A stretch of DNA of 64,000 bases from Escherichia phage BF17. The first letter of the stretch is position 1; every line of letters begins with the position of its first letter. The stretch lies in the sequence record MW822008.1; one strand, given 5' to 3'. Shown piece after piece: positions 1-64,000 of the stretch. Below the pieces are notes generated by a model. That model did not search any database. It saw only the letters and a list, made by a program, of their open reading frames with translations, and had not been told where the DNA came from. Position numbers and translations under genes: made by a program.

Positions 1-75
1 ATTATTGAAGCTTTCAGTAAAGATGATATTTTGGCATTCATCGCTTCAGTAGAGGTTTCGAGCAACCCTAAATAA
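1..75 (+). CDS. 3' end of an upstream ORF (partial, last 24 codons)
   Basis: Open frame from window edge to TAA at 73-75; too short to assign function. Confidence 0.25.
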   Translation: MIEAFSKDDILAFIASVEVSSNPK

Positions 76-120
76 TAATGAAGAACACAAGTTCTTCGTA
101 ACAATTTGGGAGATACTATT

Positions 121-363
121 ATGCTCAGTTTTCGTGAACAATTAGCAAAAGGCCAATTCGCTGCTAAAGCTCAAACATCCATTCCTAAAAAGTCTGCTTT
201 CTTAGGGACGATTACAGAAGATGGTTATTGTGATTATGATGCACCAGAAGATTCATGGTACATTACGAAAGACACAAAACGTGGTAATAGACTTCACAAA
301 AGTACCATTGCTCGCAAACAACGAAAAGAATTGAAAAAAATTCGATTCGGTGAAGAAGAATAA
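121..363 (+). CDS. hypothetical protein
   Basis: ORF-track entry starts at TTG 106; ATG at 121 is preceded by GGGAGA; followed by hairpin terminator. Confidence 0.4.
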   Translation: MLSFREQLAKGQFAAKAQTSIPKKSAFLGTITEDGYCDYDAPEDSWYITKDTKRGNRLHKSTIARKQRKELKKIRFGEEE

Positions 364-374
364 AATATAAATTA

Positions 375-403
375 AGGACTCTGATTACAGAGTCCTTTCT
401 TTT
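375..403 (+). terminator. intrinsic terminator (hairpin AGGACTC/GAGTCCT + T-run)
   Basis: 7-bp inverted repeat followed by TTCTTTTC directly after stop at 363. Confidence 0.5.
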
Positions 404-414
404 CGGAGAATATA

Positions 415-891
415 ATGATACATGAACACCTAGGTAATTTGTTTGAATTATTCAACACTGTTACTGATGATCAAACCGCGTTGCATATAATCGCTCATGG
501 TTGTAATGCACAGGGTAAGATGGGTTCGGGTTTTGCAAAAGAACTAAGAAATCGTTATCCGATGGCATATGATGATTATAAAGCATATGAAAAGGAAATG
601 GGATTTCTAAGAACAGGACAAATTTCATATTCTTCTATAAGTGATGATTTGCTTATCGCAAACTGCATTACCCAAAAGTACTATGGTAATGACGGTTCTA
701 AGTATGTGAGTTATGATGCAATCGATGATGTTTTCAAACAACTCAATTACTTATGTAACGTTGAACGCACTGTTCATGTACACTTCCCGAAAATTGGAGC
801 CGATTTAGGCGGTGGTAACTGGAACGTTATCAAAGAAATCATTGACCACAGACTGGTTAATGCAGAAAAACACTTATACATTCTAAAATAA
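415..891 (+). CDS. macro-domain protein (TARG1/DarG-like ADP-ribose hydrolase fold)
   Basis: Motif AHGCNAQGKMGSGFA resembles TARG1-type AHCIS..MGAGIA; C-terminal FPKIGADLGGGNW resembles macro-domain FPAISTGVYGYP loop; GGAGAA RBS. Confidence 0.55.
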   Translation: MIHEHLGNLFELFNTVTDDQTALHIIAHGCNAQGKMGSGFAKELRNRYPMAYDDYKAYEKEMGFLRTGQISYSSISDDLLIANCITQKYYGNDGSKYVSYDAIDDVFKQLNYLCNVERTVHVHFPKIGADLGGGNWNVIKEIIDHRLVNAEKHLYILK

Positions 892-910
892 ACAAAAGGA
901 CTTGACAAAA

Positions 911-1219
911 ATGACTATGACCGTTAAACTACTAAACATCAACAGCGTTGGACCAGTACTAGCAATTCTACAAAATGATGCACCAGAAGCAGTAGTAGTT
1001 AACTACCCAGCACAGCTAGGTACTGACGAACAAGGTGAAATCATTCTACGTGATTACTTAGAATTCATTAGTTCTGAAAAAGGCGTTATTTTTTATAAAT
1101 CCAACATCATTAGTATCAGCGATGCAAACCCTGCACTAGTTGAAGCTTATGTTGAAGCAATCAAGGCAATCGAAGAAAAACCAGCACTGATTGTTCCTGA
1201 TAACAAAATCATCCTATAA
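911..1219 (+). CDS. hypothetical protein
   Basis: ORF track starts at TTG 902; first ATG at 911 with AAGGA RBS upstream. Confidence 0.4.
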   Translation: MTMTVKLLNINSVGPVLAILQNDAPEAVVVNYPAQLGTDEQGEIILRDYLEFISSEKGVIFYKSNIISISDANPALVEAYVEAIKAIEEKPALIVPDNKIIL

Positions 1220-1231
1220 TAGAGGTATCTA

Positions 1232-1609
1232 ATGGCTGCTCAAAACGTTAAAGTTAAAACTATCCAAGCTATTGTAGTACTGAAAGATTCTACTCCATCA
1301 CCAAAAGAACTGGTTATGGCTGGTATGACAATGCTACATCAGTACAATCCAGAATCACCTAACTATGTACTGGAATACGAAGCAAAGCAGTTTAAAGAAC
1401 ATTGGCAGTCATGGATTAAAGATAATGAAATGGAACAGGTTGTTTATGCTGCTGATGACATTTTCGAACTAGAACAAATCGAATATCTAGCAGGGCAACA
1501 ATCTGTACCATTGAGTAACTTCGGCAATGGGGAAGAAGTTTTAGTACTGGGACCATTTACCGCTGATGCCATCATGCACTTACTAAGTAATTGTAAAAAA
1601 GTTGGCTAA
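1232..1609 (+). CDS. hypothetical protein (weak PTH2-like pattern, unverified)
   Basis: 125-aa ORF with GAGGT RBS; C-terminal VLVLGPFTADAIMHLL loosely resembles peptidyl-tRNA hydrolase 2 C-terminus. Confidence 0.45.
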   Translation: MAAQNVKVKTIQAIVVLKDSTPSPKELVMAGMTMLHQYNPESPNYVLEYEAKQFKEHWQSWIKDNEMEQVVYAADDIFELEQIEYLAGQQSVPLSNFGNGEEVLVLGPFTADAIMHLLSNCKKVG

Positions 1610-1870
1610 AAAACAAATATTATCAGGTTACCGTAATAACACGTTGCACTACAATGACTTAAAGTACTGGGTTGACCCCCACAACAATAAGTCATTGTTG
1701 CTGTACAGAGATAAATTTCGAGATTTGTACGGTATATATGACACACAGTTAATATACTTAGTTGATACCGAACATTTTGCTCCTATAGTATACCTGTACT
1801 GCTTGTATAATTCCAAATAACTATTAGCACCTCTAAATAATGTATATAAACATTAATGAGGTGCTTTTTT

Positions 1871-2662
1871 ATGTCTTACGATTATATGGGTGGAAACCCA
1901 GATGCTCCAAACTTTGATCATCGTGAAAAACTGAAAGATGTTATCACTCAAATGTTAGGTGCTGGTGCAGTTGAAGTTGAAATTACTGATGGTCAATTGG
2001 AAATTGCGATTGATAATGCGGTATCAAACTACCGAGCATGGAGTTCTGCTTCAAAAGAAGAAGCATTCTTGAACATGAAATTCTATGATTCACAATCTGT
2101 ATACATGCTTCCTACTGAAGTTGAAATTGTTAAACAGATTTATCGTTATGGTAACGGTTATCTAAGTTCTGGTAGTGGTAACTCAGTTGACCCTTTTTCA
2201 CTTGCATTTACCAACACTTACCTTTTAACGTCTGCACGTAACGCTGGTGGTTATGACTTAACTACTTATGATTTTAGTTTTCAATTCCAAGAATTAGTTG
2301 GGCGTATGTTTGGTAGAGAAATCATCTTCCAGTTCAACCCAATGACCAAAAAACTAATAATTGATCGTGATATTCGCGGTACTGAAGAAGTGCTATTACA
2401 TGTATATCATAATATACCTGAACCATTGCTATTCCAACGTCAACAAAGCTATCCTTGGCTACGTGACTGGGCATTGTCTGAAGCTATGATTATGTTGGGT
2501 CGCAACCGTGCTAAATTTGCTACATTGCCTGGACCACAGGGTACATTCTCTATGGATGGTGATACATTACGTAATGAAGGTGCACAACTTCAAGAACAGC
2601 TTAAAGAACAGTTGAAGAGATACAAAGATGGTGGTGATCCACTTGGAATGATTATCGGATAA
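1871..2662 (+). CDS. hypothetical protein
   Basis: ATG at 1871 has GAGGTG RBS (ORF track begins at 1856); followed by strong terminator. Confidence 0.5.
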   Translation: MSYDYMGGNPDAPNFDHREKLKDVITQMLGAGAVEVEITDGQLEIAIDNAVSNYRAWSSASKEEAFLNMKFYDSQSVYMLPTEVEIVKQIYRYGNGYLSSGSGNSVDPFSLAFTNTYLLTSARNAGGYDLTTYDFSFQFQELVGRMFGREIIFQFNPMTKKLIIDRDIRGTEEVLLHVYHNIPEPLLFQRQQSYPWLRDWALSEAMIMLGRNRAKFATLPGPQGTFSMDGDTLRNEGAQLQEQLKEQLKRYKDGGDPLGMIIG

Positions 2663-2672
2663 AACAAAAAAA

Positions 2673-2698
2673 AGACTCCTATATGGGGTCTTTTTTTA
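2673..2698 (+). terminator. intrinsic terminator
   Basis: AGACTCC-TATAT-GGGGTCT hairpin followed by T7. Confidence 0.7.
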
Positions 2699-2702
2699 TA
2701 TG

Positions 2703-2714
2703 TTGTGATATAAT
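2703..2714 (+). promoter_or_regulatory. extended -10 element TGTGATATAAT
   Basis: Same 12-mer TGTGATATAATG as in promoters at 15043 and 44343; no clear -35. Confidence 0.4.
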
Positions 2715-2741
2715 GATAATATTAATCTAAAGGAACCTGAC

Positions 2742-3020
2742 ATGAATAACAACATAGATGTAATGTATGCAATGTATAACAAATATACTTGTGGAGCACC
2801 TACATTGGATTATGAATCAACCGAAAAGAACTGGAAATTTATAAAAGAATCAATCGTAGATGTTTTCGGTAGAGATCGAATAAACGCGTGGGCGAGTATA
2901 TGTCGTGATGATAATGGAGAAACATTCTACATCACTTATGTTACTATATATTATGGGAGCGAGTTTATAGTTGGATTACTTGAATGTTTAGTAGGAAAGG
3001 ATTTAGTAGTACTTATATAA
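2742..3020 (+). CDS. hypothetical protein
   Basis: 92-aa ORF with AAGGAA RBS. Confidence 0.4.
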   Translation: MNNNIDVMYAMYNKYTCGAPTLDYESTEKNWKFIKESIVDVFGRDRINAWASICRDDNGETFYITYVTIYYGSEFIVGLLECLVGKDLVVLI

Positions 3021-3038
3021 TATACATGGAGAAGTATT

Positions 3039-3665
3039 ATGGAAAGACAAATAATTGCAATTAACGGTACTATCGGTAGCGGCAAAGATACTTTTGGTGA
3101 AACTTTTATCAATAATGGTTACACAAGAATGTCATTTGCAACTAATCTTAAAGATTCAGTTGCTGCTATCTTTGGATGGGATCGTGAAATGCTTGAGGGT
3201 TCGACTAAGGAAAGTCGTAAACTCCGTGAAGAGCCAGACCAGTACTGGTGTGAGAAGTTGGGGCGTGATGATGTTTCCCCTCGTTGGGTATTACAGAATT
3301 ACGGTACTAATATTTTGCGTAAGTACTTTCATAATGATATTTGGGTCCATAGCTTAGAGAAGTCAATGCAATCTGTTGAAGGGAATATTATCATTACTGA
3401 CTGCCGATTTCCAAATGAACTAAAAATGATTCGTTCATTAAATGGTATTGTGATTGAAGTTCAGCGTACCCTCCCACACTGGTATGGTTTAGCAGCATCT
3501 TTTAATAAAGGTGATATTAGCATGAAACCAATTGAGTTAGAATCAGTTCATGAATCTGAATGGGCGTGGATTGGTATCAATAATCCTGATATCATTGTAC
3601 AAAATAATAGCACAATTGAAGCGTTGCACCAACAAGCATTGAGCGTTATTTATGCCAATAAGTGA
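3039..3665 (+). CDS. P-loop nucleotide kinase, dNMP-kinase-like (T4 gp1-like)
   Basis: N-terminal Walker A INGTIGSGKDT resembles T4 gp1 LSGVKRSGKDT; GGAGAAG RBS. Confidence 0.55.
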   Translation: MERQIIAINGTIGSGKDTFGETFINNGYTRMSFATNLKDSVAAIFGWDREMLEGSTKESRKLREEPDQYWCEKLGRDDVSPRWVLQNYGTNILRKYFHNDIWVHSLEKSMQSVEGNIIITDCRFPNELKMIRSLNGIVIEVQRTLPHWYGLAASFNKGDISMKPIELESVHESEWAWIGINNPDIIVQNNSTIEALHQQALSVIYANK

Positions 3666-3759
3666 AATTAAAACAATTAGGACTTGACATTCAAATCCTT
3701 CAATAAATAAGACTATACGAATATAATTCGAATAACCAATTATTTTTGGAGGATTTAAT

Positions 3760-6423
3760 ATGGCAGGAGATCTACTCTCACCTGGCGTTTCCATTTCAGT
3801 AACTGATGAAAGTATGAGTACTGCTGCTGCTCCTGGCACAGTACCACTATTTGTAATCGCTACTGCTGAAGACAAACTTGTTCCTGGTAGCAGTGCAATC
3901 GCTGCGGGAACCACTAAAGCAAACGCTGGTAAACTACAGCTACTAACATCACAGAAAAGCTCACTAGATACATTTGGCTCACCAATTTTCCAAATGAACA
4001 ATGGTTCAGTTGTTCAAGGTGACGAACTAAACGAATATGGTCTACATGCTGTATATTCTTATCTAGGCATCACCAACCGTGCATATGTTATTCGTGCTGA
4101 TATCGATTTAGCTCAACTATCACCAAGTGCAACTGCACCAACTGGTCCAGTACCAAATGGTACTCTATGGTTTGATGCTGCTCAATCACAAATTGAAGCT
4201 TATGTTGCTAAGAAAGACAGCCCAAGCAGCTTCTATGACTGGCAATTGAAGCCTGTTACCATCGTAAGTTCTGAAGAAGTTGACGATGTTAGCCTAGTTG
4301 GTCTAAACGTTGATGATCTAGTTCTACGTTATAAGCCAAGTAATGGTCAAATGCTTATGTACAAACGTGCAGCATCTGGTCTAGTACAGGTTGAAACTTA
4401 TCTATCACCAATCAACAAAGTTCCAGTTGGTTCAACTGTTGAACAAGGTAACGTATGGATTCGTGATGGTTATACTCAAAATGGTTCAAACTATTTTGGT
4501 ACTCGTTTTGTTCTAAAACGTTATGCATCTCTAACTCAAGTTTGGAATATCGTTCCAGCATATACTGGTAATTCTTTCCAAGAAGTTGAAGCTAAGAGTG
4601 GTGTACTAAACAACAGTTATATTGCTTGCCGTTTTGATGACGATAGTAAGAGTTTCTCTTTCTATATTCAAAGTGCAAAACTATCAGCAATTAGTGCTCC
4701 AGCAGTACCACTAGGTGAAACTGTTATTGAGCAAGCTGGTGAAGATAGTTATTTGACTTTCGCTTACCTAAACAAATCTGTTAAAGTACTTGCAGTACCA
4801 CAAGGTGGCGTAATTAATACTCAAACTATCATCGATAATCTAAATGTTAGTGCTGATCTTATCAATGATGGATTCAAATTCAAACGTGAATCTAATGGCG
4901 GTTTGGTAGTTACAAACACCAAAGGTTATAGCTTTAAAGTTACCCAAAGCGGTGATGATATTTTTGCAGCGAATGAACTAGCTAAACTAACTGTAGATAG
5001 TAACAACTATTCTCTAGTTAACGTTAATAACTTACGTGTTAGCTCTTCTGTTCCACGTAGTATTGCTAAAGACGGTACTATTTGGTATGATTTCGGTAAT
5101 TCCGATAACCTAACTGTTACCATGTACATTGCAGATGTTGCAAATGACGAATGGGATCTAGTACAAGAAGATAACAAATATGTTCAAGTTGATGAACCTG
5201 CGGCAGACCGTCTAATTTGGGTACGCCCTCTATCTCAAGGAATTGATGGTTATGATTTCTATCGTAACGTTGATGGTGAGTGGGTTAAACTAGACAATAC
5301 TGACCAAAGTACTCTAAACGGTATGATTTTCGCTGACTTTAACTTCCCTGAACAAGTTGCTTCTGCTGCTCTTTATCAGAATGGTATGCTTGCAATTGAC
5401 CTCGGTAATACCGAAGGTGTTGTTAAGAAAATGGTTAATGGTCAATGGCAAGTTGTTAGTGGTGTTAGTCTTGATGGTGCAGGTCTATTCGGTCGTGCAG
5501 CACAACGCAAACTAATCGTTGAAGCACTAGCTGCTGTAATCGTCGGTAATGATGATATCCGTTCTGAATTCATCGACTTCAACCTAATCTGTGTTCCTGG
5601 TTATGTAGAAACTCTAGATGAATGTATTACCCTAAACACTGATCGTAAAGAAACAGCGTTCATTGTAACTGATGTACCTGCTCGTTTGAACCCAACCGGA
5701 AACGGTAGTGCAGTTCAAGAATGGGCTACTAACGCGAATAACGCACCAAGTAATGGTTCAGTAGGCCGTACTTCTGCATATGATTATGCTGCTCAGTACA
5801 TGGGCTGGTGTCTAAGTACTAACGTTGATGGTGAAGAAGTAGCGGTTCCAGGCAGTACTGTTGCAATGCGTACCTATGCGTACAGTGATAGTGTTAGTTT
5901 TGTATGGTATCCACCTGCTGGTACTACTCGTGGTGTTGTAACCAATGCTGCAAGTACTGGTTTCATTAACAGTGAAGGTGAATATCAACCAGTAGTATAC
6001 AACCAAGGTCAACGTGACGTGATGTATACCAACAACATTAACCCAATTGCAATGCGTCCTAACCGTGGCTTGCTAGTATATGGTGATAAAACACTATCTG
6101 CTAACCAAACCTCTGCACTAAGCCGTGTTAACGTTGCTCGTTTGGTTGTTTACATTCGTCGTCAACTAGAAATCATCTCTGAACCATTCCTATTCCGTTT
6201 GAATACTCCAAGTACTCGTCAGGAATTCAGTGGTGTAGTGAATAGCTTCCTAGCTGAAATCGTTCAACAACAAGGTCTATATAACTTCGCAGTTGTTTGT
6301 GACGAAAGTAACAACACTTCTGAACGTATTGACCGTAATGAACTTTGGATGGATATTGCAATCCAACCTACTAAGTCTATCAACTTCATTTACGTACCTA
6401 TTCGTATTGAAAAGACTCAATAA
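3760..6423 (+). CDS. tail sheath protein
   Basis: 887 aa; N-terminus MAGDLLSPGVSISVTDES resembles T4 gp18 start LLSPGIELKE; followed by putative tube genes; GGAGG RBS. Confidence 0.75.
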   Translation: MAGDLLSPGVSISVTDESMSTAAAPGTVPLFVIATAEDKLVPGSSAIAAGTTKANAGKLQLLTSQKSSLDTFGSPIFQMNNGSVVQGDELNEYGLHAVYSYLGITNRAYVIRADIDLAQLSPSATAPTGPVPNGTLWFDAAQSQIEAYVAKKDSPSSFYDWQLKPVTIVSSEEVDDVSLVGLNVDDLVLRYKPSNGQMLMYKRAASGLVQVETYLSPINKVPVGSTVEQGNVWIRDGYTQNGSNYFGTRFVLKRYASLTQVWNIVPAYTGNSFQEVEAKSGVLNNSYIACRFDDDSKSFSFYIQSAKLSAISAPAVPLGETVIEQAGEDSYLTFAYLNKSVKVLAVPQGGVINTQTIIDNLNVSADLINDGFKFKRESNGGLVVTNTKGYSFKVTQSGDDIFAANELAKLTVDSNNYSLVNVNNLRVSSSVPRSIAKDGTIWYDFGNSDNLTVTMYIADVANDEWDLVQEDNKYVQVDEPAADRLIWVRPLSQGIDGYDFYRNVDGEWVKLDNTDQSTLNGMIFADFNFPEQVASAALYQNGMLAIDLGNTEGVVKKMVNGQWQVVSGVSLDGAGLFGRAAQRKLIVEALAAVIVGNDDIRSEFIDFNLICVPGYVETLDECITLNTDRKETAFIVTDVPARLNPTGNGSAVQEWATNANNAPSNGSVGRTSAYDYAAQYMGWCLSTNVDGEEVAVPGSTVAMRTYAYSDSVSFVWYPPAGTTRGVVTNAASTGFINSEGEYQPVVYNQGQRDVMYTNNINPIAMRPNRGLLVYGDKTLSANQTSALSRVNVARLVVYIRRQLEIISEPFLFRLNTPSTRQEFSGVVNSFLAEIVQQQGLYNFAVVCDESNNTSERIDRNELWMDIAIQPTKSINFIYVPIRIEKTQ

Positions 6424-6431
6424 AACACTAA

Positions 6432-6456
6432 GGGAACCTTTTGGTTCCCTTTTTTA
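6432..6456 (+). terminator. intrinsic terminator
   Basis: GGGAACC-TTTT-GGTTCCC hairpin + T6 directly after sheath stop. Confidence 0.75.
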
Positions 6457-6506
6457 TTGTTTAAAATTAAATACGTTATGTTATTAATTCAACGATCAGG
6501 AATAAT

Positions 6507-6653
6507 ATGGAAGAAATACTTAAAAAAACATTACAAGATGTAAGTAAAACTGTAGCAACACAGGACGATGCCGTAAAAATCCTTAAAGCTTTTATACAAA
6601 ATTTGGAACATTGTCGGTATAATTCGAGAATACAATGTTTACACAAATGGTAA
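6507..6653 (+). CDS. possible small ORF (48 aa) not in ORF track
   Basis: ATG with AGGA upstream in the 387-bp sheath-tube gap; translation MEEILKKTLQDVSKTVATQDDAVKILKAFIQNLEHCRYNSRIQCLHKW. Confidence 0.25.
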   Translation: MEEILKKTLQDVSKTVATQDDAVKILKAFIQNLEHCRYNSRIQCLHKW

Positions 6654-6810
6654 ATGGTCGGTTGGTGTAAACTATACAGATCATAAACAAGAAAAAAAGT
6701 ACTTGTATTGTGTGAATATAGATTGGTTTCCTGTTGATGAGATACTTCAATAAAAGTGTAAGTAATAGATAAATAATATAAAGATGTCATTCCATAACAG
6801 GAGAATATAA

Positions 6811-7497
6811 ATGGCTACAATGCTTGATCGATATGGCGTTCCGCTCGCTGGCGGTGGTCGTATCTCTATGAAACAACCTAAAGCAAAATATAAATTCCGT
6901 GTTGTTTTCTTTGGCTTCGGTGCTAACGACGATGGCAATATGATTACCCTAGATACCAACACCGTTGGTGCTGTATCTGTATCACATGAAAACGTCACTG
7001 TGCATAGTTATAACAGTTCTGCTCACTATAAAGGTAAGTATACTTGGGATACTATTGATGTGGCTTTCCGTGATTCAGTTGGTAATGCTTCTGCTAAAGC
7101 TCTTTATAACCAAATGCGTAAAGAATTTAACTATTACAGTCAAGAATCTCGTATGACTGATTCCCAGTTCAAATTTGAAATGTGGATTCAAGAGCTAGAT
7201 GGCTCCAATAGTGAAAACACTTCTAACCTTTTTGAAGGTACTTTGAGTACTTGGGTATGTCAAGGCTGCTTTATCGAATCTAGTAACTTTGGTGACTGGG
7301 ATTATTCCTCAAGTGAAGCACAAGTTATTTCTATGACAATTCAACCAGACGGCTGTGCAAAACTCGGTCCTAATGGTGAAGCGTTCGGTGATGAAATTAC
7401 TGGTTTCGGTAACCCATCCACTGCTACCTCTATTAGTGGTGCACAAACCAACATTAGTAGTACTACTCTACCAGATAGTAACTTCTACGAAAATTAA
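6811..7497 (+). CDS. putative tail tube protein
   Basis: Directly downstream of sheath; paralogous to next gene (shared YGVPL...QPKAKYKFRV and DSVGNASAKAL motifs). Confidence 0.55.
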   Translation: MATMLDRYGVPLAGGGRISMKQPKAKYKFRVVFFGFGANDDGNMITLDTNTVGAVSVSHENVTVHSYNSSAHYKGKYTWDTIDVAFRDSVGNASAKALYNQMRKEFNYYSQESRMTDSQFKFEMWIQELDGSNSENTSNLFEGTLSTWVCQGCFIESSNFGDWDYSSSEAQVISMTIQPDGCAKLGPNGEAFGDEITGFGNPSTATSISGAQTNISSTTLPDSNFYEN

Positions 7498-7515
7498 TTT
7501 TTCTTTTAAACGTAA

Positions 7516-7543
7516 GCCTCGAACTAGTTCGGGGCTTTTTTTA
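7516..7543 (+). terminator. intrinsic terminator
   Basis: GCCTCGAAC/GTTCGGGGC hairpin + T7. Confidence 0.6.
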
Positions 7544-7586
7544 TGCTAAATAAAGTATAATACCTTATAAAATAAAAGAGGTTGCT

Positions 7587-8363
7587 ATGGCAAATAACAT
7601 GATTAATAAATATGGCGTTCCTCTACCATCAGGACGTAACCGTTCAATGTTACAACCGAAAGCAAAATACAAATTTCGTGTTATTGTATATAATTTCGGT
7701 ACTGATATAGATGAGCGTGATCACATTGCATTAGATGTTGATAAAGTTGATAGACCTACTGTTACTTTCAGTACTCATAAACTATATCAATTTACAACAA
7801 ATACATCTTACATTGGTAGTCACGATTGGGACCCAATTACTTTAACTATCCGTGATTCAGTTGGTAATGCATCAGCAAAAGCCTTGTCACGACAATTACA
7901 GAAACAATTAGATTTTCAACGAAGAATTACTTCCAGAACTGACCATGATTATGGTTCATATAAGTTCGGAATTGTCATTCAGATGTTGAATGGTCGCAAC
8001 TCTGATGATACACTAGAAGACTTGGGAAGAAACACATTAGTTAATGCAACAACTGCCGCTACCAACAATACTGGATTAGTCAACGCTGTTGATCAGTTCA
8101 TTGGTGGTTCATCATACAATAGTGCTGGCGTTATGGAGTACTTTGTACTAACAGGATGTGTTATACAAAATATATCATATGATTCACTTGACTATAGTTC
8201 AAGTTCTCCTGTTGAAATGGTTATTACAATAAAACCTGATAATTGTATCCAATTCGATAATATCGAAGAAATGTACAGTACTAGAATAAATTCACTTTTA
8301 CCTGAAAACGTAAACCAAGGATTAGATATCATTGACCGTGTTTTCGGTAGCATTGGATTATAA
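7587..8363 (+). CDS. putative tail tube protein (paralogue)
   Basis: Paralogue of 6811-7497; AGAGG RBS. Confidence 0.55.
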   Translation: MANNMINKYGVPLPSGRNRSMLQPKAKYKFRVIVYNFGTDIDERDHIALDVDKVDRPTVTFSTHKLYQFTTNTSYIGSHDWDPITLTIRDSVGNASAKALSRQLQKQLDFQRRITSRTDHDYGSYKFGIVIQMLNGRNSDDTLEDLGRNTLVNATTAATNNTGLVNAVDQFIGGSSYNSAGVMEYFVLTGCVIQNISYDSLDYSSSSPVEMVITIKPDNCIQFDNIEEMYSTRINSLLPENVNQGLDIIDRVFGSIGL

Positions 8364-8374
8364 GGAGATAACCC

Positions 8375-9469
8375 ATGAGTGATTTTTTTGATTCATTTGT
8401 CAGTACTGGAACTAGTATAGTTAATGGTGTTATTGACAATATCAACATCATTAGAGAACCAGCTTTTGAGAATTATAACGCTGCACAACGTGTGTTTGGT
8501 ACAGCAGGTGAAATGGGTTTTTCATTCTATAATTTACCAAAATTTAAGAACAGTTTTATTATCGAATTTGTACTAACCCCGTTCGCAAAGAACTTTATTA
8601 AAACCCAACTCCCAGATACACATACTGATTTTGATGTTAATAATGTATCGTGCTTTGTAAAAGATGTAACACTTCCTAGTTTTTCTTTTAGTGTTGAAAC
8701 CGTAAACCAATACAACAAAAAACGTTTAGTTACTGGTGATATTGTTTATAAACCAAGTAATGTTGTCTTCTACGATACTGTTGATGGTGCTGGATATCTC
8801 CTAATGGACGCATATCGTAAGTTCTACTATGGTGACTTCTTTGACAAGAACCCACAATCTTACCGAAATGACGTACTCAGTACACCAGAAAATTTCAATG
8901 GTTTAGGTGGAAACTGGGGTCGTTCTGTAATGAACAATGGTAACTACGACAACCAGTACTTTTTCAAATCAATTAATATCTATGAAATTGATAATGAAAC
9001 CTATACAGTTCATAACATGATAAATGTATTCATCGAAGATATACAATTAGAAACTAAATCTATGGAAAGTGAAGGTGACCCAGCACTATTATCTTTGACT
9101 ATGCGTTATGAAGCGTGTAACAACTTTGGTCCTGAAGGGTACTTGAGTATTGGTGTCCCTACAATGGAAATTGCACAACTCATCACCGATACTGAAGGTC
9201 TTGGTGTGAGTGGATTCTTTAAGTACTTTGGTGAACTTGATGACAAAACTAAAGGAATTTCGACAGTTGGTAAAATTATCCGAGCAGGAACATCAGTTAG
9301 TGATATAATCAGTAGTGCTGGTGATATCCTTCGTGGTGACATTACTCCTGATACCATCCGAAACATAGGTTCCGCAGTGACAAGAGGTGCAAATGCTATT
9401 GGTTTAGGAAGCATCGTTTCTTCTGCAAGCTCAAAATTCGGATTAGGTAACATATTAGGAGATTTTTAA
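8375..9469 (+). CDS. hypothetical virion protein (possibly tube-initiator-like)
   Basis: 364-aa ORF immediately after tube genes; AAGGAG RBS; no motif recognised. Confidence 0.4.
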   Translation: MSDFFDSFVSTGTSIVNGVIDNINIIREPAFENYNAAQRVFGTAGEMGFSFYNLPKFKNSFIIEFVLTPFAKNFIKTQLPDTHTDFDVNNVSCFVKDVTLPSFSFSVETVNQYNKKRLVTGDIVYKPSNVVFYDTVDGAGYLLMDAYRKFYYGDFFDKNPQSYRNDVLSTPENFNGLGGNWGRSVMNNGNYDNQYFFKSINIYEIDNETYTVHNMINVFIEDIQLETKSMESEGDPALLSLTMRYEACNNFGPEGYLSIGVPTMEIAQLITDTEGLGVSGFFKYFGELDDKTKGISTVGKIIRAGTSVSDIISSAGDILRGDITPDTIRNIGSAVTRGANAIGLGSIVSSASSKFGLGNILGDF

Positions 9470-10486
<1,017 letters not shown>

Positions 10487-10513
10487 CTTAAACGACCTTA
10501 TGGAGTTATTAAA

Positions 10514-11047
10514 ATGAATAGATTACAACAAATCCTAACGGATAAAAAACCAGTTTTTGAATACCGAGTCAAGTTTGCAGTTGAACCTACCAATGAGCAA
10601 CTAAGTAAAGTATCACAACGCCTAATGGATCGTTATGATGCATTTGATATTGGTGCACTAAAGAAAACTATTTTCATGGAAAGACCACTAGATTTTTATG
10701 AATTAGATTGTGGTGAAATTTGGATGTTTGATTTCAAATGCCACCGTGGTGTTCAATCAAACGTACTAATGTATGAAATTGGCAACCTACTAAGTATGAC
10801 TGAAGCTCTAATCCGTGTACGTAGTAAAGATGAACCACGTCAACAAGAAATGACCGAACTCGAAGATGATATTGACTTTGACGATTACGAACCAGTAATT
10901 GGTGTTGATTTTGGCAAACCAGAAGACAGCCATGATTTAGCTGGTGAAGAACGTGCTGTAACCGCAGTTAAAGATGCGATTGAAGCAGTTAAAAGTGACA
11001 ATAAATACTCTCAATATATGAGTGCTGGTTTTGGTAAAAAGGATTGA
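10514..11047 (+). CDS. hypothetical protein
   Basis: 177-aa ORF with GGAG RBS. Confidence 0.45.
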   Translation: MNRLQQILTDKKPVFEYRVKFAVEPTNEQLSKVSQRLMDRYDAFDIGALKKTIFMERPLDFYELDCGEIWMFDFKCHRGVQSNVLMYEIGNLLSMTEALIRVRSKDEPRQQEMTELEDDIDFDDYEPVIGVDFGKPEDSHDLAGEERAVTAVKDAIEAVKSDNKYSQYMSAGFGKKD

Positions 11048-11050
11048 GAC

Positions 11051-11596
11051 ATGAGTATACTTAATGAAATGTTAGACTATAATGATGAAGAGCTAAATGA
11101 AGCTCGTCCATATAGTCGTTCACAAAGTGCAGTAGATAGTGCAAAAGGAAAAGTAAAAGGCTTTTTCGGTAGTGGTCAAGTAGAACAAGGTGCACAAGAA
11201 GTTGGTGCAGAAGCAAACCGTCTTTGGGCTGAATTTAAACGCTATGTTGGTCGCAAATACGGTAAAGCACAGCCATCAGTACCATATGCTGATGTTGCAC
11301 AATTCTTCAAAGGAAATAACCTTGATATAAAACACCTGGGAAATAACAGTCGTCGTACTTTTACTCCTAAAGATGTTGGTTCTGCTCTATTGGCAGCAGC
11401 ACGTGACTTGATGAATGATTATCGTGATGATGATAAAGGTGAAGAACAACAACGTCCTGCACCACAAGCTCAACCTGACAATGCTCCACAACCAGCACCA
11501 CAGGAACAGCCAAAAGCACAAGGTTCTAGTATCCCTGATGCTCTACAAAAATTAAGTCCAGAGCAGCGTGAACAACTTTTGCGTATGCTTTCTTAA
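11051..11596 (+). CDS. hypothetical protein with P/Q/A-rich low-complexity tail
   Basis: 181-aa ORF; AAGGA RBS; PQAQPDNAPQPAPQEQP segment. Confidence 0.45.
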   Translation: MSILNEMLDYNDEELNEARPYSRSQSAVDSAKGKVKGFFGSGQVEQGAQEVGAEANRLWAEFKRYVGRKYGKAQPSVPYADVAQFFKGNNLDIKHLGNNSRRTFTPKDVGSALLAAARDLMNDYRDDDKGEEQQRPAPQAQPDNAPQPAPQEQPKAQGSSIPDALQKLSPEQREQLLRMLS

Positions 11597-11609
11597 GGAG
11601 AATCAACAC

Positions 11610-13121
11610 ATGGATAATTTTTTCAGTACTGAAACTACCACAGTACCTAATGGATATGTATATACTTCTCACACTGGTGGCAAATATGTATTTCTAGAAG
11701 GTTTCTGGTTTAACGACAATAATATGTTAATGGTAGACCCTAAAAAATACCCATCCATGTACGCAAGTGCTCGACAACAGATTGTTGAGCACAATCTATC
11801 TTCTAGTGAATATAAAATTGGTAAAAAATATATTCTTGAAGGTAAAGAGTGTACATTTCTTGGTGAAAATCGTTTCAATTCTAAAGATGGAATTCTACTA
11901 ACTGAAAGTGAAATTATCACTGAACTAATGGCAGATGACCACCGTGTATATAATGTTTCAAAAGAAACTCTACAAAAAGAATGGAACTCCCTAAAATTCT
12001 ATATCCTTCCACCATATGCTGATGATATTTCTATTCCAGCAGGTATGGAAGTTAGTGGATTTAAATTCATCCCTAAAAATCACCGTTTTGTTGATGCAAA
12101 ATCTGGACGTCCAGTTGACCCAGCAATGACACGTAAACTTTCCGATGAAGGTATGCGTATTGCTCGCCAATTAGCACCAAAAAACAAACTAATTCCAATT
12201 AAATCTACATTAGTACAAGGTAATACTCGTTCAGAATGGAATGGTAAAGAATTTTGTGATAATGATGGTAATGTTGTAATTCCAGAACAAAATGCACATG
12301 TAATCTTTAATGCATATCAGCAATTTGTTAAGGCTAACCCTGGTGATTTTCCTTCACTAACTGGTGATCATGAATCAGGTGAACAACGTTTTGGTTCAGG
12401 TGAAAAGCCAGAACAACCTAAACAACCAGTAAAACAGCCAGTATTCGCAACAAAAGAATCCATTAATGAAGCAGATGAAGAGATTGAAGAAACTGAATCT
12501 GTTGTGGTTCCACATGGTTACCGCATTACTTCAAATAAAGGTAAAACATACATTAAACAAAAAAATGCATGGTTTGATGTAGAAACTAAAAAACAACTAA
12601 ATTCTAGTGCTGCAAAAAGTGTTGAACGTGCTGCTCAACGTGATATAATTCGCCATAATAGTTCTGGTGCAATGAAAATCGGAACTAAAGTAAAATCTAA
12701 GAAAGGCACAGAGTATTCTTATATCGGTGGTAACCGCTTTATCAGTGCAGAAGGTAAATTGATTCCAAAATCAACTGCTGATGACATTCTTGCTCGTTAT
12801 GATGCAGAACGTGCTGATAAGAAAGAAGAAGAACCTGAAGAGAAAGTAGATGCTGAAGTATCAAGTACTGATGTAGTTGAGCCAAAAGCTGAACCTACTA
12901 AAGAACCAGAACCTGTTGCAGAGCCAGAACCTGAAGTTCCTGCTGCTGGGGATGAAGTTCAATCATTAGCTTCACGAATTAAAGAATCACCTTACGCTAA
13001 GAAAATTACAGTACTCTTAACGCGTGGTGATGAGGTTTCTCTAATTGCTGCTGACATTTTACTATCTGGTAAAAAGGATGAAACAGTGCAAATTTTAAAA
13101 TCATTAAATAAGAATGATTGA
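11610..13121 (+). CDS. hypothetical protein with internal tandem duplication
   Basis: ATG at 11610 with AAGGAG RBS (track starts 11568); two copies of a ~110-aa module (VPNGYVYTSHTGGKY.. / VPHGYRITSNKGKTY..; YKIGKKY..GENRF / MKIGTKV..GGNRF). Confidence 0.5.
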   Translation: MDNFFSTETTTVPNGYVYTSHTGGKYVFLEGFWFNDNNMLMVDPKKYPSMYASARQQIVEHNLSSSEYKIGKKYILEGKECTFLGENRFNSKDGILLTESEIITELMADDHRVYNVSKETLQKEWNSLKFYILPPYADDISIPAGMEVSGFKFIPKNHRFVDAKSGRPVDPAMTRKLSDEGMRIARQLAPKNKLIPIKSTLVQGNTRSEWNGKEFCDNDGNVVIPEQNAHVIFNAYQQFVKANPGDFPSLTGDHESGEQRFGSGEKPEQPKQPVKQPVFATKESINEADEEIEETESVVVPHGYRITSNKGKTYIKQKNAWFDVETKKQLNSSAAKSVERAAQRDIIRHNSSGAMKIGTKVKSKKGTEYSYIGGNRFISAEGKLIPKSTADDILARYDAERADKKEEEPEEKVDAEVSSTDVVEPKAEPTKEPEPVAEPEPEVPAAGDEVQSLASRIKESPYAKKITVLLTRGDEVSLIAADILLSGKKDETVQILKSLNKND

Positions 13122-13143
13122 TAACTAAAAGGATTTATTTAAA

Positions 13144-14133
13144 ATGGCTAAAAAAATTAATGAAGCACAAGTTAAAATCGATATCGCAGGTCTAGAATCT
13201 GAAGATCTAGAAACACTATCTCGTATGCTTGCATTAGCTGGTCAAGCAGAGCGTCAAGCTTCTCCTGTTGCTGCTCCAGTTCCTTCTATGGGGTCTATGA
13301 CCCCTTCTCTACCACCAATCGCTCCACTCGACATGGATTCCATTGGTGCTGGTGCTGAAGAAGAAGTTGGTGGTACAATGGATGGTGCGATTGATGCACC
13401 AGTTGAAGACCCATTGGAAGTAGCTGCTGACTCACTATCTGCTGAAGCTGGTGATTTTGGTGGTGATTCTGAAGAAGTAAGTATGGATGCAGAGTTCGAA
13501 GAGCCTGGTGTTGCAGATGAAGAAGAGTTTTCTTTAGATCTTTCCGGTCAACCTCAACTAGAATCAGTTGAAGAAGAGGAAGAAGAAGAAATCATCGAAG
13601 AAGAATTCGATTTCAGTCGTATGCTATCTCTAGCTGGGCTTCAAGACGAACCAGAAGATGAATATTCAGTAGAAGGTAACCCAGATACTGAAGTTAAAGT
13701 TGAAGAAAACACTTTCCTACCAGACCTAACCATCTCTGAAGATGAAGAACAAGGTGACAGTACTGATTTTGGACCTTACAACACTGAAGCTGATGCCGTT
13801 CGTGACGGTCAAGCTAAAACTAATGGTGTAGAAGGTGACCACTTTGTTGTTATTACCAAGGGTAACAAGTTCTACTGGAGACGTGTCGTTGATGAAGATG
13901 TTGACAATCGTCCTGAACCAGAGTACTATGACAATGACGGTAACGAGAACCGTGTTCACAAATTTGAACCTAAGTTTCCAGGTACTGCTCTAGGTGACAA
14001 CCCACTCAATGTTAATGAGAGTGATGAGTCCGTGGAAGGTAACGAAGAACTAGAAGATGAAAGCGATGAAGAAGTCGAAGACATTTTCGAAAGTCTCCAG
14101 AAGAAATATCAACAATTTCTAGGGGACAAATAA
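13144..14133 (+). CDS. highly acidic protein (D/E-rich)
   Basis: 329 aa with long E/D runs (EEEEEEEIIEEEFDF); AAAGGA RBS. Confidence 0.5.
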   Translation: MAKKINEAQVKIDIAGLESEDLETLSRMLALAGQAERQASPVAAPVPSMGSMTPSLPPIAPLDMDSIGAGAEEEVGGTMDGAIDAPVEDPLEVAADSLSAEAGDFGGDSEEVSMDAEFEEPGVADEEEFSLDLSGQPQLESVEEEEEEEIIEEEFDFSRMLSLAGLQDEPEDEYSVEGNPDTEVKVEENTFLPDLTISEDEEQGDSTDFGPYNTEADAVRDGQAKTNGVEGDHFVVITKGNKFYWRRVVDEDVDNRPEPEYYDNDGNENRVHKFEPKFPGTALGDNPLNVNESDESVEGNEELEDESDEEVEDIFESLQKKYQQFLGDK

Positions 14134-14134
14134 G

Positions 14135-14527
14135 ATGGGATATAATTATCGTGAATTGGTTGAAGCATTAGATGAAATCACTTCTAGTGAAGAATCTACT
14201 GAAGAAGAAAGTTTTGCAGTTGAGACTCCTTCTGATGCTGTTGCCACCGATTTACTTAAAGATATCACCGAATGCCTTATCCACATTGTGGATAAGGTTA
14301 AATCAGGTGAAGATCAAAAAGAAATCGTAGAAAAGCTTCAAAAAGCGTGTGACATTTTATCGGATGTTCGATATAATGATGAAAGTACTGAAGAAGTTGA
14401 TGAATCCACTGATTGCTGCTTCGGAACCAAAGATATGGGTCCGAAAATTGGTAAAGATGGTGTCCAAGACTATAAAGTTAAAGATGCTCCTTCATATGCA
14501 GCAAGACAGGGTTTCGTGGGGATGTAA
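14135..14527 (+). CDS. acidic hypothetical protein
   Basis: 130-aa ORF, E/D-rich, GGGGA RBS, tightly packed after previous gene. Confidence 0.45.
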   Translation: MGYNYRELVEALDEITSSEESTEEESFAVETPSDAVATDLLKDITECLIHIVDKVKSGEDQKEIVEKLQKACDILSDVRYNDESTEEVDESTDCCFGTKDMGPKIGKDGVQDYKVKDAPSYAARQGFVGM

Positions 14528-14530
14528 TTT

Positions 14531-14908
14531 ATGATTCCTGAACCACACAACAGTACTGAATTTCAAAACGATGTACTTTTAAAAGTTAGAGAAGTACATG
14601 GATCAGACGCTGAATTAACAGACCGTATGCTTCTGATGTCAATTTTTGAAAATTTCAGAACTGGCGGTGGTTTAAGACTTAGCAAGTTTGGATATACAAT
14701 TTGTAAAGAAAACATTCTTTACGAATTTACAAAAATCCCCTTGCAAAGAGAGTTCAAAAGTTCTATAATCTTTACATCGCTTGATAGGATATGTACTTCA
14801 CCCTACTATGTAGAAGGGCAGTACATATACCTCTCGGACGCAATGATAGTTACAGAGTTAACATTGTGTGGTGATGATTTTAGAATGTTATTTTCGATGC
14901 ACATGTAG
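14531..14908 (+). CDS. hypothetical protein
   Basis: 125-aa ORF with GGGGA RBS. Confidence 0.4.
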   Translation: MIPEPHNSTEFQNDVLLKVREVHGSDAELTDRMLLMSIFENFRTGGGLRLSKFGYTICKENILYEFTKIPLQREFKSSIIFTSLDRICTSPYYVEGQYIYLSDAMIVTELTLCGDDFRMLFSMHM

Positions 14909-14933
14909 CTTCGAAAATAAAGAAAAAAAGATG

Positions 14934-14961
14934 TTGACAACGCCGAATGATGTGTTATAAT
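14934..14961 (+). promoter_or_regulatory. sigma70-type promoter P1 (TTGACA-N16-TGnTATAAT)
   Basis: TTGACA 14934-14939, TATAAT 14956-14961 with TG extended -10. Confidence 0.7.
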
Positions 14962-15025
14962 GACCACCACGAAGCAAGTTTTCAAAATCACAAGATGTGA
15001 GATTGAAAAAGAAATAAAAAAGTTG

Positions 15026-15053
15026 TTGACAAGCCTGAACGATGTGATATAAT
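15026..15053 (+). promoter_or_regulatory. sigma70-type promoter P2, tandem duplicate of P1
   Basis: TTGACA 15026-15031, TATAAT 15048-15053; ~40-bp block GTTGACAA...GATGTG.TATAATGACCAC repeated 92 bp apart. Confidence 0.7.
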
Positions 15054-15115
15054 GACCACATCAAGACGGCAAAGAGAAATGCCTTTTTAAATACATGGAT
15101 GATTCATGAAGTAAC

Positions 15116-15158
15116 AAAGGAACTGATAAGTTAAAAATTCTTTTAACACAGTTCCTTT
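15116..15158 (+). promoter_or_regulatory. long stem-loop in 5' leader of the AAA+ gene
   Basis: AAAGGAACTG ... CAGTTCCTTT 10-bp inverted repeat with nested GTTAAAA/TTTTAAC stem. Confidence 0.45.
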
Positions 15159-15184
15159 ACTTTTGCCCACGGATTGGCTATAAT
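15156..15184 (+). promoter_or_regulatory. possible third promoter (TTTACT-N17-TATAAT)
   Basis: TATAAT 15179-15184 with weak -35 at 15156-15161. Confidence 0.35.
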
Positions 15185-15224
15185 AGAAACCTAAACGATT
15201 TTATCCAACAAAAGGAAAATATAC

Positions 15225-16553
15225 ATGTCTACTCAAAACAACGATATCCTGAACGTAAAACTGACTCCTAAGAAAGCTAAAGAAGCAATGGCACTGGCTG
15301 ACATGATTCAAGATAGCCTGATGATTTGGGGTAGCCCTGGTATCGGTAAATCTGCTATCGCACGTCAATACGCTGATGAGAACTACCCACTGCGTAAAGA
15401 TAACGTGGCAAAAATTGAGTTCATGAAACAACAAATCGAAGCTGATACTGAAAATGCTGATCAACTTCGCCGTGAACTGGCAGCGTTTGAAGCCAAACTA
15501 ATCGACCAAGACACTAACTTTATCGATTTCCGTTTGTCTCAGATTGAACCAAGTGACCTTCGCGGTATTCCAGTTCCAGAGAAAGTGTTCCTTGATATGG
15601 ATGGTAAGCAACTGATTGAATCTGAACTGGCTAGTGCACAAGATTACATCGCTGAAACAGCAGTTGTGTGGGCAGCACCTAAAGTACTGAAACTGTCTCC
15701 AGATTGGAAAGGTGTTATTCTGTTTGACGAAATCAACTCTGCAATGCCGATTGTACAGGCAGCGTCTTATCAGCTAATCCTCGACCGTTGTGTTGGTGAG
15801 ATGAAGCTACCTAAGACTGCACTGATTCTCGCAGCAGGTAACCGTGAAACTGATGGCGGTGTAACGTTCTCTCTAGCTACACCACTGCGTGACCGTATGA
15901 CCCACATCGAAATGATTCCTTATCATCAAGATTGGATTAACGATTATGCGATTGGTAAGCGTTTGAACCCAGCAACTGTAGCGTTCATCAACAACACTGG
16001 TGCTAAACACTTCAACACCCTTAGCCCACAAGATCCTTCTCACTGTGGTGGTACTTCTCCACGTTCATGGGAAGCAGTAGCACGCTACGAAGATCTGAAG
16101 AAAGTTAAGAACATTGATAAAGAAGTGTTCCGTGCGATGATTGCAGGTCGTGTTGGTGAAGGCGTAGCAACTGAATACATCGAGTATGTTGATAACGTAG
16201 CTAAACTACCAGATACCATGTCCATCCTACAGGGTGAGATTAAAGAGATTGATGCTTCGCTTGATATTTCCGCGAACTACTTCATCACTCTGAATCTGGT
16301 TTACAAAATTATCGACCTCTACAATGAGAAGCAAGAACAACGTCTACCAGTGGAAGATTGGGGTAAGCTGTGCAACAACTTCATCACCTTCCTAGACCAT
16401 AACTTCTCTGCAACTCAAGCAGAACTGGCAGTACTGGCGATTCGTACCATCACGCTTCATAAAGTAGCGATTACGATTAAAGATGTACCAGCGTTTAAAG
16501 ACTTCGTTATGAAGTACTCTGACCTAGTACGTAAAGCACGCTCTCTTGGTTAA
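15225..16553 (+). CDS. MoxR-type AAA+ ATPase (AAA_5 / CbbQ-NorQ-CobS-like)
   Basis: Walker A GSPGIGKS, Walker B VILFDEINSA, AAGN and TPLRDRM motifs; single AAA module; AAGGA RBS. Confidence 0.75.
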   Translation: MSTQNNDILNVKLTPKKAKEAMALADMIQDSLMIWGSPGIGKSAIARQYADENYPLRKDNVAKIEFMKQQIEADTENADQLRRELAAFEAKLIDQDTNFIDFRLSQIEPSDLRGIPVPEKVFLDMDGKQLIESELASAQDYIAETAVVWAAPKVLKLSPDWKGVILFDEINSAMPIVQAASYQLILDRCVGEMKLPKTALILAAGNRETDGGVTFSLATPLRDRMTHIEMIPYHQDWINDYAIGKRLNPATVAFINNTGAKHFNTLSPQDPSHCGGTSPRSWEAVARYEDLKKVKNIDKEVFRAMIAGRVGEGVATEYIEYVDNVAKLPDTMSILQGEIKEIDASLDISANYFITLNLVYKIIDLYNEKQEQRLPVEDWGKLCNNFITFLDHNFSATQAELAVLAIRTITLHKVAITIKDVPAFKDFVMKYSDLVRKARSLG

Positions 16554-16575
16554 TAATTAAAAAGAGTGTTGACAA

Positions 16576-16606
16576 GAAGGATACCACATGGTATCCTTCT
16601 TTTATC
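16576..16606 (+). terminator. intrinsic terminator after AAA+ gene
   Basis: Perfect palindrome GAAGGATACCA-CATG-TGGTATCCTTC + TTTT; preceded by TTGACA at 16569. Confidence 0.65.
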
Positions 16607-16628
16607 TTAACTAAACGAGGAAATACAA

Positions 16629-18038
16629 ATGTCAGATAAACGTTTCAGTGATGTTACTCCGGCTCTCCAGAAAGAATGTCAAGATCGTCTGATCTTAGCT
16701 CGCACATCTTTAATGCTAACATTCCCATTCTTTGGTGTACTGGCTTCTCGTCTGCGTCCAGTTGCAAACAATACATGGTGTCGTACTTTGGCAGTAGATG
16801 GTAAGCATTTATTCTACAACGTAGAATTCATCATGGGTATTCAGGACCAATCCAAAAAGACCGCATACGAAGAAGCAATTCGTGAGAAACATCCTGAAGT
16901 AACTGAAGAACAACTTAAAGAAATGACAGAAGGTTTGACTGATGAAAACCTGATTGCAGTTATCTGTCATGAGATTCTTCACTGTGCATATGACCACTTC
17001 TTGCGTCGTGGTATGCGTGACCCGCAGCGTTATAACCGTGCTGCTGACTATGCAATTAACCAGATTCTTGTTCGTGATAAAATTGGTAAAATCCAAAGCC
17101 AATGGCTGTACGATAAAAAGTACGATGGCATGACTGCTGAAGAGATTTATAACATTCTCGAAGAAGAAGATAAGCAGGATCAAGACGGAGAAGGTGAAGG
17201 TAACCCACAGGCTGGTAGTGGTGAGGGCGAAGGTAAATCACGTGGTACTTTTGGCGATATCAAAGATGGTAAAGGCAAAGGTACAACAATTGACCAGCAT
17301 GACGTTCCACAAGAAGGTCAAGAGGGTGGTTCAAGTGAGAAACAAAAACGTGATTATATGGATGATTTCAAAACAGCAATGATGAATGCTGCTCGTGCAG
17401 GTGGTACTCCTGCTGAAATCGCACGTATGATTAACAACTTCAAAGAACCAAAGATCGACTGGCGTTCTAAACTTCACCGCACGCTACGTAGCTGGTTGAA
17501 GTCTGACGCAACTTATCAAAGTCCTAATCGTCGTTCATGGGGTGCTGGTTTTGGTAGTACTGGTTCATTCTACGGGAATCCAATCTTCCCTGGCATGAAA
17601 CCTGATGATGATATTGATATTGCAATTGCACTAGATGCATCCGGTTCTATCTCTGAAGATATGCTCCGTGATTTCATCAGTGAAGTACTGGGTATCACTA
17701 AGCAGTTTAAACAATTTAAAATCCGTATCATGACGTTCGATACTGAAGTTTATACTGTAAAAGATTACAAAACTGGTGAAGAGAGTAAGATTCTTGAATA
17801 TCCAGTGAAAGGTGGTGGTGGTACTGACTTTGAAGCAGTATGGGTTCATATGAAGCATGACAACTATAAGCCAAAACAGCTTATTATGTTTACTGATGGT
17901 GAGCCGTGGCAGTCATGGGGCGATCCTGATTACTGTAAGACACTGTTTGTTATCCACAGTAATCCTAACAAACAAGCACCATTTGGTGAAACTGTACACT
18001 ACGAATATGAAGCTGACAAAAAGCGTCAACGTAGCTAA
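16629..18038 (+). CDS. vWA-domain protein with N-terminal HExxH metallopeptidase-like domain (DUF2201-like), partner of the AAA+ ATPase
   Basis: HEILH motif; MIDAS residues DASGS ... GGGGTDFE ... FTDGEP; GAGGA RBS. Confidence 0.75.
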   Translation: MSDKRFSDVTPALQKECQDRLILARTSLMLTFPFFGVLASRLRPVANNTWCRTLAVDGKHLFYNVEFIMGIQDQSKKTAYEEAIREKHPEVTEEQLKEMTEGLTDENLIAVICHEILHCAYDHFLRRGMRDPQRYNRAADYAINQILVRDKIGKIQSQWLYDKKYDGMTAEEIYNILEEEDKQDQDGEGEGNPQAGSGEGEGKSRGTFGDIKDGKGKGTTIDQHDVPQEGQEGGSSEKQKRDYMDDFKTAMMNAARAGGTPAEIARMINNFKEPKIDWRSKLHRTLRSWLKSDATYQSPNRRSWGAGFGSTGSFYGNPIFPGMKPDDDIDIAIALDASGSISEDMLRDFISEVLGITKQFKQFKIRIMTFDTEVYTVKDYKTGEESKILEYPVKGGGGTDFEAVWVHMKHDNYKPKQLIMFTDGEPWQSWGDPDYCKTLFVIHSNPNKQAPFGETVHYEYEADKKRQRS

Positions 18039-18050
18039 GTACTAAATAAT

Positions 18051-18081
18051 GAGAACGGAAAATTCCGTTCTCTACTTTTTT
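18051..18081 (+). terminator. intrinsic terminator after vWA gene
   Basis: GAGAACGGAA-AA-TTCCGTTCTC hairpin + T6. Confidence 0.75.
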
Positions 18082-18147
18082 CAGCGGGACAGCTTGGAAA
18101 AAGGTGATATAATTATATTTGTAACAACATACATGGAGAGTATTAAA

Positions 18148-18378
18148 ATGGAACAAGAACCAGAAAAAATTCAACTAACACTAATCGACCTAATCAACGC
18201 TGCTAAAATCATGGAAGCTGCTGTGGCTCGTAATTCATTTAAAGTCGAAGAACTTGTTGATGTTGCTCCAGTCGTATCTAAGTTTGTTGAGTTTGCTAAC
18301 TCTGCACTCGAAGATATCAAAGCACAAGAAGAAGCTGAAGCTGCACAAGCTGCTGCTGAACAAAATAAAGGAGAATAA
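18148..18378 (+). CDS. small acidic hypothetical protein
   Basis: Track ORF 18049 overlaps the terminator; ATG at 18148 has GGAGAG RBS. Confidence 0.4.
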   Translation: MEQEPEKIQLTLIDLINAAKIMEAAVARNSFKVEELVDVAPVVSKFVEFANSALEDIKAQEEAEAAQAAAEQNKGE

Positions 18379-18380
18379 TA

Positions 18381-19034
18381 ATGGCTATTCGTCACGTTGG
18401 TGTAGTACGTAATACAGGTTCACGTGTATTTGTGGTATGGCGTTCACTCCCTGATGATCCAGAACATTGTCTCATTGTTTATCGCGATTCACTTCCTGAA
18501 GCATATGCTCAATCTGTTGCAGATTTAGTAATGAATCAAGGTCAATCGAATGTAGATTTGTGGGAAGTTATGCATAAGATTGGTCATCTAGACGGTCGCA
18601 AAATGCTAGATGTGCTTCATAATCTACAACATTTGCGTCGTGCACGTACTTGTGATATTGATATGCATGTTGGTGGCAACAGTAAGATTTCTCTTGATGT
18701 TCTAAACACCGCAATCAATGATAATGATGCTAAAAAACATGAAGATGGTAAAGTTAAAGAATACAACCCATTCAAGCCACAAGAAGTTGATACTTCTGTT
18801 GAAGAAGCTACCATTGTTGAGCAACTACTTAAAGATGCACAACGTTATGAGCAGTTGGCTAAAGAGCACTTTGAACGTGCTTACAACTTAGAACCATCTC
18901 TACGTCCACAAGTTCAAGCAACACCTGTAGCACCTGATAGCAAAACTTTCTATATTGAAATCCCAGAAGGAATTTCACAAACCAAAGCAATTGAGAAAGT
19001 TAAACAGGCATTTGCTGAACGTAAAGCAAAATAA
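18381..19034 (+). CDS. hypothetical protein
   Basis: 217-aa ORF with AAAGGAG RBS. Confidence 0.45.
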   Translation: MAIRHVGVVRNTGSRVFVVWRSLPDDPEHCLIVYRDSLPEAYAQSVADLVMNQGQSNVDLWEVMHKIGHLDGRKMLDVLHNLQHLRRARTCDIDMHVGGNSKISLDVLNTAINDNDAKKHEDGKVKEYNPFKPQEVDTSVEEATIVEQLLKDAQRYEQLAKEHFERAYNLEPSLRPQVQATPVAPDSKTFYIEIPEGISQTKAIEKVKQAFAERKAK

Positions 19035-19039
19035 TATAA

Positions 19040-19633
19040 ATGAATAAAATAGAATTAGATGAAGCAATCAATGGTTTATCTAATGTATGTTTCAGTGGCG
19101 GGGCAGCAGGTGCTGACCGCCTTTTTTCTATCTATGCAAAAGACAATGGATTTGAAGTAATAAATTTTTCATTCAAGGGTCACCAAAGCAGTGTAGATGA
19201 AAATACTATATTAGAAATTCCATCCAATATCCTTTGTGATAGTTCAATATTAAAACAATTAAACATTGCATGTTACTCTTTACGCCGTAAAGTTCCTAAG
19301 CCTGGTTCGTATGTATATAACTTACTTGCAAGGAATAGTTACCAGATACTTAATACTAAAAGAGTATATTGTATTGCAAATATTACATCACCCACGCAAG
19401 TTTCAGGTGGAACTGCATGGGCAGTACAGATGTATATGGATTCAGTTGACAATCCAGAAATATATTGTTATGATATGAACACTCGCTCTGTATTTTATTA
19501 TGATACAGTACTGAAAGAGTTTACTGAAACATTCTCAATACCAGCACCACACGGTAACTGGACTGGGATTGGTTCACGTAATGCTACACAAAAACACATG
19601 GAACACTTTATTACATTTTTCAAGGACGTATAA
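19040..19633 (+). CDS. hypothetical protein, possibly SLOG/DprA-like Rossmann fold
   Basis: N-terminal CFSGGAAGADRLFSIYA resembles the G-rich nucleotide-binding loop of DprA/LOG-type proteins; stop overlaps thyA start (ATGA). Confidence 0.3.
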   Translation: MNKIELDEAINGLSNVCFSGGAAGADRLFSIYAKDNGFEVINFSFKGHQSSVDENTILEIPSNILCDSSILKQLNIACYSLRRKVPKPGSYVYNLLARNSYQILNTKRVYCIANITSPTQVSGGTAWAVQMYMDSVDNPEIYCYDMNTRSVFYYDTVLKEFTETFSIPAPHGNWTGIGSRNATQKHMEHFITFFKDV

Positions 19634-20562
19634 TGAAACAACTACAAGAACTATATCAAAGAATTCTGGATCAAGGTGTCGAAAGCGTTGATCGTACTGG
19701 TGTTGGCACTATCAAGCTAATCGGACAACAAATGCGTTTTGACCTAAAAGAAGGTTTCCCAGCAGTAACTACTAAACGTTTAGCTTGGAAAGCAATGACT
19801 TCAGAATTGTTATGGTTTATTGAAGGTTCTCACGATGAGCGTCGTCTGTGTGAAATTTTACACGGGACACGTGATGTAGAAAAGAAAACAATTTGGACAG
19901 ACAACTACCTTAATCAAGGTGTAAGCCTTGGGTATTCTGATGGTGAGCTTGGCCCAGTTTATGGTAAACAATGGCGTGAATGGGAAGATTATAAATTCAG
20001 TTCCAGTACTGAAGAAATTCAAGAACTAAAAGATAAAGGGTATAAAGTTATTGATTATACTGGTTCACATGGTGTTATTATGCGTCGTGTAACTGACCAG
20101 CTAAAACAAGTTATTGAAGGTATCAATACTGATCCATACGGTCGTCGTCACATTCTAAGTGCATGGAACGTTGGTGAGCTTGATGCTATGACTTTGCCAC
20201 CCTGTCATAGCTTTGTGCAGTTTTGTGTTGTACAGGGTAAACTAAGTTGTATTCTTCATCAACGTAGTGCTGATCTATTCCTTGGTGTGCCATTTAATAT
20301 TAGTAGTTACTCACTACTAACTCATATGATTGCACAAATTACAGGGTTAGATGTTGGTGAATTTATTTGGAATGGTGGCGACTGCCATATCTATCAAAAC
20401 CATATTGAACAAGTAAAAGAGCAACTCCAACGTGAACCACGTACATTACCAGAATTATGGTTAGATCCTACTATTACTGATATTGAAGATTTCACTATGG
20501 ATTCTTTCAAATTAGTTAATTACGATCCAATGCCATCAATCAAAGCACCAATGGCTGTATAA
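19633..20562 (+). CDS. thyA: thymidylate synthase (ThyA-type)
   Basis: ELLWFIEGS, GPVYGKQWR, catalytic PPCHSF, QRSADLFLGVPFNISSY, GDCHIYQNH; Asn retained in PFN so dUMP-type rather than dCMP hydroxymethylase. Confidence 0.9.
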   Translation: MKQLQELYQRILDQGVESVDRTGVGTIKLIGQQMRFDLKEGFPAVTTKRLAWKAMTSELLWFIEGSHDERRLCEILHGTRDVEKKTIWTDNYLNQGVSLGYSDGELGPVYGKQWREWEDYKFSSSTEEIQELKDKGYKVIDYTGSHGVIMRRVTDQLKQVIEGINTDPYGRRHILSAWNVGELDAMTLPPCHSFVQFCVVQGKLSCILHQRSADLFLGVPFNISSYSLLTHMIAQITGLDVGEFIWNGGDCHIYQNHIEQVKEQLQREPRTLPELWLDPTITDIEDFTMDSFKLVNYDPMPSIKAPMAV

Positions 20563-20569
20563 AAGAAAA

Positions 20570-20594
20570 GGGAGACATAAGTCTCCCTTTTTTA
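20570..20594. terminator. bidirectional intrinsic terminator
   Basis: GGGAGAC-ATAA-GTCTCCC flanked by A-run and T-run between convergent genes. Confidence 0.8.
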
Positions 20595-22559
20595 TTATCT
20601 TAATGTAACCAGTGTACGTCCGGCAAATCTCACATCAGGAGTTGCAGGGATACTGAACACTACGCTTGTTCCATTGAATGTAACACTATCAACTTCAACA
20701 CGAGTGTAAACACCAGTACTTACGAGTTCTTGAATTTCAGCAGTTACTATGTTACTAGCAGTTACTGTTAATGTGTAATATGAGCCGTTTAAAACCCACG
20801 CTGACGCAACAAACGGGTCAGTACGAACAGAACCAGAACCAATTGGAACCCATTGTCCTTGAACCTTCTGCATCGATGTACGTTCGGTATTTGAGTATGC
20901 AATCATACCATCAACACCAACCGAGTTATCAATTGTAGCCAGTACTGGTAATTGAATACCATATCGGTTGAAACGAGTACGAATAACACCGTTATCATAT
21001 ATACTTACATCAGCATAACTTCCCATAGTGAAACGTAAGTCTGCACCAAGTAGTTTTATATCACTTTGGTTAGTAGTACTTTCTAATGTGAATACACCAT
21101 TCTCTAGTAAGTTTATGTTTTTGAATTTGTTATTAGTTCCATTGAAATTAGTATTTGCATTATAAGTACTAACACCATTAACTGTAATAGTGTCACCAGT
21201 AGTGTCACCTAGTGTTGTATTACCTTTAACAACTAAATTCCCGCTGGCATTGATGTTACCTGCGTCTAAATCACCAGTTAGTGATGTTGAACCATCTACA
21301 ATAATATTTCCATGAAAATGTGATTCACCATTTTTAAATTCAACTTGAACTTTATTCATTGAACTCAAAGAAATAATATTACTACTTGCACTTATCCCTA
21401 CGTTTGTGTTTGATGCATTATCAAAACGTATTACTGGCGTAGCTGCTGGTGTAGCGGTAGTTTGGAATAATGTTAGTGTTCCATTATTAATTCGAACACG
21501 TTCTGTGCCAGCAGTGCTGAACCCAATTGCGTCATCGGATGGATGAAATATACCAGTATTAGCATCGGACCACTTAGTTGGGTCATTACCTGGGTTATTC
21601 GTTGGGTCAAACGGATTATTATTAAATGTCAATGCTGGTGCTGCTGCACTGCCATACACCACCCCAAAACGCCCAGAGCCGTCTGTTCCATCATTATACA
21701 TGGAATCACCAGTTCTACGTAAACACTCAATCACAACGTTATCTATGGATGTTTGAACGGTCCCTGCGTTTGTTCTAAATTGACGATGATTTGCAATCAT
21801 TACAGTATTGTCATATAATACTGAAGCAGCGGAAATGCTTGTTCTTGACTGACGAAGACGTATATTCTTATCTTCAGTTATAATAATCCAATCGCCATCT
21901 GAAAGTGCAGTTTGGTTCATTGGAACACCAGATGCAAATGGTTTGGTCAAGTCAGTATCTGTTGCTAAATTTTCAAGGCCATCATGACCAGTACTAGGAA
22001 TAGATGCAGTAATAATTCTAGCAAAAGCGTATGTTACTAGTTTAGCACCAGATATATTTGGATTAGAGTCAACATAATATAAAATTTCAATCCAATTACC
22101 TTGTCCAGTTGGATTTGTAGGTGTAAATGTAACAGGACTTGTTTGTGGATTATTTGCTTCATAATGTGCTTGTGCGGCATCCATTATACCACGCACGACA
22201 TAATAATCACCATTAAGCGATGGTGATGGTGCTGGTAGTGGAGTTTGTGCTAAAGGTGGATCAATATCATCTGGGATGGGATTATATGTACCAACAAATT
22301 GTAAACCACTAGTTACTGAATCTGGTAATTGGGAAGTAAGAAGTTTACCGTTTGCATCTAGGTTTGCAAAACGTCTATATGCCATTGAACCATCTTCAAA
22401 GTCTAGTACACCTTCAAATGCTTTCCATCCTTTATTGTATCTAATCATCCCTGATCTAACCACATCAGCGGTTTCTTTAGTCGGTGCTTTAGGTAATTCT
22501 AGAAATGCCTGACTATCTATAATTACACCACCATCACCTCTAATTCGATTTATACTCAT
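20595..22559 (-). CDS. putative tail fibre / receptor-binding protein
   Basis: 654 aa, T/S/N/G-rich beta-type sequence, last gene of the minus-strand fibre operon; GAGGA RBS. Confidence 0.45.
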   Translation of the reverse strand: MSINRIRGDGGVIIDSQAFLELPKAPTKETADVVRSGMIRYNKGWKAFEGVLDFEDGSMAYRRFANLDANGKLLTSQLPDSVTSGLQFVGTYNPIPDDIDPPLAQTPLPAPSPSLNGDYYVVRGIMDAAQAHYEANNPQTSPVTFTPTNPTGQGNWIEILYYVDSNPNISGAKLVTYAFARIITASIPSTGHDGLENLATDTDLTKPFASGVPMNQTALSDGDWIIITEDKNIRLRQSRTSISAASVLYDNTVMIANHRQFRTNAGTVQTSIDNVVIECLRRTGDSMYNDGTDGSGRFGVVYGSAAAPALTFNNNPFDPTNNPGNDPTKWSDANTGIFHPSDDAIGFSTAGTERVRINNGTLTLFQTTATPAATPVIRFDNASNTNVGISASSNIISLSSMNKVQVEFKNGESHFHGNIIVDGSTSLTGDLDAGNINASGNLVVKGNTTLGDTTGDTITVNGVSTYNANTNFNGTNNKFKNINLLENGVFTLESTTNQSDIKLLGADLRFTMGSYADVSIYDNGVIRTRFNRYGIQLPVLATIDNSVGVDGMIAYSNTERTSMQKVQGQWVPIGSGSVRTDPFVASAWVLNGSYYTLTVTASNIVTAEIQELVSTGVYTRVEVDSVTFNGTSVVFSIPATPDVRFAGRTLVTLR

Positions 22560-22605
22560 TTAAATATTTCCTCAGAATAGATTATATATTAAGTATTTAT
22601 TTTAG

Positions 22606-22636
22606 ATAAAAGAAAAGGCCAACCATAGTTGACCTT
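22606..22636 (-). terminator. intrinsic terminator (minus strand)
   Basis: AAGGCCAAC/GTTGACCTT hairpin (one mismatch) followed on minus strand by T-run. Confidence 0.5.
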
Positions 22637-22649
22637 TAAAAAATATAAA

Positions 22650-23429
22650 TTAACGAGTACGCTCAGGAATATCAATACCTTCATATACCCATACAGCCGC
22701 CTGTTGTGCTTTATAAATTGCATCTTCATCAGCATCAGGAACTGCATCAATGTCAGCACATTGCTTATCACACTCTGCAAATAGGGATTCAACCATAGCA
22801 AATGCTTCAGTGTATAGTTGAGTCATTTCAGCAGCAGATAGTTTTACAATTGCGTCATCAAGGAAAATAGAAACACTATCAGCACCTGAAGTTACTTGAG
22901 TGTAATAGTTAAGAAGCATTTGACGACCAGCTAGATCAGTACTATAACGATGACCGTTAAACATATAACCAGCATTAATACGGTCACTACGAGATGATAC
23001 TGTGCGTGCTTTCAGATCAGATTTAACTGATGCAATGTCCATATCAACATAATTATAAGTTTTCAGTACTGTTAACTCTTTATATTCACCTTCTGCTTCT
23101 TCTAAGAATGTGATGACTGGTTGATTACTATCTAGTAGTTTAATATATTCCAAATTCTCATTAATTGCGTTCACGTTACCAACATTCTTATATTCCAACC
23201 ACCAGAAACCCTCTTCTTTACGAACAGCGTTATTAGGTTCAATTTCAGAACCATCTTTACTTGAAATACCATAAAGTGCACGAATATCGCTGTACAAATA
23301 ACGATATGTTTGTTCATCATCTGGAGTTGCTCCAGGGCGTTCTTTTAAACCCTTAACACCAACTGGGTTGGAGATGATGTTACCCAATTCATAATTTTCT
23401 TTAGAACTACCTTTTACATATGTAAACAT
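22650..23429 (-). CDS. hypothetical protein, possible fibre assembly or chaperone role
   Basis: 259-aa ORF between fibre genes; GAGGTAG RBS; function inferred from position only. Confidence 0.4.
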   Translation of the reverse strand: MFTYVKGSSKENYELGNIISNPVGVKGLKERPGATPDDEQTYRYLYSDIRALYGISSKDGSEIEPNNAVRKEEGFWWLEYKNVGNVNAINENLEYIKLLDSNQPVITFLEEAEGEYKELTVLKTYNYVDMDIASVKSDLKARTVSSRSDRINAGYMFNGHRYSTDLAGRQMLLNYYTQVTSGADSVSIFLDDAIVKLSAAEMTQLYTEAFAMVESLFAECDKQCADIDAVPDADEDAIYKAQQAAVWVYEGIDIPERTR

Positions 23430-23452
23430 ATAACTACCTCACTTGTTAAGAT

Positions 23453-23490
23453 GGTGTCACCATAATTGATGACACCGTTTTTTTTATTTT
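23453..23490 (+). terminator. plus-strand-oriented hairpin + T-run inside a minus-strand operon
   Basis: GGTGTCA ... TGACACC stem followed by GTTTTTTTTATTTT on plus strand. Confidence 0.4.
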
Positions 23491-23495
23491 AATTA

Positions 23496-26400
23496 TTAAG
23501 CAGTACGTTGTGCAATGAACAAATCAGTAACTGAACTTACACCATCATAAATTACTTGGTAAATGGTCACGCTACCAGCAGTTTTGTTTAGTTCACCATC
23601 AACAACAGCATAAGTACCATCAGTTGTAAAGTTTCTGTTACCAGTTGTATCTTGTTTAACATAGATGTATACTGATGCAGCTTTACCACCACCAATTAGG
23701 CCAGTAATTGGAGCCAACGTGGTATCTTGGTCTAGAGTGATGAAGTATACGTTACTTGTACCATCTGGAGTCCATGTTCCGGTTGGAGCAATTACTGATG
23801 ATGTAACTTGAGTTGGGATTACATCATACTTTTTGGTAGTTACTGTTGTAGTAGTTAAGTTAGCATTAGTAGTGGTTAGTTCACCAGTTACTGTTACTGC
23901 CTTATCAAACACAGCATTTTCTTTAAATGATGAAGTTGCATTAACGGTTAGAACGTCAGCCGCTGCGTCACCTAATGTTACGTTACCATTCGCAGTTAGT
24001 GCTCCTGTTACTGCTAGTGTTCCACCTACTGTTGCGTTACCAGTAACGGATGCACTTGCAAGTGTAGCCAAACCTGATGTTGTAATTGTAGAAACGGTTG
24101 TTGCACCGAATCCAGCAGTACCAGTTGCAGAGATATTACCACCTACTGTTAGGTTACCAGCAGTGATACCAACAGTACCAGTGATGTTTGCACCACTTGA
24201 CATAGTTACTGCACCACCAAATGAACCAGTAGTAGTAACTTCTAAAGTATTACCTTTAAGCAATCCAGTTGCAGTGATAGAAGTACCAGCAGTAATTGAA
24301 GTGTTAGCAGTAATTGAAGTGCCAGCCGCTACGTTGTTAGTTGCAGTCAAAGACTTAACAGCTACATCGGAATCTGCTTGGTTCAATTGTGCATTTAGTA
24401 CACCAGTAACAGTAAAGTCACCGTTGTTTACAACGTTACCATTAACGATTAGGTTGTTGTTTTGTGAACCGACTTCACCAATTGTTGCAGAACTTGAAAT
24501 AATTGCCGCACCAGCAGTAATATTACCAGCAGAAGATAAAGAATCGGATGCTATTACTGCAAACGGTTCTAGTGTTTGTCCACCAACATCGATATCTGCG
24601 TTAATACCACCTTCAACACGTAGTTTACCAGCAATATAAGTGTCTGGCATAATCTGTACAGTTTCAGGCTGCTCACCTAATGGTGTACCAACTGTTAGAG
24701 TTGCACCAGTTTTAACAGAACCTAGTGTTGTTTGACCAACTACACCTAGTGTACCACCAACGGTTGCGTTGTTAGTTACTGCTAGACCAGTTCCTGAACC
24801 ATTCAAGGTTGCAGATGGAGCAGTTACTGCACCAGAAGTTAGTGTTCCACCAATTGTTGCTAAACCAGTTACACCTAATGTTCCACCAAGGGTAGTATTA
24901 CCTGTCGCATTTAATGTTTCAGATAGAGTTAGTGTTTTAGCAGAGATATCTGCACCAGTTAGATCTAAGCTACCAGGAGTTAGTGTTCCAACTACAGTTA
25001 CATCGTTACCAAATGTCGCAGCACCAGTAACACCAAGAGTAGTACTGAAAGAGCCACTTGTTGCAGATACACCAGAAGTTACGATAGAACCAAGTGATGC
25101 TTGACCAGTTACTCCTAATGTACCACCAATAGTTGCATTATTAGTTACTGCTAGTGCAGTACCAGTACCGCTTAGGGTTGCCGATGGAGCAGTTACTTCA
25201 CCAGTTACACCTAATGTTCCACCTACTGTTGTGTTACCACCAAAGGAAGCTGCACCATCAGAGTGAATAGTTTCAGATACTGACAAACTCTTAGCTGTAA
25301 TGTCAGCAGTTGTTAGGTCTAAACCACCTGCTGGTGTGAATACACCTTCAACAGTTACATCGTTGTCAAATGTAGCTGCACCAGTAACATCCAATGTAGA
25401 ACTAAATGTACCAGTACTACCAGATACAGCACCGGAAACCAATGAACCAACAGTTGTTACACCAGTAATATTCGCAAGACCAGTTACAGTCAATGGACCT
25501 GAAGATAATGAGCCAGTTACACCTAATGTTCCACCAACGGTCGCATTGTTAGTAACACCCAAACTACCAGCATTCACTGTGCCAGATGCAGTAACATCAG
25601 TAGTACTTACACCACCACTTAGTGTGCTTAGGCCAGTTGCAGTGATGGTTGAAGCAGTTGCAAGACTATTAGCAGAAATATCTGCACCAGTTAGGTCAAT
25701 ACCACCTTGTGGAACCAATTCACCTTCAACTGTTAGTTTCTGAACAGTACTATCACCAGATACATTTAAGGATGCAGCACTTAGTGCAGCTACTGTACTT
25801 TGACCAGTTACATTTAAAGTGGTGTTTACTGTAGTGTTGTTTAAAGTTGTATCACCGGATACTAATATAGCGTTGGTATTGATACCACCAGCATCAACTT
25901 GAATACCACCAGTGCTTACAGTTACTTTCTTGCCGATATTTACAATATCAGTTAGGGTAGTTGCACCAGTTACTGAAGCAGTACCTGCGACTGAAAGGTT
26001 TCCAGATACGGATGGGCTACCAGTTACAACACCAGTTGTTAGTACTAGGTTACCACCAACGGTAGTATTTCCAGAACTAGCAAGGGTAATTGCTGAAACA
26101 TTGGAAGAACTTAAATCAATTGAACCATTAACAACTAGGTCACCACCAATTGTAGCACCTTCTGTAGTACTTAGGGATTTAGAACTAATATCGGTAGTAC
26201 TTAGGTCGATAGAACCAGGAGTAACAGTGCCAGATACGGTCAAATCACCAGTAATAGAAGCACTTTTCGCAATGTCAATTGTATCATTAACAGAACTAAT
26301 ATTATTAACATTTAATATACCATTAATGTTTGCATTATTGTCAACACGTAAACCTTCACCAACTCCATTTAGTACAATACTTGTAGCTGTTACTTCAGTA

Positions 26401-29216
26401 GCAGATACTTGTTTTAGTGTACTTGAACCAGTTGTTTCAATAGTATCTGCACGGACAGCACCAATAGTTGCATCAGTAGTAATTAGTTTTGGTAGAGTGC
26501 TAGAATTCACTGTATCAGAAACTGTAATAACACCAGCACTTGTAATTGTCTCTGCACTTGCAAGAGATTTCACAGACACATCAGCAGCACTTAGATCAAC
26601 TGTACCTGCTACCACAAGATCGCCACCAATTGTAGCACCTTCAGTTGTGGTTAGAGACTTAGAACTAATATCAGTAGTACTTAGGTCAATTGCACCAGGG
26701 GTCAATGTCCCAGATACGTCCAAATTACCAGTGATTGTAGTGTTATTGTTAATTGCTACACCATCAGCATTGCTGATTGACGCAGTTTCAACAGATGCAC
26801 CTTTTAATACGCCAGTAGCGGTAATGTTAGTTGCAGAAGTAATAGCACCAGAAGCGTTAACACCAGCTAGAGTTGATGTACCAGTTACATTTAGTGTGGT
26901 AGCATTTGCAGTGGTTGCAGTTACTGTGGTAATATTAGCTTCAGTACTGGAAAGTTTAGGTAGAACACTACTTACTGTACCTTCAGAACTAATAACTGCA
27001 CCAGTACTGGTTAGAGATTTAACAGCAACGTCAGCAGCACTTAGATCAACTGTACCTGCAACAACTAGGTCACCACCAATGATAGCACCTTCAGAAGTTG
27101 TTAGAGACTTAGCATCAATATCAGTAGTACTTAGGTCAATTGAACCAGGGGTAAGATTTCCAGTCACAGATAGATTACCTGCAATTGAAGTGTTGTTTGT
27201 TATTGACACACCAGCAGTGTTGCTAATGATTGCAGTTTCAACAGAAGATGCCTTTAGAGCACCAGTTTCAACGCTACCAGATTTAGAAAGACCAGTTACT
27301 ACAGATGATGCACCAGAAATTTCACCAGTTGCTGTAATAGTAGAGCCAGAAATTGCAGTACCTGCAATTGCACCAGTACTATTGATTGAAGTTGCTGTAA
27401 CACCAGCAAGAGTTGATTCACCAGCAACAGATAGAGTTGTTGTAACATCAACTTTGTTTGGAGCAATATCAAGACCGTCAACGTCAGCGATTGCAGTTAC
27501 ACCAGTTGAAGTTCCAGTTACTACCAAGTCTTTAACAGTGATTGTTTGACCAGTTACGGTTACATCACCACTGAAAGTGCCAGCTACAGCAGATAAATCG
27601 CCACTAAAGGTTGCGTTATCACCGCTAACATCCCCAGTAAAGGTTGCACTTGTACCGGATACTCTATCACTGAAGATACCTTTAGAACCACTAACATCAC
27701 CACTGAAAGTACCAGAGGCAGCAGATAATGCACCAGTAACAGTTGCAGCACCACCAACTTGTAGAGATGAACCTACAGTTGTTTGACCAACTGATTCAAG
27801 AGTTTGACCTTTGATTGCTTCAGCAGCAACTACTGATTTAGGAGTTAGATCTTGTCCACTCACATCAACAGTTAGGCCAGTTACAGTACCTGTAAATTCA
27901 ACATCATTAAGAATTGCTTTACCACCAACTTGTAGTTGTGGAGTTGCAGGGTTTTGTGTTGCGTTACCAGTAATTGTTAGATAATCTAATTTGTTTAGAC
28001 CATTACCAGTAATACCATAGGTAGATAGTGCAGCAGAACCGAAGGTTGCAGTTTGTAGAACGTTCAACTTAGCAGGAGACATTAGTTCAGATTGAACTTC
28101 GTTTGCTAACAAGACTGTTGGACGTGCACTAGGTGCAGTATATGCAAAACCTAGCTTAACGTTAGCATCAGCGGTATTTTGACCCAAATTGATTGCTTTG
28201 AATGTTGCAGTACTTGCTAGACCAGTGATGTTTGCACCCAATGTAACTGCACCAGTTAGTGCTGAAGCACCGGATACTGATAATGTTGTTGCTTGGATAT
28301 CATCTAAATCAAAACTACCACCAATAGTACCAGATACGTTGATGTTGTTAAAGTTTGCAGTACCAGAACTTTCGATATTAGGAATAGTTGCTACACCAGT
28401 TACTTCTAAATCAACAACTTTAGTTTTACCTTTAGTTACTTCAAGTAAAGGAGTGGTTGGTGATTGAATTGCGTTACCAGAAATAGTTACATAATCTAAT
28501 TTGTTTAAACCATTACCTGTAATACCGTAAGTTGAAAGTGAAGAATCACCAAATGTTGCAGTTTGTAGAACATTCAACTTAGCTGGTGACATTAGTTCGG
28601 ATTGAACTTCGTTCTGTAGAAGAACGGTTGGTCGTTGTCCTGGAACGGTGTAACCAAAGTTTAGTCTATATGCTTGACCTGCTTCATTAGGCCCGATACG
28701 AATATCACGGAAGTTTGCAGTACTTGCAAGACCAGTGATATTTGCACCCAATGTGACTGAACCAGTTAGTGCTGAAGCACCAGACACATTAAGTGTTGTA
28801 GCATTAATATCAGAAAGATTAAAAGTACCACCAAGTGTACCAGAAATGTTTACATCTTTAAAAGTTGCTGTGCCAGTTGAAGTAATATCAGTTGATTCAA
28901 CAGAATCAAATGATCCTGAATTAGCTTCTAAATTATCAAATTTTGCAGTTGTTCCGACAGCAGCAGTAATGTTTCCTGCAAATGTCGCAGCACCTGAAAC
29001 ATCAGCACCACCGGATAAGGTTGCCTTACCAGCAACATCCAATGCACCTGTGACATTCACAGAACCAGCGGTAATTGCAGTGAATACTGCGTTAGCAAAA
29101 GACACTTCCCCATTAACCGTTAGGTCATTACTGAATACTGCATTACCTTTGACCAAAAGATCCTTACCTACCGTGGAATTACCAGATACATCAAGATCCG
29201 TTTTAATCGAGTACAT
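23496..29216 (-). CDS. giant repeat-containing tail fibre protein (1906 aa)
   Basis: G/T/S/A/V-rich beta-repeat composition; paralogous to 29366-34282 (shared MYSIKTDLD start and TPDGT..VYIYV C-terminus); internal tandem repeats. Confidence 0.7.
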   Translation of the reverse strand: MYSIKTDLDVSGNSTVGKDLLVKGNAVFSNDLTVNGEVSFANAVFTAITAGSVNVTGALDVAGKATLSGGADVSGAATFAGNITAAVGTTAKFDNLEANSGSFDSVESTDITSTGTATFKDVNISGTLGGTFNLSDINATTLNVSGASALTGSVTLGANITGLASTANFRDIRIGPNEAGQAYRLNFGYTVPGQRPTVLLQNEVQSELMSPAKLNVLQTATFGDSSLSTYGITGNGLNKLDYVTISGNAIQSPTTPLLEVTKGKTKVVDLEVTGVATIPNIESSGTANFNNINVSGTIGGSFDLDDIQATTLSVSGASALTGAVTLGANITGLASTATFKAINLGQNTADANVKLGFAYTAPSARPTVLLANEVQSELMSPAKLNVLQTATFGSAALSTYGITGNGLNKLDYLTITGNATQNPATPQLQVGGKAILNDVEFTGTVTGLTVDVSGQDLTPKSVVAAEAIKGQTLESVGQTTVGSSLQVGGAATVTGALSAASGTFSGDVSGSKGIFSDRVSGTSATFTGDVSGDNATFSGDLSAVAGTFSGDVTVTGQTITVKDLVVTGTSTGVTAIADVDGLDIAPNKVDVTTTLSVAGESTLAGVTATSINSTGAIAGTAISGSTITATGEISGASSVVTGLSKSGSVETGALKASSVETAIISNTAGVSITNNTSIAGNLSVTGNLTPGSIDLSTTDIDAKSLTTSEGAIIGGDLVVAGTVDLSAADVAVKSLTSTGAVISSEGTVSSVLPKLSSTEANITTVTATTANATTLNVTGTSTLAGVNASGAITSATNITATGVLKGASVETASISNADGVAINNNTTITGNLDVSGTLTPGAIDLSTTDISSKSLTTTEGATIGGDLVVAGTVDLSAADVSVKSLASAETITSAGVITVSDTVNSSTLPKLITTDATIGAVRADTIETTGSSTLKQVSATEVTATSIVLNGVGEGLRVDNNANINGILNVNNISSVNDTIDIAKSASITGDLTVSGTVTPGSIDLSTTDISSKSLSTTEGATIGGDLVVNGSIDLSSSNVSAITLASSGNTTVGGNLVLTTGVVTGSPSVSGNLSVAGTASVTGATTLTDIVNIGKKVTVSTGGIQVDAGGINTNAILVSGDTTLNNTTVNTTLNVTGQSTVAALSAASLNVSGDSTVQKLTVEGELVPQGGIDLTGADISANSLATASTITATGLSTLSGGVSTTDVTASGTVNAGSLGVTNNATVGGTLGVTGSLSSGPLTVTGLANITGVTTVGSLVSGAVSGSTGTFSSTLDVTGAATFDNDVTVEGVFTPAGGLDLTTADITAKSLSVSETIHSDGAASFGGNTTVGGTLGVTGEVTAPSATLSGTGTALAVTNNATIGGTLGVTGQASLGSIVTSGVSATSGSFSTTLGVTGAATFGNDVTVVGTLTPGSLDLTGADISAKTLTLSETLNATGNTTLGGTLGVTGLATIGGTLTSGAVTAPSATLNGSGTGLAVTNNATVGGTLGVVGQTTLGSVKTGATLTVGTPLGEQPETVQIMPDTYIAGKLRVEGGINADIDVGGQTLEPFAVIASDSLSSAGNITAGAAIISSSATIGEVGSQNNNLIVNGNVVNNGDFTVTGVLNAQLNQADSDVAVKSLTATNNVAAGTSITANTSITAGTSITATGLLKGNTLEVTTTGSFGGAVTMSSGANITGTVGITAGNLTVGGNISATGTAGFGATTVSTITTSGLATLASASVTGNATVGGTLAVTGALTANGNVTLGDAAADVLTVNATSSFKENAVFDKAVTVTGELTTTNANLTTTTVTTKKYDVIPTQVTSSVIAPTGTWTPDGTSNVYFITLDQDTTLAPITGLIGGGKAASVYIYVKQDTTGNRNFTTDGTYAVVDGELNKTAGSVTIYQVIYDGVSSVTDLFIAQRTA
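24266..24490. repeat. near-identical ~210-225-bp segment shared with 30093-30300, with 18-bp unit copy-number difference
   Basis: Direct read: CCAGTTGCAGTGATAGAAGTACCAGCAGTAATTGAAGT ... CACCAATTGTTGCAG in both genes; this copy has an extra 18-bp unit (GTSITA x3 vs x2). Confidence 0.8.
26100..27260. repeat. three tandem copies of a ~450-bp coding repeat within the 1906-aa fibre gene
   Basis: Recurring block ...CTTAGGTCAATTGAACCAGGGGT... ; protein repeat TPGxIDLSTTDISSKSL.TTEGATIGGDLVVAGTVDLSAADV x3. Confidence 0.7.
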
Positions 29217-29316
29217 AGAGTCCCCTCCTATAACGATGAACTATATATTCATAACCCATCTTTTGTTAATATACTTATATTTAGTTTAATTCACAAAAAC
29301 ACTATTATCTAATACA

Positions 29317-29345
29317 AAAGAAAAAGCCAACTAAAAAAGTTGGCT
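29317..29345 (-). terminator. intrinsic terminator between the two fibre genes
   Basis: AGCCAAC/GTTGGCT hairpin followed on minus strand by TTTTCTTTT. Confidence 0.6.
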
Positions 29346-29365
29346 TTAATTATTAATTTAAAATG

Positions 29366-32300
29366 TTATACACGTTGTGCAACGAAGGTATCAAACACAG
29401 TACTGAAACCATCATAGATTACTTGGATAATACTTGTTTGACCAACTACAGCACTTACTGTACCAGAAACTACAGAGTATGCACCACCGAAGGTGAAAGT
29501 AGTATCAGCAACAGATGGAGTTACATAGATATACACTGAACATGCTTGACCACTACCAATTAGACCCGCGATGGAATCCATTGTAACACTTTGGTCAAGA
29601 GTTAAGCGATATACGTTAGTAGTACCATCTGGTGTCCAAGTGCCACCTACAGCAGCAGTAGAAGCAGTAACACTAGCAGGGATAACAGAATATTTCTTAG
29701 TTACCATGTTGTTTGTAGTGAAGTTTGCAGTGGTGGTGTTAATAGAACCAGTCACTGTTAGGTTCTTATCAAATGTTGCGTTCTCTTTAAATGTAGATGT
29801 TGCATTTACAGTTAAAGTATCAGCAGCAGCATCACCAATCACAGTGTTACCATTTGCAGTTAATGTACCACCTACAGTTAGATCACCAGTTACAGATGCA
29901 CTTGCCATTGTAACAGCACCAGTTGTAGTAATGGTTGTTGCAGTTAGTGCTTGGAAGCTTGATTCTTCTGTTGCAATTACTGAACCATCAACATGCATGT
30001 CACCACCTGAAACATCAGCACCACCTAGTAGGCTTACTTTACCACCGAACGAACCAGTAGTCGTGATAACAAGAGAGTTACCATTCAATGCACCAGTTGC
30101 AGTGATAGAAGTACCAGCAGTAATTGAAGTACCAGCCGCTACGTTGTTAGTTGCAGTCAAAGACTTAACAGCTACATCGGAATCTGCTTGGTTCAATTGT
30201 GCATTTAGTACCCCAGTAACGGTGAAGTCACCATTAGTTACTACGTTACCATTAACAGTTAGGTTGTTGTTTTGTGAACCAACATCACCAATTGTTGCAG
30301 CTTTAGAAACGATGGTTGCACCAGAAGTAATGTTACCAACAGCAGATAGTGTTGCAGCAGCTTCAATTGCATATGGTTCTAGTGTTTGACCACTTACGTC
30401 GATTTCAGCGTTAATACCACCGATTACACGCAATTTACCAGCAATATAAGTATCTGGAATGATCTGTACAGTTTCAGGTTGTTCACCAACTGGAGTACCA
30501 ACAGTTAGGGTTGTGCCAGTTTTCACTGCACCAGTAGCTGTTAGTGAAGATACAGTAGTAGCACCAGTAACATCTAGAGTGCCAGTTACACCCAAATTAC
30601 CACCAACTGATGCGTTTGCAGTAGAAGTTAAACTTCCAACAGTTGCTAGACCAGATGCAGTCACAGTAGAAGTACTAACACCACCACTTAGAGTACTTAG
30701 GCCAGTTGCATTGATAGTTGTTGCAGTAGTTAGACTATTAGCAGTAATGTCTGCACCGCTTAGGTCAAGACCACCTTGTGGGATCAATTCACCTTGGACA
30801 GTTAGTTTCTGAACAGTACTGTCACCAGAAACTGTTAGTGATGTCGCAGATACACCTGCTAGAGTAGAAGCACCAGTTACACCTAAAGTTCCAGTAATGG
30901 AAGTTCCTGCTAGAGTAGAAGCACCAGAAACGTTAATTGTGTTAGTATTGATACCACCATCAACTACCTGAATACCACCAGTACTCACTGTTACTTTCTT
31001 ACCGATATTAACAATATCAGTTAGGTTAACAGCACCAGTTACACCAAGAGTTCCACCGATTGTTGTATTACCAGAGATAGCTGGGCTACCAGTCACAACA
31101 CCAGTTGTTAGTACTAGATCAGTTCCAACAGTAGTAGAACCAGTACTTGCTAGACTTGCAGCTACAAGGTTAGTTGCACTTAAGTCGAATGCACCATCTA
31201 CAGTTAGGTCACCAGCAATGTGTGCGTTACCTAGTGAATCAAGAGATTTAACGGTTACATCAGTATTGCTTAGGTCGATTGAACCAGCAGTTAGTGTACC
31301 AGATACAGCTAAATCACCAGTGATTGCAGTATTTTTTGCAATATTAAGAGAAGCAGCAGTTGTTGTTAAAGAACCAACAGTTGCAATGCCACCAACAGAT
31401 AATGCACCACCAACGTTTGCATCATTATCAACTTGAAGACCAAGGCCACTACCAGAAAATTCAGCACTAGTAGCAGTTACTTGAGTAGCTGATACACTTT
31501 GTAGTACACTGTTGCCAGTTGCATTAATAGTACCTGCATTTACTGTAAAGAGTGTTGCATCAGTTGAAGTAATTTTAGGTAACGAACTAGTATTGGTTGA
31601 ATCGGTAACGGTAATAACACCAGCACTTGTAATTGTCTCTGCACTTGCAAGAGATTTCACAGACACATCAGCAGCACTTAGGTCAAAAGTACCATCAACT
31701 ACTAAGTTTCCACCAACATTAACATCAGCAGTAGTAGTTAGTGAGTTTGCAGTAATATCAACAGTTGTTAGATCAAGACCACCTTCAGGTTTGAATACAC
31801 CAGTGACAGTTAGATCTTTTGCCGCGACAACATTACTTGCTAGATTTAGTGTACCAGCACCAGCAGCTTCAGCTTGTAAAGTTGGAACTGTTACAGAAGT
31901 TGTGATTGTTGCAGTACCAGAAGACAAACGCGAACCAGATACTACACCAGTACTAGTTAGTGTTCCTACTTTCGCTGCACCAGTAGTAGTTAGTGTTCCA
32001 CCTGAAACGTCACCAGTTGCGACAACAGAAGATGCATTAATTACACCAAATGTACTTGGGTTAGTTGCACTAACTGATTTTGTTACTACATCAGCAGCAG
32101 ACAAATCAATAGCACCAGTTACTGCAAGAGAACCACCCACAGTTACGTTACCAGTAGTTGTTAAAGAAGCAGCACTTACATCAGTAGTGCTTAAATCTAT
32201 ACTACTCGGAGTTAGTGTTCCAGTAATAGTTACGTTATTAGCAAAAGTAGTGTCACCAGTAATACTTGGAACAGTTAGTGAAGCCATAGAACCAGCACCA

Positions 32301-34282
32301 GTTACTGCAAGAGAACCACCAGATAGTGCACCAGCCGCAGTTACTGTATTACCAGATACAGACGCACCAGTAACATCACCAGTACTGGTTACTGAACTAG
32401 CAGTTAGGCCAGCTAAAGTAGTGTCCCCAGCAACAGATAGTGTTGTTGTAACATCAACTTTATTTGGGGCGATATCAAGACCATCAACATCAGCTTGGGC
32501 AGTTACACCAGTAGTTGTACCAGTTACTACTAAATCACGTACAGTTACAGTTTGACCAGTAACGCTAACATCACCACTGAAAGTACCTTTAGCAGCACTT
32601 ACGTCACCAGTGAAGGTTGCAGCAGTACCAGTTAGTGCACCAACAACATTAGCTGTTCCACCAACTTGTAGGTTAGTTCCTACGGTGGTTTGACCAACAG
32701 ATTCAAGGGTTTGTCCTTTGATTGCTTCAGCAGCAACAACAGATTTAGGAGTTAGGTCTTGACCACTTACATCAACTGTTAGGCCAGTTACAGTACCAGT
32801 GAATTCAACATCATTTAGTACTGATTTACCAGCTACTTGTAGTTGTGGTGTTGCTGGACTTTGTGTACCATTACCAGTAATAGATAGATAATCTAGTTTG
32901 TTTAGACCGTTACCTGTGATACCATAGGTTGCAAGAGATGCATCACCAAAGGTAGCAGTTTTTTGTACATTTAGTACTGCTGGAGATACTAGTTCAGACT
33001 GAATTTCATTTTGTAGAATTACAGTTGGACGAGCACCAGGGGCAGAATAAGCAAAACCATACTTAACGTTAGCATCGGCTGCGTTTTGTCCTAAACTTAC
33101 TGCTTTAAAATTAGCAGTACTATTAGCACCGGAAATATCAGCACCCAAAGTTACACCACCAACAAGGCTAGTTAATCCAGAAACAGTTAGAGTGTTTGCT
33201 TCAATATCATCAAGACTGAAAGTACCGCCGAGTGTACCAGATACGTTGATGTTATTAAAATTAGCAGTACCAGTACTTTCAATGTTAGGAATAGTTGCAG
33301 TTCCTGTTACTTCGAAATCATGAACTTTAGTTTTACCTGAAGTTACTTGTAATAGTGGAGTTGTTGGATCTTGAACAGAGTTACCAGATACTGTTAGGTA
33401 ATCTAGTTTGTTTAGACCATTACCAGTAATACCAAAAGTGGATAATGACGAATCACCAAAAGATGCAGTTTTCAATACACTTAGGGTAGCTGGAGACATC
33501 AATTCTGATTGGATTTCGTTCTGTAGAATTACAGTTGGACGAAGACTTGGAGCAGAATAGTTAAAGCTCAAACGGTAGTTAGTGTTTGCAGCATTGGAAC
33601 CAATTTTAATATCACGGAAGTTTGCACTACTATTCACACCAGTAATGTTGGAACCTAATGTAACACCACCTTGTAGACTGGTCAAACCAGAAACAGTTAG
33701 AGTTGTTGCATTAACATCAGATAGACTAAATGTTCCACCTAGTGTACCGGAAATATTCACATCTTTAAAGTTTGCAGTTCCAGTTGATGTAATATCAGTA
33801 GTTGCAGTGTTTGTGAATGTTGCATCAGTTGCAGTTATTGTGTCAAATGCTGCGGTAGTGCCAGTTTCAGCAGTAATGTTACCTTTAAATGAAGAAGTTC
33901 CAAGAACATCCATTGATGCCACTTGGGTATCTTTTAGTACAGCAGTGCCAGCGGTTTGTGTTAGGTTACCTGCCATTGATACTGGGCTTTGGAATTGTGC
34001 ATTAGAATTAATCGTTGCAGTATCAGAACCAACAGGTAAATTACCAATTACGGAATTACCATGAACTTCAATTCCACCATTCAATGATGCTTTACCAGCA
34101 ACATCTAGTGTAGATGAAATGTCTACAGTTTCTGCTTCAATTGCAGTGAATACAGCGTCAGCAAAAGTTACAGTTCCATTAACTGTTAGATTTTTATTGA
34201 ATACTGCATCGCCTTTCACAAGAAGATCTTTAGCAACCGTTGCACCACCAGTTATATCGAGATCTGTTTTAATCGAGTACAT
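29366..34282 (-). CDS. giant repeat-containing tail fibre protein (1638 aa), paralogue
   Basis: Same composition and shared N- and C-terminal modules as 23496-29216; GGAGGG RBS. Confidence 0.7.
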   Translation of the reverse strand: MYSIKTDLDITGGATVAKDLLVKGDAVFNKNLTVNGTVTFADAVFTAIEAETVDISSTLDVAGKASLNGGIEVHGNSVIGNLPVGSDTATINSNAQFQSPVSMAGNLTQTAGTAVLKDTQVASMDVLGTSSFKGNITAETGTTAAFDTITATDATFTNTATTDITSTGTANFKDVNISGTLGGTFSLSDVNATTLTVSGLTSLQGGVTLGSNITGVNSSANFRDIKIGSNAANTNYRLSFNYSAPSLRPTVILQNEIQSELMSPATLSVLKTASFGDSSLSTFGITGNGLNKLDYLTVSGNSVQDPTTPLLQVTSGKTKVHDFEVTGTATIPNIESTGTANFNNINVSGTLGGTFSLDDIEANTLTVSGLTSLVGGVTLGADISGANSTANFKAVSLGQNAADANVKYGFAYSAPGARPTVILQNEIQSELVSPAVLNVQKTATFGDASLATYGITGNGLNKLDYLSITGNGTQSPATPQLQVAGKSVLNDVEFTGTVTGLTVDVSGQDLTPKSVVAAEAIKGQTLESVGQTTVGTNLQVGGTANVVGALTGTAATFTGDVSAAKGTFSGDVSVTGQTVTVRDLVVTGTTTGVTAQADVDGLDIAPNKVDVTTTLSVAGDTTLAGLTASSVTSTGDVTGASVSGNTVTAAGALSGGSLAVTGAGSMASLTVPSITGDTTFANNVTITGTLTPSSIDLSTTDVSAASLTTTGNVTVGGSLAVTGAIDLSAADVVTKSVSATNPSTFGVINASSVVATGDVSGGTLTTTGAAKVGTLTSTGVVSGSRLSSGTATITTSVTVPTLQAEAAGAGTLNLASNVVAAKDLTVTGVFKPEGGLDLTTVDITANSLTTTADVNVGGNLVVDGTFDLSAADVSVKSLASAETITSAGVITVTDSTNTSSLPKITSTDATLFTVNAGTINATGNSVLQSVSATQVTATSAEFSGSGLGLQVDNDANVGGALSVGGIATVGSLTTTAASLNIAKNTAITGDLAVSGTLTAGSIDLSNTDVTVKSLDSLGNAHIAGDLTVDGAFDLSATNLVAASLASTGSTTVGTDLVLTTGVVTGSPAISGNTTIGGTLGVTGAVNLTDIVNIGKKVTVSTGGIQVVDGGINTNTINVSGASTLAGTSITGTLGVTGASTLAGVSATSLTVSGDSTVQKLTVQGELIPQGGLDLSGADITANSLTTATTINATGLSTLSGGVSTSTVTASGLATVGSLTSTANASVGGNLGVTGTLDVTGATTVSSLTATGAVKTGTTLTVGTPVGEQPETVQIIPDTYIAGKLRVIGGINAEIDVSGQTLEPYAIEAAATLSAVGNITSGATIVSKAATIGDVGSQNNNLTVNGNVVTNGDFTVTGVLNAQLNQADSDVAVKSLTATNNVAAGTSITAGTSITATGALNGNSLVITTTGSFGGKVSLLGGADVSGGDMHVDGSVIATEESSFQALTATTITTTGAVTMASASVTGDLTVGGTLTANGNTVIGDAAADTLTVNATSTFKENATFDKNLTVTGSINTTTANFTTNNMVTKKYSVIPASVTASTAAVGGTWTPDGTTNVYRLTLDQSVTMDSIAGLIGSGQACSVYIYVTPSVADTTFTFGGAYSVVSGTVSAVVGQTSIIQVIYDGFSTVFDTFVAQRV

Positions 34283-34358
34283 TTAGTTCCCTCCAAATAG
34301 GCAAAAAGCATAAAATACATTTGACCTTGTTAATATACATATATTTAGTTATTGATAT

Positions 34359-34402
34359 AAAAAATCCAGACTAGATGAATCATAGTCTGGACTATTTTTT
34401 TT
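34359..34402. terminator. bidirectional-type hairpin terminator
   Basis: TCCAGACT ... AGTCTGGA 8-bp stem flanked by A6 and T8. Confidence 0.6.
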
Positions 34403-35300
34403 ATTTACCGGAAATTACTATTTTACCACTAAACGCTTCGTCAGAAGTGAATGTAACATTACCACTTGCATCAATTTGAGTTTCGGTTATTACCAGTTCA
34501 AATGGTGATGCTGCTGTGCTGCCTGGAGTTTTATTTGAATAAATTGAAATATACAAATTATCAGGTGTTTGGTTATGTTCAGACGCGGGGATAGTAATGG
34601 TGTATTCATCACTAGATACTACCCAATCCGCTTGGTTAATTAATTTACTATAAGGTACTGTCATTGTTGTTGCTCCTATGATGTTGACTTTGACACTTGT
34701 ATAATCAGTGATTTGACCAATAACATCAATCGTAATGTCACCAATACCACTCACAGTGACGTTAGTTTGGAATACAGTGTCAAGTGGGATGTTACCAGGG
34801 TCACCCTGTAGCTGAACCATAATATCTGGTCCACGACCATGTACTGATTCAGGTAAAGAATAAGTATATTGATCTGTTGTTCCAGGAACTAATGTAAATG
34901 CCGATACAGGAACGATTTCAGTAGTAACGTAAGAACTATCAGTACCTGGAGTTGTGCTTTGGAGAGGTTTCCAAACACCAAGGTCTTTAATATAGATCTG
35001 AATAATATTAGTACTGTCAACTAAGAAGTAAGCGTCACCATCTACACCGATTGATTCAGATGGTGCAATAGTTCCACGTAAAATACCGGAACCGCCACCA
35101 CCACCGCTATGTGTATTCAAATAACCCAATGTAACCAAGTGTGTATTTGCGGTTGGGTCACCTGCTGAAACAGGAAGAAGTTGTGTACCCGTGTAGTTCT
35201 GGATTTGAACAACATTACCATTAGTGGCAATTTGTGCACCATTTTTACCAAGTATGAAGGTCTTCTTCATGGTTCCTTCTAAATTAGAAAAAACTGCCAT
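34401..35300 (-). CDS. short tail fibre / receptor-binding protein sharing N-terminal module with the tailspike
   Basis: Starts MAVFSNLEGTM, identical to start of 35315-37456; G-rich linker then beta-rich domain. Confidence 0.5.
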   Translation of the reverse strand: MAVFSNLEGTMKKTFILGKNGAQIATNGNVVQIQNYTGTQLLPVSAGDPTANTHLVTLGYLNTHSGGGGGSGILRGTIAPSESIGVDGDAYFLVDSTNIIQIYIKDLGVWKPLQSTTPGTDSSYVTTEIVPVSAFTLVPGTTDQYTYSLPESVHGRGPDIMVQLQGDPGNIPLDTVFQTNVTVSGIGDITIDVIGQITDYTSVKVNIIGATTMTVPYSKLINQADWVVSSDEYTITIPASEHNQTPDNLYISIYSNKTPGSTAASPFELVITETQIDASGNVTFTSDEAFSGKIVISGK

Positions 35301-35314
35301 TTTTATAATCTCCT

Positions 35315-37456
35315 TTAAGATAGGGTGATATATGTTATTGGTTGAGCAGCTTTCAATAATGCCCCTGCTGCGGTAGCAGTAACAATCGGATCGGCAATAT
35401 CGATACGATACGCATTATTAACAACATAAACTGCTCTAGTGATATATGTTTTTAAATCTTCGCCGTTTTCCCCTGCTCCTGTGATTAGGATTTCGGTTCC
35501 AGCAGCTTTAGCATATTGATTTTCACCCCATGATACACCCAATGCTTCGATATAAGTTTGTCCTGCAACTGTTTGTCTAATTGTGTCATATCGACCAAAG
35601 AAAGAACCACCTACTGTAACAATAAATTTTCCACCTGATTGTTTATGGATAATTGTTCCTTCTGGGAAATATCTCCCACCAGGAAAAACATCATAAGGCA
35701 CGTAATACTGTTCAACTACAGGTATTACTACAGGTCCACGATGACCCGTTCCATCAATTGCAGTGGTTACTTTAAAGTTATTAGATGATTGGTCAATACG
35801 GTCAACATACATTCTTGAGAAACTATATTTTGATATGTTACAATCATCTTGAACAACACAATTAGTCCAGTTGGTATATGTATATTTAGAGCGAGTATAT
35901 AAGCCCCCTCCTTCACCTTCAGTTGCAAGGTGTTGTCCAATAACATCAAGTTCTTTAGTACTGATATTATTAAACTTGGAAGATGACGGCAATCCACGCC
36001 ATTGAATTCTACTACATGTAATATTAGAAAGTTCAGTAGTATTTAGCCAATTATCAGAGCCTGATGTATGCACAATAATAGACGACTCAGGAATGTGGAG
36101 ATTACATAATTTAAAGTTACGTGGAGGACCAGCAAATTTACCAGATGTTACACCCCAGTTAATAGAAACCATACGGTTAGTTACTGATGGATCATTTAAT
36201 AGATGTCCAGATAGGCCATCAATAATAAAATCAACAGAACCATAAGTAATTACACCAGCGGTTGTCAAACCAGTACCAATTGATACCAATGTCGATGGAT
36301 AAACTTCATTATTAAGAATTTTAAAGTCTTTACCCAATTCAACGTGAATACATTGACGAACATTGTATAAGCGGTTATTTTTTATAACGAATTTTTTTAC
36401 ATATTGTGAATCATCTGCATTCACATCATAAGGACCAGAACCAGCAACGCCGATACCAATACCCCAGTTTGAAAGAGGAATTGGTGCATCTGTACCATCT
36501 ACGTTTTCAATCAAGTTACCTTCTATTACAAAACCGTCTGGGTAATGTGAGTTGACTACGTTCAATTCAATTGCATCACCATATATATCATGGATGTGGT
36601 TGTATGAATAACGCCCAACTGTCATTTTCTCACCAGTGCCTTGCTGAAGAACACCGTACTTACATTGTGTCATTTCATTAAAGCAGAAGTCGATAGTACC
36701 TGATTCAGTCATACCTTGCATTAGAAATGCAGCAGTACTTGTAATATTAATAAATTTATTAAAATAAAATTTACCATTACCACCAAAGAATTTTAAATAA
36801 CATCCTGTTAATGTTGCTTGTTGGATTGTACTATTCAGTACTGATACCATTGTTCCACCGTTACCAGTGATTGTTCCACCAAACCATTGAATATCATTCA
36901 AATAAACAGCAGTTCTGATACGATAATTACCACCAGCTTGAATTTGGATTTGGTGTTCTTTTGCATAAACTGCACATGCGTTAACCGCCGCCGTGTCATC
37001 AGTGATGCCATCACCTTTTGCACCAAACTCTTCTGGAGTTATGTAAAACTGTGCCTGTTGGAGTGTTCCTCCAGTAATAAGTCCGATATAATCAGCACCG
37101 TTAACACTGGAAAGGACATTTTTATTAATGTATAATGATTTTACCCAAACATCATTTGTTTTTGCAAAGATATCAACAATACCCTCAGAATCAACTTGAA
37201 AATAAGTGTTGTTATTTTTACCAATGTCATTTGTTGGTGGAAGCACGCCAAATAAAGCATTTGGGTTATCTTCAAGATACCTAACGTTTACTGCGGAATC
37301 ATCGTCATTAGGAGTTCCCACCTTAACAGGTAGGAACGTTTCGCCTAAAAAGTCTTTGATTGCGACAGAATCGTTTACAAAATTAATAGAAGCACCACGT
37401 TTACCCAACTTAAATGTTGGCATCATGGTTCCTTCTAAATTGGAAAAAACTGCCAT
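35315..37456 (-). CDS. tailspike with pectate-lyase-like beta-helix (putative polysaccharide depolymerase)
   Basis: Motif EEFGAKGDGITDDTAAVNACA typical of the pectate-lyase-superfamily N-cap; N-terminal MAVFSNLEGTM module; 14-bp gap to next gene. Confidence 0.7.
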   Translation of the reverse strand: MAVFSNLEGTMMPTFKLGKRGASINFVNDSVAIKDFLGETFLPVKVGTPNDDDSAVNVRYLEDNPNALFGVLPPTNDIGKNNNTYFQVDSEGIVDIFAKTNDVWVKSLYINKNVLSSVNGADYIGLITGGTLQQAQFYITPEEFGAKGDGITDDTAAVNACAVYAKEHQIQIQAGGNYRIRTAVYLNDIQWFGGTITGNGGTMVSVLNSTIQQATLTGCYLKFFGGNGKFYFNKFINITSTAAFLMQGMTESGTIDFCFNEMTQCKYGVLQQGTGEKMTVGRYSYNHIHDIYGDAIELNVVNSHYPDGFVIEGNLIENVDGTDAPIPLSNWGIGIGVAGSGPYDVNADDSQYVKKFVIKNNRLYNVRQCIHVELGKDFKILNNEVYPSTLVSIGTGLTTAGVITYGSVDFIIDGLSGHLLNDPSVTNRMVSINWGVTSGKFAGPPRNFKLCNLHIPESSIIVHTSGSDNWLNTTELSNITCSRIQWRGLPSSSKFNNISTKELDVIGQHLATEGEGGGLYTRSKYTYTNWTNCVVQDDCNISKYSFSRMYVDRIDQSSNNFKVTTAIDGTGHRGPVVIPVVEQYYVPYDVFPGGRYFPEGTIIHKQSGGKFIVTVGGSFFGRYDTIRQTVAGQTYIEALGVSWGENQYAKAAGTEILITGAGENGEDLKTYITRAVYVVNNAYRIDIADPIVTATAAGALLKAAQPITYITLS

Positions 37457-37470
37457 TTATCAACCCTCTT

Positions 37471-38634
37471 TTAAATGTTATCTTGAATAGGCTGAATAGG
37501 TGCTTGCCATGATAAAGTACAAACGATCTTCATTTCACCAAATGAACTGTTGTTTACGGAATCATTGAATACACAAGAAATGATTTCATCTTTACTTGAC
37601 ACTTCATGGTTGGTTTCGTTAACAATGTAACGCATTTTGCGGTTGATATCGAAATAATCAACAGGTGCAATTACAGTACCACCAATATCTTCTTGTGCTT
37701 CACCACCGAAACGTACAAACATTTCACTTACTGGTTCATCATATGCTTGGTTAATATCAACTTCGATATTAGTTACTAGGTATCCAGCAGGGCATGTACC
37801 AATAACTAACAATGCGTTGGTCCATGAATGATCAATAGTGTTGATGATAACAACTGTATCTTTACCTGGTTCACCCTGAATACCTGGTTCACCTTGCTTA
37901 CCTTCTTCACCGTCTTTTCCACGGAATAAGATGCCAGCACTCCACTCTTTAGTTGGGGTGGATGATGTAGTTACGATATCAACATAATACAAATTACCAT
38001 CAGTAGTGTTATAGAAGCAATAATCTTGTGGTAGATTATCAATGCTTGGGAATTGACTACCAGTACTATCAATGTGGAAACGACCACGTAGACCCTGTTC
38101 ACCACGGAAAGGAACACCATCACTCCATGTTGCAGTTACGCTTTGATAGAAATATAATTTACCATCTTCAGTATTATAGAAGGTATAGTTATTGACGAGG
38201 CCAGTTGTTGGAAACACAGTACCGGAACTGTCAATGTGGAATGGTTTACCAGCTTCACCAGTATCACCTTTACCAAACTCTACACGGTTCCAAGTACTAA
38301 TTGTTTCTTGTGCATCGTTTGATTTAAAATATAAAGTACTAGTGCCGTTTGCAAGACTAAGATAACACCACCCTAGTTCTTCACCAACACGGAAGAGTTC
38401 ATTAGGAACTTCAAAACCTATCTCATTTGGATAAAAGTTTCTACCGTTAGCACCATTTTGTCCAACCACTAGACCTAAGTCTTGGATTGTATTGTCGGAA
38501 TAGGTTACAATTAAATGTCCAGCAGCGTTAATAACTAAACTTTTGATGCCAGAATTATTACATGAACCACCTGACCCATTGTTGAATGAAATTGTCATAA
38601 TATTTCCCTTGTATGAGTTAATGTCATATACCAA
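37471..38634 (-). CDS. fibre-like protein with collagen-like G-X-Y run
   Basis: GKDGEEGKQGEPGIQGEPGKD (7 G-X-Y triplets); duplicated FHIDS.G..FP motif; first gene of the operon. Confidence 0.5.
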   Translation of the reverse strand: MVYDINSYKGNIMTISFNNGSGGSCNNSGIKSLVINAAGHLIVTYSDNTIQDLGLVVGQNGANGRNFYPNEIGFEVPNELFRVGEELGWCYLSLANGTSTLYFKSNDAQETISTWNRVEFGKGDTGEAGKPFHIDSSGTVFPTTGLVNNYTFYNTEDGKLYFYQSVTATWSDGVPFRGEQGLRGRFHIDSTGSQFPSIDNLPQDYCFYNTTDGNLYYVDIVTTSSTPTKEWSAGILFRGKDGEEGKQGEPGIQGEPGKDTVVIINTIDHSWTNALLVIGTCPAGYLVTNIEVDINQAYDEPVSEMFVRFGGEAQEDIGGTVIAPVDYFDINRKMRYIVNETNHEVSSKDEIISCVFNDSVNNSSFGEMKIVCTLSWQAPIQPIQDNI

Positions 38635-38707
38635 TATTTATCAGTACAAAATACATTTCGTTGCCATTAATAAATAAATGAAAGTTCACTACTAAAAGGG
38701 CTTAACA

Positions 38708-39205
38708 ATGGCATTAAGATCAAAAGACTTCCTCTTCAAAAGAAAAACTAAAGATGGTTCATGGCAAGAATTTCCTGAATCAGATAGCTGGTATCCTGCT
38801 AACTTAGATTATCATTGGAACGAACAAACATTACCATTAGCTAGTGGCGGCTATTATGGTAGTACTACAGGATTACATACAATATCCTTTACCCTACGTA
38901 ACTTCATTGGTAGAATTTACGTACTCGCTACACTGGCAAGTAATCCATCTGACGATGATTGGTTCCCAATTAAATTTACCGAAAGCTGCAACTTCTATCT
39001 TGAATTTACTGATAATGTCATTCTTAACCCAAATGGTGGTGACCTTATTAGAGAACAAGGTACAACTGGTACATTCGCTGAAACCTTAACCGGAAACTTT
39101 ACCTATCTGAAAGTTGGTATTGACCGTGATTACATTAGCAAGTATCCATCTGATGTACAAAAAAGTTTAGCTGGTAAGTTAGAACAAATTTTAATTAACT
39201 ACTAA
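38708..39205 (+). CDS. hypothetical protein
   Basis: 165-aa ORF with AAAGGG RBS, divergent from fibre operon. Confidence 0.45.
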   Translation: MALRSKDFLFKRKTKDGSWQEFPESDSWYPANLDYHWNEQTLPLASGGYYGSTTGLHTISFTLRNFIGRIYVLATLASNPSDDDWFPIKFTESCNFYLEFTDNVILNPNGGDLIREQGTTGTFAETLTGNFTYLKVGIDRDYISKYPSDVQKSLAGKLEQILINY

Positions 39206-39214
39206 GGATTAGAA

Positions 39215-39823
39215 ATGAAATTAGAAACAGAACAACCAAAACTATTTGTTAAGGGTCATGTACTAATTACTGACGTTACTGATCCATCTAACCAAAAAAT
39301 CGTTTTGGATAAATCAAACGCAATTCACCCTGAAAATATGAGTACTGCTATTGCTAATGCGTTGGCTTATAATCAAGATAGTACTGGTATTCCTATTGGA
39401 TCTATTAGTGAGATGCGTTTTGGTAATGGTGGAACAGTAGTTTTGAGTACTGGTCGTATCACATACAAGAAACCACGCGTTACTTCTTTCGGTGGTCTAT
39501 ATTCTCAGACTTATCTGAAAAAAATCAACCCACGTATCTCTGCTGGTATTGATTCACAATATAACAACATTACAACTGTTCACATTCCAGGCCAAGCTTA
39601 CACTGATATTGTCTGTATTTGTACATTAGGTTTAGGTGAGCCATCTGACCAAGGTGTTAGCTCTGGTACTAGCATGGATGGGACATATGTATTTGACGAA
39701 TTGGGTTTATATACAAATGGTGATAGTGGTATTCCACTTACCCATATCATTTTTCACCCAGTTGAGAAAAGTGCTAACCGTGTTTTGCAAATCAAATACA
39801 CAGTTCGTGTCCAACTACAATAA
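39215..39823 (+). CDS. hypothetical protein
   Basis: 202-aa ORF with AAGGA RBS. Confidence 0.45.
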   Translation: MKLETEQPKLFVKGHVLITDVTDPSNQKIVLDKSNAIHPENMSTAIANALAYNQDSTGIPIGSISEMRFGNGGTVVLSTGRITYKKPRVTSFGGLYSQTYLKKINPRISAGIDSQYNNITTVHIPGQAYTDIVCICTLGLGEPSDQGVSSGTSMDGTYVFDELGLYTNGDSGIPLTHIIFHPVEKSANRVLQIKYTVRVQLQ

Positions 39824-39835
39824 TAAGGTGATGAT

Positions 39836-40936
39836 ATGAGTGTAAGTTATACAATTTATAGAAGTAATGGTAGCGTTTATGCTACCATTCCAAATAACGT
39901 AATATTAGGACCAAACCAACCTGGTAGTAACCCAGTACCGTTAAACTTTGCAGGTAGAAATAAAGTTGGTTACGGGCAAGCATGGAACGAAAACTTCCTC
40001 CACTTGGTTGAGAACTTCAGTGGGGCTACTGCACCTCGTGGTAACGTTAATGGTCAGATTTGGTACAGAAATACTGGCAACACTGGTGAACTACTTCTTG
40101 CATTAGTTGATAATGCTCGTCAACCAGTAGATACTGCATCTGAAGCTGACTGGGCATCTATCCCAATGATTTCAATTTTCAACACAGTACCAGATGGTGA
40201 AAATAGTATTATGGGTCGTATGGTTCTTACCAGCAATGGTGATTCCCTTCGTGTCCTAATGAAAAATAAAGAATGGCGTGAAATTCAAACATCTCGTCCT
40301 GAAAATAAAGAATACTCCACACTACTTGATATCAACTATGATACAGGTAAGAAATACATTGAATTTACACAAAGTAACAGTACTAAGCCATTAGCTTACT
40401 TCAATATGGGTGGCACTTCACAGGTTGATTCAAATAACTGGACAACATTCACAAATGGTACTGGGGTGTTTGAATTTGGTAGTAACTATTTTTATGAATT
40501 GAAAATTATGATTCGTGAAGTTAGTGATTCATCAGGTGAAATTGTTTCTCTTCCGTATAATTCAAAAACATTTTTCATTAAAGGTCAGTTCTATGTTGAT
40601 AACCAAGGTACATTTGTTCCTGGTTCAATTGGTGCAAGTCAGATTCCAGACCCACGTCGCATTACACAACTAGAATCAATCAAGGATGTAATTACCAGTA
40701 GTCGCCCTAATTGGGATGTATCTATGGTAATTAATGGTGTTGACCCAACTCTCCCAAATCCGAATGGTATTACAAAAGCGGATTACGAAAACTGGGTGGT
40801 TAACTCTCTTAACTCTAATAAAAACTTAGGGTTCCGCGTCGATGGTATAGTAAACAACCTTTCGGCGGGTGAGTCAGTTAAGCTTCAAGCATCTGTCCTA
40901 CTTAATATAACAGGTATCCCACTGATTGGGGTATAA
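39836..40936 (+). CDS. hypothetical protein, possibly tail-associated
   Basis: 366-aa ORF with AAGGTGA RBS; no motif recognised. Confidence 0.4.
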   Translation: MSVSYTIYRSNGSVYATIPNNVILGPNQPGSNPVPLNFAGRNKVGYGQAWNENFLHLVENFSGATAPRGNVNGQIWYRNTGNTGELLLALVDNARQPVDTASEADWASIPMISIFNTVPDGENSIMGRMVLTSNGDSLRVLMKNKEWREIQTSRPENKEYSTLLDINYDTGKKYIEFTQSNSTKPLAYFNMGGTSQVDSNNWTTFTNGTGVFEFGSNYFYELKIMIREVSDSSGEIVSLPYNSKTFFIKGQFYVDNQGTFVPGSIGASQIPDPRRITQLESIKDVITSSRPNWDVSMVINGVDPTLPNPNGITKADYENWVVNSLNSNKNLGFRVDGIVNNLSAGESVKLQASVLLNITGIPLIGV

Positions 40937-40968
40937 AAAGAAAAAAGGAGCCAATGGCTCCTTTTTTT
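40937..40968. terminator. bidirectional intrinsic terminator
   Basis: GGAGCC-AAT-GGCTCC flanked by A-run and T7 between convergent genes. Confidence 0.75.
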
Positions 40969-40969
40969 G

Positions 40970-41434
40970 TTAATATCGATATGGTAAGCTGTTGACAAAC
41001 TGTGTACCTTGACGTATACTTTCCCACAATGAATAAAAATCCTTCATTAAATTTGCGTTGAGTAATGTGTTTTTTGCACCAGGATGTAACGGTTTAGGCC
41101 ATGAGCCAATCTTAACCCATGCATAACCAGAACTCTCATGATTTAAAGTAGGTACGAATTCATTTTCAACTACAATGACAAATGAATAGTATTTAAATTT
41201 ACCATTCTTAGTGCAGAACACATCAAATGGTATAATATCTATTATCGTTGGAATAGAATCACCTAGTTCTTCTTTAATCTCACGCATAAGACCCTGTAAA
41301 GGAGTTTCATTATACTCAAGCTTCCCACCAACAAATGCCCAGTTGTTAGAATACGTACTTCTTTCTGATCTCAAGTTTAACATCATGTGTCCAGTACTTT
41401 TAGATAAAAATATAGCACCTACTGCTTCATTCAT
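40970..41434 (-). CDS. Nudix hydrolase
   Basis: Canonical Nudix box GGKLEYNETPLQGLMREIKEELG (G-x5-E-x7-REUxEExGU); AAGGAGG RBS. Confidence 0.8.
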   Translation of the reverse strand: MNEAVGAIFLSKSTGHMMLNLRSERSTYSNNWAFVGGKLEYNETPLQGLMREIKEELGDSIPTIIDIIPFDVFCTKNGKFKYYSFVIVVENEFVPTLNHESSGYAWVKIGSWPKPLHPGAKNTLLNANLMKDFYSLWESIRQGTQFVNSLPYRY

Positions 41435-41446
41435 AACAACACCTCC

Positions 41447-42790
41447 TTATTTGTCAGTGAAAGTTATTTTCCAATACCCCTGGCGATATACCGACATAAT
41501 ACTCTTATGCCATTTGAATTTGTCATTATATCTATAATATCCACTATCTTCCATATTATAAACATAGTTGTGTACTAGTGATGGTTCAATAAGTTCTGCT
41601 CCATCATTGGTAATTTTAAACAAATAGTTCGCTGGGATTTCAGTCTCTTTGTAAATGATGTTATGTATGCTATTATTTACATAATATTGTTCAGGTAGTG
41701 CGTTATATAACAAAGAGCCTTTACTAATGAATCCATGTATTGTATAATCAACAGTATAATTACTATTATCAAGCTGAACTACAATCTTGTTAGCATCAAC
41801 CCCTTCACCAAATGAAGAGATATGTCCTTTTAGTGGGTTATCCTCTTCTATAGCTTGTTGGAATTTAATACCTACAGTCTTGTCTTCATATTCTGGGTCC
41901 AAGTACTTAAGGTATTTTTCCCATGAATAAATCCCACCATTTGGTGATGTTTCTGATAGTGATTGACTAACAAGAGTAAGTTGGTAAGTATCTGGTATAT
42001 TAAGTTCAGAGTTTGTTATTTCATCAACTTTAATACATAAGTTCTTTGGTGTGAACACATCAGTAATGATATCGGAGTAATTACCAATTTCAAAATCAAG
42101 TTCATCACGAGCACCTTTAATATTGGTGGTGATTTGTTGGATAAGTTTTGGTTTCTCAACAATAGCTGGCAAAGAGAACCAAATTGTGGTTTCAAATGTC
42201 AATACCATTATATCCAAATCACTATCGGTTCCTTGTGGGAAACCACGAGTAGTAAATTGACAGTCAATCAACTCCACATCACTCAATGATGTCCAATCCA
42301 ATGGGTTCTCGGAGAGTTGTAATTGAATACTAGGAGCAAACAATGTTGAAATTTGCTCAAATAGTTCCATTTTAGTTTGTGTTTGTGTAACCCAAATATT
42401 AACATCAAACGTAAATGTCCAAGGTACTGGGTTATGACGAGTTACTTTATACTGTTTATCTAAGTCTTTAGTATATTCGTTAATTCCAGGGGACTTGTTA
42501 GTCCCCATAACTAATGTTTCATTTGCGTTTGAACGAACTGACTTGCGATCTAGTTTAAGTTGGTTTACACTAATGGTCATGATTGGTGCTGTTGGAAGCA
42601 CGTTCTCACTGTTACCATTAATAATTGCTGCTGCCATACGTGAAATATCTGCATAGCGGCAAGGAACTTTCTTATATTTTGGTTTTCCGTCAGCATCAAC
42701 ACCATTTTGTACTTGAAATTCACCAAACACTCTGATAAGATGTTTCAGTACTCGACGAAATTGACCATCATAATAATAATCTATTTTCAT
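41447..42790 (-). CDS. hypothetical virion protein
   Basis: 447-aa ORF; start overlaps upstream stop (ATGA). Confidence 0.45.
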   Translation of the reverse strand: MKIDYYYDGQFRRVLKHLIRVFGEFQVQNGVDADGKPKYKKVPCRYADISRMAAAIINGNSENVLPTAPIMTISVNQLKLDRKSVRSNANETLVMGTNKSPGINEYTKDLDKQYKVTRHNPVPWTFTFDVNIWVTQTQTKMELFEQISTLFAPSIQLQLSENPLDWTSLSDVELIDCQFTTRGFPQGTDSDLDIMVLTFETTIWFSLPAIVEKPKLIQQITTNIKGARDELDFEIGNYSDIITDVFTPKNLCIKVDEITNSELNIPDTYQLTLVSQSLSETSPNGGIYSWEKYLKYLDPEYEDKTVGIKFQQAIEEDNPLKGHISSFGEGVDANKIVVQLDNSNYTVDYTIHGFISKGSLLYNALPEQYYVNNSIHNIIYKETEIPANYLFKITNDGAELIEPSLVHNYVYNMEDSGYYRYNDKFKWHKSIMSVYRQGYWKITFTDK

Positions 42791-44295
42791 TCTGAATCCT
42801 TATGTATACGATACACTGTATTAGGTTTAACTGCATCATGTAATGGTACACGGTTCGGGCTATTAACAAATTCTGTTAGAGCAAGATCTGCACCTTCCCA
42901 CGGTTTTCTACCACCGTAATCGAAAATCACCCAAGAATTCTTGGACGCACTGTATTCCCATAGGGTTACTGGTGTATAATCGGTACGATAGTAGTAATCA
43001 CCATCAACTGCATCACTTGGGAACATGTTACCTTCAGGAACTGTACCTCGTGCTGGAGGAATCTTAGGACGATAATCTTGTTGTGAATCGATATTTCCAT
43101 AAACACTATTAGAAGTGAATGGGTCATTAACGTAAGTTACTTCTGGTTCTCCCCATTTACCATTTAAGTACTGATAAATGTGTGGTTCTTTGTATTCAAT
43201 ATAAAAATCATCAACCCCTTGTGGCGGTGTGCTTTCTGTAGTACACTCAACATCACAATTTAGCCACTTTTTGGCAGATTTGTCGTATTGATACAATGAG
43301 AAGCCAGTAACATCAGCCTCGTTTTCTTTAAAGAAGAAGTCACCATCCATCGGTTTGCGAGGAAAGATGGTTCCACGCTTGACTTCCACAGAAATCCATG
43401 TATCATTAGATAGTTCTTTCAGTACTGGGTAAGTTTTCTTGAGGAAATACATTTTATTTGCTGGTTCCTCTGGTAATTCGTATCCATTTAGCATATACTT
43501 AGACAAATCAACAGTATCTGGTCTGTCATCGAACAAGTGTTCGTTAGTAAAATGAATGTATGGTACTTCATCATCAGCTTGCATAATGATACGGTTCATA
43601 ATATCCATTTCATTACCATAGCTGCTGTTCTCTGAAGAGCCATCATCAGTATTACCATTGCCGTTGTTTGGATCATCTGGGTCATCAGGGTAGTTATTGT
43701 TACCTAGAAGGTCAGAGTACTCTGGTGAATCAGTAAGAGGTTTAACACGGAGTTTGTAAATGTGATGTTGCCATGTAACTGAGTAACCTTCTGACGTTCT
43801 AAACCCATCTTGTACTACATAGAAGCGGTTTAAACCAGAATCTTTACCAAGTACATCAAAATCACGTAAGTTAGGAAGTTCGATTACGTCACCTGGCATA
43901 ATTTTTCTTCCCAAACGCTGAATCATTGTGTTATAATGAATTGTGATGTCCATTGTGTTAAAATTGAAGAACAATCCTGGGATTTTCAAGTCAGGTGTTG
44001 CTTCTTGGACTTGGTAGACGCAACTTAAGGTGATAGCTTCGAGATTATAGTTACGGCTTGGAGTGTCCCCAAAAATTAAATCACCAATGCTTGACACAAC
44101 GGTACTATCTGATCCATAATAATCACCGCCGTATGATAAATCAGTGTTGTCAGCGACTTGTTTTGGTCCGACATAGGCATAAAGCCACATGTCAACACCA
44201 CCGATGTTGTATTGTTCTGCTATGGCAGAGTCAATGAACTTGTAATCATTGGTTCTACCTTTTTTCCACATTCTGTATGCCATGTTTGTCTCCAA
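42787..44295 (-). CDS. hypothetical virion protein
   Basis: 502-aa ORF with GGAGA RBS, divergent from the ClpA-like gene. Confidence 0.45.
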   Translation of the reverse strand: METNMAYRMWKKGRTNDYKFIDSAIAEQYNIGGVDMWLYAYVGPKQVADNTDLSYGGDYYGSDSTVVSSIGDLIFGDTPSRNYNLEAITLSCVYQVQEATPDLKIPGLFFNFNTMDITIHYNTMIQRLGRKIMPGDVIELPNLRDFDVLGKDSGLNRFYVVQDGFRTSEGYSVTWQHHIYKLRVKPLTDSPEYSDLLGNNNYPDDPDDPNNGNGNTDDGSSENSSYGNEMDIMNRIIMQADDEVPYIHFTNEHLFDDRPDTVDLSKYMLNGYELPEEPANKMYFLKKTYPVLKELSNDTWISVEVKRGTIFPRKPMDGDFFFKENEADVTGFSLYQYDKSAKKWLNCDVECTTESTPPQGVDDFYIEYKEPHIYQYLNGKWGEPEVTYVNDPFTSNSVYGNIDSQQDYRPKIPPARGTVPEGNMFPSDAVDGDYYYRTDYTPVTLWEYSASKNSWVIFDYGGRKPWEGADLALTEFVNSPNRVPLHDAVKPNTVYRIHKDSE

Positions 44296-44325
44296 AATAA
44301 ATCGGGTATATCTTTATTTACCTTG

Positions 44326-44353
44326 TTGACAAACGCAAAGAATGTGATATAAT
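44326..44353 (+). promoter_or_regulatory. sigma70-type promoter (TTGACA-N16-TGnTATAAT) for ClpA-like gene
   Basis: TTGACA 44326-44331, TGTGATATAAT 44343-44353; same architecture as P1/P2. Confidence 0.7.
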
Positions 44354-44391
44354 GTTTATTAATTAGAGTGACTACTCATTTAGGAGAATAC

Positions 44392-46680
44392 ATGAATCTT
44401 ACCCAATTGTTCAAAAAAAGCGACGAACTGGCAACTTCTCTGGGTCATACCTTCTTGACTATTGACCATCTAAGTGCTACAGTACTGACAATCGATAGCA
44501 TCAAAGCAGTGTTTGAGGATATGAACATCGATGCAGAGAAACTACACGGTCGTTTGATTGCATATCTGAAAAATACAGCATTCCCACATGCACCTAAAAG
44601 TGCTGATGGTGATGAAGCGAACCGCACATCACTTCTTGTGAACCGTGTAGTTCAGGAACTTTCTAAGAAATCAGTAATTGAGCAACTTAAACGTGATGAT
44701 TTCTCAATTGATGCTTATTTTGTACTGTTTGAGTGTTTGTCCTTCCCAAATACTGCACTAGAAGCAGCATTGCGTGAAGAGGGTATCACTTGTACTGAAG
44801 CAGCACGAACTCTTCAGAAGCACGTAGAAGCAATCGACAACGGAATTAACCTTCAAAGCATTAGTGATGAACCAACTGGGGAGAAAAAAGTGGCACAACA
44901 GCAACCATCGTCCAAACAAAAAGGTTTAGAAGATTACACCACTAACCTAACCGCACTTGCAAAAGAAGGTAAACTTGACCCAATGATTGGTCGCCAGAAA
45001 GAGCTTTCTGCACTGATTGAAACTCTGGCCCGTAAGACTAAGAAAAATGCTATCCTGACTGGTGAAGCTGGTGTTGGTAAAACGCAAATTATTGATGGTC
45101 TAGCACAGGCAATCGCTGATGGTGAAGTACCAGAGCATCTTAAAGATGTTGAAATTCTGTCTCTGAACGTAGGTGCACTGACTGCTGGTACTAAGTACCG
45201 TGGTGAGTTCGAAGAACGTATCGATAACCTACTAAAAGAACTGAAGAAACGTGAAAACACTATTGTGTTCATCGATGAAATCCATATTATGGTTGGTGCT
45301 GGTTCAGCAAGCAACGGTTCTATGGATATGAGCAACATGCTCAAACCTGCACTATCTCGTGGTGAGATTCGTGTAATCGGTGCAACAACTTACGATGAAT
45401 ATCGTAAAAACATCGAAAAAGATAGTGCACTAACTCGTCGTTTCATGAAAATTGATGTAGTTGAGCCAACAATTGATGAAACCCGTGCGATTGTGAATGG
45501 TTTGAAATCTACTTATGAAACTTTCCATAACGTAGAGTTCAGTACTGAAGCAATGGATGCAGTTATTACACTAAGTGATAAGTTCCTGAAGAACAAACAC
45601 TTCCCTGACAAAGCAATCGACCTAATGGATGCGGCAGCAGCGAAAGTACGTTCTCGTGAAACTGATGATAACATCATCACTGTTGCACTGATTCAAGAAG
45701 TTGTTGCAGGTATCGCAAACCTAGATATTAACGTGGTTGCTTGCACTGAAAGTGAACGTATGCGTAATCTACCAGATGCACTCCGTTCTCGTGTATACGG
45801 TCAAGAAGAAGCAGTACAGAAACTGGTTGATAACGTGATGGTAGCTCGTGCTGGTCTGCGTGATAAATCAAGTGTTCAAGGTGCATTCATGTTTGTTGGG
45901 CCATCTGGTACTGGTAAAACTGAAATTACCAAAGCACTGGCTGATGCAACTGGTTCTGAACTGATTCGTTTCGATATGTCCGAGTTTTCACAGGAACATA
46001 CTGTTGCTAAACTGATTGGTTCACCTCCAGGCTATGTTGGTCACGATTCTGGTAACGGTCTGCTACTCGACAAGATTGAGCAGTTCCCGAATGCAGTACT
46101 GTTGCTTGATGAAATCGAAAAAGCTGATCGTAAAGTACTACTAACCTTCCTACAGGTTCTGGACGAAGGACGTTTGACTGGTTCACAAGGTAAAACTGTT
46201 TACTTCAATAACGTAACTGTTATTATGACAACTAACCTTGGTGCAGCAGATTCAACCAAGCGTAGTATTGGGATGAGCGGTAGTGACACAGCACAAGATA
46301 AAGCGATTAAAGCATTCTTGCCACCTGAATTCATCAACCGTATCGATAGTATTGTGACATTCAAAGACCTAAGCAGCGAAGCGATTGACAGCATCATTGA
46401 TAAGTTCATGGGAAGTTTGAATGAACAAATCAAAGACCGCAAAGTTAAAGTTTCACTGACCAAAGCGGCACGTGAGTGGTTGGCAACAAATGGTGTTAAA
46501 GTTGGGATGGGTGCACGTCCAATGAAACGCACTATTGAGCAAAACATCCGTGTCCCACTAGCTAAAGAGATGTTGTGTGGTTCTCTGGTTAATGGTGGTA
46601 ACGTAACGTTTGATGTGATTGATGGTAAATTGGCTATCAAACCTAAACGAACTAAAGCAGTAGAAAAAGTTATTGCGTAA
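44392..46680 (+). CDS. ClpA-like two-ring AAA+ unfoldase (Clp/Hsp100 family)
   Basis: D1 Walker A GEAGVGKT and B IVFIDEIH; D2 Walker A GPSGTGKT and B LLLDEIE; sensor GARPMKR; no ClpB middle domain; SIGMSG loop where ClpA has IGL; ATG 44392 with TAGGAG RBS (track starts at GTG 44368). Confidence 0.8.
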   Translation: MNLTQLFKKSDELATSLGHTFLTIDHLSATVLTIDSIKAVFEDMNIDAEKLHGRLIAYLKNTAFPHAPKSADGDEANRTSLLVNRVVQELSKKSVIEQLKRDDFSIDAYFVLFECLSFPNTALEAALREEGITCTEAARTLQKHVEAIDNGINLQSISDEPTGEKKVAQQQPSSKQKGLEDYTTNLTALAKEGKLDPMIGRQKELSALIETLARKTKKNAILTGEAGVGKTQIIDGLAQAIADGEVPEHLKDVEILSLNVGALTAGTKYRGEFEERIDNLLKELKKRENTIVFIDEIHIMVGAGSASNGSMDMSNMLKPALSRGEIRVIGATTYDEYRKNIEKDSALTRRFMKIDVVEPTIDETRAIVNGLKSTYETFHNVEFSTEAMDAVITLSDKFLKNKHFPDKAIDLMDAAAAKVRSRETDDNIITVALIQEVVAGIANLDINVVACTESERMRNLPDALRSRVYGQEEAVQKLVDNVMVARAGLRDKSSVQGAFMFVGPSGTGKTEITKALADATGSELIRFDMSEFSQEHTVAKLIGSPPGYVGHDSGNGLLLDKIEQFPNAVLLLDEIEKADRKVLLTFLQVLDEGRLTGSQGKTVYFNNVTVIMTTNLGAADSTKRSIGMSGSDTAQDKAIKAFLPPEFINRIDSIVTFKDLSSEAIDSIIDKFMGSLNEQIKDRKVKVSLTKAAREWLATNGVKVGMGARPMKRTIEQNIRVPLAKEMLCGSLVNGGNVTFDVIDGKLAIKPKRTKAVEKVIA

Positions 46681-46712
46681 AAAAGAAAAGGAGAGCAAAT
46701 GCTCTCCTTTTT
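46681..46712. terminator. bidirectional intrinsic terminator
   Basis: GGAGAGC-AAAT-GCTCTCC flanked by A-run and T5. Confidence 0.75.
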
Positions 46713-46713
46713 G

Positions 46714-49700
46714 TTATTTAACTTCTAATAGATTTTTAATGTCATTACCACTTATTTGCAAACTATCGGAGTAAACAGATAGTTCGATTGGATAACTGTT
46801 AACACTATAACGTTTTAGTAAATTAACTTTACCTAAGTTCAAGCCATTAAATGAATATGTCACATTCTCTTTAAAGTCGTGTTCTGCACTATACATTACC
46901 CCACGGAGTAAGTTATTTGCAAAACGTACTTCAACTTTTTCAAAACCAAGAGAAATAATATCATTCATACTTGCACCAGCACCAGATAGAACATTATTAG
47001 TAACACTATATGGACTAACTGAATCTGGTTGTGAAACATAAGTAGCATTTTCTTCACTGATAGCAGTAATGTTAGTTACTGTTCCACCAACTACACCAAT
47101 ATATGTATCACTAACTAGTGGATATGCATATTCCCATACCCCGTCAGCATTCAGTACTGGTTGAATAATACCAACATCATACTCGAACACGTTAATTTCC
47201 ACACTATCAGTCATTTTGGTTCTCACTAACTCACTAAGAACACCTGCACCAGTAATTGGTAAGTTATATCCGTTATCAATGGTAACACCATCAACTTCAA
47301 ATATCTCGTTAGACACTACCCAAACATCAACGTCATCTGGTGTAATTCCATCATTATAAGAACCACCGTATAGTGTTGTGTCGTAGAATACTTCATAGTT
47401 CATTGCGTCGATAGCATAATTTCTATTTGTTTCATACAACTTAACACCATCAACCAAGAATTCTGGATCAGCAAAGGTTCTAATACGAACGATGTTCAAT
47501 GCTAGAGGTATTGCTGGTTCATTCTGTTGTTGTTTAGTGATGTTATCATAACGAAGCACAACTCCAGTACTATCTAGTAGTTCTACAGTTCCGTTCGCAG
47601 TGTTTCTTACTGTGTACAAGGTTGGTGTGGTGTCAGTTTTGATTTTTGATACACTCAAGATGGTTTCCCATGCATTGTTTTGGTATCTCACATAATCTTC
47701 ACCATCAGTTGTGAATATCATAACCTTATCACCATCAGATAGGGTATTGTCAATTACTTCAGCTTCTGTATCACTAACAATTGATTTAATTTTATAGAAG
47801 TATTTTTCATCATACTTACTGTATGATTTACTAATATCATTTTCAATCTTAGCGTAAGAAGGAATACTAACAATTGCTTCTGTTGTTTTATAAGGGTTGA
47901 TAATAACCATACCTTCAGTTTTATATCTACTATTGTCTCTCAATTGAACTAGTGAAACACTATTGAATCCATAACCATCAACTGTGAAGCGAATCTGACC
48001 AATCTTTCTTCCTGATGGGTTAATATCAGAAATGTCGATTATGTACGGATCTACTTCGTCACCTTCAACTTCCCATTTTAACTCGGAAGTTTGTGATTCA
48101 AGTGCTAGGTTATCAAATGCATTCATATCATCGTAGTACTTAGCATCGGTGATGCTATCTAGGATGTGCTGATAATCACTGTACATTGGGTTATTTCTAT
48201 CAAGAGGTAAGTCATCAAGATTTATTTCTGCCAATTGAACTAGTTGACCGTCAGTTATGAATTTGTCTTCCATGAAATCATCAATGCTTTGGTCATCTGG
48301 GATACTCTCGTATACACCATTAACATTAACATAAACATATTTTCGTGGCATCATAGTAAATGCATGAATATCAATAGGCATTCTACTTAGTATTTCTTCA
48401 GCCTTTTCATAATGGTCGGTAGCATCTTTGTCATACAAACCACGCATACCGGACAATACATGAATTGCGTCATTGTAGAATCGTTGATTTCCATTTTCAT
48501 CTACATGGCGATATGAATAAACACCATATTCAACTTCAAGTATAATTCTAACTTCATCATCAGTTGCAGTAGTATTGTTTTCTTTAATTAAAGAAACATA
48601 CTTATTATACAACTCACTACTAACTTCAAAGTAACCAAAGTTATAATCAGTACTGGATGCATAACCAAACGGTAGTCTGGTACTTGGATTATCATCATAG
48701 GTTAACCCACTAAATCCACATCCAACCTCATCATGAATTACTTCATCATCTGCACCTGTGTACAATTTCAAACGGTTAGAGAGTGTGTTATACTGAACAT
48801 AATGATTTACGTCATTAAACATTTCATTTTGTGTTGATTCTTTATATACACGATTCAACGTTTCTGTGAATTCTGCGGTTGCTACCAAATCATCTGCATG
48901 GTCTGCATACCATTGGTTAACACCGTAAGCAATCCCTAGAGTTACGTTCAATTCTGGGTAATACAATTGCATCTGATAAGCAACCAATAGGTCGAAATCT
49001 TCATCACTGTATTCTGGGAATGTATATTTGTAACGTTGTAATTCAAAATTACTAACAACATCTTGTGCATTAGATTGATATTTCTTATTCACTTCTTCCA
49101 ATACATCAACACTTGCCAAATTATCATTTGGTTTACATTGAGTGTTGTCGTAGTGCATGATAACATCAATTTCTTGGAAACGGCGATTAGGTGTTACGAA
49201 ATCACTTGGCAATTCACCAACTTGCTCCCAACGTTGAGTTACCTCATTGAATTGAGCATATTCATAATCCCAAATGTCTTTTTCCGTTTTAACCCAAGTC
49301 CCATCTGCAAATATATAGCCATTAGGATCTAAATCATTACACAAACCTTTAATTAAATCATCATCTGAAGTTTTCTGTTCAATCTGGGAACGAATCTTAG
49401 TTCTATATGGTTTAACTTCTTCAAAGTACTCAACGATTTGATTAATCAAGTTGTCGTTGGAATAGTTCTGTACTAATGATTGTTCTAAACCTACAATATA
49501 AATGTAAGATGTTTTGAATACCCAATCAACAACGCTTTGTTCTACGTGAACATACTTAACCATATCAAACACAATTTCACTCTGATGTAAGTCGAATGAG
49601 TTCTTCAATAAAGCTAGTGCTTTACGAACGTTAATCTCACGATTACTCAACGAACCATTAGCATCACGAACTGTATAGTCAGCGTATAACATATCATTCA

Positions 49701-52700
49701 ATTCAACTGTACTATTTTCACGACCAATTGCTTTCCAGTAAACTGAATCACGTGATTGTGCTTTAATGTACAATGTCCAGATGCCATCAACATCTGTAAT
49801 TCTGATAATGTCACCAACTTGATAGTTCTTAGTGTTTGCATCTTCTAGGCTGGATTCTTGTGTATATGCAGTATTTTTATCGTATCCAATATCATACCAA
49901 TCTGCTAGTGACCAGTACTGGGTCATGTCCAATGAAGTTCCTAGTGCTTCAACATAGTCTGATTGTTTAATCATTTTCTGTTGACCTTCACCACGGTTTT
50001 CCAATGTAATGGTAACCACACTACCAGCACTTGATGGACTATTCATTAGATGAATATAACCATTAGCATCAATATGCACAAAATATACAGAGCTAGTTGA
50101 TAGTGGGGTAGGTAATACACCACTAGTACTTACTAGTACTGCGTCGTTTTCTTTGAACTTGTCACTTTCAGGTGCAATGACTAATTCACTATTGTAAGTT
50201 AGCACACGATATGATACTTCATTCGGGTTAACTTCAGTAGTTTTAACATTAAACACTTCGTCCATTAGAACAGTGTTAGTTGTTATATTCTGTGAGCGAT
50301 AATAGTTATTTGCACTTTCTACAAAGTTTCTACGAGCTTCAATTACATCTTGGAACCAAGTCTTATTAGAACCTAAACCGTTTGGTACTAAAGGATATAG
50401 TAAATCAATAACAGTTCCTGATTCAGTAGTTTCTTGACCAATCATAGAATTCCACATAGAAGTCCAGATTGATGGATTGAAGTTATAGCTATCACCTTCT
50501 TTACATAATTGATACTGGTCATGTTTAATAACTTCAGTATTATCCATGTAATAAGAAACAGTTAAAATACTTGTGTCATCGTTGACTTCAAATTGCATAT
50601 TACTTAGAATGAACGAGCTTTCATTGATTGGTGCAAACCAAGGAATGTTAAGCTGTGCTGGTTCTTTAATAATACGAGCAATATCAGTACAAGATTTAGT
50701 TCTGGAATGTAATGGTGGTACATAAATTGTATCACGAACCCAGAAATAGTATTTTGTAACATAAGTATCAGTTGTGCTATCATATTCTAAGAACGTACTA
50801 TAATTATCTTCCAATGCGGTTCCGCTTGGTAGGTACATAGTGTTGTTTTTATTTTTGTTAGCAACGTCTTTACAGTATTTGTCCCAGTTATATGGTTCAA
50901 CTGGTGAACATACCCATTCAAGAACATCAACAGTACTGTGCGGTAACAATCTACCCCAGTTATAACGTTTATATTCATTTGTTGCATCAACATCCACATT
51001 ACCGTCAGCATCATAGATTGCACGAGTGTAATCTAAGTAGAAAGCAGTGCTGGTGTTCCACCAAACCTGACCAACTTTATCAGCACCCCATGCTTGAATC
51101 AATTCACCATTGCTGTTGTATTGTGCTGGGTCAACTGGAGATGTGTAGGTAACGTTCTGCATCGCTGCACCAGGAATAACACCGTTGATTGGGTCAAACA
51201 CGTTTAGGTACAACGCAGTAATGTTAGTACGTTCATCATATGTAGTTGGACGGTCAAACAAAGTACTTTGTGGAGCTTTAAAACTATATTTTCTGTCAAT
51301 GTATTCCTGACGCATCTCTTCAGTACTGAATCGTGAAACATAACGATACAAGCGTGGGCGAGTATCAGGATCAGTGAAGTCAATAGTGATTGAAGTGTCA
51401 AACGGAACTACCATAACTCTAGGGTCATTACCCGCAGTATAATATTGACTTTCTATAGTCAATGTATCTGGCATAAAGTTAGTTTCATCAACAAAGTAAT
51501 AATAATCACCATCATTTAGTGGGATATCATCACTTAGAGTTACTTTACAGAATTGTTCTGCATATACATCGGTATTTTCAATTGGAACGATAGAGAGCAT
51601 CTCAACTTCAGTGTCTACTAGTTCGAAAATATTCCACAAATCATTACCATCTTTAAACATCCATACAGAATCTGGGATTTCACCACTGTTATTCATATAA
51701 TTGATACGATCATTATATGCAGTACTGAAATCTTTAGTAACGTATGAAATTTCATCTAGTGTTACAGGACCAATGTCTGGAAGTTGGATATTCTCACTTC
51801 TTCCACTACGCATTGGGAATGAAAACTTACCATTTGGACGAGTAATCCAGCGTGAGTCAACCCCTTGTTCACCGTAATAAACAATACCATTACCAGTACC
51901 ATTTGATGTAGCATTAACATCAAACGAAACCATCTGTGGTTGTTGTTTAAATTGGTCATTGATTAGTTTAAATTGTAGATTTTTCTTACCATTGATATTA
52001 CCATAAGTACCAATCTTAAATGCCCATTCCTGAAGTGCTTTATATTCATCAGTGTCGTAAGATTTAGAAACGCGTAGTACTTTTTCCATTACTTGGTTAG
52101 TACCTTTGTCATGAATGAATCCTTTATAGAAATCAACACGACTAACATCACTACTAATCATACGTTGTAGATAATCACGAGTTTGATAGCCAATCAAGTG
52201 ATTTGATAACTCTTGAAGCTGAACATCACTCACAGGAGTTTCACTATTATAATATAATTCAAAATCAGTTACTAATTTTTCAAATGATGGTAAAGTTCCT
52301 GCTTCTAGGATAATGAAACCAGGTGCTTGTAGGCGACCAGTCCATGACCCAGTAATGTAACCATACATTTTAATCAATTCTTGAATAGCACCATAAGTTG
52401 GTTGGTAAATGTAATCACCAAAGATAGTTTTATCATCAAAAACAACTGCGTGTTCATATGAACTTAGGCTCAAACGAATCAACGCCATACGTTTTTGTGA
52501 TTCAGATGTAGTTCTCACTGTGAATACGTTACCGATACGCGAAGTTTCGATTTCATATTGACGGATGCCTTGGTTTTCATCATCGAGTAGTGACCAAACA
52601 CCACCACTATTCTGTGTAACAGATTGAACTGAACCAAAATCCGCACCAAATTTAGCATTAGCTGCACTTGGAGTACAGGAGATGAACTCACCAGTACTTA

Positions 52701-55700
52701 AATTATTCTGACTCCAAATAACAAAGTCTTTAGCAATAGTTGTCCAGTCTTGTTGAGTACCACTATCATTTACATCTTCAAAAATCCAGCCATGTTCTTT
52801 TAGATATTCACCATATCCACAAATGAAAGTATAAACTTCTTGGTATGTATTGAATATTTTACCATATTCTAATGTACCTTCAGATTTCCATTCATTGTAA
52901 TGAACAACAGTTCTGTCTTCCAATTTAAGAGTTACTTTTCTTCCATTTTTAACTGGAATTTTATATTTAAATTTAGCACCAACTAAATCATAACCATCAA
53001 TTTGATATGCACTACCATTCCAAGTAATTTTTACTGCACTCATTTGCTCATCGCGAATGTTATTGGAACGAACTAGACCGATAGTTTGGTTTTCTTGTGA
53101 AATCAAACCGAAAGATTTAGCAGTGAATGTCAATTGGTCTGCTTTAGTAAAGCCACCAATTTTGTGAGCGACATTGACATAAGAAGAACGAACAACGTCA
53201 CCGTATTTGGTGGTAATGTTCTTATTCTGATACATCAAATAGTCACTAACAAACATTTGATAACCGATAGTACGGGTGTTTTTCTCACCATGTACTAATG
53301 TAGTACTGTCAAAGTTTAGACGCTTACGGGTTTCACCATAAAGGAACTGTGAACCATCAGTATAAACTGGTTTAAGGTTATCATTACGGGTATCCCAGTA
53401 ATAGTTTGCAAACTGTGCTGGTTTTGCTTTGTATAGAAGAAGCATTTGGTCATAAGCAAACATCGCAGTGTTCATGTAAGTGAATTCCATGTCACCCATG
53501 TCACCATAAGACCACGGTTCTGCACGATGATCTAAATTACCACTAACAAGACCTAAAACTTCAGGTGCAATATACTCAACTTCACAAATATCAATACCAG
53601 TACTGGTTTTCTCGCCAGTCTTAGTGATTTTAAATGGCTGTACACCGAAACGCTTGTATTTGTCATATTGACCACGGCGTTCACCTGACAAAATAGTACC
53701 AGTACTGCTATCACCGATAGTACCATCAATATCCCACAATCCACTTGGGACCAAATCACCATTTTCATTCATTACTAGTGCTTCATACACATAAACAACA
53801 TCACCCTCACGTTCACCAACTTGAACTGCGGTTGGTTCGTATTCTTGGTTCCACCAAGTAGGACGTTGAGAGAAGCCCATCATTTCCCACGGATGGGTTG
53901 CTGGACGATATGTGCCATATTGGTCAGTATAGATTGCACGCCATGAACCACGAGCAGGAATTTCAGTACGTTGACCATCAACAACATAATAACTACCAGT
54001 ATAGTTCCAAGTTCTCCAGTTATTTGCATCATAATCATGAGTACTGTTACTAATGCCATTGGTTGCTGTGAAGTTAATGTAACCACGTAGTAATAGAGTT
54101 TTCTTTTCTTCTGCACTATAATCAGTACCAGTGAAATATGGAGTTGGGAATAGGTCTTCACTGTTTAGTACTGGTTTATAATCAATATCCTTGAAAGTAA
54201 GATCAATACTATTAAAGATACGATTTTCCAATTCAAAAACTACGTCATCCATTTTATCAACACCATTGATAACACGGTATGCTTTTGAAATAATACCAGT
54301 ATGACTGATATTATAACAGCTAGATTTACTACCAGCAGTTAAGAATGTTGCTTTTTGTGGTGTATAAGCTTGCAAAATACCCAAGAACTGTGGAGTTGGT
54401 GGGACAAATGCACGAATAAACCCAGCAGTGCTTGCAACGTTGTCATAGTAGAATGGGAATGTACTATCACGTCCCATATTAATAGCTGTTAGAATCGCAT
54501 CTACGATGTTTGATGCACTATTACCAAGAAAAGCACTTGGGTCTTCTTCATACAAACGAAGCATTTGAGTGTTGAACTTGTTAATGAAGCGGAAGTATTC
54601 TGCTTGCATAAACATGATTGATTCAAACAAATCAATATCTTCATTAGCGGTATGTGCCATTAGTGGTAACATGGACGCTTCGTTTTGAATAATTTTAGTG
54701 CCTACACCATTATTAACCAAACCAGCAGCCAAACGTTCTTCGTAATTGTTAAAGTCATCAGCAGAACCAGATGTAATATTCTTTTGAATAATATCTTGGA
54801 AGTGCAGGGTGTAATCACCTTGGTTGATGTATTCAATGTTTGAATTATATGGGTTATTTTGTAGATTAATTGGAACTTCATATGCACCCAACTCTTTATT
54901 AGGAGTGATAGTGCTACTATAAGTTCTGATTTGTACAACAGAATCTTCATCCAAATCAACAGAGCTATCAATTGTAATACTTTGTACTTGATTATTAACT
55001 ACAGTTTTTGTGTATTCTTTTATTTCCACACCATCAACAACTAGTTCGATAATATCATCAGAATTATCTAGTACTTTTTGTGCCAATTCAAATGTATGAT
55101 TGTACTTAACGCTTTGTACCCCATCACCAACGATAACATGCCAATCAAGATATGTTTCACGTTCTGCTTTGTAATATTGATAAGTTCTGTCAACTTCAAT
55201 TACATAAGCATACATTCCTTCAACTGGGTCTTTGAAACTTTCCATGTCATAAACAGTACTGAACACGCGGAACATTACTGTACGTTCAACCTGTGGAGTT
55301 TGTTTAACATATTGTTTGGAGTATTCAGTACTACGAACCCAATCAGTTTCTAGGTTCATTGTATTACCTTCACCAATTACGTTATAGTAATATAGTCCAT
55401 CAATTTCAACTTCCACACCCAAATGCTCGTAAGTATAACGAGTTGATTGTAGGAAATTCTCATATGTGTAATAATTGTAATCACCTAGTTCAATATTATA
55501 ACCATAAACGCTATCAGTTGCATAATTATAGTTAATTTTAAAACCAAATAGTGAAGAACCAGTAAAAGTACTTGATGGATAGGTAGTAGTGTTGTTTAGT
55601 TTAACACCATTACGGTCATACAATTGGAATTGTGGAAATACGTTCACAGAAGTTTTAGACTGTGCTTGAATCCAATGAGAACCGTCCCAATACATGGAAC

Positions 55701-56715
55701 TGTTACCAAATTCATTACCTTTGATAATAAGAACTACGTCACCATCTTGTGGTTCACCACTCGGACGGCTTTCAGATTCTTCGTCTGGATCTAATGCTAG
55801 ACCATACACACGTGTTCCATCTTGCATACGTTTAACATATACTTTATAAATTCGGTTGTTTTCACCATTGTTACCAATACTGGTGAAAAGAATACGCATA
55901 CCATCTTGTGGAATAATACCATCAATACGTATACCGCTGTTAATATCTTTTTGTACGATATCTTCAGGTTTAATAATATCAGAGAACAAATCAACTGTCC
56001 CACGGAATTTAGTACCGTAGTTCATTAGTTCGATATTTTTATTGTATTCGATAATTGGTGCACGAGCACGAACAAAACGGGAATCTTGCATTAGTTCTTC
56101 AGTTAGGATAGTACCATCTTCTAAAGTTTCACCTAATGTGTACCAGAAGTTTTGTAGTGACCAAGTGTTACCATTTTCTGCACCACGTTCCATTACAATA
56201 TAATCTGGAGTTGTGATATTATAGCTATTCTTGGAATCCCATAGGTATGAACTGTAGTTGTTCATTTTATTTGGGTTAATTGGTGGGGTCCATGAATAGA
56301 ACTTACCATTAAACAAACGGCTTTCATTTTCGGTTAGTGCACCGTAATGATTCATATAGCCAACTAGATCATCATAAAATTGAATTGAACGAATGCTGGA
56401 GTCATCATTTCTTGAGACATACGCAGTGGACAACTGATATAGTTGACGTGCGACTGTTGACTCGTGTAAGAAGATGTTCCCTGCTGCTGCCGGAGAACCC
56501 ATGTCACCAATGTAGCCGTCAACTAATTCGTTTTCAGCCGGATTAAACCATTGTTGGATAACATCATCACTGACTTTCTGAATATCTTCTAAGCCTTGCA
56601 TCCACTCAGGCAATCTTTTTATGAAAAGCTTCTTCTGTACTGCTTCAGCCATCTGTGTAGGTTGAAACTTAAAATTATTAGTCATTTTTGGACTCCATAT
56701 AATTCGTTCATTCAT
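46714..56715 (-). CDS. giant virion protein (3333 aa), putative baseplate or fibre-associated
   Basis: Single uninterrupted 10-kb ORF downstream of gp6-like gene; alternative start at 56685 (MTNNF) has GGAG RBS. Confidence 0.65.
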   Translation of the reverse strand: MNERIIWSPKMTNNFKFQPTQMAEAVQKKLFIKRLPEWMQGLEDIQKVSDDVIQQWFNPAENELVDGYIGDMGSPAAAGNIFLHESTVARQLYQLSTAYVSRNDDSSIRSIQFYDDLVGYMNHYGALTENESRLFNGKFYSWTPPINPNKMNNYSSYLWDSKNSYNITTPDYIVMERGAENGNTWSLQNFWYTLGETLEDGTILTEELMQDSRFVRARAPIIEYNKNIELMNYGTKFRGTVDLFSDIIKPEDIVQKDINSGIRIDGIIPQDGMRILFTSIGNNGENNRIYKVYVKRMQDGTRVYGLALDPDEESESRPSGEPQDGDVVLIIKGNEFGNSSMYWDGSHWIQAQSKTSVNVFPQFQLYDRNGVKLNNTTTYPSSTFTGSSLFGFKINYNYATDSVYGYNIELGDYNYYTYENFLQSTRYTYEHLGVEVEIDGLYYYNVIGEGNTMNLETDWVRSTEYSKQYVKQTPQVERTVMFRVFSTVYDMESFKDPVEGMYAYVIEVDRTYQYYKAERETYLDWHVIVGDGVQSVKYNHTFELAQKVLDNSDDIIELVVDGVEIKEYTKTVVNNQVQSITIDSSVDLDEDSVVQIRTYSSTITPNKELGAYEVPINLQNNPYNSNIEYINQGDYTLHFQDIIQKNITSGSADDFNNYEERLAAGLVNNGVGTKIIQNEASMLPLMAHTANEDIDLFESIMFMQAEYFRFINKFNTQMLRLYEEDPSAFLGNSASNIVDAILTAINMGRDSTFPFYYDNVASTAGFIRAFVPPTPQFLGILQAYTPQKATFLTAGSKSSCYNISHTGIISKAYRVINGVDKMDDVVFELENRIFNSIDLTFKDIDYKPVLNSEDLFPTPYFTGTDYSAEEKKTLLLRGYINFTATNGISNSTHDYDANNWRTWNYTGSYYVVDGQRTEIPARGSWRAIYTDQYGTYRPATHPWEMMGFSQRPTWWNQEYEPTAVQVGEREGDVVYVYEALVMNENGDLVPSGLWDIDGTIGDSSTGTILSGERRGQYDKYKRFGVQPFKITKTGEKTSTGIDICEVEYIAPEVLGLVSGNLDHRAEPWSYGDMGDMEFTYMNTAMFAYDQMLLLYKAKPAQFANYYWDTRNDNLKPVYTDGSQFLYGETRKRLNFDSTTLVHGEKNTRTIGYQMFVSDYLMYQNKNITTKYGDVVRSSYVNVAHKIGGFTKADQLTFTAKSFGLISQENQTIGLVRSNNIRDEQMSAVKITWNGSAYQIDGYDLVGAKFKYKIPVKNGRKVTLKLEDRTVVHYNEWKSEGTLEYGKIFNTYQEVYTFICGYGEYLKEHGWIFEDVNDSGTQQDWTTIAKDFVIWSQNNLSTGEFISCTPSAANAKFGADFGSVQSVTQNSGGVWSLLDDENQGIRQYEIETSRIGNVFTVRTTSESQKRMALIRLSLSSYEHAVVFDDKTIFGDYIYQPTYGAIQELIKMYGYITGSWTGRLQAPGFIILEAGTLPSFEKLVTDFELYYNSETPVSDVQLQELSNHLIGYQTRDYLQRMISSDVSRVDFYKGFIHDKGTNQVMEKVLRVSKSYDTDEYKALQEWAFKIGTYGNINGKKNLQFKLINDQFKQQPQMVSFDVNATSNGTGNGIVYYGEQGVDSRWITRPNGKFSFPMRSGRSENIQLPDIGPVTLDEISYVTKDFSTAYNDRINYMNNSGEIPDSVWMFKDGNDLWNIFELVDTEVEMLSIVPIENTDVYAEQFCKVTLSDDIPLNDGDYYYFVDETNFMPDTLTIESQYYTAGNDPRVMVVPFDTSITIDFTDPDTRPRLYRYVSRFSTEEMRQEYIDRKYSFKAPQSTLFDRPTTYDERTNITALYLNVFDPINGVIPGAAMQNVTYTSPVDPAQYNSNGELIQAWGADKVGQVWWNTSTAFYLDYTRAIYDADGNVDVDATNEYKRYNWGRLLPHSTVDVLEWVCSPVEPYNWDKYCKDVANKNKNNTMYLPSGTALEDNYSTFLEYDSTTDTYVTKYYFWVRDTIYVPPLHSRTKSCTDIARIIKEPAQLNIPWFAPINESSFILSNMQFEVNDDTSILTVSYYMDNTEVIKHDQYQLCKEGDSYNFNPSIWTSMWNSMIGQETTESGTVIDLLYPLVPNGLGSNKTWFQDVIEARRNFVESANNYYRSQNITTNTVLMDEVFNVKTTEVNPNEVSYRVLTYNSELVIAPESDKFKENDAVLVSTSGVLPTPLSTSSVYFVHIDANGYIHLMNSPSSAGSVVTITLENRGEGQQKMIKQSDYVEALGTSLDMTQYWSLADWYDIGYDKNTAYTQESSLEDANTKNYQVGDIIRITDVDGIWTLYIKAQSRDSVYWKAIGRENSTVELNDMLYADYTVRDANGSLSNREINVRKALALLKNSFDLHQSEIVFDMVKYVHVEQSVVDWVFKTSYIYIVGLEQSLVQNYSNDNLINQIVEYFEEVKPYRTKIRSQIEQKTSDDDLIKGLCNDLDPNGYIFADGTWVKTEKDIWDYEYAQFNEVTQRWEQVGELPSDFVTPNRRFQEIDVIMHYDNTQCKPNDNLASVDVLEEVNKKYQSNAQDVVSNFELQRYKYTFPEYSDEDFDLLVAYQMQLYYPELNVTLGIAYGVNQWYADHADDLVATAEFTETLNRVYKESTQNEMFNDVNHYVQYNTLSNRLKLYTGADDEVIHDEVGCGFSGLTYDDNPSTRLPFGYASSTDYNFGYFEVSSELYNKYVSLIKENNTTATDDEVRIILEVEYGVYSYRHVDENGNQRFYNDAIHVLSGMRGLYDKDATDHYEKAEEILSRMPIDIHAFTMMPRKYVYVNVNGVYESIPDDQSIDDFMEDKFITDGQLVQLAEINLDDLPLDRNNPMYSDYQHILDSITDAKYYDDMNAFDNLALESQTSELKWEVEGDEVDPYIIDISDINPSGRKIGQIRFTVDGYGFNSVSLVQLRDNSRYKTEGMVIINPYKTTEAIVSIPSYAKIENDISKSYSKYDEKYFYKIKSIVSDTEAEVIDNTLSDGDKVMIFTTDGEDYVRYQNNAWETILSVSKIKTDTTPTLYTVRNTANGTVELLDSTGVVLRYDNITKQQQNEPAIPLALNIVRIRTFADPEFLVDGVKLYETNRNYAIDAMNYEVFYDTTLYGGSYNDGITPDDVDVWVVSNEIFEVDGVTIDNGYNLPITGAGVLSELVRTKMTDSVEINVFEYDVGIIQPVLNADGVWEYAYPLVSDTYIGVVGGTVTNITAISEENATYVSQPDSVSPYSVTNNVLSGAGASMNDIISLGFEKVEVRFANNLLRGVMYSAEHDFKENVTYSFNGLNLGKVNLLKRYSVNSYPIELSVYSDSLQISGNDIKNLLEVK

Positions 56716-56733
56716 TTGATTTATTTATGATAT

Positions 56734-56757
56734 AAAAAAGACGTTCCGAAGAACGCC
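56734..56757 (-). terminator. intrinsic terminator with UUCG tetraloop
   Basis: Minus-strand RNA GGCGTTC-UUCG-GAACGTC followed by U6, in the 50-bp gap between gp6-like and giant genes. Confidence 0.65.
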
Positions 56758-56765
56758 TTAATGTG

Positions 56766-59700
56766 TTATGAACCAATGTTAATGTTACTCTTAGCCAAGG
56801 AATTGACTATCTGTACGTTATCAACTGATGCAGTACTTAAGAAAATCTGGTCAGAACGTGAAGGGATTTCAAATAGTGATCCAAATTTAGAGTTAGGGTT
56901 TTGAGCTACGATAACAATAGTACTAATATGTCGTCCTAATTGGGAGTGAATGTATGTACACAAGTCTGTGTAATAGAAACTTTCACCAAAATCCCAGTTG
57001 TCAACATTAAAATACTCGTTAGTTAGTGCTACGACATTTTGACGAATTTCATCATCACTCATTGTACTGTTAGGCAATTTGACGACTTTAAAATCTGCTT
57101 TATAATCTTCAGCAGCACTCGCACCAAATAATGGTAGATATTCTGCACTATGCCAAATAATACTGTCACTGATGACTATTTTTTGTTCAACTTCTTTAAA
57201 AATGTCTTTCAATTCAACAGATGTTGGCGGTTTAGGCATATTACCTTGTGTTCCATTCTTCAACCATACATCAACTTCAGTTTTGTATGAATTGGTTAAT
57301 ACATACATGTCAATCAAGTTTGTTCTACTTGGGTCAATGCGATTATCATCTGGTGCATAATGTTTCCAGTGGAAATCAATACCAGTTCTTGCATTCGTTT
57401 TTACGGTATATTGTGAAGTTACATCTTTATAACCATAATAATCTAACTTTTGGTTAACATCAGCATTAGTACCGATATTAACAATAGCACGATAAAACGC
57501 AAGTTCAGGAGTTGCAGCAGTTGTATCATCAGAATAGGTCAAGTTCTCAATTAATTGGTTTAAACGGTCATTATTATTACCAACAGTTTGTTCAATGAAG
57601 TAATATTTACCATCATAGTTAAAGCCAACTATAAAGCCTGAACCTTTACTATAGATACCACTCAATGTTGTTGATCGAATAGCATTGTTGCGAACAAATT
57701 CACTTCTCTTATACGCATTAGTTTCTGCAAGTGCCTGATCCATTGTATAAGCCCATGAAGAATCAAGAATAGTGAAAGTATCATTCGGTAATGACAGTAC
57801 TGATATAGTGAAATCATCGTTTTCTTGGAAAACCAATATACCACCATATTTAACTGAATCTTCACCAGTCCAATTTGGTACAATTTCTCTGAATTGATTA
57901 GGTTCTAGTGGGATTCCATTACTATCAACGTTTTCAGAGGTGATAACCACACGAGAACCATCAAGATACCCGTTTTCTTGTTGAATTGTGTCATAAATTT
58001 GGAAATCTATGTTACTTGTCAACCCAGCATTACTATTGCTTGTGGTATTTGATGATAAAATTTCAATTTTGTCACTTTGAACACTACCAGTACTAATATC
58101 AGTTATCTTTTTAGAAGAAACGAAGTAAAAACGAACTTTATCACCACCAACGAACACATATTCAACGCCATTCGCATCAAATTCCCAGGTTTCAGCAGTA
58201 TATTTGATGTTAATCATAACAAGAACTTCATTTCCATTATAAGAAATAGTATCTTCATCAGTACTGATTTCTAATGGAATCCAAGAAGTTGTTTCTTTAT
58301 CATGAATAATAACAAAATCTGTCTTTTTATCAAGCATTGCAGCGATTGCTTGCACTTCGACACTATTAAAACGTGTTCTGTATTGTAAAATGTACTCTTG
58401 TGCTTGCATATTTGATGAAACTGAAGTACTTAGAACGTAATATCCATTATCAAGAACACTAACAATACTAGCCCACACAGTAGTTCCGGCATTTGAAAAC
58501 TTAATCAACGTACCAACTTGATAATTTCCGAATACGTTACCTGTTGCCCCCATAATACGACCATACGTATTAGTTGCGTAATTAGAATTGTATTCAGGTG
58601 TCCATTTTTGTTGAATTTCAATACCAATTGTATTCGGTGGATATGCTTGATAACGTTGGATTACAGCATTCTCACCAATCAATGGCTGAATATTATCAAT
58701 TACAATACTAGCATTTGTTTTGGTAGTTGGTAATTGTAAAGATTTATTAAATTGTGTGTTTTCTTGATACATTGAACCATCATCACTAAACACATCAGTG
58801 TTTTGATACTTACCAGTTGGATCATTAATATCAATGAATCGTGACTGTCCACTATATAAACGGTTAATTGCTTTAGATTTAAGAACTGTGTTACCCAAAC
58901 TCAACGGAGCAATGTTATAGTCTTCGCCGTTAACAAAACGGTTTTGAGTGTAATACATTTGTGGAGCACGAGCCTTAATTTGTTCAATTGTTTCTGCACT
59001 TTGTGCACGATCTGATTCATATTGCAATGTGAAACGAATATCCAAAGTACTGGATTCATAGCTTGATTGTGTTTTGGTTCTATAGGTGTATTTTACACTT
59101 TTGTTCTGGATTTCAGACGTTTTAATGTTGTATGTTTCACCATTACTAACACGATACCATACACGATACGTCCCACGAGGAACAACACCACTACGAGAAT
59201 CAGGATACTTAATAGTAATCTGGTCTTTATCACGAGTTGTGACAGCAAAGATTGTTTTTAGTTGACGGTTAACAGTATTGTATGCGATACTTTCCATAGA
59301 TGGAACTTTGGTCCATTTAGTACGTACAATACCATCTTCGTTGATTTCCTGAACCCAAACATCAGTTTCGTTGATATTATCTACGTTGATGTCTTGGATA
59401 CGGTTTTCTTCACGAATATTATATTGGTAATCTTGGTATGTCAATGTCCCTTGAACAAAATAAACGAAGAAACCAGTATTTGGTGAACTAAATCCGTTAC
59501 CATCATTCTGATAAACGATATATTTTTGCTCTTGTGGTTCAGGGTGACGCTCTTCAACACCAACTGCTGTAATATCAGGGTTGACAACTTCAAATGTCAT
59601 CGATTCACCATTAACTGTAGCTGTGAATGGAAGACTTGGTGCTGACATTGGAATTGTATTCATACGATATAGCTGACGAGAAACACCATTGATATCGATA

Positions 59701-60227
59701 CGTTTAACCGGATTACCAAACTGGTTAGTACTGACAAATGAACTGTTCATAACTAGAATGAAGTTCTCATACCAGTTTGTGTCCATTGGGTCATTCCAAC
59801 GAATGATTTTATCCTTAAGTGATTCGTTAAAACTATTACGAACGTCTTGGTTGGTTTTTATTTCTGTTAATTTAGCAACTGCACGACCTGGATATGAACG
59901 GCGTGGAGAGTAAGAAATCATTTTTGCGAGTTTCAGTACTGATGCACGACGAGTAGCAGTATCTAGGAAGTTCTCACGAGTGTTTAAATCCATACGGAAT
60001 GCTAAGTTCTGTCCTAGCATAGAAATGGTATCTAGAATAAAGATGAACTGGTCGTTTTCGATCCAGTCGTTGAAAGAATCTGGGTACGTAGCACGTAGAT
60101 AGTCAATCATACTTTGACGGATTGTATCAAAGTCATAAGCTGTTAGATTGATCTTATAAAAGCTTTCATATACTTGAGTCCAATCTTCACCAGCGTATAA
60201 ATTTGATTGCCTTTTTTGTTGTGACAT
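56766..60227 (-). CDS. baseplate wedge protein, gp6/Baseplate_J-like (1153 aa)
   Basis: ENFLDTATRRASVLKLAKMISYSPRRSYPGRAVAKLTEI aligns by eye with T4 gp6 ESFMRTANLRSSVVQAAQDNGYLPTSKSAAQTEI (recalled); follows gp25-like gene. Confidence 0.6.
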   Translation of the reverse strand: MSQQKRQSNLYAGEDWTQVYESFYKINLTAYDFDTIRQSMIDYLRATYPDSFNDWIENDQFIFILDTISMLGQNLAFRMDLNTRENFLDTATRRASVLKLAKMISYSPRRSYPGRAVAKLTEIKTNQDVRNSFNESLKDKIIRWNDPMDTNWYENFILVMNSSFVSTNQFGNPVKRIDINGVSRQLYRMNTIPMSAPSLPFTATVNGESMTFEVVNPDITAVGVEERHPEPQEQKYIVYQNDGNGFSSPNTGFFVYFVQGTLTYQDYQYNIREENRIQDINVDNINETDVWVQEINEDGIVRTKWTKVPSMESIAYNTVNRQLKTIFAVTTRDKDQITIKYPDSRSGVVPRGTYRVWYRVSNGETYNIKTSEIQNKSVKYTYRTKTQSSYESSTLDIRFTLQYESDRAQSAETIEQIKARAPQMYYTQNRFVNGEDYNIAPLSLGNTVLKSKAINRLYSGQSRFIDINDPTGKYQNTDVFSDDGSMYQENTQFNKSLQLPTTKTNASIVIDNIQPLIGENAVIQRYQAYPPNTIGIEIQQKWTPEYNSNYATNTYGRIMGATGNVFGNYQVGTLIKFSNAGTTVWASIVSVLDNGYYVLSTSVSSNMQAQEYILQYRTRFNSVEVQAIAAMLDKKTDFVIIHDKETTSWIPLEISTDEDTISYNGNEVLVMINIKYTAETWEFDANGVEYVFVGGDKVRFYFVSSKKITDISTGSVQSDKIEILSSNTTSNSNAGLTSNIDFQIYDTIQQENGYLDGSRVVITSENVDSNGIPLEPNQFREIVPNWTGEDSVKYGGILVFQENDDFTISVLSLPNDTFTILDSSWAYTMDQALAETNAYKRSEFVRNNAIRSTTLSGIYSKGSGFIVGFNYDGKYYFIEQTVGNNNDRLNQLIENLTYSDDTTAATPELAFYRAIVNIGTNADVNQKLDYYGYKDVTSQYTVKTNARTGIDFHWKHYAPDDNRIDPSRTNLIDMYVLTNSYKTEVDVWLKNGTQGNMPKPPTSVELKDIFKEVEQKIVISDSIIWHSAEYLPLFGASAAEDYKADFKVVKLPNSTMSDDEIRQNVVALTNEYFNVDNWDFGESFYYTDLCTYIHSQLGRHISTIVIVAQNPNSKFGSLFEIPSRSDQIFLSTASVDNVQIVNSLAKSNINIGS

Positions 60228-60292
60228 AATTTATTCCTTTAAATCAGTAAAGTACTAGTTCAGTACTGGGAATTATATATAGAAATATTTAT

Positions 60293-60323
60293 CCAAAAAG
60301 AAAAGCACCCCGAAGAGTGCTTT
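60293..60323 (-). terminator. hairpin terminator between gp25-like and gp6-like genes
   Basis: AAAGCAC-CCCGAAGA-GTGCTTT stem with T-runs on both strands. Confidence 0.5.
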
Positions 60324-60329
60324 TATAAT

Positions 60330-60725
60330 TTACAAAGATGATACAGAATAGGTAGCCATTCTGTTGTTACTTCTTGCATCAAAAACTATAGTTAATTCTT
60401 CAAGAGTATTGAGAACAACATATTCAAGTACTATATCCATCTGATAACCGTACTCAATTCTTGATATTTGAAGTTTCTTTAAGCTTAAACGTGGGTCCAA
60501 GCTAATAATTCTACGGGCATCTGCTTCCAAAAGGTTGATTGTATTATAACCATCCAATTCAAATAGCAAATCCCACGCAATGAACCCATAATCAGCATCA
60601 AATGCACGTTCACCTTTTTTTGTATTGAAATGATTCATTAAATCCTGACGAACCAATTCACTGTCATACAATGTTTCAGTTCTTCCAACTACTGGAGTTG
60701 AAAAACCTTTAAAAACAATTGCCAT
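60330..60725 (-). CDS. baseplate wedge protein gp25-like
   Basis: TKKGERAFDADYGFIAWDLLFE matches T4 gp25 TRKGSRPFDPEFGCDLSDQLFE (recalled); 131 aa vs 132. Confidence 0.8.
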   Translation of the reverse strand: MAIVFKGFSTPVVGRTETLYDSELVRQDLMNHFNTKKGERAFDADYGFIAWDLLFELDGYNTINLLEADARRIISLDPRLSLKKLQISRIEYGYQMDIVLEYVVLNTLEELTIVFDARSNNRMATYSVSSL

Positions 60726-60740
60726 TATGTGTTTCCTTTA

Positions 60741-61229
60741 TTATACGGATTCGACGATGCGAGCCATCTTCTCCGCTCTGGATGTGGTTTGTTTGTACCA
60801 CGAACTATCACGCATTTCTTTACCAGCAGTTTTATAATCCCCACGACCGAGAGCAGCCATCGCTTTTTTGAAATTTAAAACTTTTGATTTACCCATTTGG
60901 AACACCATAAACCACAATACACGCTGAACCTGTACTGGAGCAGTCATTCCAAATTGATCATAGATTGATTTTGCGTCATTGTAAGCGGTCTGAGCATCTT
61001 TTATAAGGAGAGCATCAGCTTCTGCTTCAGTGAGTCCATTTTTGAAACTTTCACCCTTAAGTACAAGGTGACCGTAACCAATGGTATCAAGACCTAGACT
61101 GTCTTTATATACCCAAAACTTATCATTTTTAAAATAACCAAGTTTTTTCTGATACGCAATAGTACCTTCAAATTCTTTAATTTCTTTAAAAAATTGTTCG
61201 TCGGTATTTTTGATTTCCCATTTACTCAT
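60741..61229 (-). CDS. endolysin, T4-lysozyme family (GH24)
   Basis: EFEG...YKDSLGLDTIGYGH with Glu/Asp/Thr at T4L positions E11/D20/T26; MVFQMGKSKV and SSWYKQTTSRAEKMA motifs. Confidence 0.85.
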   Translation of the reverse strand: MSKWEIKNTDEQFFKEIKEFEGTIAYQKKLGYFKNDKFWVYKDSLGLDTIGYGHLVLKGESFKNGLTEAEADALLIKDAQTAYNDAKSIYDQFGMTAPVQVQRVLWFMVFQMGKSKVLNFKKAMAALGRGDYKTAGKEMRDSSWYKQTTSRAEKMARIVESV

Positions 61230-61266
61230 AAAGATTTCCTCATTATTATTTATAGTACTGAAATAT

Positions 61267-63930
61267 TTATTGACATGCCTCTAATCTACGTGCCATTAAT
61301 TCAGCACGGCGTGTAGTTTGACGATACCAAGCTGAATTTCGAATTTGAGCAGCAGCTTGCTTGTAGTTACCTTTAGCCATTTCAGATAGCATTGACTTAA
61401 ATTTCATTACACCACCTTTACCCATCTGGAATACCATTTGACATAGAACTTGTTGTGCCATGTAAGGTGTTTTCATCTTATAAGAAGCGTAAATGGATTT
61501 TGCGTCATATATAGCCTTACTACTATCACGCACCAACATATCATTGGCTTCCTGTTCGGTAATCCCACCAGAGAAGTTTTCACCACCAACAATCAAGTGA
61601 CCGTAACCAATAGTTGGGAATCCACGACTATCCAAATATCTCCAAAATTTACCATTGCGGTAATATCCTTTAGCTTGTTGATACGCCATTGTTCCTTCAT
61701 ATTCTTTCAATTCAGAAATAAATTGTGAATCACCCGGAACAACTTTCCAATCAATTGCAGTCTTATCAACATTACCCACATTGTATGATTCTTGTGCAGT
61801 AGGTGCTGGAGTACCCCCTGAACGTTGTGTTCTTCTACGACGAGGGACATGACGAGAACCACGTTGAGAATACCCAGTACCGATAGTTTTAATTTTAGTT
61901 GTTACAACTAATTCATCACTATCAACAGAAGGTTGAACAACAGCTTTCGGTGCTGCTTGGTTCGTTGCTTGTCCTGCAATTAATGTTTTATTTCCCGCTT
62001 CAGAACCTGTACCAGTCTGGGATGCATAGAATAATCCAGGGTCAACTGAACCACTAAATCCTAGTACGTTGGCAGAGGTAACTCTTATTTCAAATTGAAT
62101 AACACCATTAGCTTTACCGATAACTTGACCTTTTTGAACAACGTCTTTATTGAGCAAATCTGATTGAATATTATAAAATACAGATTTATATCCAGACTTA
62201 TGTTGAACCAATAAAGCACCATTAGTGATAACAACTACACCGCCATCTGGAGCTACAACATCACCCTTGCACTGTATTTCCCAGCCACTTCTATCAGCTT
62301 TACCACCACCACTTGTCGGGACACCTTTCCCCCAATAACCGTATTGGCGAATGGTTCCACTACACGGCATGAACATATGAAGACCTTCATACGTAATGCT
62401 ATAACCAGTCATACCAGGATCAGAAGTCATTAAATCTTGTGTTTGAACTTGTTCTGTTTCTGTTGTATAATTTACATATTGAATTGCTTCAGTGTCCTGT
62501 ACTGGAGCTAAAGTTGGAGCTACATCATTAGCAGGTTCAGGTTGAACTGGGGATTCACTATTCCCACTACCACCACCTTGACGTGGAGGTTCAACAGTAC
62601 TGCCGTGATTCTCAGCATCAACCCAAGCCGATATATCATGTATATGATCATTCAAGCCAGCAGATGGGGTGCGGAAGTTTGGTGCATTAAATTCAGCAGT
62701 ACCACTATTACCACCACTGTTAACAGTAAGAGTTTGACCACCACCACTAATAATAGCTGATGAAGAACCAATAAGATTAGCACTGGTAGCAGCAGAGATT
62801 GACGCATTAGAACCAGCAGTTATATCAGTACTGCTACCACTTTGCATACGTAATGAAGCTGCTGTTACTAAACGTAAATCTGCTCCAGCGTTAATAACAA
62901 CCTGACCACCAACTTTAGCATCCAATGCACCAACCAAATCTAGTTTAGTGTTTGCACCAACACGAGCATTGAAGTCTGCTCCACTTTCAATATTATATGA
63001 GCGTCCAGCAACCATGTTAATATCTTGACCTGCACGAATGTTAATATTCTTATCACAGTGCATTTCAATATCACCTTCACCAGTGAATTTAATACGTGCA
63101 GTACCATCACGGTTAATTAAAAGAACATCACCAGAGGCTTCAGATAACAACAACTGTGCACCACTACGTGTTTTAATTACAACGCCTTCATTTTTACGAG
63201 AACCAACACGAGTATCGTTCACTGGGTTATTGAATTGGGTATCCTGATAACCATCTGGATCTTGATCCCATGTAGGTGCTGTTAATTCTTCTTCTGTGTA
63301 ACCATCATCAATAATAAAACTGTTACCACGAGGTGAGGAAAGACCATAAACAGTACTGGTGGTCTGGCGAGTACTGCTACGGTTAGCAACACCCGCTTCC
63401 TCATCATAAAGTAAGTTTTGTTTTTTCAGACCTGCAATAATTGGAACGTTTGCATATTTGTCTTGAGTACTGGTAGAAATTGTATTACGGTCATAATCAG
63501 TTACGGGTAATGGCATATCAGTACCAGCATAGTTGCTTATTTCAGTAGCCATCCCAGGAACCATCGTATTCATACGTTGGTCATAAACACAACCAATCCA
63601 ATACGCTTGGAATGTTCTTGCTTGTGCAAATATAACAACAACAGTACATCCGACATCAGGTGGAACCGCCCAAAAACCATATCCCTTTGGATATTGACCA
63701 TAAGCATCAGCACTTGGTATCCCTGGAGTTTTGCCAGCGAATGGAGACATGTATGATGCTTCAATCCATGACTCTTTTGAATTTTTATCACTTTGTGAAC
63801 CTTGAATCCACACTTTTAGCTTACCGGATTTAGTTGGGTCACGGTTATCCATCACGGTTGCTAGTTGTGGGTACGAAGGGTCAAAACGACCCAACTGTTG
63901 TTGGGCATATTTCTTACTTGTATCTGCCAT
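61267..63930 (-). CDS. baseplate central spike with C-terminal lysozyme domain and degenerate M23-like domain
   Basis: N-terminal OB-type region (KLKVWIQG...WIEASYMSPFAG...YWIGCVY), central beta-helical repeats, M23-like block lacking conserved His, C-terminal GH24 domain (EYEG...YLDSRGFPTIGYGH). Confidence 0.7.
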   Translation of the reverse strand: MADTSKKYAQQQLGRFDPSYPQLATVMDNRDPTKSGKLKVWIQGSQSDKNSKESWIEASYMSPFAGKTPGIPSADAYGQYPKGYGFWAVPPDVGCTVVVIFAQARTFQAYWIGCVYDQRMNTMVPGMATEISNYAGTDMPLPVTDYDRNTISTSTQDKYANVPIIAGLKKQNLLYDEEAGVANRSSTRQTTSTVYGLSSPRGNSFIIDDGYTEEELTAPTWDQDPDGYQDTQFNNPVNDTRVGSRKNEGVVIKTRSGAQLLLSEASGDVLLINRDGTARIKFTGEGDIEMHCDKNINIRAGQDINMVAGRSYNIESGADFNARVGANTKLDLVGALDAKVGGQVVINAGADLRLVTAASLRMQSGSSTDITAGSNASISAATSANLIGSSSAIISGGGQTLTVNSGGNSGTAEFNAPNFRTPSAGLNDHIHDISAWVDAENHGSTVEPPRQGGGSGNSESPVQPEPANDVAPTLAPVQDTEAIQYVNYTTETEQVQTQDLMTSDPGMTGYSITYEGLHMFMPCSGTIRQYGYWGKGVPTSGGGKADRSGWEIQCKGDVVAPDGGVVVITNGALLVQHKSGYKSVFYNIQSDLLNKDVVQKGQVIGKANGVIQFEIRVTSANVLGFSGSVDPGLFYASQTGTGSEAGNKTLIAGQATNQAAPKAVVQPSVDSDELVVTTKIKTIGTGYSQRGSRHVPRRRRTQRSGGTPAPTAQESYNVGNVDKTAIDWKVVPGDSQFISELKEYEGTMAYQQAKGYYRNGKFWRYLDSRGFPTIGYGHLIVGGENFSGGITEQEANDMLVRDSSKAIYDAKSIYASYKMKTPYMAQQVLCQMVFQMGKGGVMKFKSMLSEMAKGNYKQAAAQIRNSAWYRQTTRRAELMARRLEACQ

Positions 63931-64000
63931 CTTAAATTATTCCTTATTCAATTATACTATCGTGACGTTTGAGTGCACGAATTACAATTGCAGCCTGAAT

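Follow-up and report, generated by a model that had tools for sequence, protein, structure and literature searches.

We propose that a 3333-codon open reading frame of Escherichia phage BF17 encodes a late tail-baseplate protein that takes the slot of T4 gp7, as the third, outward-facing partner in each baseplate wedge. We put the probability of this reading at roughly 55%; it is based on gene order, not on structure. The frame lies in a 64,000-nt stretch of the sequence record MW822008.1, the whole of which was analyzed and is called the window here. The product of the frame (hereafter, the giant) is encoded on the minus strand together with its wedge neighbors:

46714..56715, minus strand: ORF of the giant virion protein (PHROG 10938), ATG-initiated, 3333 codons plus stop
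56766..60227, minus strand: gp6-like baseplate wedge protein, 1153 aa (PHROG 10646 over its full length; PHROG 219, 3e-21)
60330..60725, minus strand: gp25-like sheath initiator/wedge protein (GPW_gp25, 1.5e-8, and a PHROG match)
61267..63930, minus strand: gp5-like hub/spike protein with M23 and lysozyme domains, which starts the visible part of the operon

A small lysozyme gene is located between the gp5-like and gp25-like genes of the window. The two 887-aa ORFs of the window (3760-6423 and 61267-63930) were also compared as possible duplicates and are unrelated.

An earlier note on this DNA had described a single uninterrupted frame of 3333 aa, and the translation agrees exactly, with zero internal stops over 3333 codons. 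At the G+C content of the window (about 36%), about 7% of random codons would be stops, and the chance of an open frame of this length, calculated from base composition, is about e^-240. The ORF therefore cannot be a product of chance. The gene shares 99.7 to 100% identity with that of Escherichia phage Ecwhy_1 and about 82% with its counterparts in phages 121Q, PBECO4, and phAPEC6 (megablast), and the 10-kb gene could be aligned end to end in 34 phage records. Phages 121Q, PBECO4, and phAPEC6 belong to Asteriusvirus, Rak2-like jumbo myophages, as does the phage of the window.

Frameshifts or stops that split the frame on resequencing were named in the note as grounds for giving it up. In a tblastn search, 92 records of phage isolates were matched by a 2440-aa core of the giant, and 72 of these hold the core as one unbroken piece (at least 80% coverage). 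A few records, for example those of CMSTMSU and the SD-x Salmonella phages, carry it in 3 to 11 pieces, probably through sequencing errors in those records. These fragmented copies are what could be put forward for an assembly artefact or a decaying pseudogene, an explanation that we regard as scarcely conceivable given the intact copies, the length and invariant residues kept across the family, and the peptides detected in three phages. A pseudogene is ruled out by the intact copies and the peptides, and the continuity of the ORF is real and no assembly artefact.

These peptides come from virion mass spectrometry (MS) of orthologues, evidence that the note had asked for. In phAPEC6, gp245 (381.88 kDa) is listed with 17 peptides, and the gp6-like orthologue gp244 is also listed as a virion protein (PMC7247149). 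CBB_236 was detected with 21 peptides (PMC5259590), and PA5oct gp128 is flagged ESI-MS/MS in its sequence record. The two refuting conditions of the note, a broken frame and missing peptides, therefore do not overturn the ORF. Such peptide counts are nonquantitative and speak for presence in the virion, not for a location. The CBB paper mentions the gene merely as "the largest ORF," used to orient genomes (PMC5259590), and a function or location is given nowhere in PMC5259590, PMC3622015, PMC7318152, PMC13070987, PMC7247149, or the orthologue records. The gene and its family are already present in GenBank and in proteomics data, as "virion structural protein" or "hypothetical."

The giant matches PHROG 10938 with E = 0 and 5476 bits (residues 11-3330 against positions 1-3324 of a 3324-position profile). 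The members 121Q gp582, phAPEC6 gp245, CBB_236, PA5oct gp128, and Atu_ph07 gp180 represent the same gene as that of the window, as do the RaK2 and GAP32 orthologues, and the gene neighborhood is shared as well. A word-indexed search yielded 237 homologues, and the 120 that were listed all measure 2,780 to 5,640 aa. With residues 11-1200 as the query, an exhaustive phmmer comparison with 1.84 billion cluster representatives (clusters at 50% identity) gave 1,030 matching clusters at E <= 1e-3, of which 599 remained at E <= 1e-30; among the best 150 of the 1,030, almost all are 2,100 to 6,281 aa long. We thus find a very large family in which giant size is universal. The size that the note had called rare in phages is unusual for isolates in general, but the family itself is a large one.

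The protein can be divided into two parts by conservation:

49366..56685, minus strand: conserved core, residues 11-2450, present in all listed homologues at 24 to 86% identity
46717..49365, minus strand: fast-evolving C-terminal part, residues 2451-3333 (about 880 aa), found in the Rak2-like enterobacterial clade only

Dozens of Trp, Gly, and Pro residues are invariant in the core, and the hosts of the phages that carry it span Vibrio, Escherichia coli, Pseudomonas, and Agrobacterium. The C-terminal part, confined to the Rak2-like clade according to a local phmmer search, diverges faster, including between closely related phages: identity to the homologue P0002 is 71 to 83% from residue 2501 to the end, compared to 80 to 96% upstream. 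The suggestion in the note that the protein is a fusion with additional modules holds only in the sense that this clade-specific part is joined to the conserved 2450-aa core. Distant marine members contain CBM_5_12 and FG-GAP inserts within the core, and weak matches to the T7 fiber N-terminal domain (Phage_T7_tail) and CBM_X2 near the C terminus. Together, the CBM_5_12 and FG-GAP inserts and the fastest divergence at the C terminus would fit an exposed, host-facing part.

The giant itself did not match any Pfam domain, either as a whole (E <= 0.01) or in 500-aa pieces (E <= 5), nor any NCBIfam domain, and PDB sequences, searched with the giant alone and with a profile of 20 sequences, yielded no match. 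The absence of catalytic domains in Pfam and NCBIfam is in line with the note, which had recognized no catalytic motif by eye. Internal repeats were not found by self-BLAST, and there are no paralogues among all ORFs of the window by BLAST.

The start of the gene and its upstream spacer contain the following features:

46714..56685, minus strand: likely true coding sequence from the second ATG (M11), 3323 aa, about 381 kDa
56722..56729, minus strand: CATAAATA, late-promoter-like, matching the T4-type TATAAATA at 7 of 8 positions, 6 nt before the first ATG
56738..56759, minus strand: UUCG-tetraloop hairpin with U-run in the spacer between the gp6-like and giant genes, AAGGCGTTC-TTCG-GAACGTCTT followed by TTTTAT

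The true start is probably M11, because its ATG (56685) is preceded by GGAG at 56696-56693 (7 nt 5' of it), M11 is invariant or nearly so in family alignments, the PHROG 10938 alignment and all homologues begin at residue 11, and the annotation of phAPEC6 gp245 starts at the corresponding ATG. A transcript from CATAAATA would leave M11 as the sole start with a ribosome-binding site. In the window, the exact TATAAATA is found a single time, compared to 6.5 expected occurrences, and the annotation of phAPEC6 includes a late sigma factor. A spacer of 50 nt separates the giant gene from the gp6-like gene. The hairpin that the note had placed there is present, at 56759-56738; it need not mark an operon boundary, because a further UUCG hairpin lies between the gp25-like and gp6-like genes.

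Downstream, the giant gene converges with a gene on the other strand:

44368-46680, plus strand: ClpA/ClpB-type double AAA+ gene, convergent with the giant gene and ending 33 nt from its stop
44326-44353: sigma-70 promoter of the Clp-like gene, a perfect TTGACA-16-TATAAT with TG extension
46685..46712, no strand assigned: bidirectional terminator common to both genes

A functional link between this gene and the giant had been considered in the note and was not borne out. The Clp-like gene is convergent and has its own sigma-70 promoter, no Clp gene adjoins the giant gene in four distant lineages (L003, L004, PA5oct, and Atu_ph07), and the Clp-like protein is absent from the considered part of the phAPEC6 virion protein list. 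We reject a coupling of the two in view of the separate promoter and of a synteny that is confined to the Rak2-like clade.

The main support for the proposed role comes from the neighbors on the 5' side. As the note had stated, the giant gene follows a gp6-like gene, whose product has matches in PHROGs 10646 and 219 (baseplate wedge) and is presumed to be the partner of the giant. The order gp5-like, gp25-like, gp6-like, giant is shared by the window and phAPEC6, and it is also found in L003, an uncultured phage (28% identity), and in L004, a marine contig from Tara Oceans; the gp6-like homologues at these two distant loci contain DUF8360, and fiber genes are located 3' of the giant gene in both. 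In PA5oct (26.7% tblastn identity), the gp25-like, gp6-like, and giant proteins are gp130, gp129, and gp128, with a T4 gp10-like wedge/pin gene two small genes 3' of the giant gene. In Atu_ph07 (tblastn identity, 27.7%), the gene directly before the giant gene is a gp6-like wedge gene, itself preceded by a small gene that lacks an annotation. In L003, L004, and Atu_ph07, the gp6-like stop is overlapped or directly adjoined by the start of the giant gene (with overlap in L003 and Atu_ph07), and T4 genes 6 and 7 overlap in the same manner. We conclude that the linkage to gp25-like and gp6-like wedge genes is ancient and has been kept down to about 27% identity.

Further upstream, the phAPEC6 operon starts with a 243-aa protein, a gp53-like protein (Pfam Phage_gp53, 1e-4), and an unassigned 749-aa virion protein, followed by the gp5-like protein. 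An unassigned virion protein in this place, the second of the operon, between the gp53-like and gp5-like proteins, is also encoded in L003 (894 aa), L004 (754 aa), and PA5oct (674 aa), and it could be the true gp7-like or a gp27-like subunit.

By similarity searches, the giant is no detectable homologue of gp7. The gp7 Pfam domains PF21427, PF21428, and PF21456, carried by all 120 listed T4 gp7 homologues, are absent from it. Comparison of the giant family with an 18-sequence T4 gp7 family by hhalign resulted in a probability of 0.18% (E = 0.34), and the giant family HMM scored -1.0 bits overall against T4 gp7 in hmmsearch (best domain, -0.9). The same HMM did not match T4 gp5, gp6, gp7, gp8, gp9, gp10, gp11, gp12, gp53, wac, or gp15, and solved T4 gp7 was not recovered in fold searches with the giant models. 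We also compared the family with the gp6-like family of the phage itself, considering a gp6/gp7 paralogy, and obtained an hhalign probability of 0.1%. The gp7-like, greatly expanded wedge protein suggested in the note thus stands as far as a virion protein in the operon slot of gp7 is concerned, but not as to similarity with gp7. These negatives weaken the slot assignment little, because sequence does not reveal the gp7-like subunits of P1, Pam3, and phiKZ either. All contractile systems studied have a wedge heterotrimer of the (gp6-like)2-gp7-like type, the gp7-like subunit of which often escapes detection by sequence, and adjacency to the gp6-like gene was part of the basis for assigning P1 gp16 (PMC9942802, PMC13250141, bioRxiv 10.1101/2025.07.21.665459).

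AlphaFold2 models were built from 22-sequence alignments for residues 11-1200 and 1191-2390. The first model (mean pLDDT 85, pTM 0.79, about 23% helix) shows a compact multidomain body that is not elongated; the second (mean pLDDT 78, pTM 0.45) is beta-rich, and both are of mixed alpha/beta structure. BFVD models of relatives with 13 to 34% identity superpose on the giant model (Foldseek, TM 0.45 to 0.83), which independently supports the predicted fold. Beyond its own family, Foldseek against BFVD returned only weak, fiber-like local matches. The best fold matches of the giant are N-terminal anchor domains of tailspikes and fibers; the weak matches span merely 80 to 140 residues, with chains from several solved baseplates among them. 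The conserved core of about 2,400 aa has no detectable counterpart among solved structures.

Two conserved segments stand out in these models:

56545..56652, minus strand: N-terminal conserved helical segment, about residues 22-57 (model helices 12-47, pLDDT 32 to 66)
52030..52431, minus strand: conserved, mostly helical segment, residues 1429-1562 (model residues 239-372, pLDDT below 50)

In the N-terminal segment, P36 is invariant and L35, Q40, and F57 are nearly so. The invariant residues of the second segment are F1432, Y1437, W1458, G1460, A1464, G1466, G1532, K1537, and G1538. Since both segments are strongly conserved yet modeled with low confidence as a monomer, we read them as folding in dependence on a partner. 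Residues 22-57 may provide a helix for docking to the gp6-like dimer, and residues 1429-1562 are a candidate intersubunit interface.

According to our proposal, each of the six wedges would combine one giant with a pair of 1153-aa gp6-like chains, so that the giant would be a baseplate protein with six copies per virion, in contact with the gp6-like protein and anchoring fibers. Docking would occur via the N-terminal helices (about residues 22-57), possibly also via residues 1429-1562, and the compact 2450-aa core would account for the greater part of the intermediate and peripheral baseplate, the mass of which comes from gp7, gp8, gp9, gp10, and gp11 in T4. The C-terminal part of about 880 aa would point outward, where it may anchor the clade-specific fiber/depolymerase apparatus or touch the cell surface. 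The arithmetic of the six-wedge model gives 6 x 382 kDa + 12 x 131 kDa, about 3.9 MDa, which is plausibly compatible with the size of the CBB baseplate, measured as about 36 x 15 nm (PMC5259590).

An unlikely but serious alternative is that the giant is a baseplate-attached adhesin, a receptor-binding protein or a fiber hub, while another protein such as that of 749 aa is the gp7-like subunit. The giant would then be suspended from the baseplate, with host-surface recognition or the carrying of branched fibers as its main task. The anchor domains of tailspikes and fibers among its top fold matches, together with the weak local fiber matches in BFVD, point in this direction, as do the CBM_5_12, CBM_X2, FG-GAP, and weak Phage_T7_tail matches of distant members, the fast evolution of the C terminus, and the availability of the second operon virion protein for the role of gp7. 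However, about 2450 aa are kept from the phages of Vibrio and E. coli to those of Pseudomonas and Agrobacterium, unlike in receptor-binding proteins, and separate large fiber genes lie nearby. Elongated trimeric repeats, beta-helix or coiled-coil structure, and fiber or spike Pfam domains were not found in the giant. The absence of internal repeats and the compact model of residues 11-1200 also speak against the fiber protein that the note had offered as an option.

We consider it distinctly improbable that the giant resides elsewhere in the virion, as a tail-hair anchor, a neck or collar decoration or an ejected internal protein, with its place in the operon reflecting co-regulation. Phage N4 offers an example of an ejected protein of such size, its virion RNA polymerase (3500 aa), which is delivered into the host. 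A location away from the baseplate would accord with MS data that establish presence and not place, with the unusual tail hairs borne by phAPEC6 and CBB, and with a fold that is not tied to any solved baseplate protein. It is at odds with the position of the giant gene next to the gp6-like gene and with the overlap of start and stop, both maintained over very deep divergence. In addition, tail hairs are described only for the phAPEC6/fEgEco12 and CBB lineages in the papers considered, whereas the gene is present in all 92 related genomes, and Pfam and NCBIfam searches of the giant did not reveal an enzymatic motif. A tape measure protein or tail-length determinant could be suspected, since the giant gene is the largest of the genome, like the presumed tape measure of phiKZ, and none is annotated in the window. 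This is very improbable: the models are globular, beta-rich, and about one-quarter helix, a protein of 3323 aa would by our estimate set a tail length several times the measured value (approximately 110 to 128 nm), and the gene sits after the gp6-like gene rather than in the interval from tube/chaperone genes to the hub. We reject this reading on helix content and on the position of the gene. 

More tentatively, we suggest that the giant gene may be a hallmark of a very large, mostly uncultured jumbo-myophage clade in which one nonrepetitive chain of 3,000 to 6,000 aa, its folds unlike those of any solved baseplate protein, possibly replaces T4 gp7 to gp11 and serves as wedge subunit, scaffold, and fiber platform at once. 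No baseplate protein known so far would then be larger, and a large baseplate would have been arrived at independently. If the giant does occupy the gp7 slot, Rak2-like, PA5oct-like, and Atu_ph07-like phages and many marine jumbo phages would share a one-protein outer baseplate, in a clade that spans more than 1,000 protein clusters at 50% identity. The extension of the conserved (gp6)2-gp7-type core into host-recognition platforms is the main variable among the contractile injection machines solved to date. The gene now labeled "hypothetical" would gain a name and become a clear target for structural biology; the only tail reconstruction of a relative has a resolution of 25 Å (PMC7247149). 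For phage engineering, the giant would also be a candidate carrier of the branched depolymerase fibers found on therapeutic jumbo phages of Klebsiella and E. coli. The ORF itself was known; new here are the size and universal gigantism of the family, the ancient linkage to wedge genes, and the core that lacks a detectable solved counterpart.

Beyond its own family, the giant can be compared with T4 gp7 (1032 aa, PDB 5IV5). Both genes directly follow gene 6 or its gp6-like equivalent, with coupled starts in several lineages, and both products are late virion proteins and the largest wedge-operon protein of their phage. Both are expected to connect the gp6 ring with the peripheral baseplate and the fibers. 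The giant differs in being three times the size of gp7 and in having no Pfam, HMM, profile-profile, or fold similarity to it.

The smaller gp7/TssG-like subunits Pam3 gp23, P1 gp16, phiKZ gp128, and those of the Mu gp48 type also adjoin a gp6-like gene, as the giant gene does, and in these an N-terminal helix joins two gp6-like chains. The giant has a conserved N-terminal helical segment, which is left unplaced in the AlphaFold2 monomer. In phiKZ, gp27, gp139, gp130, and others form an enlarged peripheral fiber platform around the conserved wedge core (PMC13250141), and these outer-baseplate scaffold proteins illustrate how jumbo phages build enlarged fiber platforms.

A homology search with the C-terminal 883 aa of the giant protein returned zero matches, its own cluster included. 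We regard this result as untrustworthy, because the search missed that cluster and local phmmer, run among the proteins already collected, gave 60 matches for the same segment.

Four loci from distant relatives have an ORF of about 195-240 aa after the giant gene, and in three of them (all except L004) a tiny ORF of 41-50 aa lies between the two. The regions after the giant gene that hold these ORFs are:

L003 (uncultured phage), 21490-22241
L004 (Tara Oceans marine contig), 23702-24310
L006 (PA5oct), 20518-21250
L007 (Atu_ph07), 23358-24196

The larger ORF may be a further conserved partner. In the window, the Clp-like gene is inserted at this place, and no such ORF was seen immediately after the giant gene.

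The following promoter and hairpin sequences were located in the window:

44326-44353, plus strand, perfect extended sigma-70 promoter (TTGACA, 16-nt spacer, TG, TATAAT)
56722-56729, minus strand, 7/8 late-promoter variant CATAAATA, 6 nt before the first ATG of the giant ORF
60301-60324, minus strand, second UUCG-tetraloop hairpin with U-run (stem-loop AAAAGCACTC-TTCG-GGGTGCTTTT), between the gp25-like and gp6-like genes
61247-61254, minus strand, only copy of the late promoter motif of T4 type, TATAAATA, shortly before the small lysozyme gene

The perfect sigma-70 promoter stands 15 nt ahead of a ClpA/B-like AAA+ gene (44368-46680, plus strand), which suggests that this gene is early and transcribed by host RNA polymerase, on the opposite strand amid late structural genes. 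The T4-type late motif occurs once in 64 kb, versus 6.5 copies expected from shuffles. The UUCG hairpins seem to be punctuation within the operon rather than markers of its end.

Further genes, putatively for virion or lytic proteins, were noted:

3760-6423, plus strand, 887-aa ORF, identical in length and unrelated to the gp5-like protein
23496-29216, minus strand, very large gene matching tail-fibre PHROG 4549 in several stretches
29366-34282, minus strand, adjoining very large gene, likewise matching PHROG 4549 in several stretches
35315-37456, 713-aa protein matching a "colanic acid degradation" (depolymerase-like) PHROG
60741-61229, minus strand, small lysozyme gene (162 aa), matching positions 727-885 of PHROG 13211

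The two adjacent very large genes encode proteins of 1906 and 1638 aa, respectively; as both match PHROG 4549 in several stretches, they seem to be paralogues that form long fibres. PHROG 13211 is common to the small lysozyme and the lysozyme domain at the C-terminus of the gp5-like protein encoded next to it (61267-63930, minus strand); the small gene looks like a stand-alone copy of this domain. The 887-aa ORF probably corresponds to the 97-kDa tail sheath protein described in relatives.

A conserved virion protein of 670-890 aa is encoded between the gp53-like and gp5-like genes, just beyond the window:

L005 (phAPEC6), 7147-9396, gp240
L003, 1415-4099, equivalent of gp240
L004, 893-3157, equivalent of gp240
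L006, 374-2398, equivalent of gp240 (PA5oct gp134)

The protein has no match in Pfam or PDB sequences and is a candidate for one of two roles, gp27-like hub or genuine gp7-like subunit.

Follow-up and report, generated by a model that had tools for sequence, protein, structure and literature searches.

The locus analysed here is best explained as encoding a counterpart of the T4 central spike gp5, which carries a predicted inactive LytM domain and an intact-looking GH24 lysozyme domain, together with a small lysozyme that would serve as a free accessory or lysis enzyme; the probability of this overall reading was put at roughly 0.8. The window, meaning the whole 64 kb stretch of DNA that was analysed (64 000 nt of Escherichia phage BF17, MW822008.1), shared 99.7% identity with published Asteriusvirus-like jumbo phages of E. 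coli. The locus belongs to a RaK2/PBECO4-type jumbo myovirus, in which it encodes the central spike of the baseplate, and its genes are real and already described in the literature.

Genomic context and gene order

All features described below are on the minus strand of the window. In agreement with the original prediction, two reading frames were found, namely the central tail spike or tail-associated lysozyme gene (887 aa, positions 61267–63930) and the gene of a small soluble GH24 lysozyme (162 aa, 18.8 kDa, 60741–61229; Pfam Phage_lysozyme, 37.3 bits). Directly 3′ of the small lysozyme gene, in all loci examined, is a gene for a gp25-like baseplate wedge protein (131 aa, 60330–60725; Pfam GPW_gp25, 34.7 bits). 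This is followed by a terminator-like hairpin (60301–60324) with a 10 bp stem, a CTTCGG-type loop and a T-run, which would close the spike/lysozyme/gp25 unit. The overall order of gp48-like, gp53-like, spike, gp25-like and wedge genes is that of a phage baseplate operon. A scan of the DNA for sigma-70 promoters gave results no different from those for shuffled sequences.

The spike was 100% identical to a protein of Ecwhy_1 and 92.8% identical to that of PBECO4/121Q. Orthologues of the spike, known as tail lysozyme or hub proteins of RaK2-like jumbo phages, include RaK2 gp078, CBB_240, phAPEC6 gp241 and PBECO4 gp534, and those of the small lysozyme include RaK2 ORF073, CBB_239 and LysUE1. These orthologues are 57–100% identical to the proteins described here and have the same length, domain order and neighbourhood, with no difference of substance. 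The locus is therefore an ordinary one: its genes, the unusual domain order, the central M23 match, the neighbouring T4-type lysozyme and the multiple lysozymes (three per genome) were published in 2013 for RaK2 and in 2017 for CBB (PMC3622015, PMC5259590), and an antibacterial has already been made by expressing one of the two enzymes. Three observations made below are unstated in the RaK2, CBB, phAPEC6, UE-S1 and fEgEco12 papers: the family-wide loss of the M23 catalytic residues when set against a live homologue, the strictly conserved HxH in the middle of the chain, and the patchy, lineage-restricted distribution of the small lysozyme. They could be of use for cryo-EM of RaK2-type baseplates or when lysin domains are selected for engineering; beyond this they change little and open no new question.

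Domain architecture of the spike

Pfam matches, profile searches and structural models all bore out the proposed order of an OB domain, a β-helix, a LytM-like block without catalytic histidines and a C-terminal GH24 domain. As searches of the PDB with the full-length protein or its profile were dominated by T4 lysozyme mutants, sub-alignments were used for the other domains. The N-terminal OB-fold (residues 23–116, positions 63583–63864) was recognized by Pfam Phage_base_V (29.8 bits, cut-off 23.8), and the profile of the N-terminal half aligned to the OB part of the VgrG structures 9jg8 and 8gra. The β-helix (approximately residues 249–410, positions 62701–63186) was indicated by a match of residues 278–329 to DUF2345, the VgrG-type β-helix family (30.9 bits, cut-off 30.7), by profile matches to VgrG β-helices (E-value 3.8e-9) and by regularly spaced short strands in the monomer model (pLDDT 80–89). 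At the level of sequence and profile, the spike has the gpV-type order of an OB domain followed by a β-helix.

Directly 3′ of the β-helix coding region, residue conservation revealed an HxH motif, H429-I-H431 (62638–62646), of which both histidines were invariant in 51/51 and 86/86 family members. Spike apex domains are characteristically marked by an HxH cage (bioRxiv 10.1101/2023.02.25.529910), and the motif is a candidate metal-binding histidine cage of the spike apex. It sits mid-chain, with about 455 residues and two globular domains between it and the C-terminus, in a region where the monomer model is poor (pLDDT 46–66). It is followed by a Pro/Gln/Glu-rich linker (approximately residues 440–518, positions 62377–62613) of low or mixed pLDDT, the length of which is variable across the family, with up to 90 additional residues in family member P0077.

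The degenerate LytM domain occupies approximately residues 519–650 (61981–62376). Pfam Peptidase_M23 matched residues 550–607 at 18.1 bits, under the cut-off of 28.7. A profile of spike residues 500–700, built from 27 family members, matched the solved M23/LytM proteins LasA (1.4e-6), SpoIIQ (3.5e-6) and DipM (2e-4). In an hmmsearch against an approximate lysostaphin sequence, the profile aligned over only 24 residues. The AlphaFold2 model of this segment had a core pLDDT above 90, and the top 45 Foldseek matches of the model in the PDB were all M23/LytM domains, with DipM best (E-value 3.9e-6), followed by PrgK, Csd1/2 and EnvC. The block does therefore model as a LytM fold. Alignment with hhalign to P0118, a metagenomic spike with an intact M23 domain, placed the HxxxD, His and HxH residues of the latter at R547/E551, N587 and V610/Q612 of the spike, and in none of these columns was His or Asp conserved across the 86 family members. 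The absence of the histidines noted in the original prediction thus extends to all M23 catalytic residues, and the domain is predicted to be catalytically inactive.

Between the LytM and GH24 domains, residue conservation marked a segment ELVV..K..(S/T)IGSGYSQRGSRHVPRRRR (residues 675–700, positions 61831–61908), in which V675 and G691 were invariant and I683, S692 and P696 were conserved in at least 90% of sequences, with low pLDDT. This segment may be a strand or, by conjecture, a site of processing.

The C-terminal GH24 (T4-type) lysozyme domain (residues 724–887, positions 61270–61761) was recognized by Pfam Phage_lysozyme (residues 765–882, 41.6 bits) and matched both the lysozyme domain of T4 gp5 and T4L in the PDB, with E-values of 1e-11 for the single sequence and 2e-21 for the profile. 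It keeps the catalytic residues E745, D767 and T773, with a domain pLDDT of 84–92, and is predicted from sequence to be an intact-looking muramidase. The corresponding triad of the small lysozyme, E21/D43/T49, was invariant in 70 orthologues. Both enzymes have the catalytic Glu/Asp/Thr, as had been proposed. In the spike family, however, the equivalent of Thr26 was Asp in 19 of the 86 members and one member lacked both Glu and Asp, suggesting that lysozyme activity is perhaps not essential everywhere.

Relationship and origin of the two lysozymes

The 162-aa protein aligned without gaps to spike residues 728–886 at 50% identity (E-value 7e-57), and the sequence motifs on which the original prediction had based a paralogy of the two were present in the alignment. 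No two GH24 proteins of the genome are closer than these, each being 30–35% identical to the third copy. The paralogy is thus confirmed, but the further proposal of a locally preserved duplication goes beyond what the data support. In its full form, this proposal takes the 162-aa protein as the main endolysin, derived by local tandem duplication of the 3′ end of the spike gene and kept in place, which we consider possible but on balance unlikely.

In addition to the pairwise identity, the adjacency or near-adjacency of the two genes in all of the 60+ enterobacterial relatives is consistent with a local duplication. Four deep-branching relatives had no small gene at the locus, as a later gain predicts, and a three-group parsimony count gave 2:0:1 informative columns, two of the three (FQM versus FQL, RAE versus RVE) grouping the small lysozymes with the shallow-branching spikes. 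The lytic activity of an orthologue in vitro (PMC12805682) is in keeping with an endolysin.

In a neighbour-joining tree of 69 GH24 sequences with 100 bootstraps, however, the small lysozymes were nested in the spike clade in only 5% of replicates, the core clade of small lysozymes was recovered in 49% and the spike clade in 17%, so that every relevant grouping was below 50%. The mean identity of the small lysozymes to the spike domains (47%) was barely above that to free 150-aa enterobacterial lysozymes (45%) and under that to T4-like endolysins (49%). The two lysozyme genes were 56% identical at the nucleotide level with a longest exact run of 15 nt, and a search for a gene-conversion tract between them found none. 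Against a role as the main endolysin, no holin is annotated within 20 kb, and the candidate endolysin of the literature is a membrane-anchored LysM-GH24 protein (PMC5259590). Rather than being a universal part of the module, the small lysozyme was added 5′ of gp25 in certain lineages only. The 45–49% range of identities also includes an endolysin that is linked to a T-holin.

Proposed mechanism of the spike

By analogy with T4, the 887-aa protein is regarded as the functional counterpart of gp5, with a rearranged and extended architecture. On the basis of homology, the OB domain would dock the spike trimer under the tail tube in the baseplate hub. The β-helix, closed by the invariant HxH, would form a rigid piercing element. 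Beyond the β-helix, each chain would continue as a long flexible linker, the dead LytM-fold domain and the intact GH24 muramidase. If the T4 gp5 analogy holds, sheath contraction would drive the spike through the outer membrane, so that three muramidase domains reach the peptidoglycan and cut glycan strands locally, letting the tube pass. Spike orthologues were detected in virions by mass spectrometry for phAPEC6 (gp241, seven peptides; PMC7247149) and CBB (CBB_240, three peptides; PMC5259590), and RaK2 gp078 was undetected by this method (PMC3622015).

The full-length AlphaFold monomer of the spike (pLDDT 71.5, pTM 0.41) is silent on the placement of the C-terminal domains in the trimer. One speculative and rather improbable arrangement has a mid-chain apex with HxH at the tip of the helix, as in P2 gpV, and three arms of LytM and GH24 domains folded back along the helix until the periplasm is reached, where the LytM domain would control or target the muramidase or recruit host amidases. 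If true, a mid-chain apex with a regulatory degenerate LytM domain would be a feature not yet described for any contractile-tail spike.

Fate of the LytM domain

Most likely, the dead LytM domain is the fossil of an M23 module that was active in an ancestral spike, and it would have been retained as an adaptor for peptidoglycan binding or for packing. The metagenomic spike P0118 (619 aa) has a homologous OB domain and β-helix, the same upstream synteny (gp53-like, a protein of about 750 aa, spike) and, at the same place after a linker, an M23 domain that is catalytically complete (97.7 bits; HPGVD, GHM, HCH). It differs from the spike described here in having no GH24 domain and in a post-helix motif R.P.HEP...H instead of HxH. 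Another relative of the spike, P0111, has a GH19-like module at the same place. The presence of an active M23 domain in P0118, a GH19-like module in P0111 and a dead M23 domain with GH24 here suggests that spikes of this lineage swap and retire wall-degrading modules behind the β-helix.

The degenerate LytM domains of EnvC, NlpD, DipM and SpoIIQ, which are bacterial amidase regulators or channel parts, share with the spike domain an M23 fold without zinc ligands. To our knowledge, no degenerate LytM domain of this type is known within a phage spike. That the domain is a functional regulator like those of EnvC, NlpD and DipM, which would bind and activate a peptidoglycan hydrolase, rather than a fossil was considered improbable. 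The degenerate regulatory domains of DipM and EnvC were among its best structural matches, and 11 residues were invariant in 51 sequences, a strong conservation for a domain that has lost its catalytic site. However, the Foldseek E-values were nearly equal for active and degenerate LytM domains (4e-6 to 2e-4), and a structural role explains the conservation equally well. Such a regulator might act on a host amidase in the periplasm or on the GH24 domain of the spike itself.

Role of the small lysozyme

The small lysozyme is predicted to be an active and soluble muramidase from the same GH24 subfamily as the spike domain, acting as a free enzyme and not as a stoichiometric part of the virion. 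Its N-terminus, read by eye, is without a hydrophobic segment, and it is 90% identical to LysUE1, which is muralytic in vitro and lyses EDTA-permeabilised E. coli (PMC12805682). The term free endolysin, used in the original prediction, nonetheless appears overstated. A third GH24 protein, with LysM and a membrane anchor (TM), is encoded in these genomes; it was sought but not found in the window, and the CBB paper names it as the endolysin (PMC5259590). In addition, the annotation shows neither a holin nor a spanin within 20 kb of the small lysozyme gene, and the neighbours of this gene are baseplate genes. Its closest free relatives include an endolysin that adjoins a T-type holin. Most likely the small lysozyme would take part in lysis as an accessory or holin-dependent enzyme, beside the membrane-anchored LysM-GH24 endolysin, whose gene lies elsewhere in the genome.

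Its genomic position could instead suggest a component of the virion or baseplate, since the gene is always directly 5′ of gp25 in the baseplate operon, also in RaK2, in which it is separated from the spike by four ORFs, and is co-terminated with gp25. This was judged quite unlikely: the protein has no domain besides GH24 for docking, and the same baseplate module is made by four related phages that lack the gene. Orthologues were also undetected in the virion proteomes of phAPEC6 (PMC7247149) and CBB (PMC5259590), although this silence is weak evidence, as phAPEC6 gp25 was also missed; by homology with T4 gp25, gp25 would be expected in the baseplate.

The gene of the small lysozyme would be co-transcribed with gp25, possibly with a late promoter of its own. 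A T4-late-promoter-like octamer, TATAAATA, is located 17 nt 5′ of its start codon (61247–61254). It is kept in PBECO4 and 5′ of the RaK2 orthologue, and is absent at this place in the Erwinia and Xanthomonas relatives pEa_SNUABM_44 and XaC1. It was the single exact copy in the 64 kb window, compared with a mean of 6.55 in shuffles, and copies with one mismatch were if anything depleted (123 versus 150 expected). A function of the octamer as a general late promoter here was therefore rejected. The single occurrence is in itself statistically unremarkable.

Comparison with known systems

That the C-terminal part of the spike stems from an error of annotation or assembly, or from two genes fused together, can be dismissed: nothing was found in favour of this, and an uninterrupted reading frame of 870–985 aa including this part was present in 72 independently sequenced phage genomes and in 86 protein clusters with identities as low as 34%.

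T4 gp5 is a trimeric virion spike that shares with the spike described here an OB domain, a GH24 domain with the Glu/Asp/Thr triad and a triple β-helix. The order of these differs, as the original prediction had claimed, being OB, lysozyme and β-helix without LytM in gp5, whose lysozyme is mid-chain (residues 144–328 of 584 in PDB 1k28), and OB, β-helix, HxH, LytM and lysozyme here. T4 also has a free GH24 paralogue of gp5, the lysozyme E, of which the e gene does not adjoin gene 5. T4 gp5 is without HxH, the PAAR protein gp5.4 serving as its cap (bioRxiv 10.1101/2023.02.25.529910). The spikes of the P2 gpV and phi92 gp138 type, with a histidine-cage apex, have an OB domain, a β-helix and a strictly conserved HxH after the helix, as is the case here. 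In gpV, however, the HxH is 12 residues from the C-terminus and forms an Fe-binding cage, whereas in the present spike it is about 455 residues away and is a candidate cage only.

Evolved VgrG proteins of the type VI secretion system, such as V. cholerae VgrG-3, have a C-terminal peptidoglycan hydrolase. The proposed resemblance to these stands as far as the N-terminal half of the spike aligns to VgrG structures and a wall hydrolase follows the β-helix, but it is one of analogy only. The spike is without the gp27-like N-terminal module of VgrG, its matches covering only VgrG residues 366–613 approximately, and it is encoded in a phage baseplate operon and not in a T6SS cluster. As with the dead LytM domain of the spike, a hydrolase fold that is no longer active is retained in the baseplate of phage 812, namely the CHAP-like clip domain of its weld protein (PMC13433997).

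Overview and relation to earlier descriptions

The original prediction described an 887-aa spike with a C-terminal lysozyme next to a paralogous free endolysin. As an observation on the spike and the small lysozyme it is correct and robust. Its interpretation stood for architecture and paralogy, and the terms 'endolysin' and 'local duplication' were both found to be unproven. Descriptions from phages RaK2 and CBB mean that every element of the finding is already in print. The RaK2 genome encodes three lysozymes with domains 50–66 % similar, and its gp078 (886 aa), among the largest baseplate lysozymes, was reported to have 'a very unusual domain composition' with a beta-helix ahead of the C-terminal lysozyme (PMC3622015). 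The CBB paper covers CBB_238 (gp25-like), CBB_239 (T4-type lysozyme) and CBB_240, and points out the difference of CBB_240 from gp5 (PMC5259590). Three minor additions are made here: the loss of M23 catalytic residues throughout the family while a homologue keeps a live M23, an invariant HxH in mid-chain and the restriction of the small lysozyme gene to certain lineages.

Domain architecture of the spike

Both ORFs were present on the minus strand as claimed, the spike at 61267–63930 and the 162-aa small lysozyme at 60741–61229, between the spike and a gp25-like gene (60330–60725). The claimed spike architecture was confirmed by the Pfam domain positions, the LytM fold of the M23-like block and the GH24 domain at the C-terminus. 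Pfam placed Phage_base_V at residues 23–116, the VgrG-type helix DUF2345 at 278–329 and Phage_lysozyme at 765–882, with a sub-threshold Peptidase_M23 match at 550–607 (18.1 bits; cut-off 28.7). A profile of the first 470 spike residues and 26 shorter homologues matched the solved VgrG spikes 9jg8 (E 3.8e-9) and 8gra over the OB part as well as the beta-helix, indicating that the N-terminal half is a gp5/VgrG-type needle. Only VgrG residues from about 366 to 613 were covered, and the spike is therefore without the gp27-like half of VgrG.

Directly C-terminal to the last helix repeats is the motif GLNDHIHDI, in which H429 and H431 were invariant in an alignment of 51 full-length spike relatives and likewise in 86/86 clusters. 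An iron-holding HxH histidine cage is the sole feature conserved universally among spike apex domains, and according to Leiman and colleagues can be used for recognizing an apex (bioRxiv 10.1101/2023.02.25.529910). In P2 gpV the HxH lies 12 residues before the end of the protein, whereas in the spike it is followed by 455 residues. The spike monomer model was poor at the HxH (pLDDT 46–66).

The whole architecture was kept in 86 protein clusters of 869–984 aa, at identities down to 34 %, and likewise in 72 phage records, with Escherichia, Klebsiella, Salmonella, Erwinia, Yersinia, Serratia, Cronobacter, Pectobacterium and Xanthomonas as hosts and one Vibrio phage. This conservation excluded an assembly artefact as the source of the C-terminal domain.

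The LytM-like domain

Failure of the M23-like block to model as a LytM fold had been set beforehand as a refutation test, and the profile, AlphaFold2 and Foldseek results came out in favour of the fold. The profile of residues 500–700 matched the solved structures of LasA (1.4e-6), SpoIIQ, DipM, zoocin A and EnvC. The AlphaFold2 model of these residues had a core pLDDT above 90, and its best PDB matches in Foldseek were LytM domains, led by DipM (3.9e-6) and followed by PrgK, Csd1/Csd2, EnvC, LytM and lysostaphin. Many phage M23 modules were also matched in a viral structure library, one of them in a baseplate hub protein from the jumbo phage ME3.

The predicted absence of catalytic histidines from this block was borne out by the residue columns of 86 family members and by alignment with P0118, a metagenomic 619-aa spike homologue (L016:5001–6860). 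P0118 has no lysozyme and carries an intact C-terminal M23 domain (97.7 bits; motifs HPGVD, GHM and HCH), in the same synteny as the spike (gp53-like, ~750-aa protein, spike). When the family profile was aligned with P0118 using hhalign (88 % probability, E 3e-6), the HxxxD of P0118 fell opposite R547 and E551 of the spike, its mid-domain catalytic His opposite N587 and its HxH opposite V610 and Q612. Across the 86 members, the columns at 547, 551, 587, 610 and 612 contained R/H/Q/N, I/E/T/V, D/G/N, V/I/T and E/Q/T/N, respectively. H577, the sole conserved His in the domain, aligned with a P0118 His outside these three motifs. On the basis of these alignments, the LytM-like domain of the spike is predicted to be catalytically dead.

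Another spike relative, P0111, has a GH19-like module behind the helix, at its end. The most economical interpretation is that, in this spike lineage, one wall-degrading module behind the helix can be exchanged for another, and that in the RaK2-like branch the M23 module was stripped of its chemistry, with cutting performed by the GH24 module.

A conserved segment, ELVV..K..IGSGYSQRGSRHVPRRRR, was found between the LytM and lysozyme domains at residues 675–700 (61831–61908, minus strand). It modelled poorly and contains a basic run and the invariant residues V675 and G691; it may serve as a strand between subunits or as a site of processing.

Relationship and origin of the two lysozymes

The paralogy of the two lysozymes holds, the small lysozyme aligning without gaps to spike residues 728–886 at 50 % identity (E 7e-57). 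As claimed, both copies retain the Glu/Asp/Thr of T4 lysozyme (E745/D767/T773 in the spike, E21/D43/T49 in the small lysozyme). Among other members of the spike family, the Thr26-equivalent was Asp in 19/86, both the catalytic Glu and Asp were missing from homologue P0084, and the Xanthomonas phage XaC1 domain had a deletion after the Glu. Loss of spike lysozyme activity is possible in some lineages.

One insertion following the catalytic Glu and one deletion as compared with T4 lysozyme are common to the small lysozymes, the spike domains and their free relatives, which constitute one GH24 subfamily. Within it, a local duplication could not be demonstrated. Mean identity of the small lysozymes was 47 % to the spike domains, 45 % to free lysozymes of 150 aa encoded in Serratia, Erwinia and Yersinia genomes and 49 % to a group including an endolysin beside a T-type holin on a T4-like contig; every relevant grouping in the GH24 tree had bootstrap support below 50 %, and no tract of high nucleotide identity was found between the two copies. 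A few shared states, FQM and RAE, hint that the small lysozymes may be linked to the spikes with which they share a genome (count 2:0:1). Overall, the sequences do not settle the source of the small lysozyme.

On the T4-like contig (L007:6342–7498), a 165-aa enzyme is encoded directly downstream of the T-type holin, and a T4-type spanin lies close by. Outside jumbo phages, this enzyme ranks among the free lysozymes most closely related to the small lysozyme, and it has an N-terminal W-x-I/V...D motif in common with the spike domain.

In XaC1 and in two metagenomic relatives (42 and 49 % spike identity), the small gene lay between the spike and gp25. In RaK2, four small ORFs separate it from the spike and it still directly precedes gp25. 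It was absent, with the spike leading directly to gp25, in three metagenomic relatives at 38–44 % identity and in Vibrio phage 2.275.O. Such a distribution is consistent with the gene having been gained within the family. In the RaK2-type Klebsiella phages (L011:7342–8835 for RaK2), two of the four inserted ORFs are on the opposite strand and the lysozyme–gp25 pair is intact. The deep-branching Vibrio phage also lacks the ~700–750-aa virion protein gene located ahead of the spike at every other locus, its gp53-like gene lying directly before the spike.

Function of the small lysozyme

GH24 was the sole domain of the 18.8-kDa small lysozyme, and no hydrophobic segment was seen by eye at its N-terminus. 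Its identity to LysUE1 from phage UE-S1 is 90 %; LysUE1 has been cloned and purified and lyses E. coli with EDTA present (PMC12805682). Virion proteomes of phAPEC6 and CBB included the spike orthologues and not the small lysozyme (PMC7247149, PMC5259590), which is weak evidence because gp25 was likewise missed in phAPEC6.

These phages have three GH24 genes per genome (also PMC3622015). The third paralogue, not found in the window, is the 308-aa gp293c in phAPEC6 (L003:7101–8027), with an N-terminal membrane segment, LysM and GH24 and 30–35 % identity to the spike lysozyme domain and the small lysozyme. Its CBB orthologue was named endolysin by the CBB authors and was toxic upon expression (PMC5259590). 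Given this rival gene, and with no holin annotated within 20 kb of the small lysozyme gene, the endolysin role originally assigned to the small lysozyme is unproven, and it is doubtful that this protein is the endolysin.

Genomic setting and expression signals

Megablast of region 60300–64000 matched 35 phage records, each across at least 80 % of the region; every record among the matches listed was a jumbo myovirus of E. coli or Salmonella (320–386 kb). Identity was 99.4–99.7 % to EC.P1, vB_Ec-M-J, Ecwhy_1 and fEgEco12, and 84 % to PBECO4, phAPEC6 and slurp01 of the genus Asteriusvirus. The fEgEco12 annotation identifies the neighbourhood as a baseplate operon, transcribed in the order gp48-like, gp53-like, 751-aa virion protein, spike, small lysozyme, gp25-like, 1153-aa wedge protein and ~3300-aa virion protein. 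Downstream of the wedge gene, the window contains a 3333-aa ORF (46714–56715, minus strand), and all relatives examined have an ORF of 3321–3508 aa at this position; the phAPEC6 orthologue, gp245 (382 kDa), was identified by MS as a virion protein.

The spike and small lysozyme genes are separated by 37 nt, which contain the sole exact copy in the window of the T4-late-promoter-like octamer TATAAATA (61247–61254, minus strand), positioned 17 nt before the start codon of the small lysozyme. A gp55-like sigma factor is encoded by these phages. The octamer was retained in PBECO4 and ahead of the orthologous RaK2 gene, and not in one Erwinia relative or XaC1. It was not enriched in the window, where the octamer and its one-mismatch variants were if anything depleted, and is thus treated as no more than a lead. 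Two strong terminator-like hairpins, each with a CTTCGG-type loop, were located after the gp25-like gene (60301–60324, minus strand) and after the 1153-aa wedge gene (56738–56759, minus strand), dividing the baseplate genes into short transcription units.
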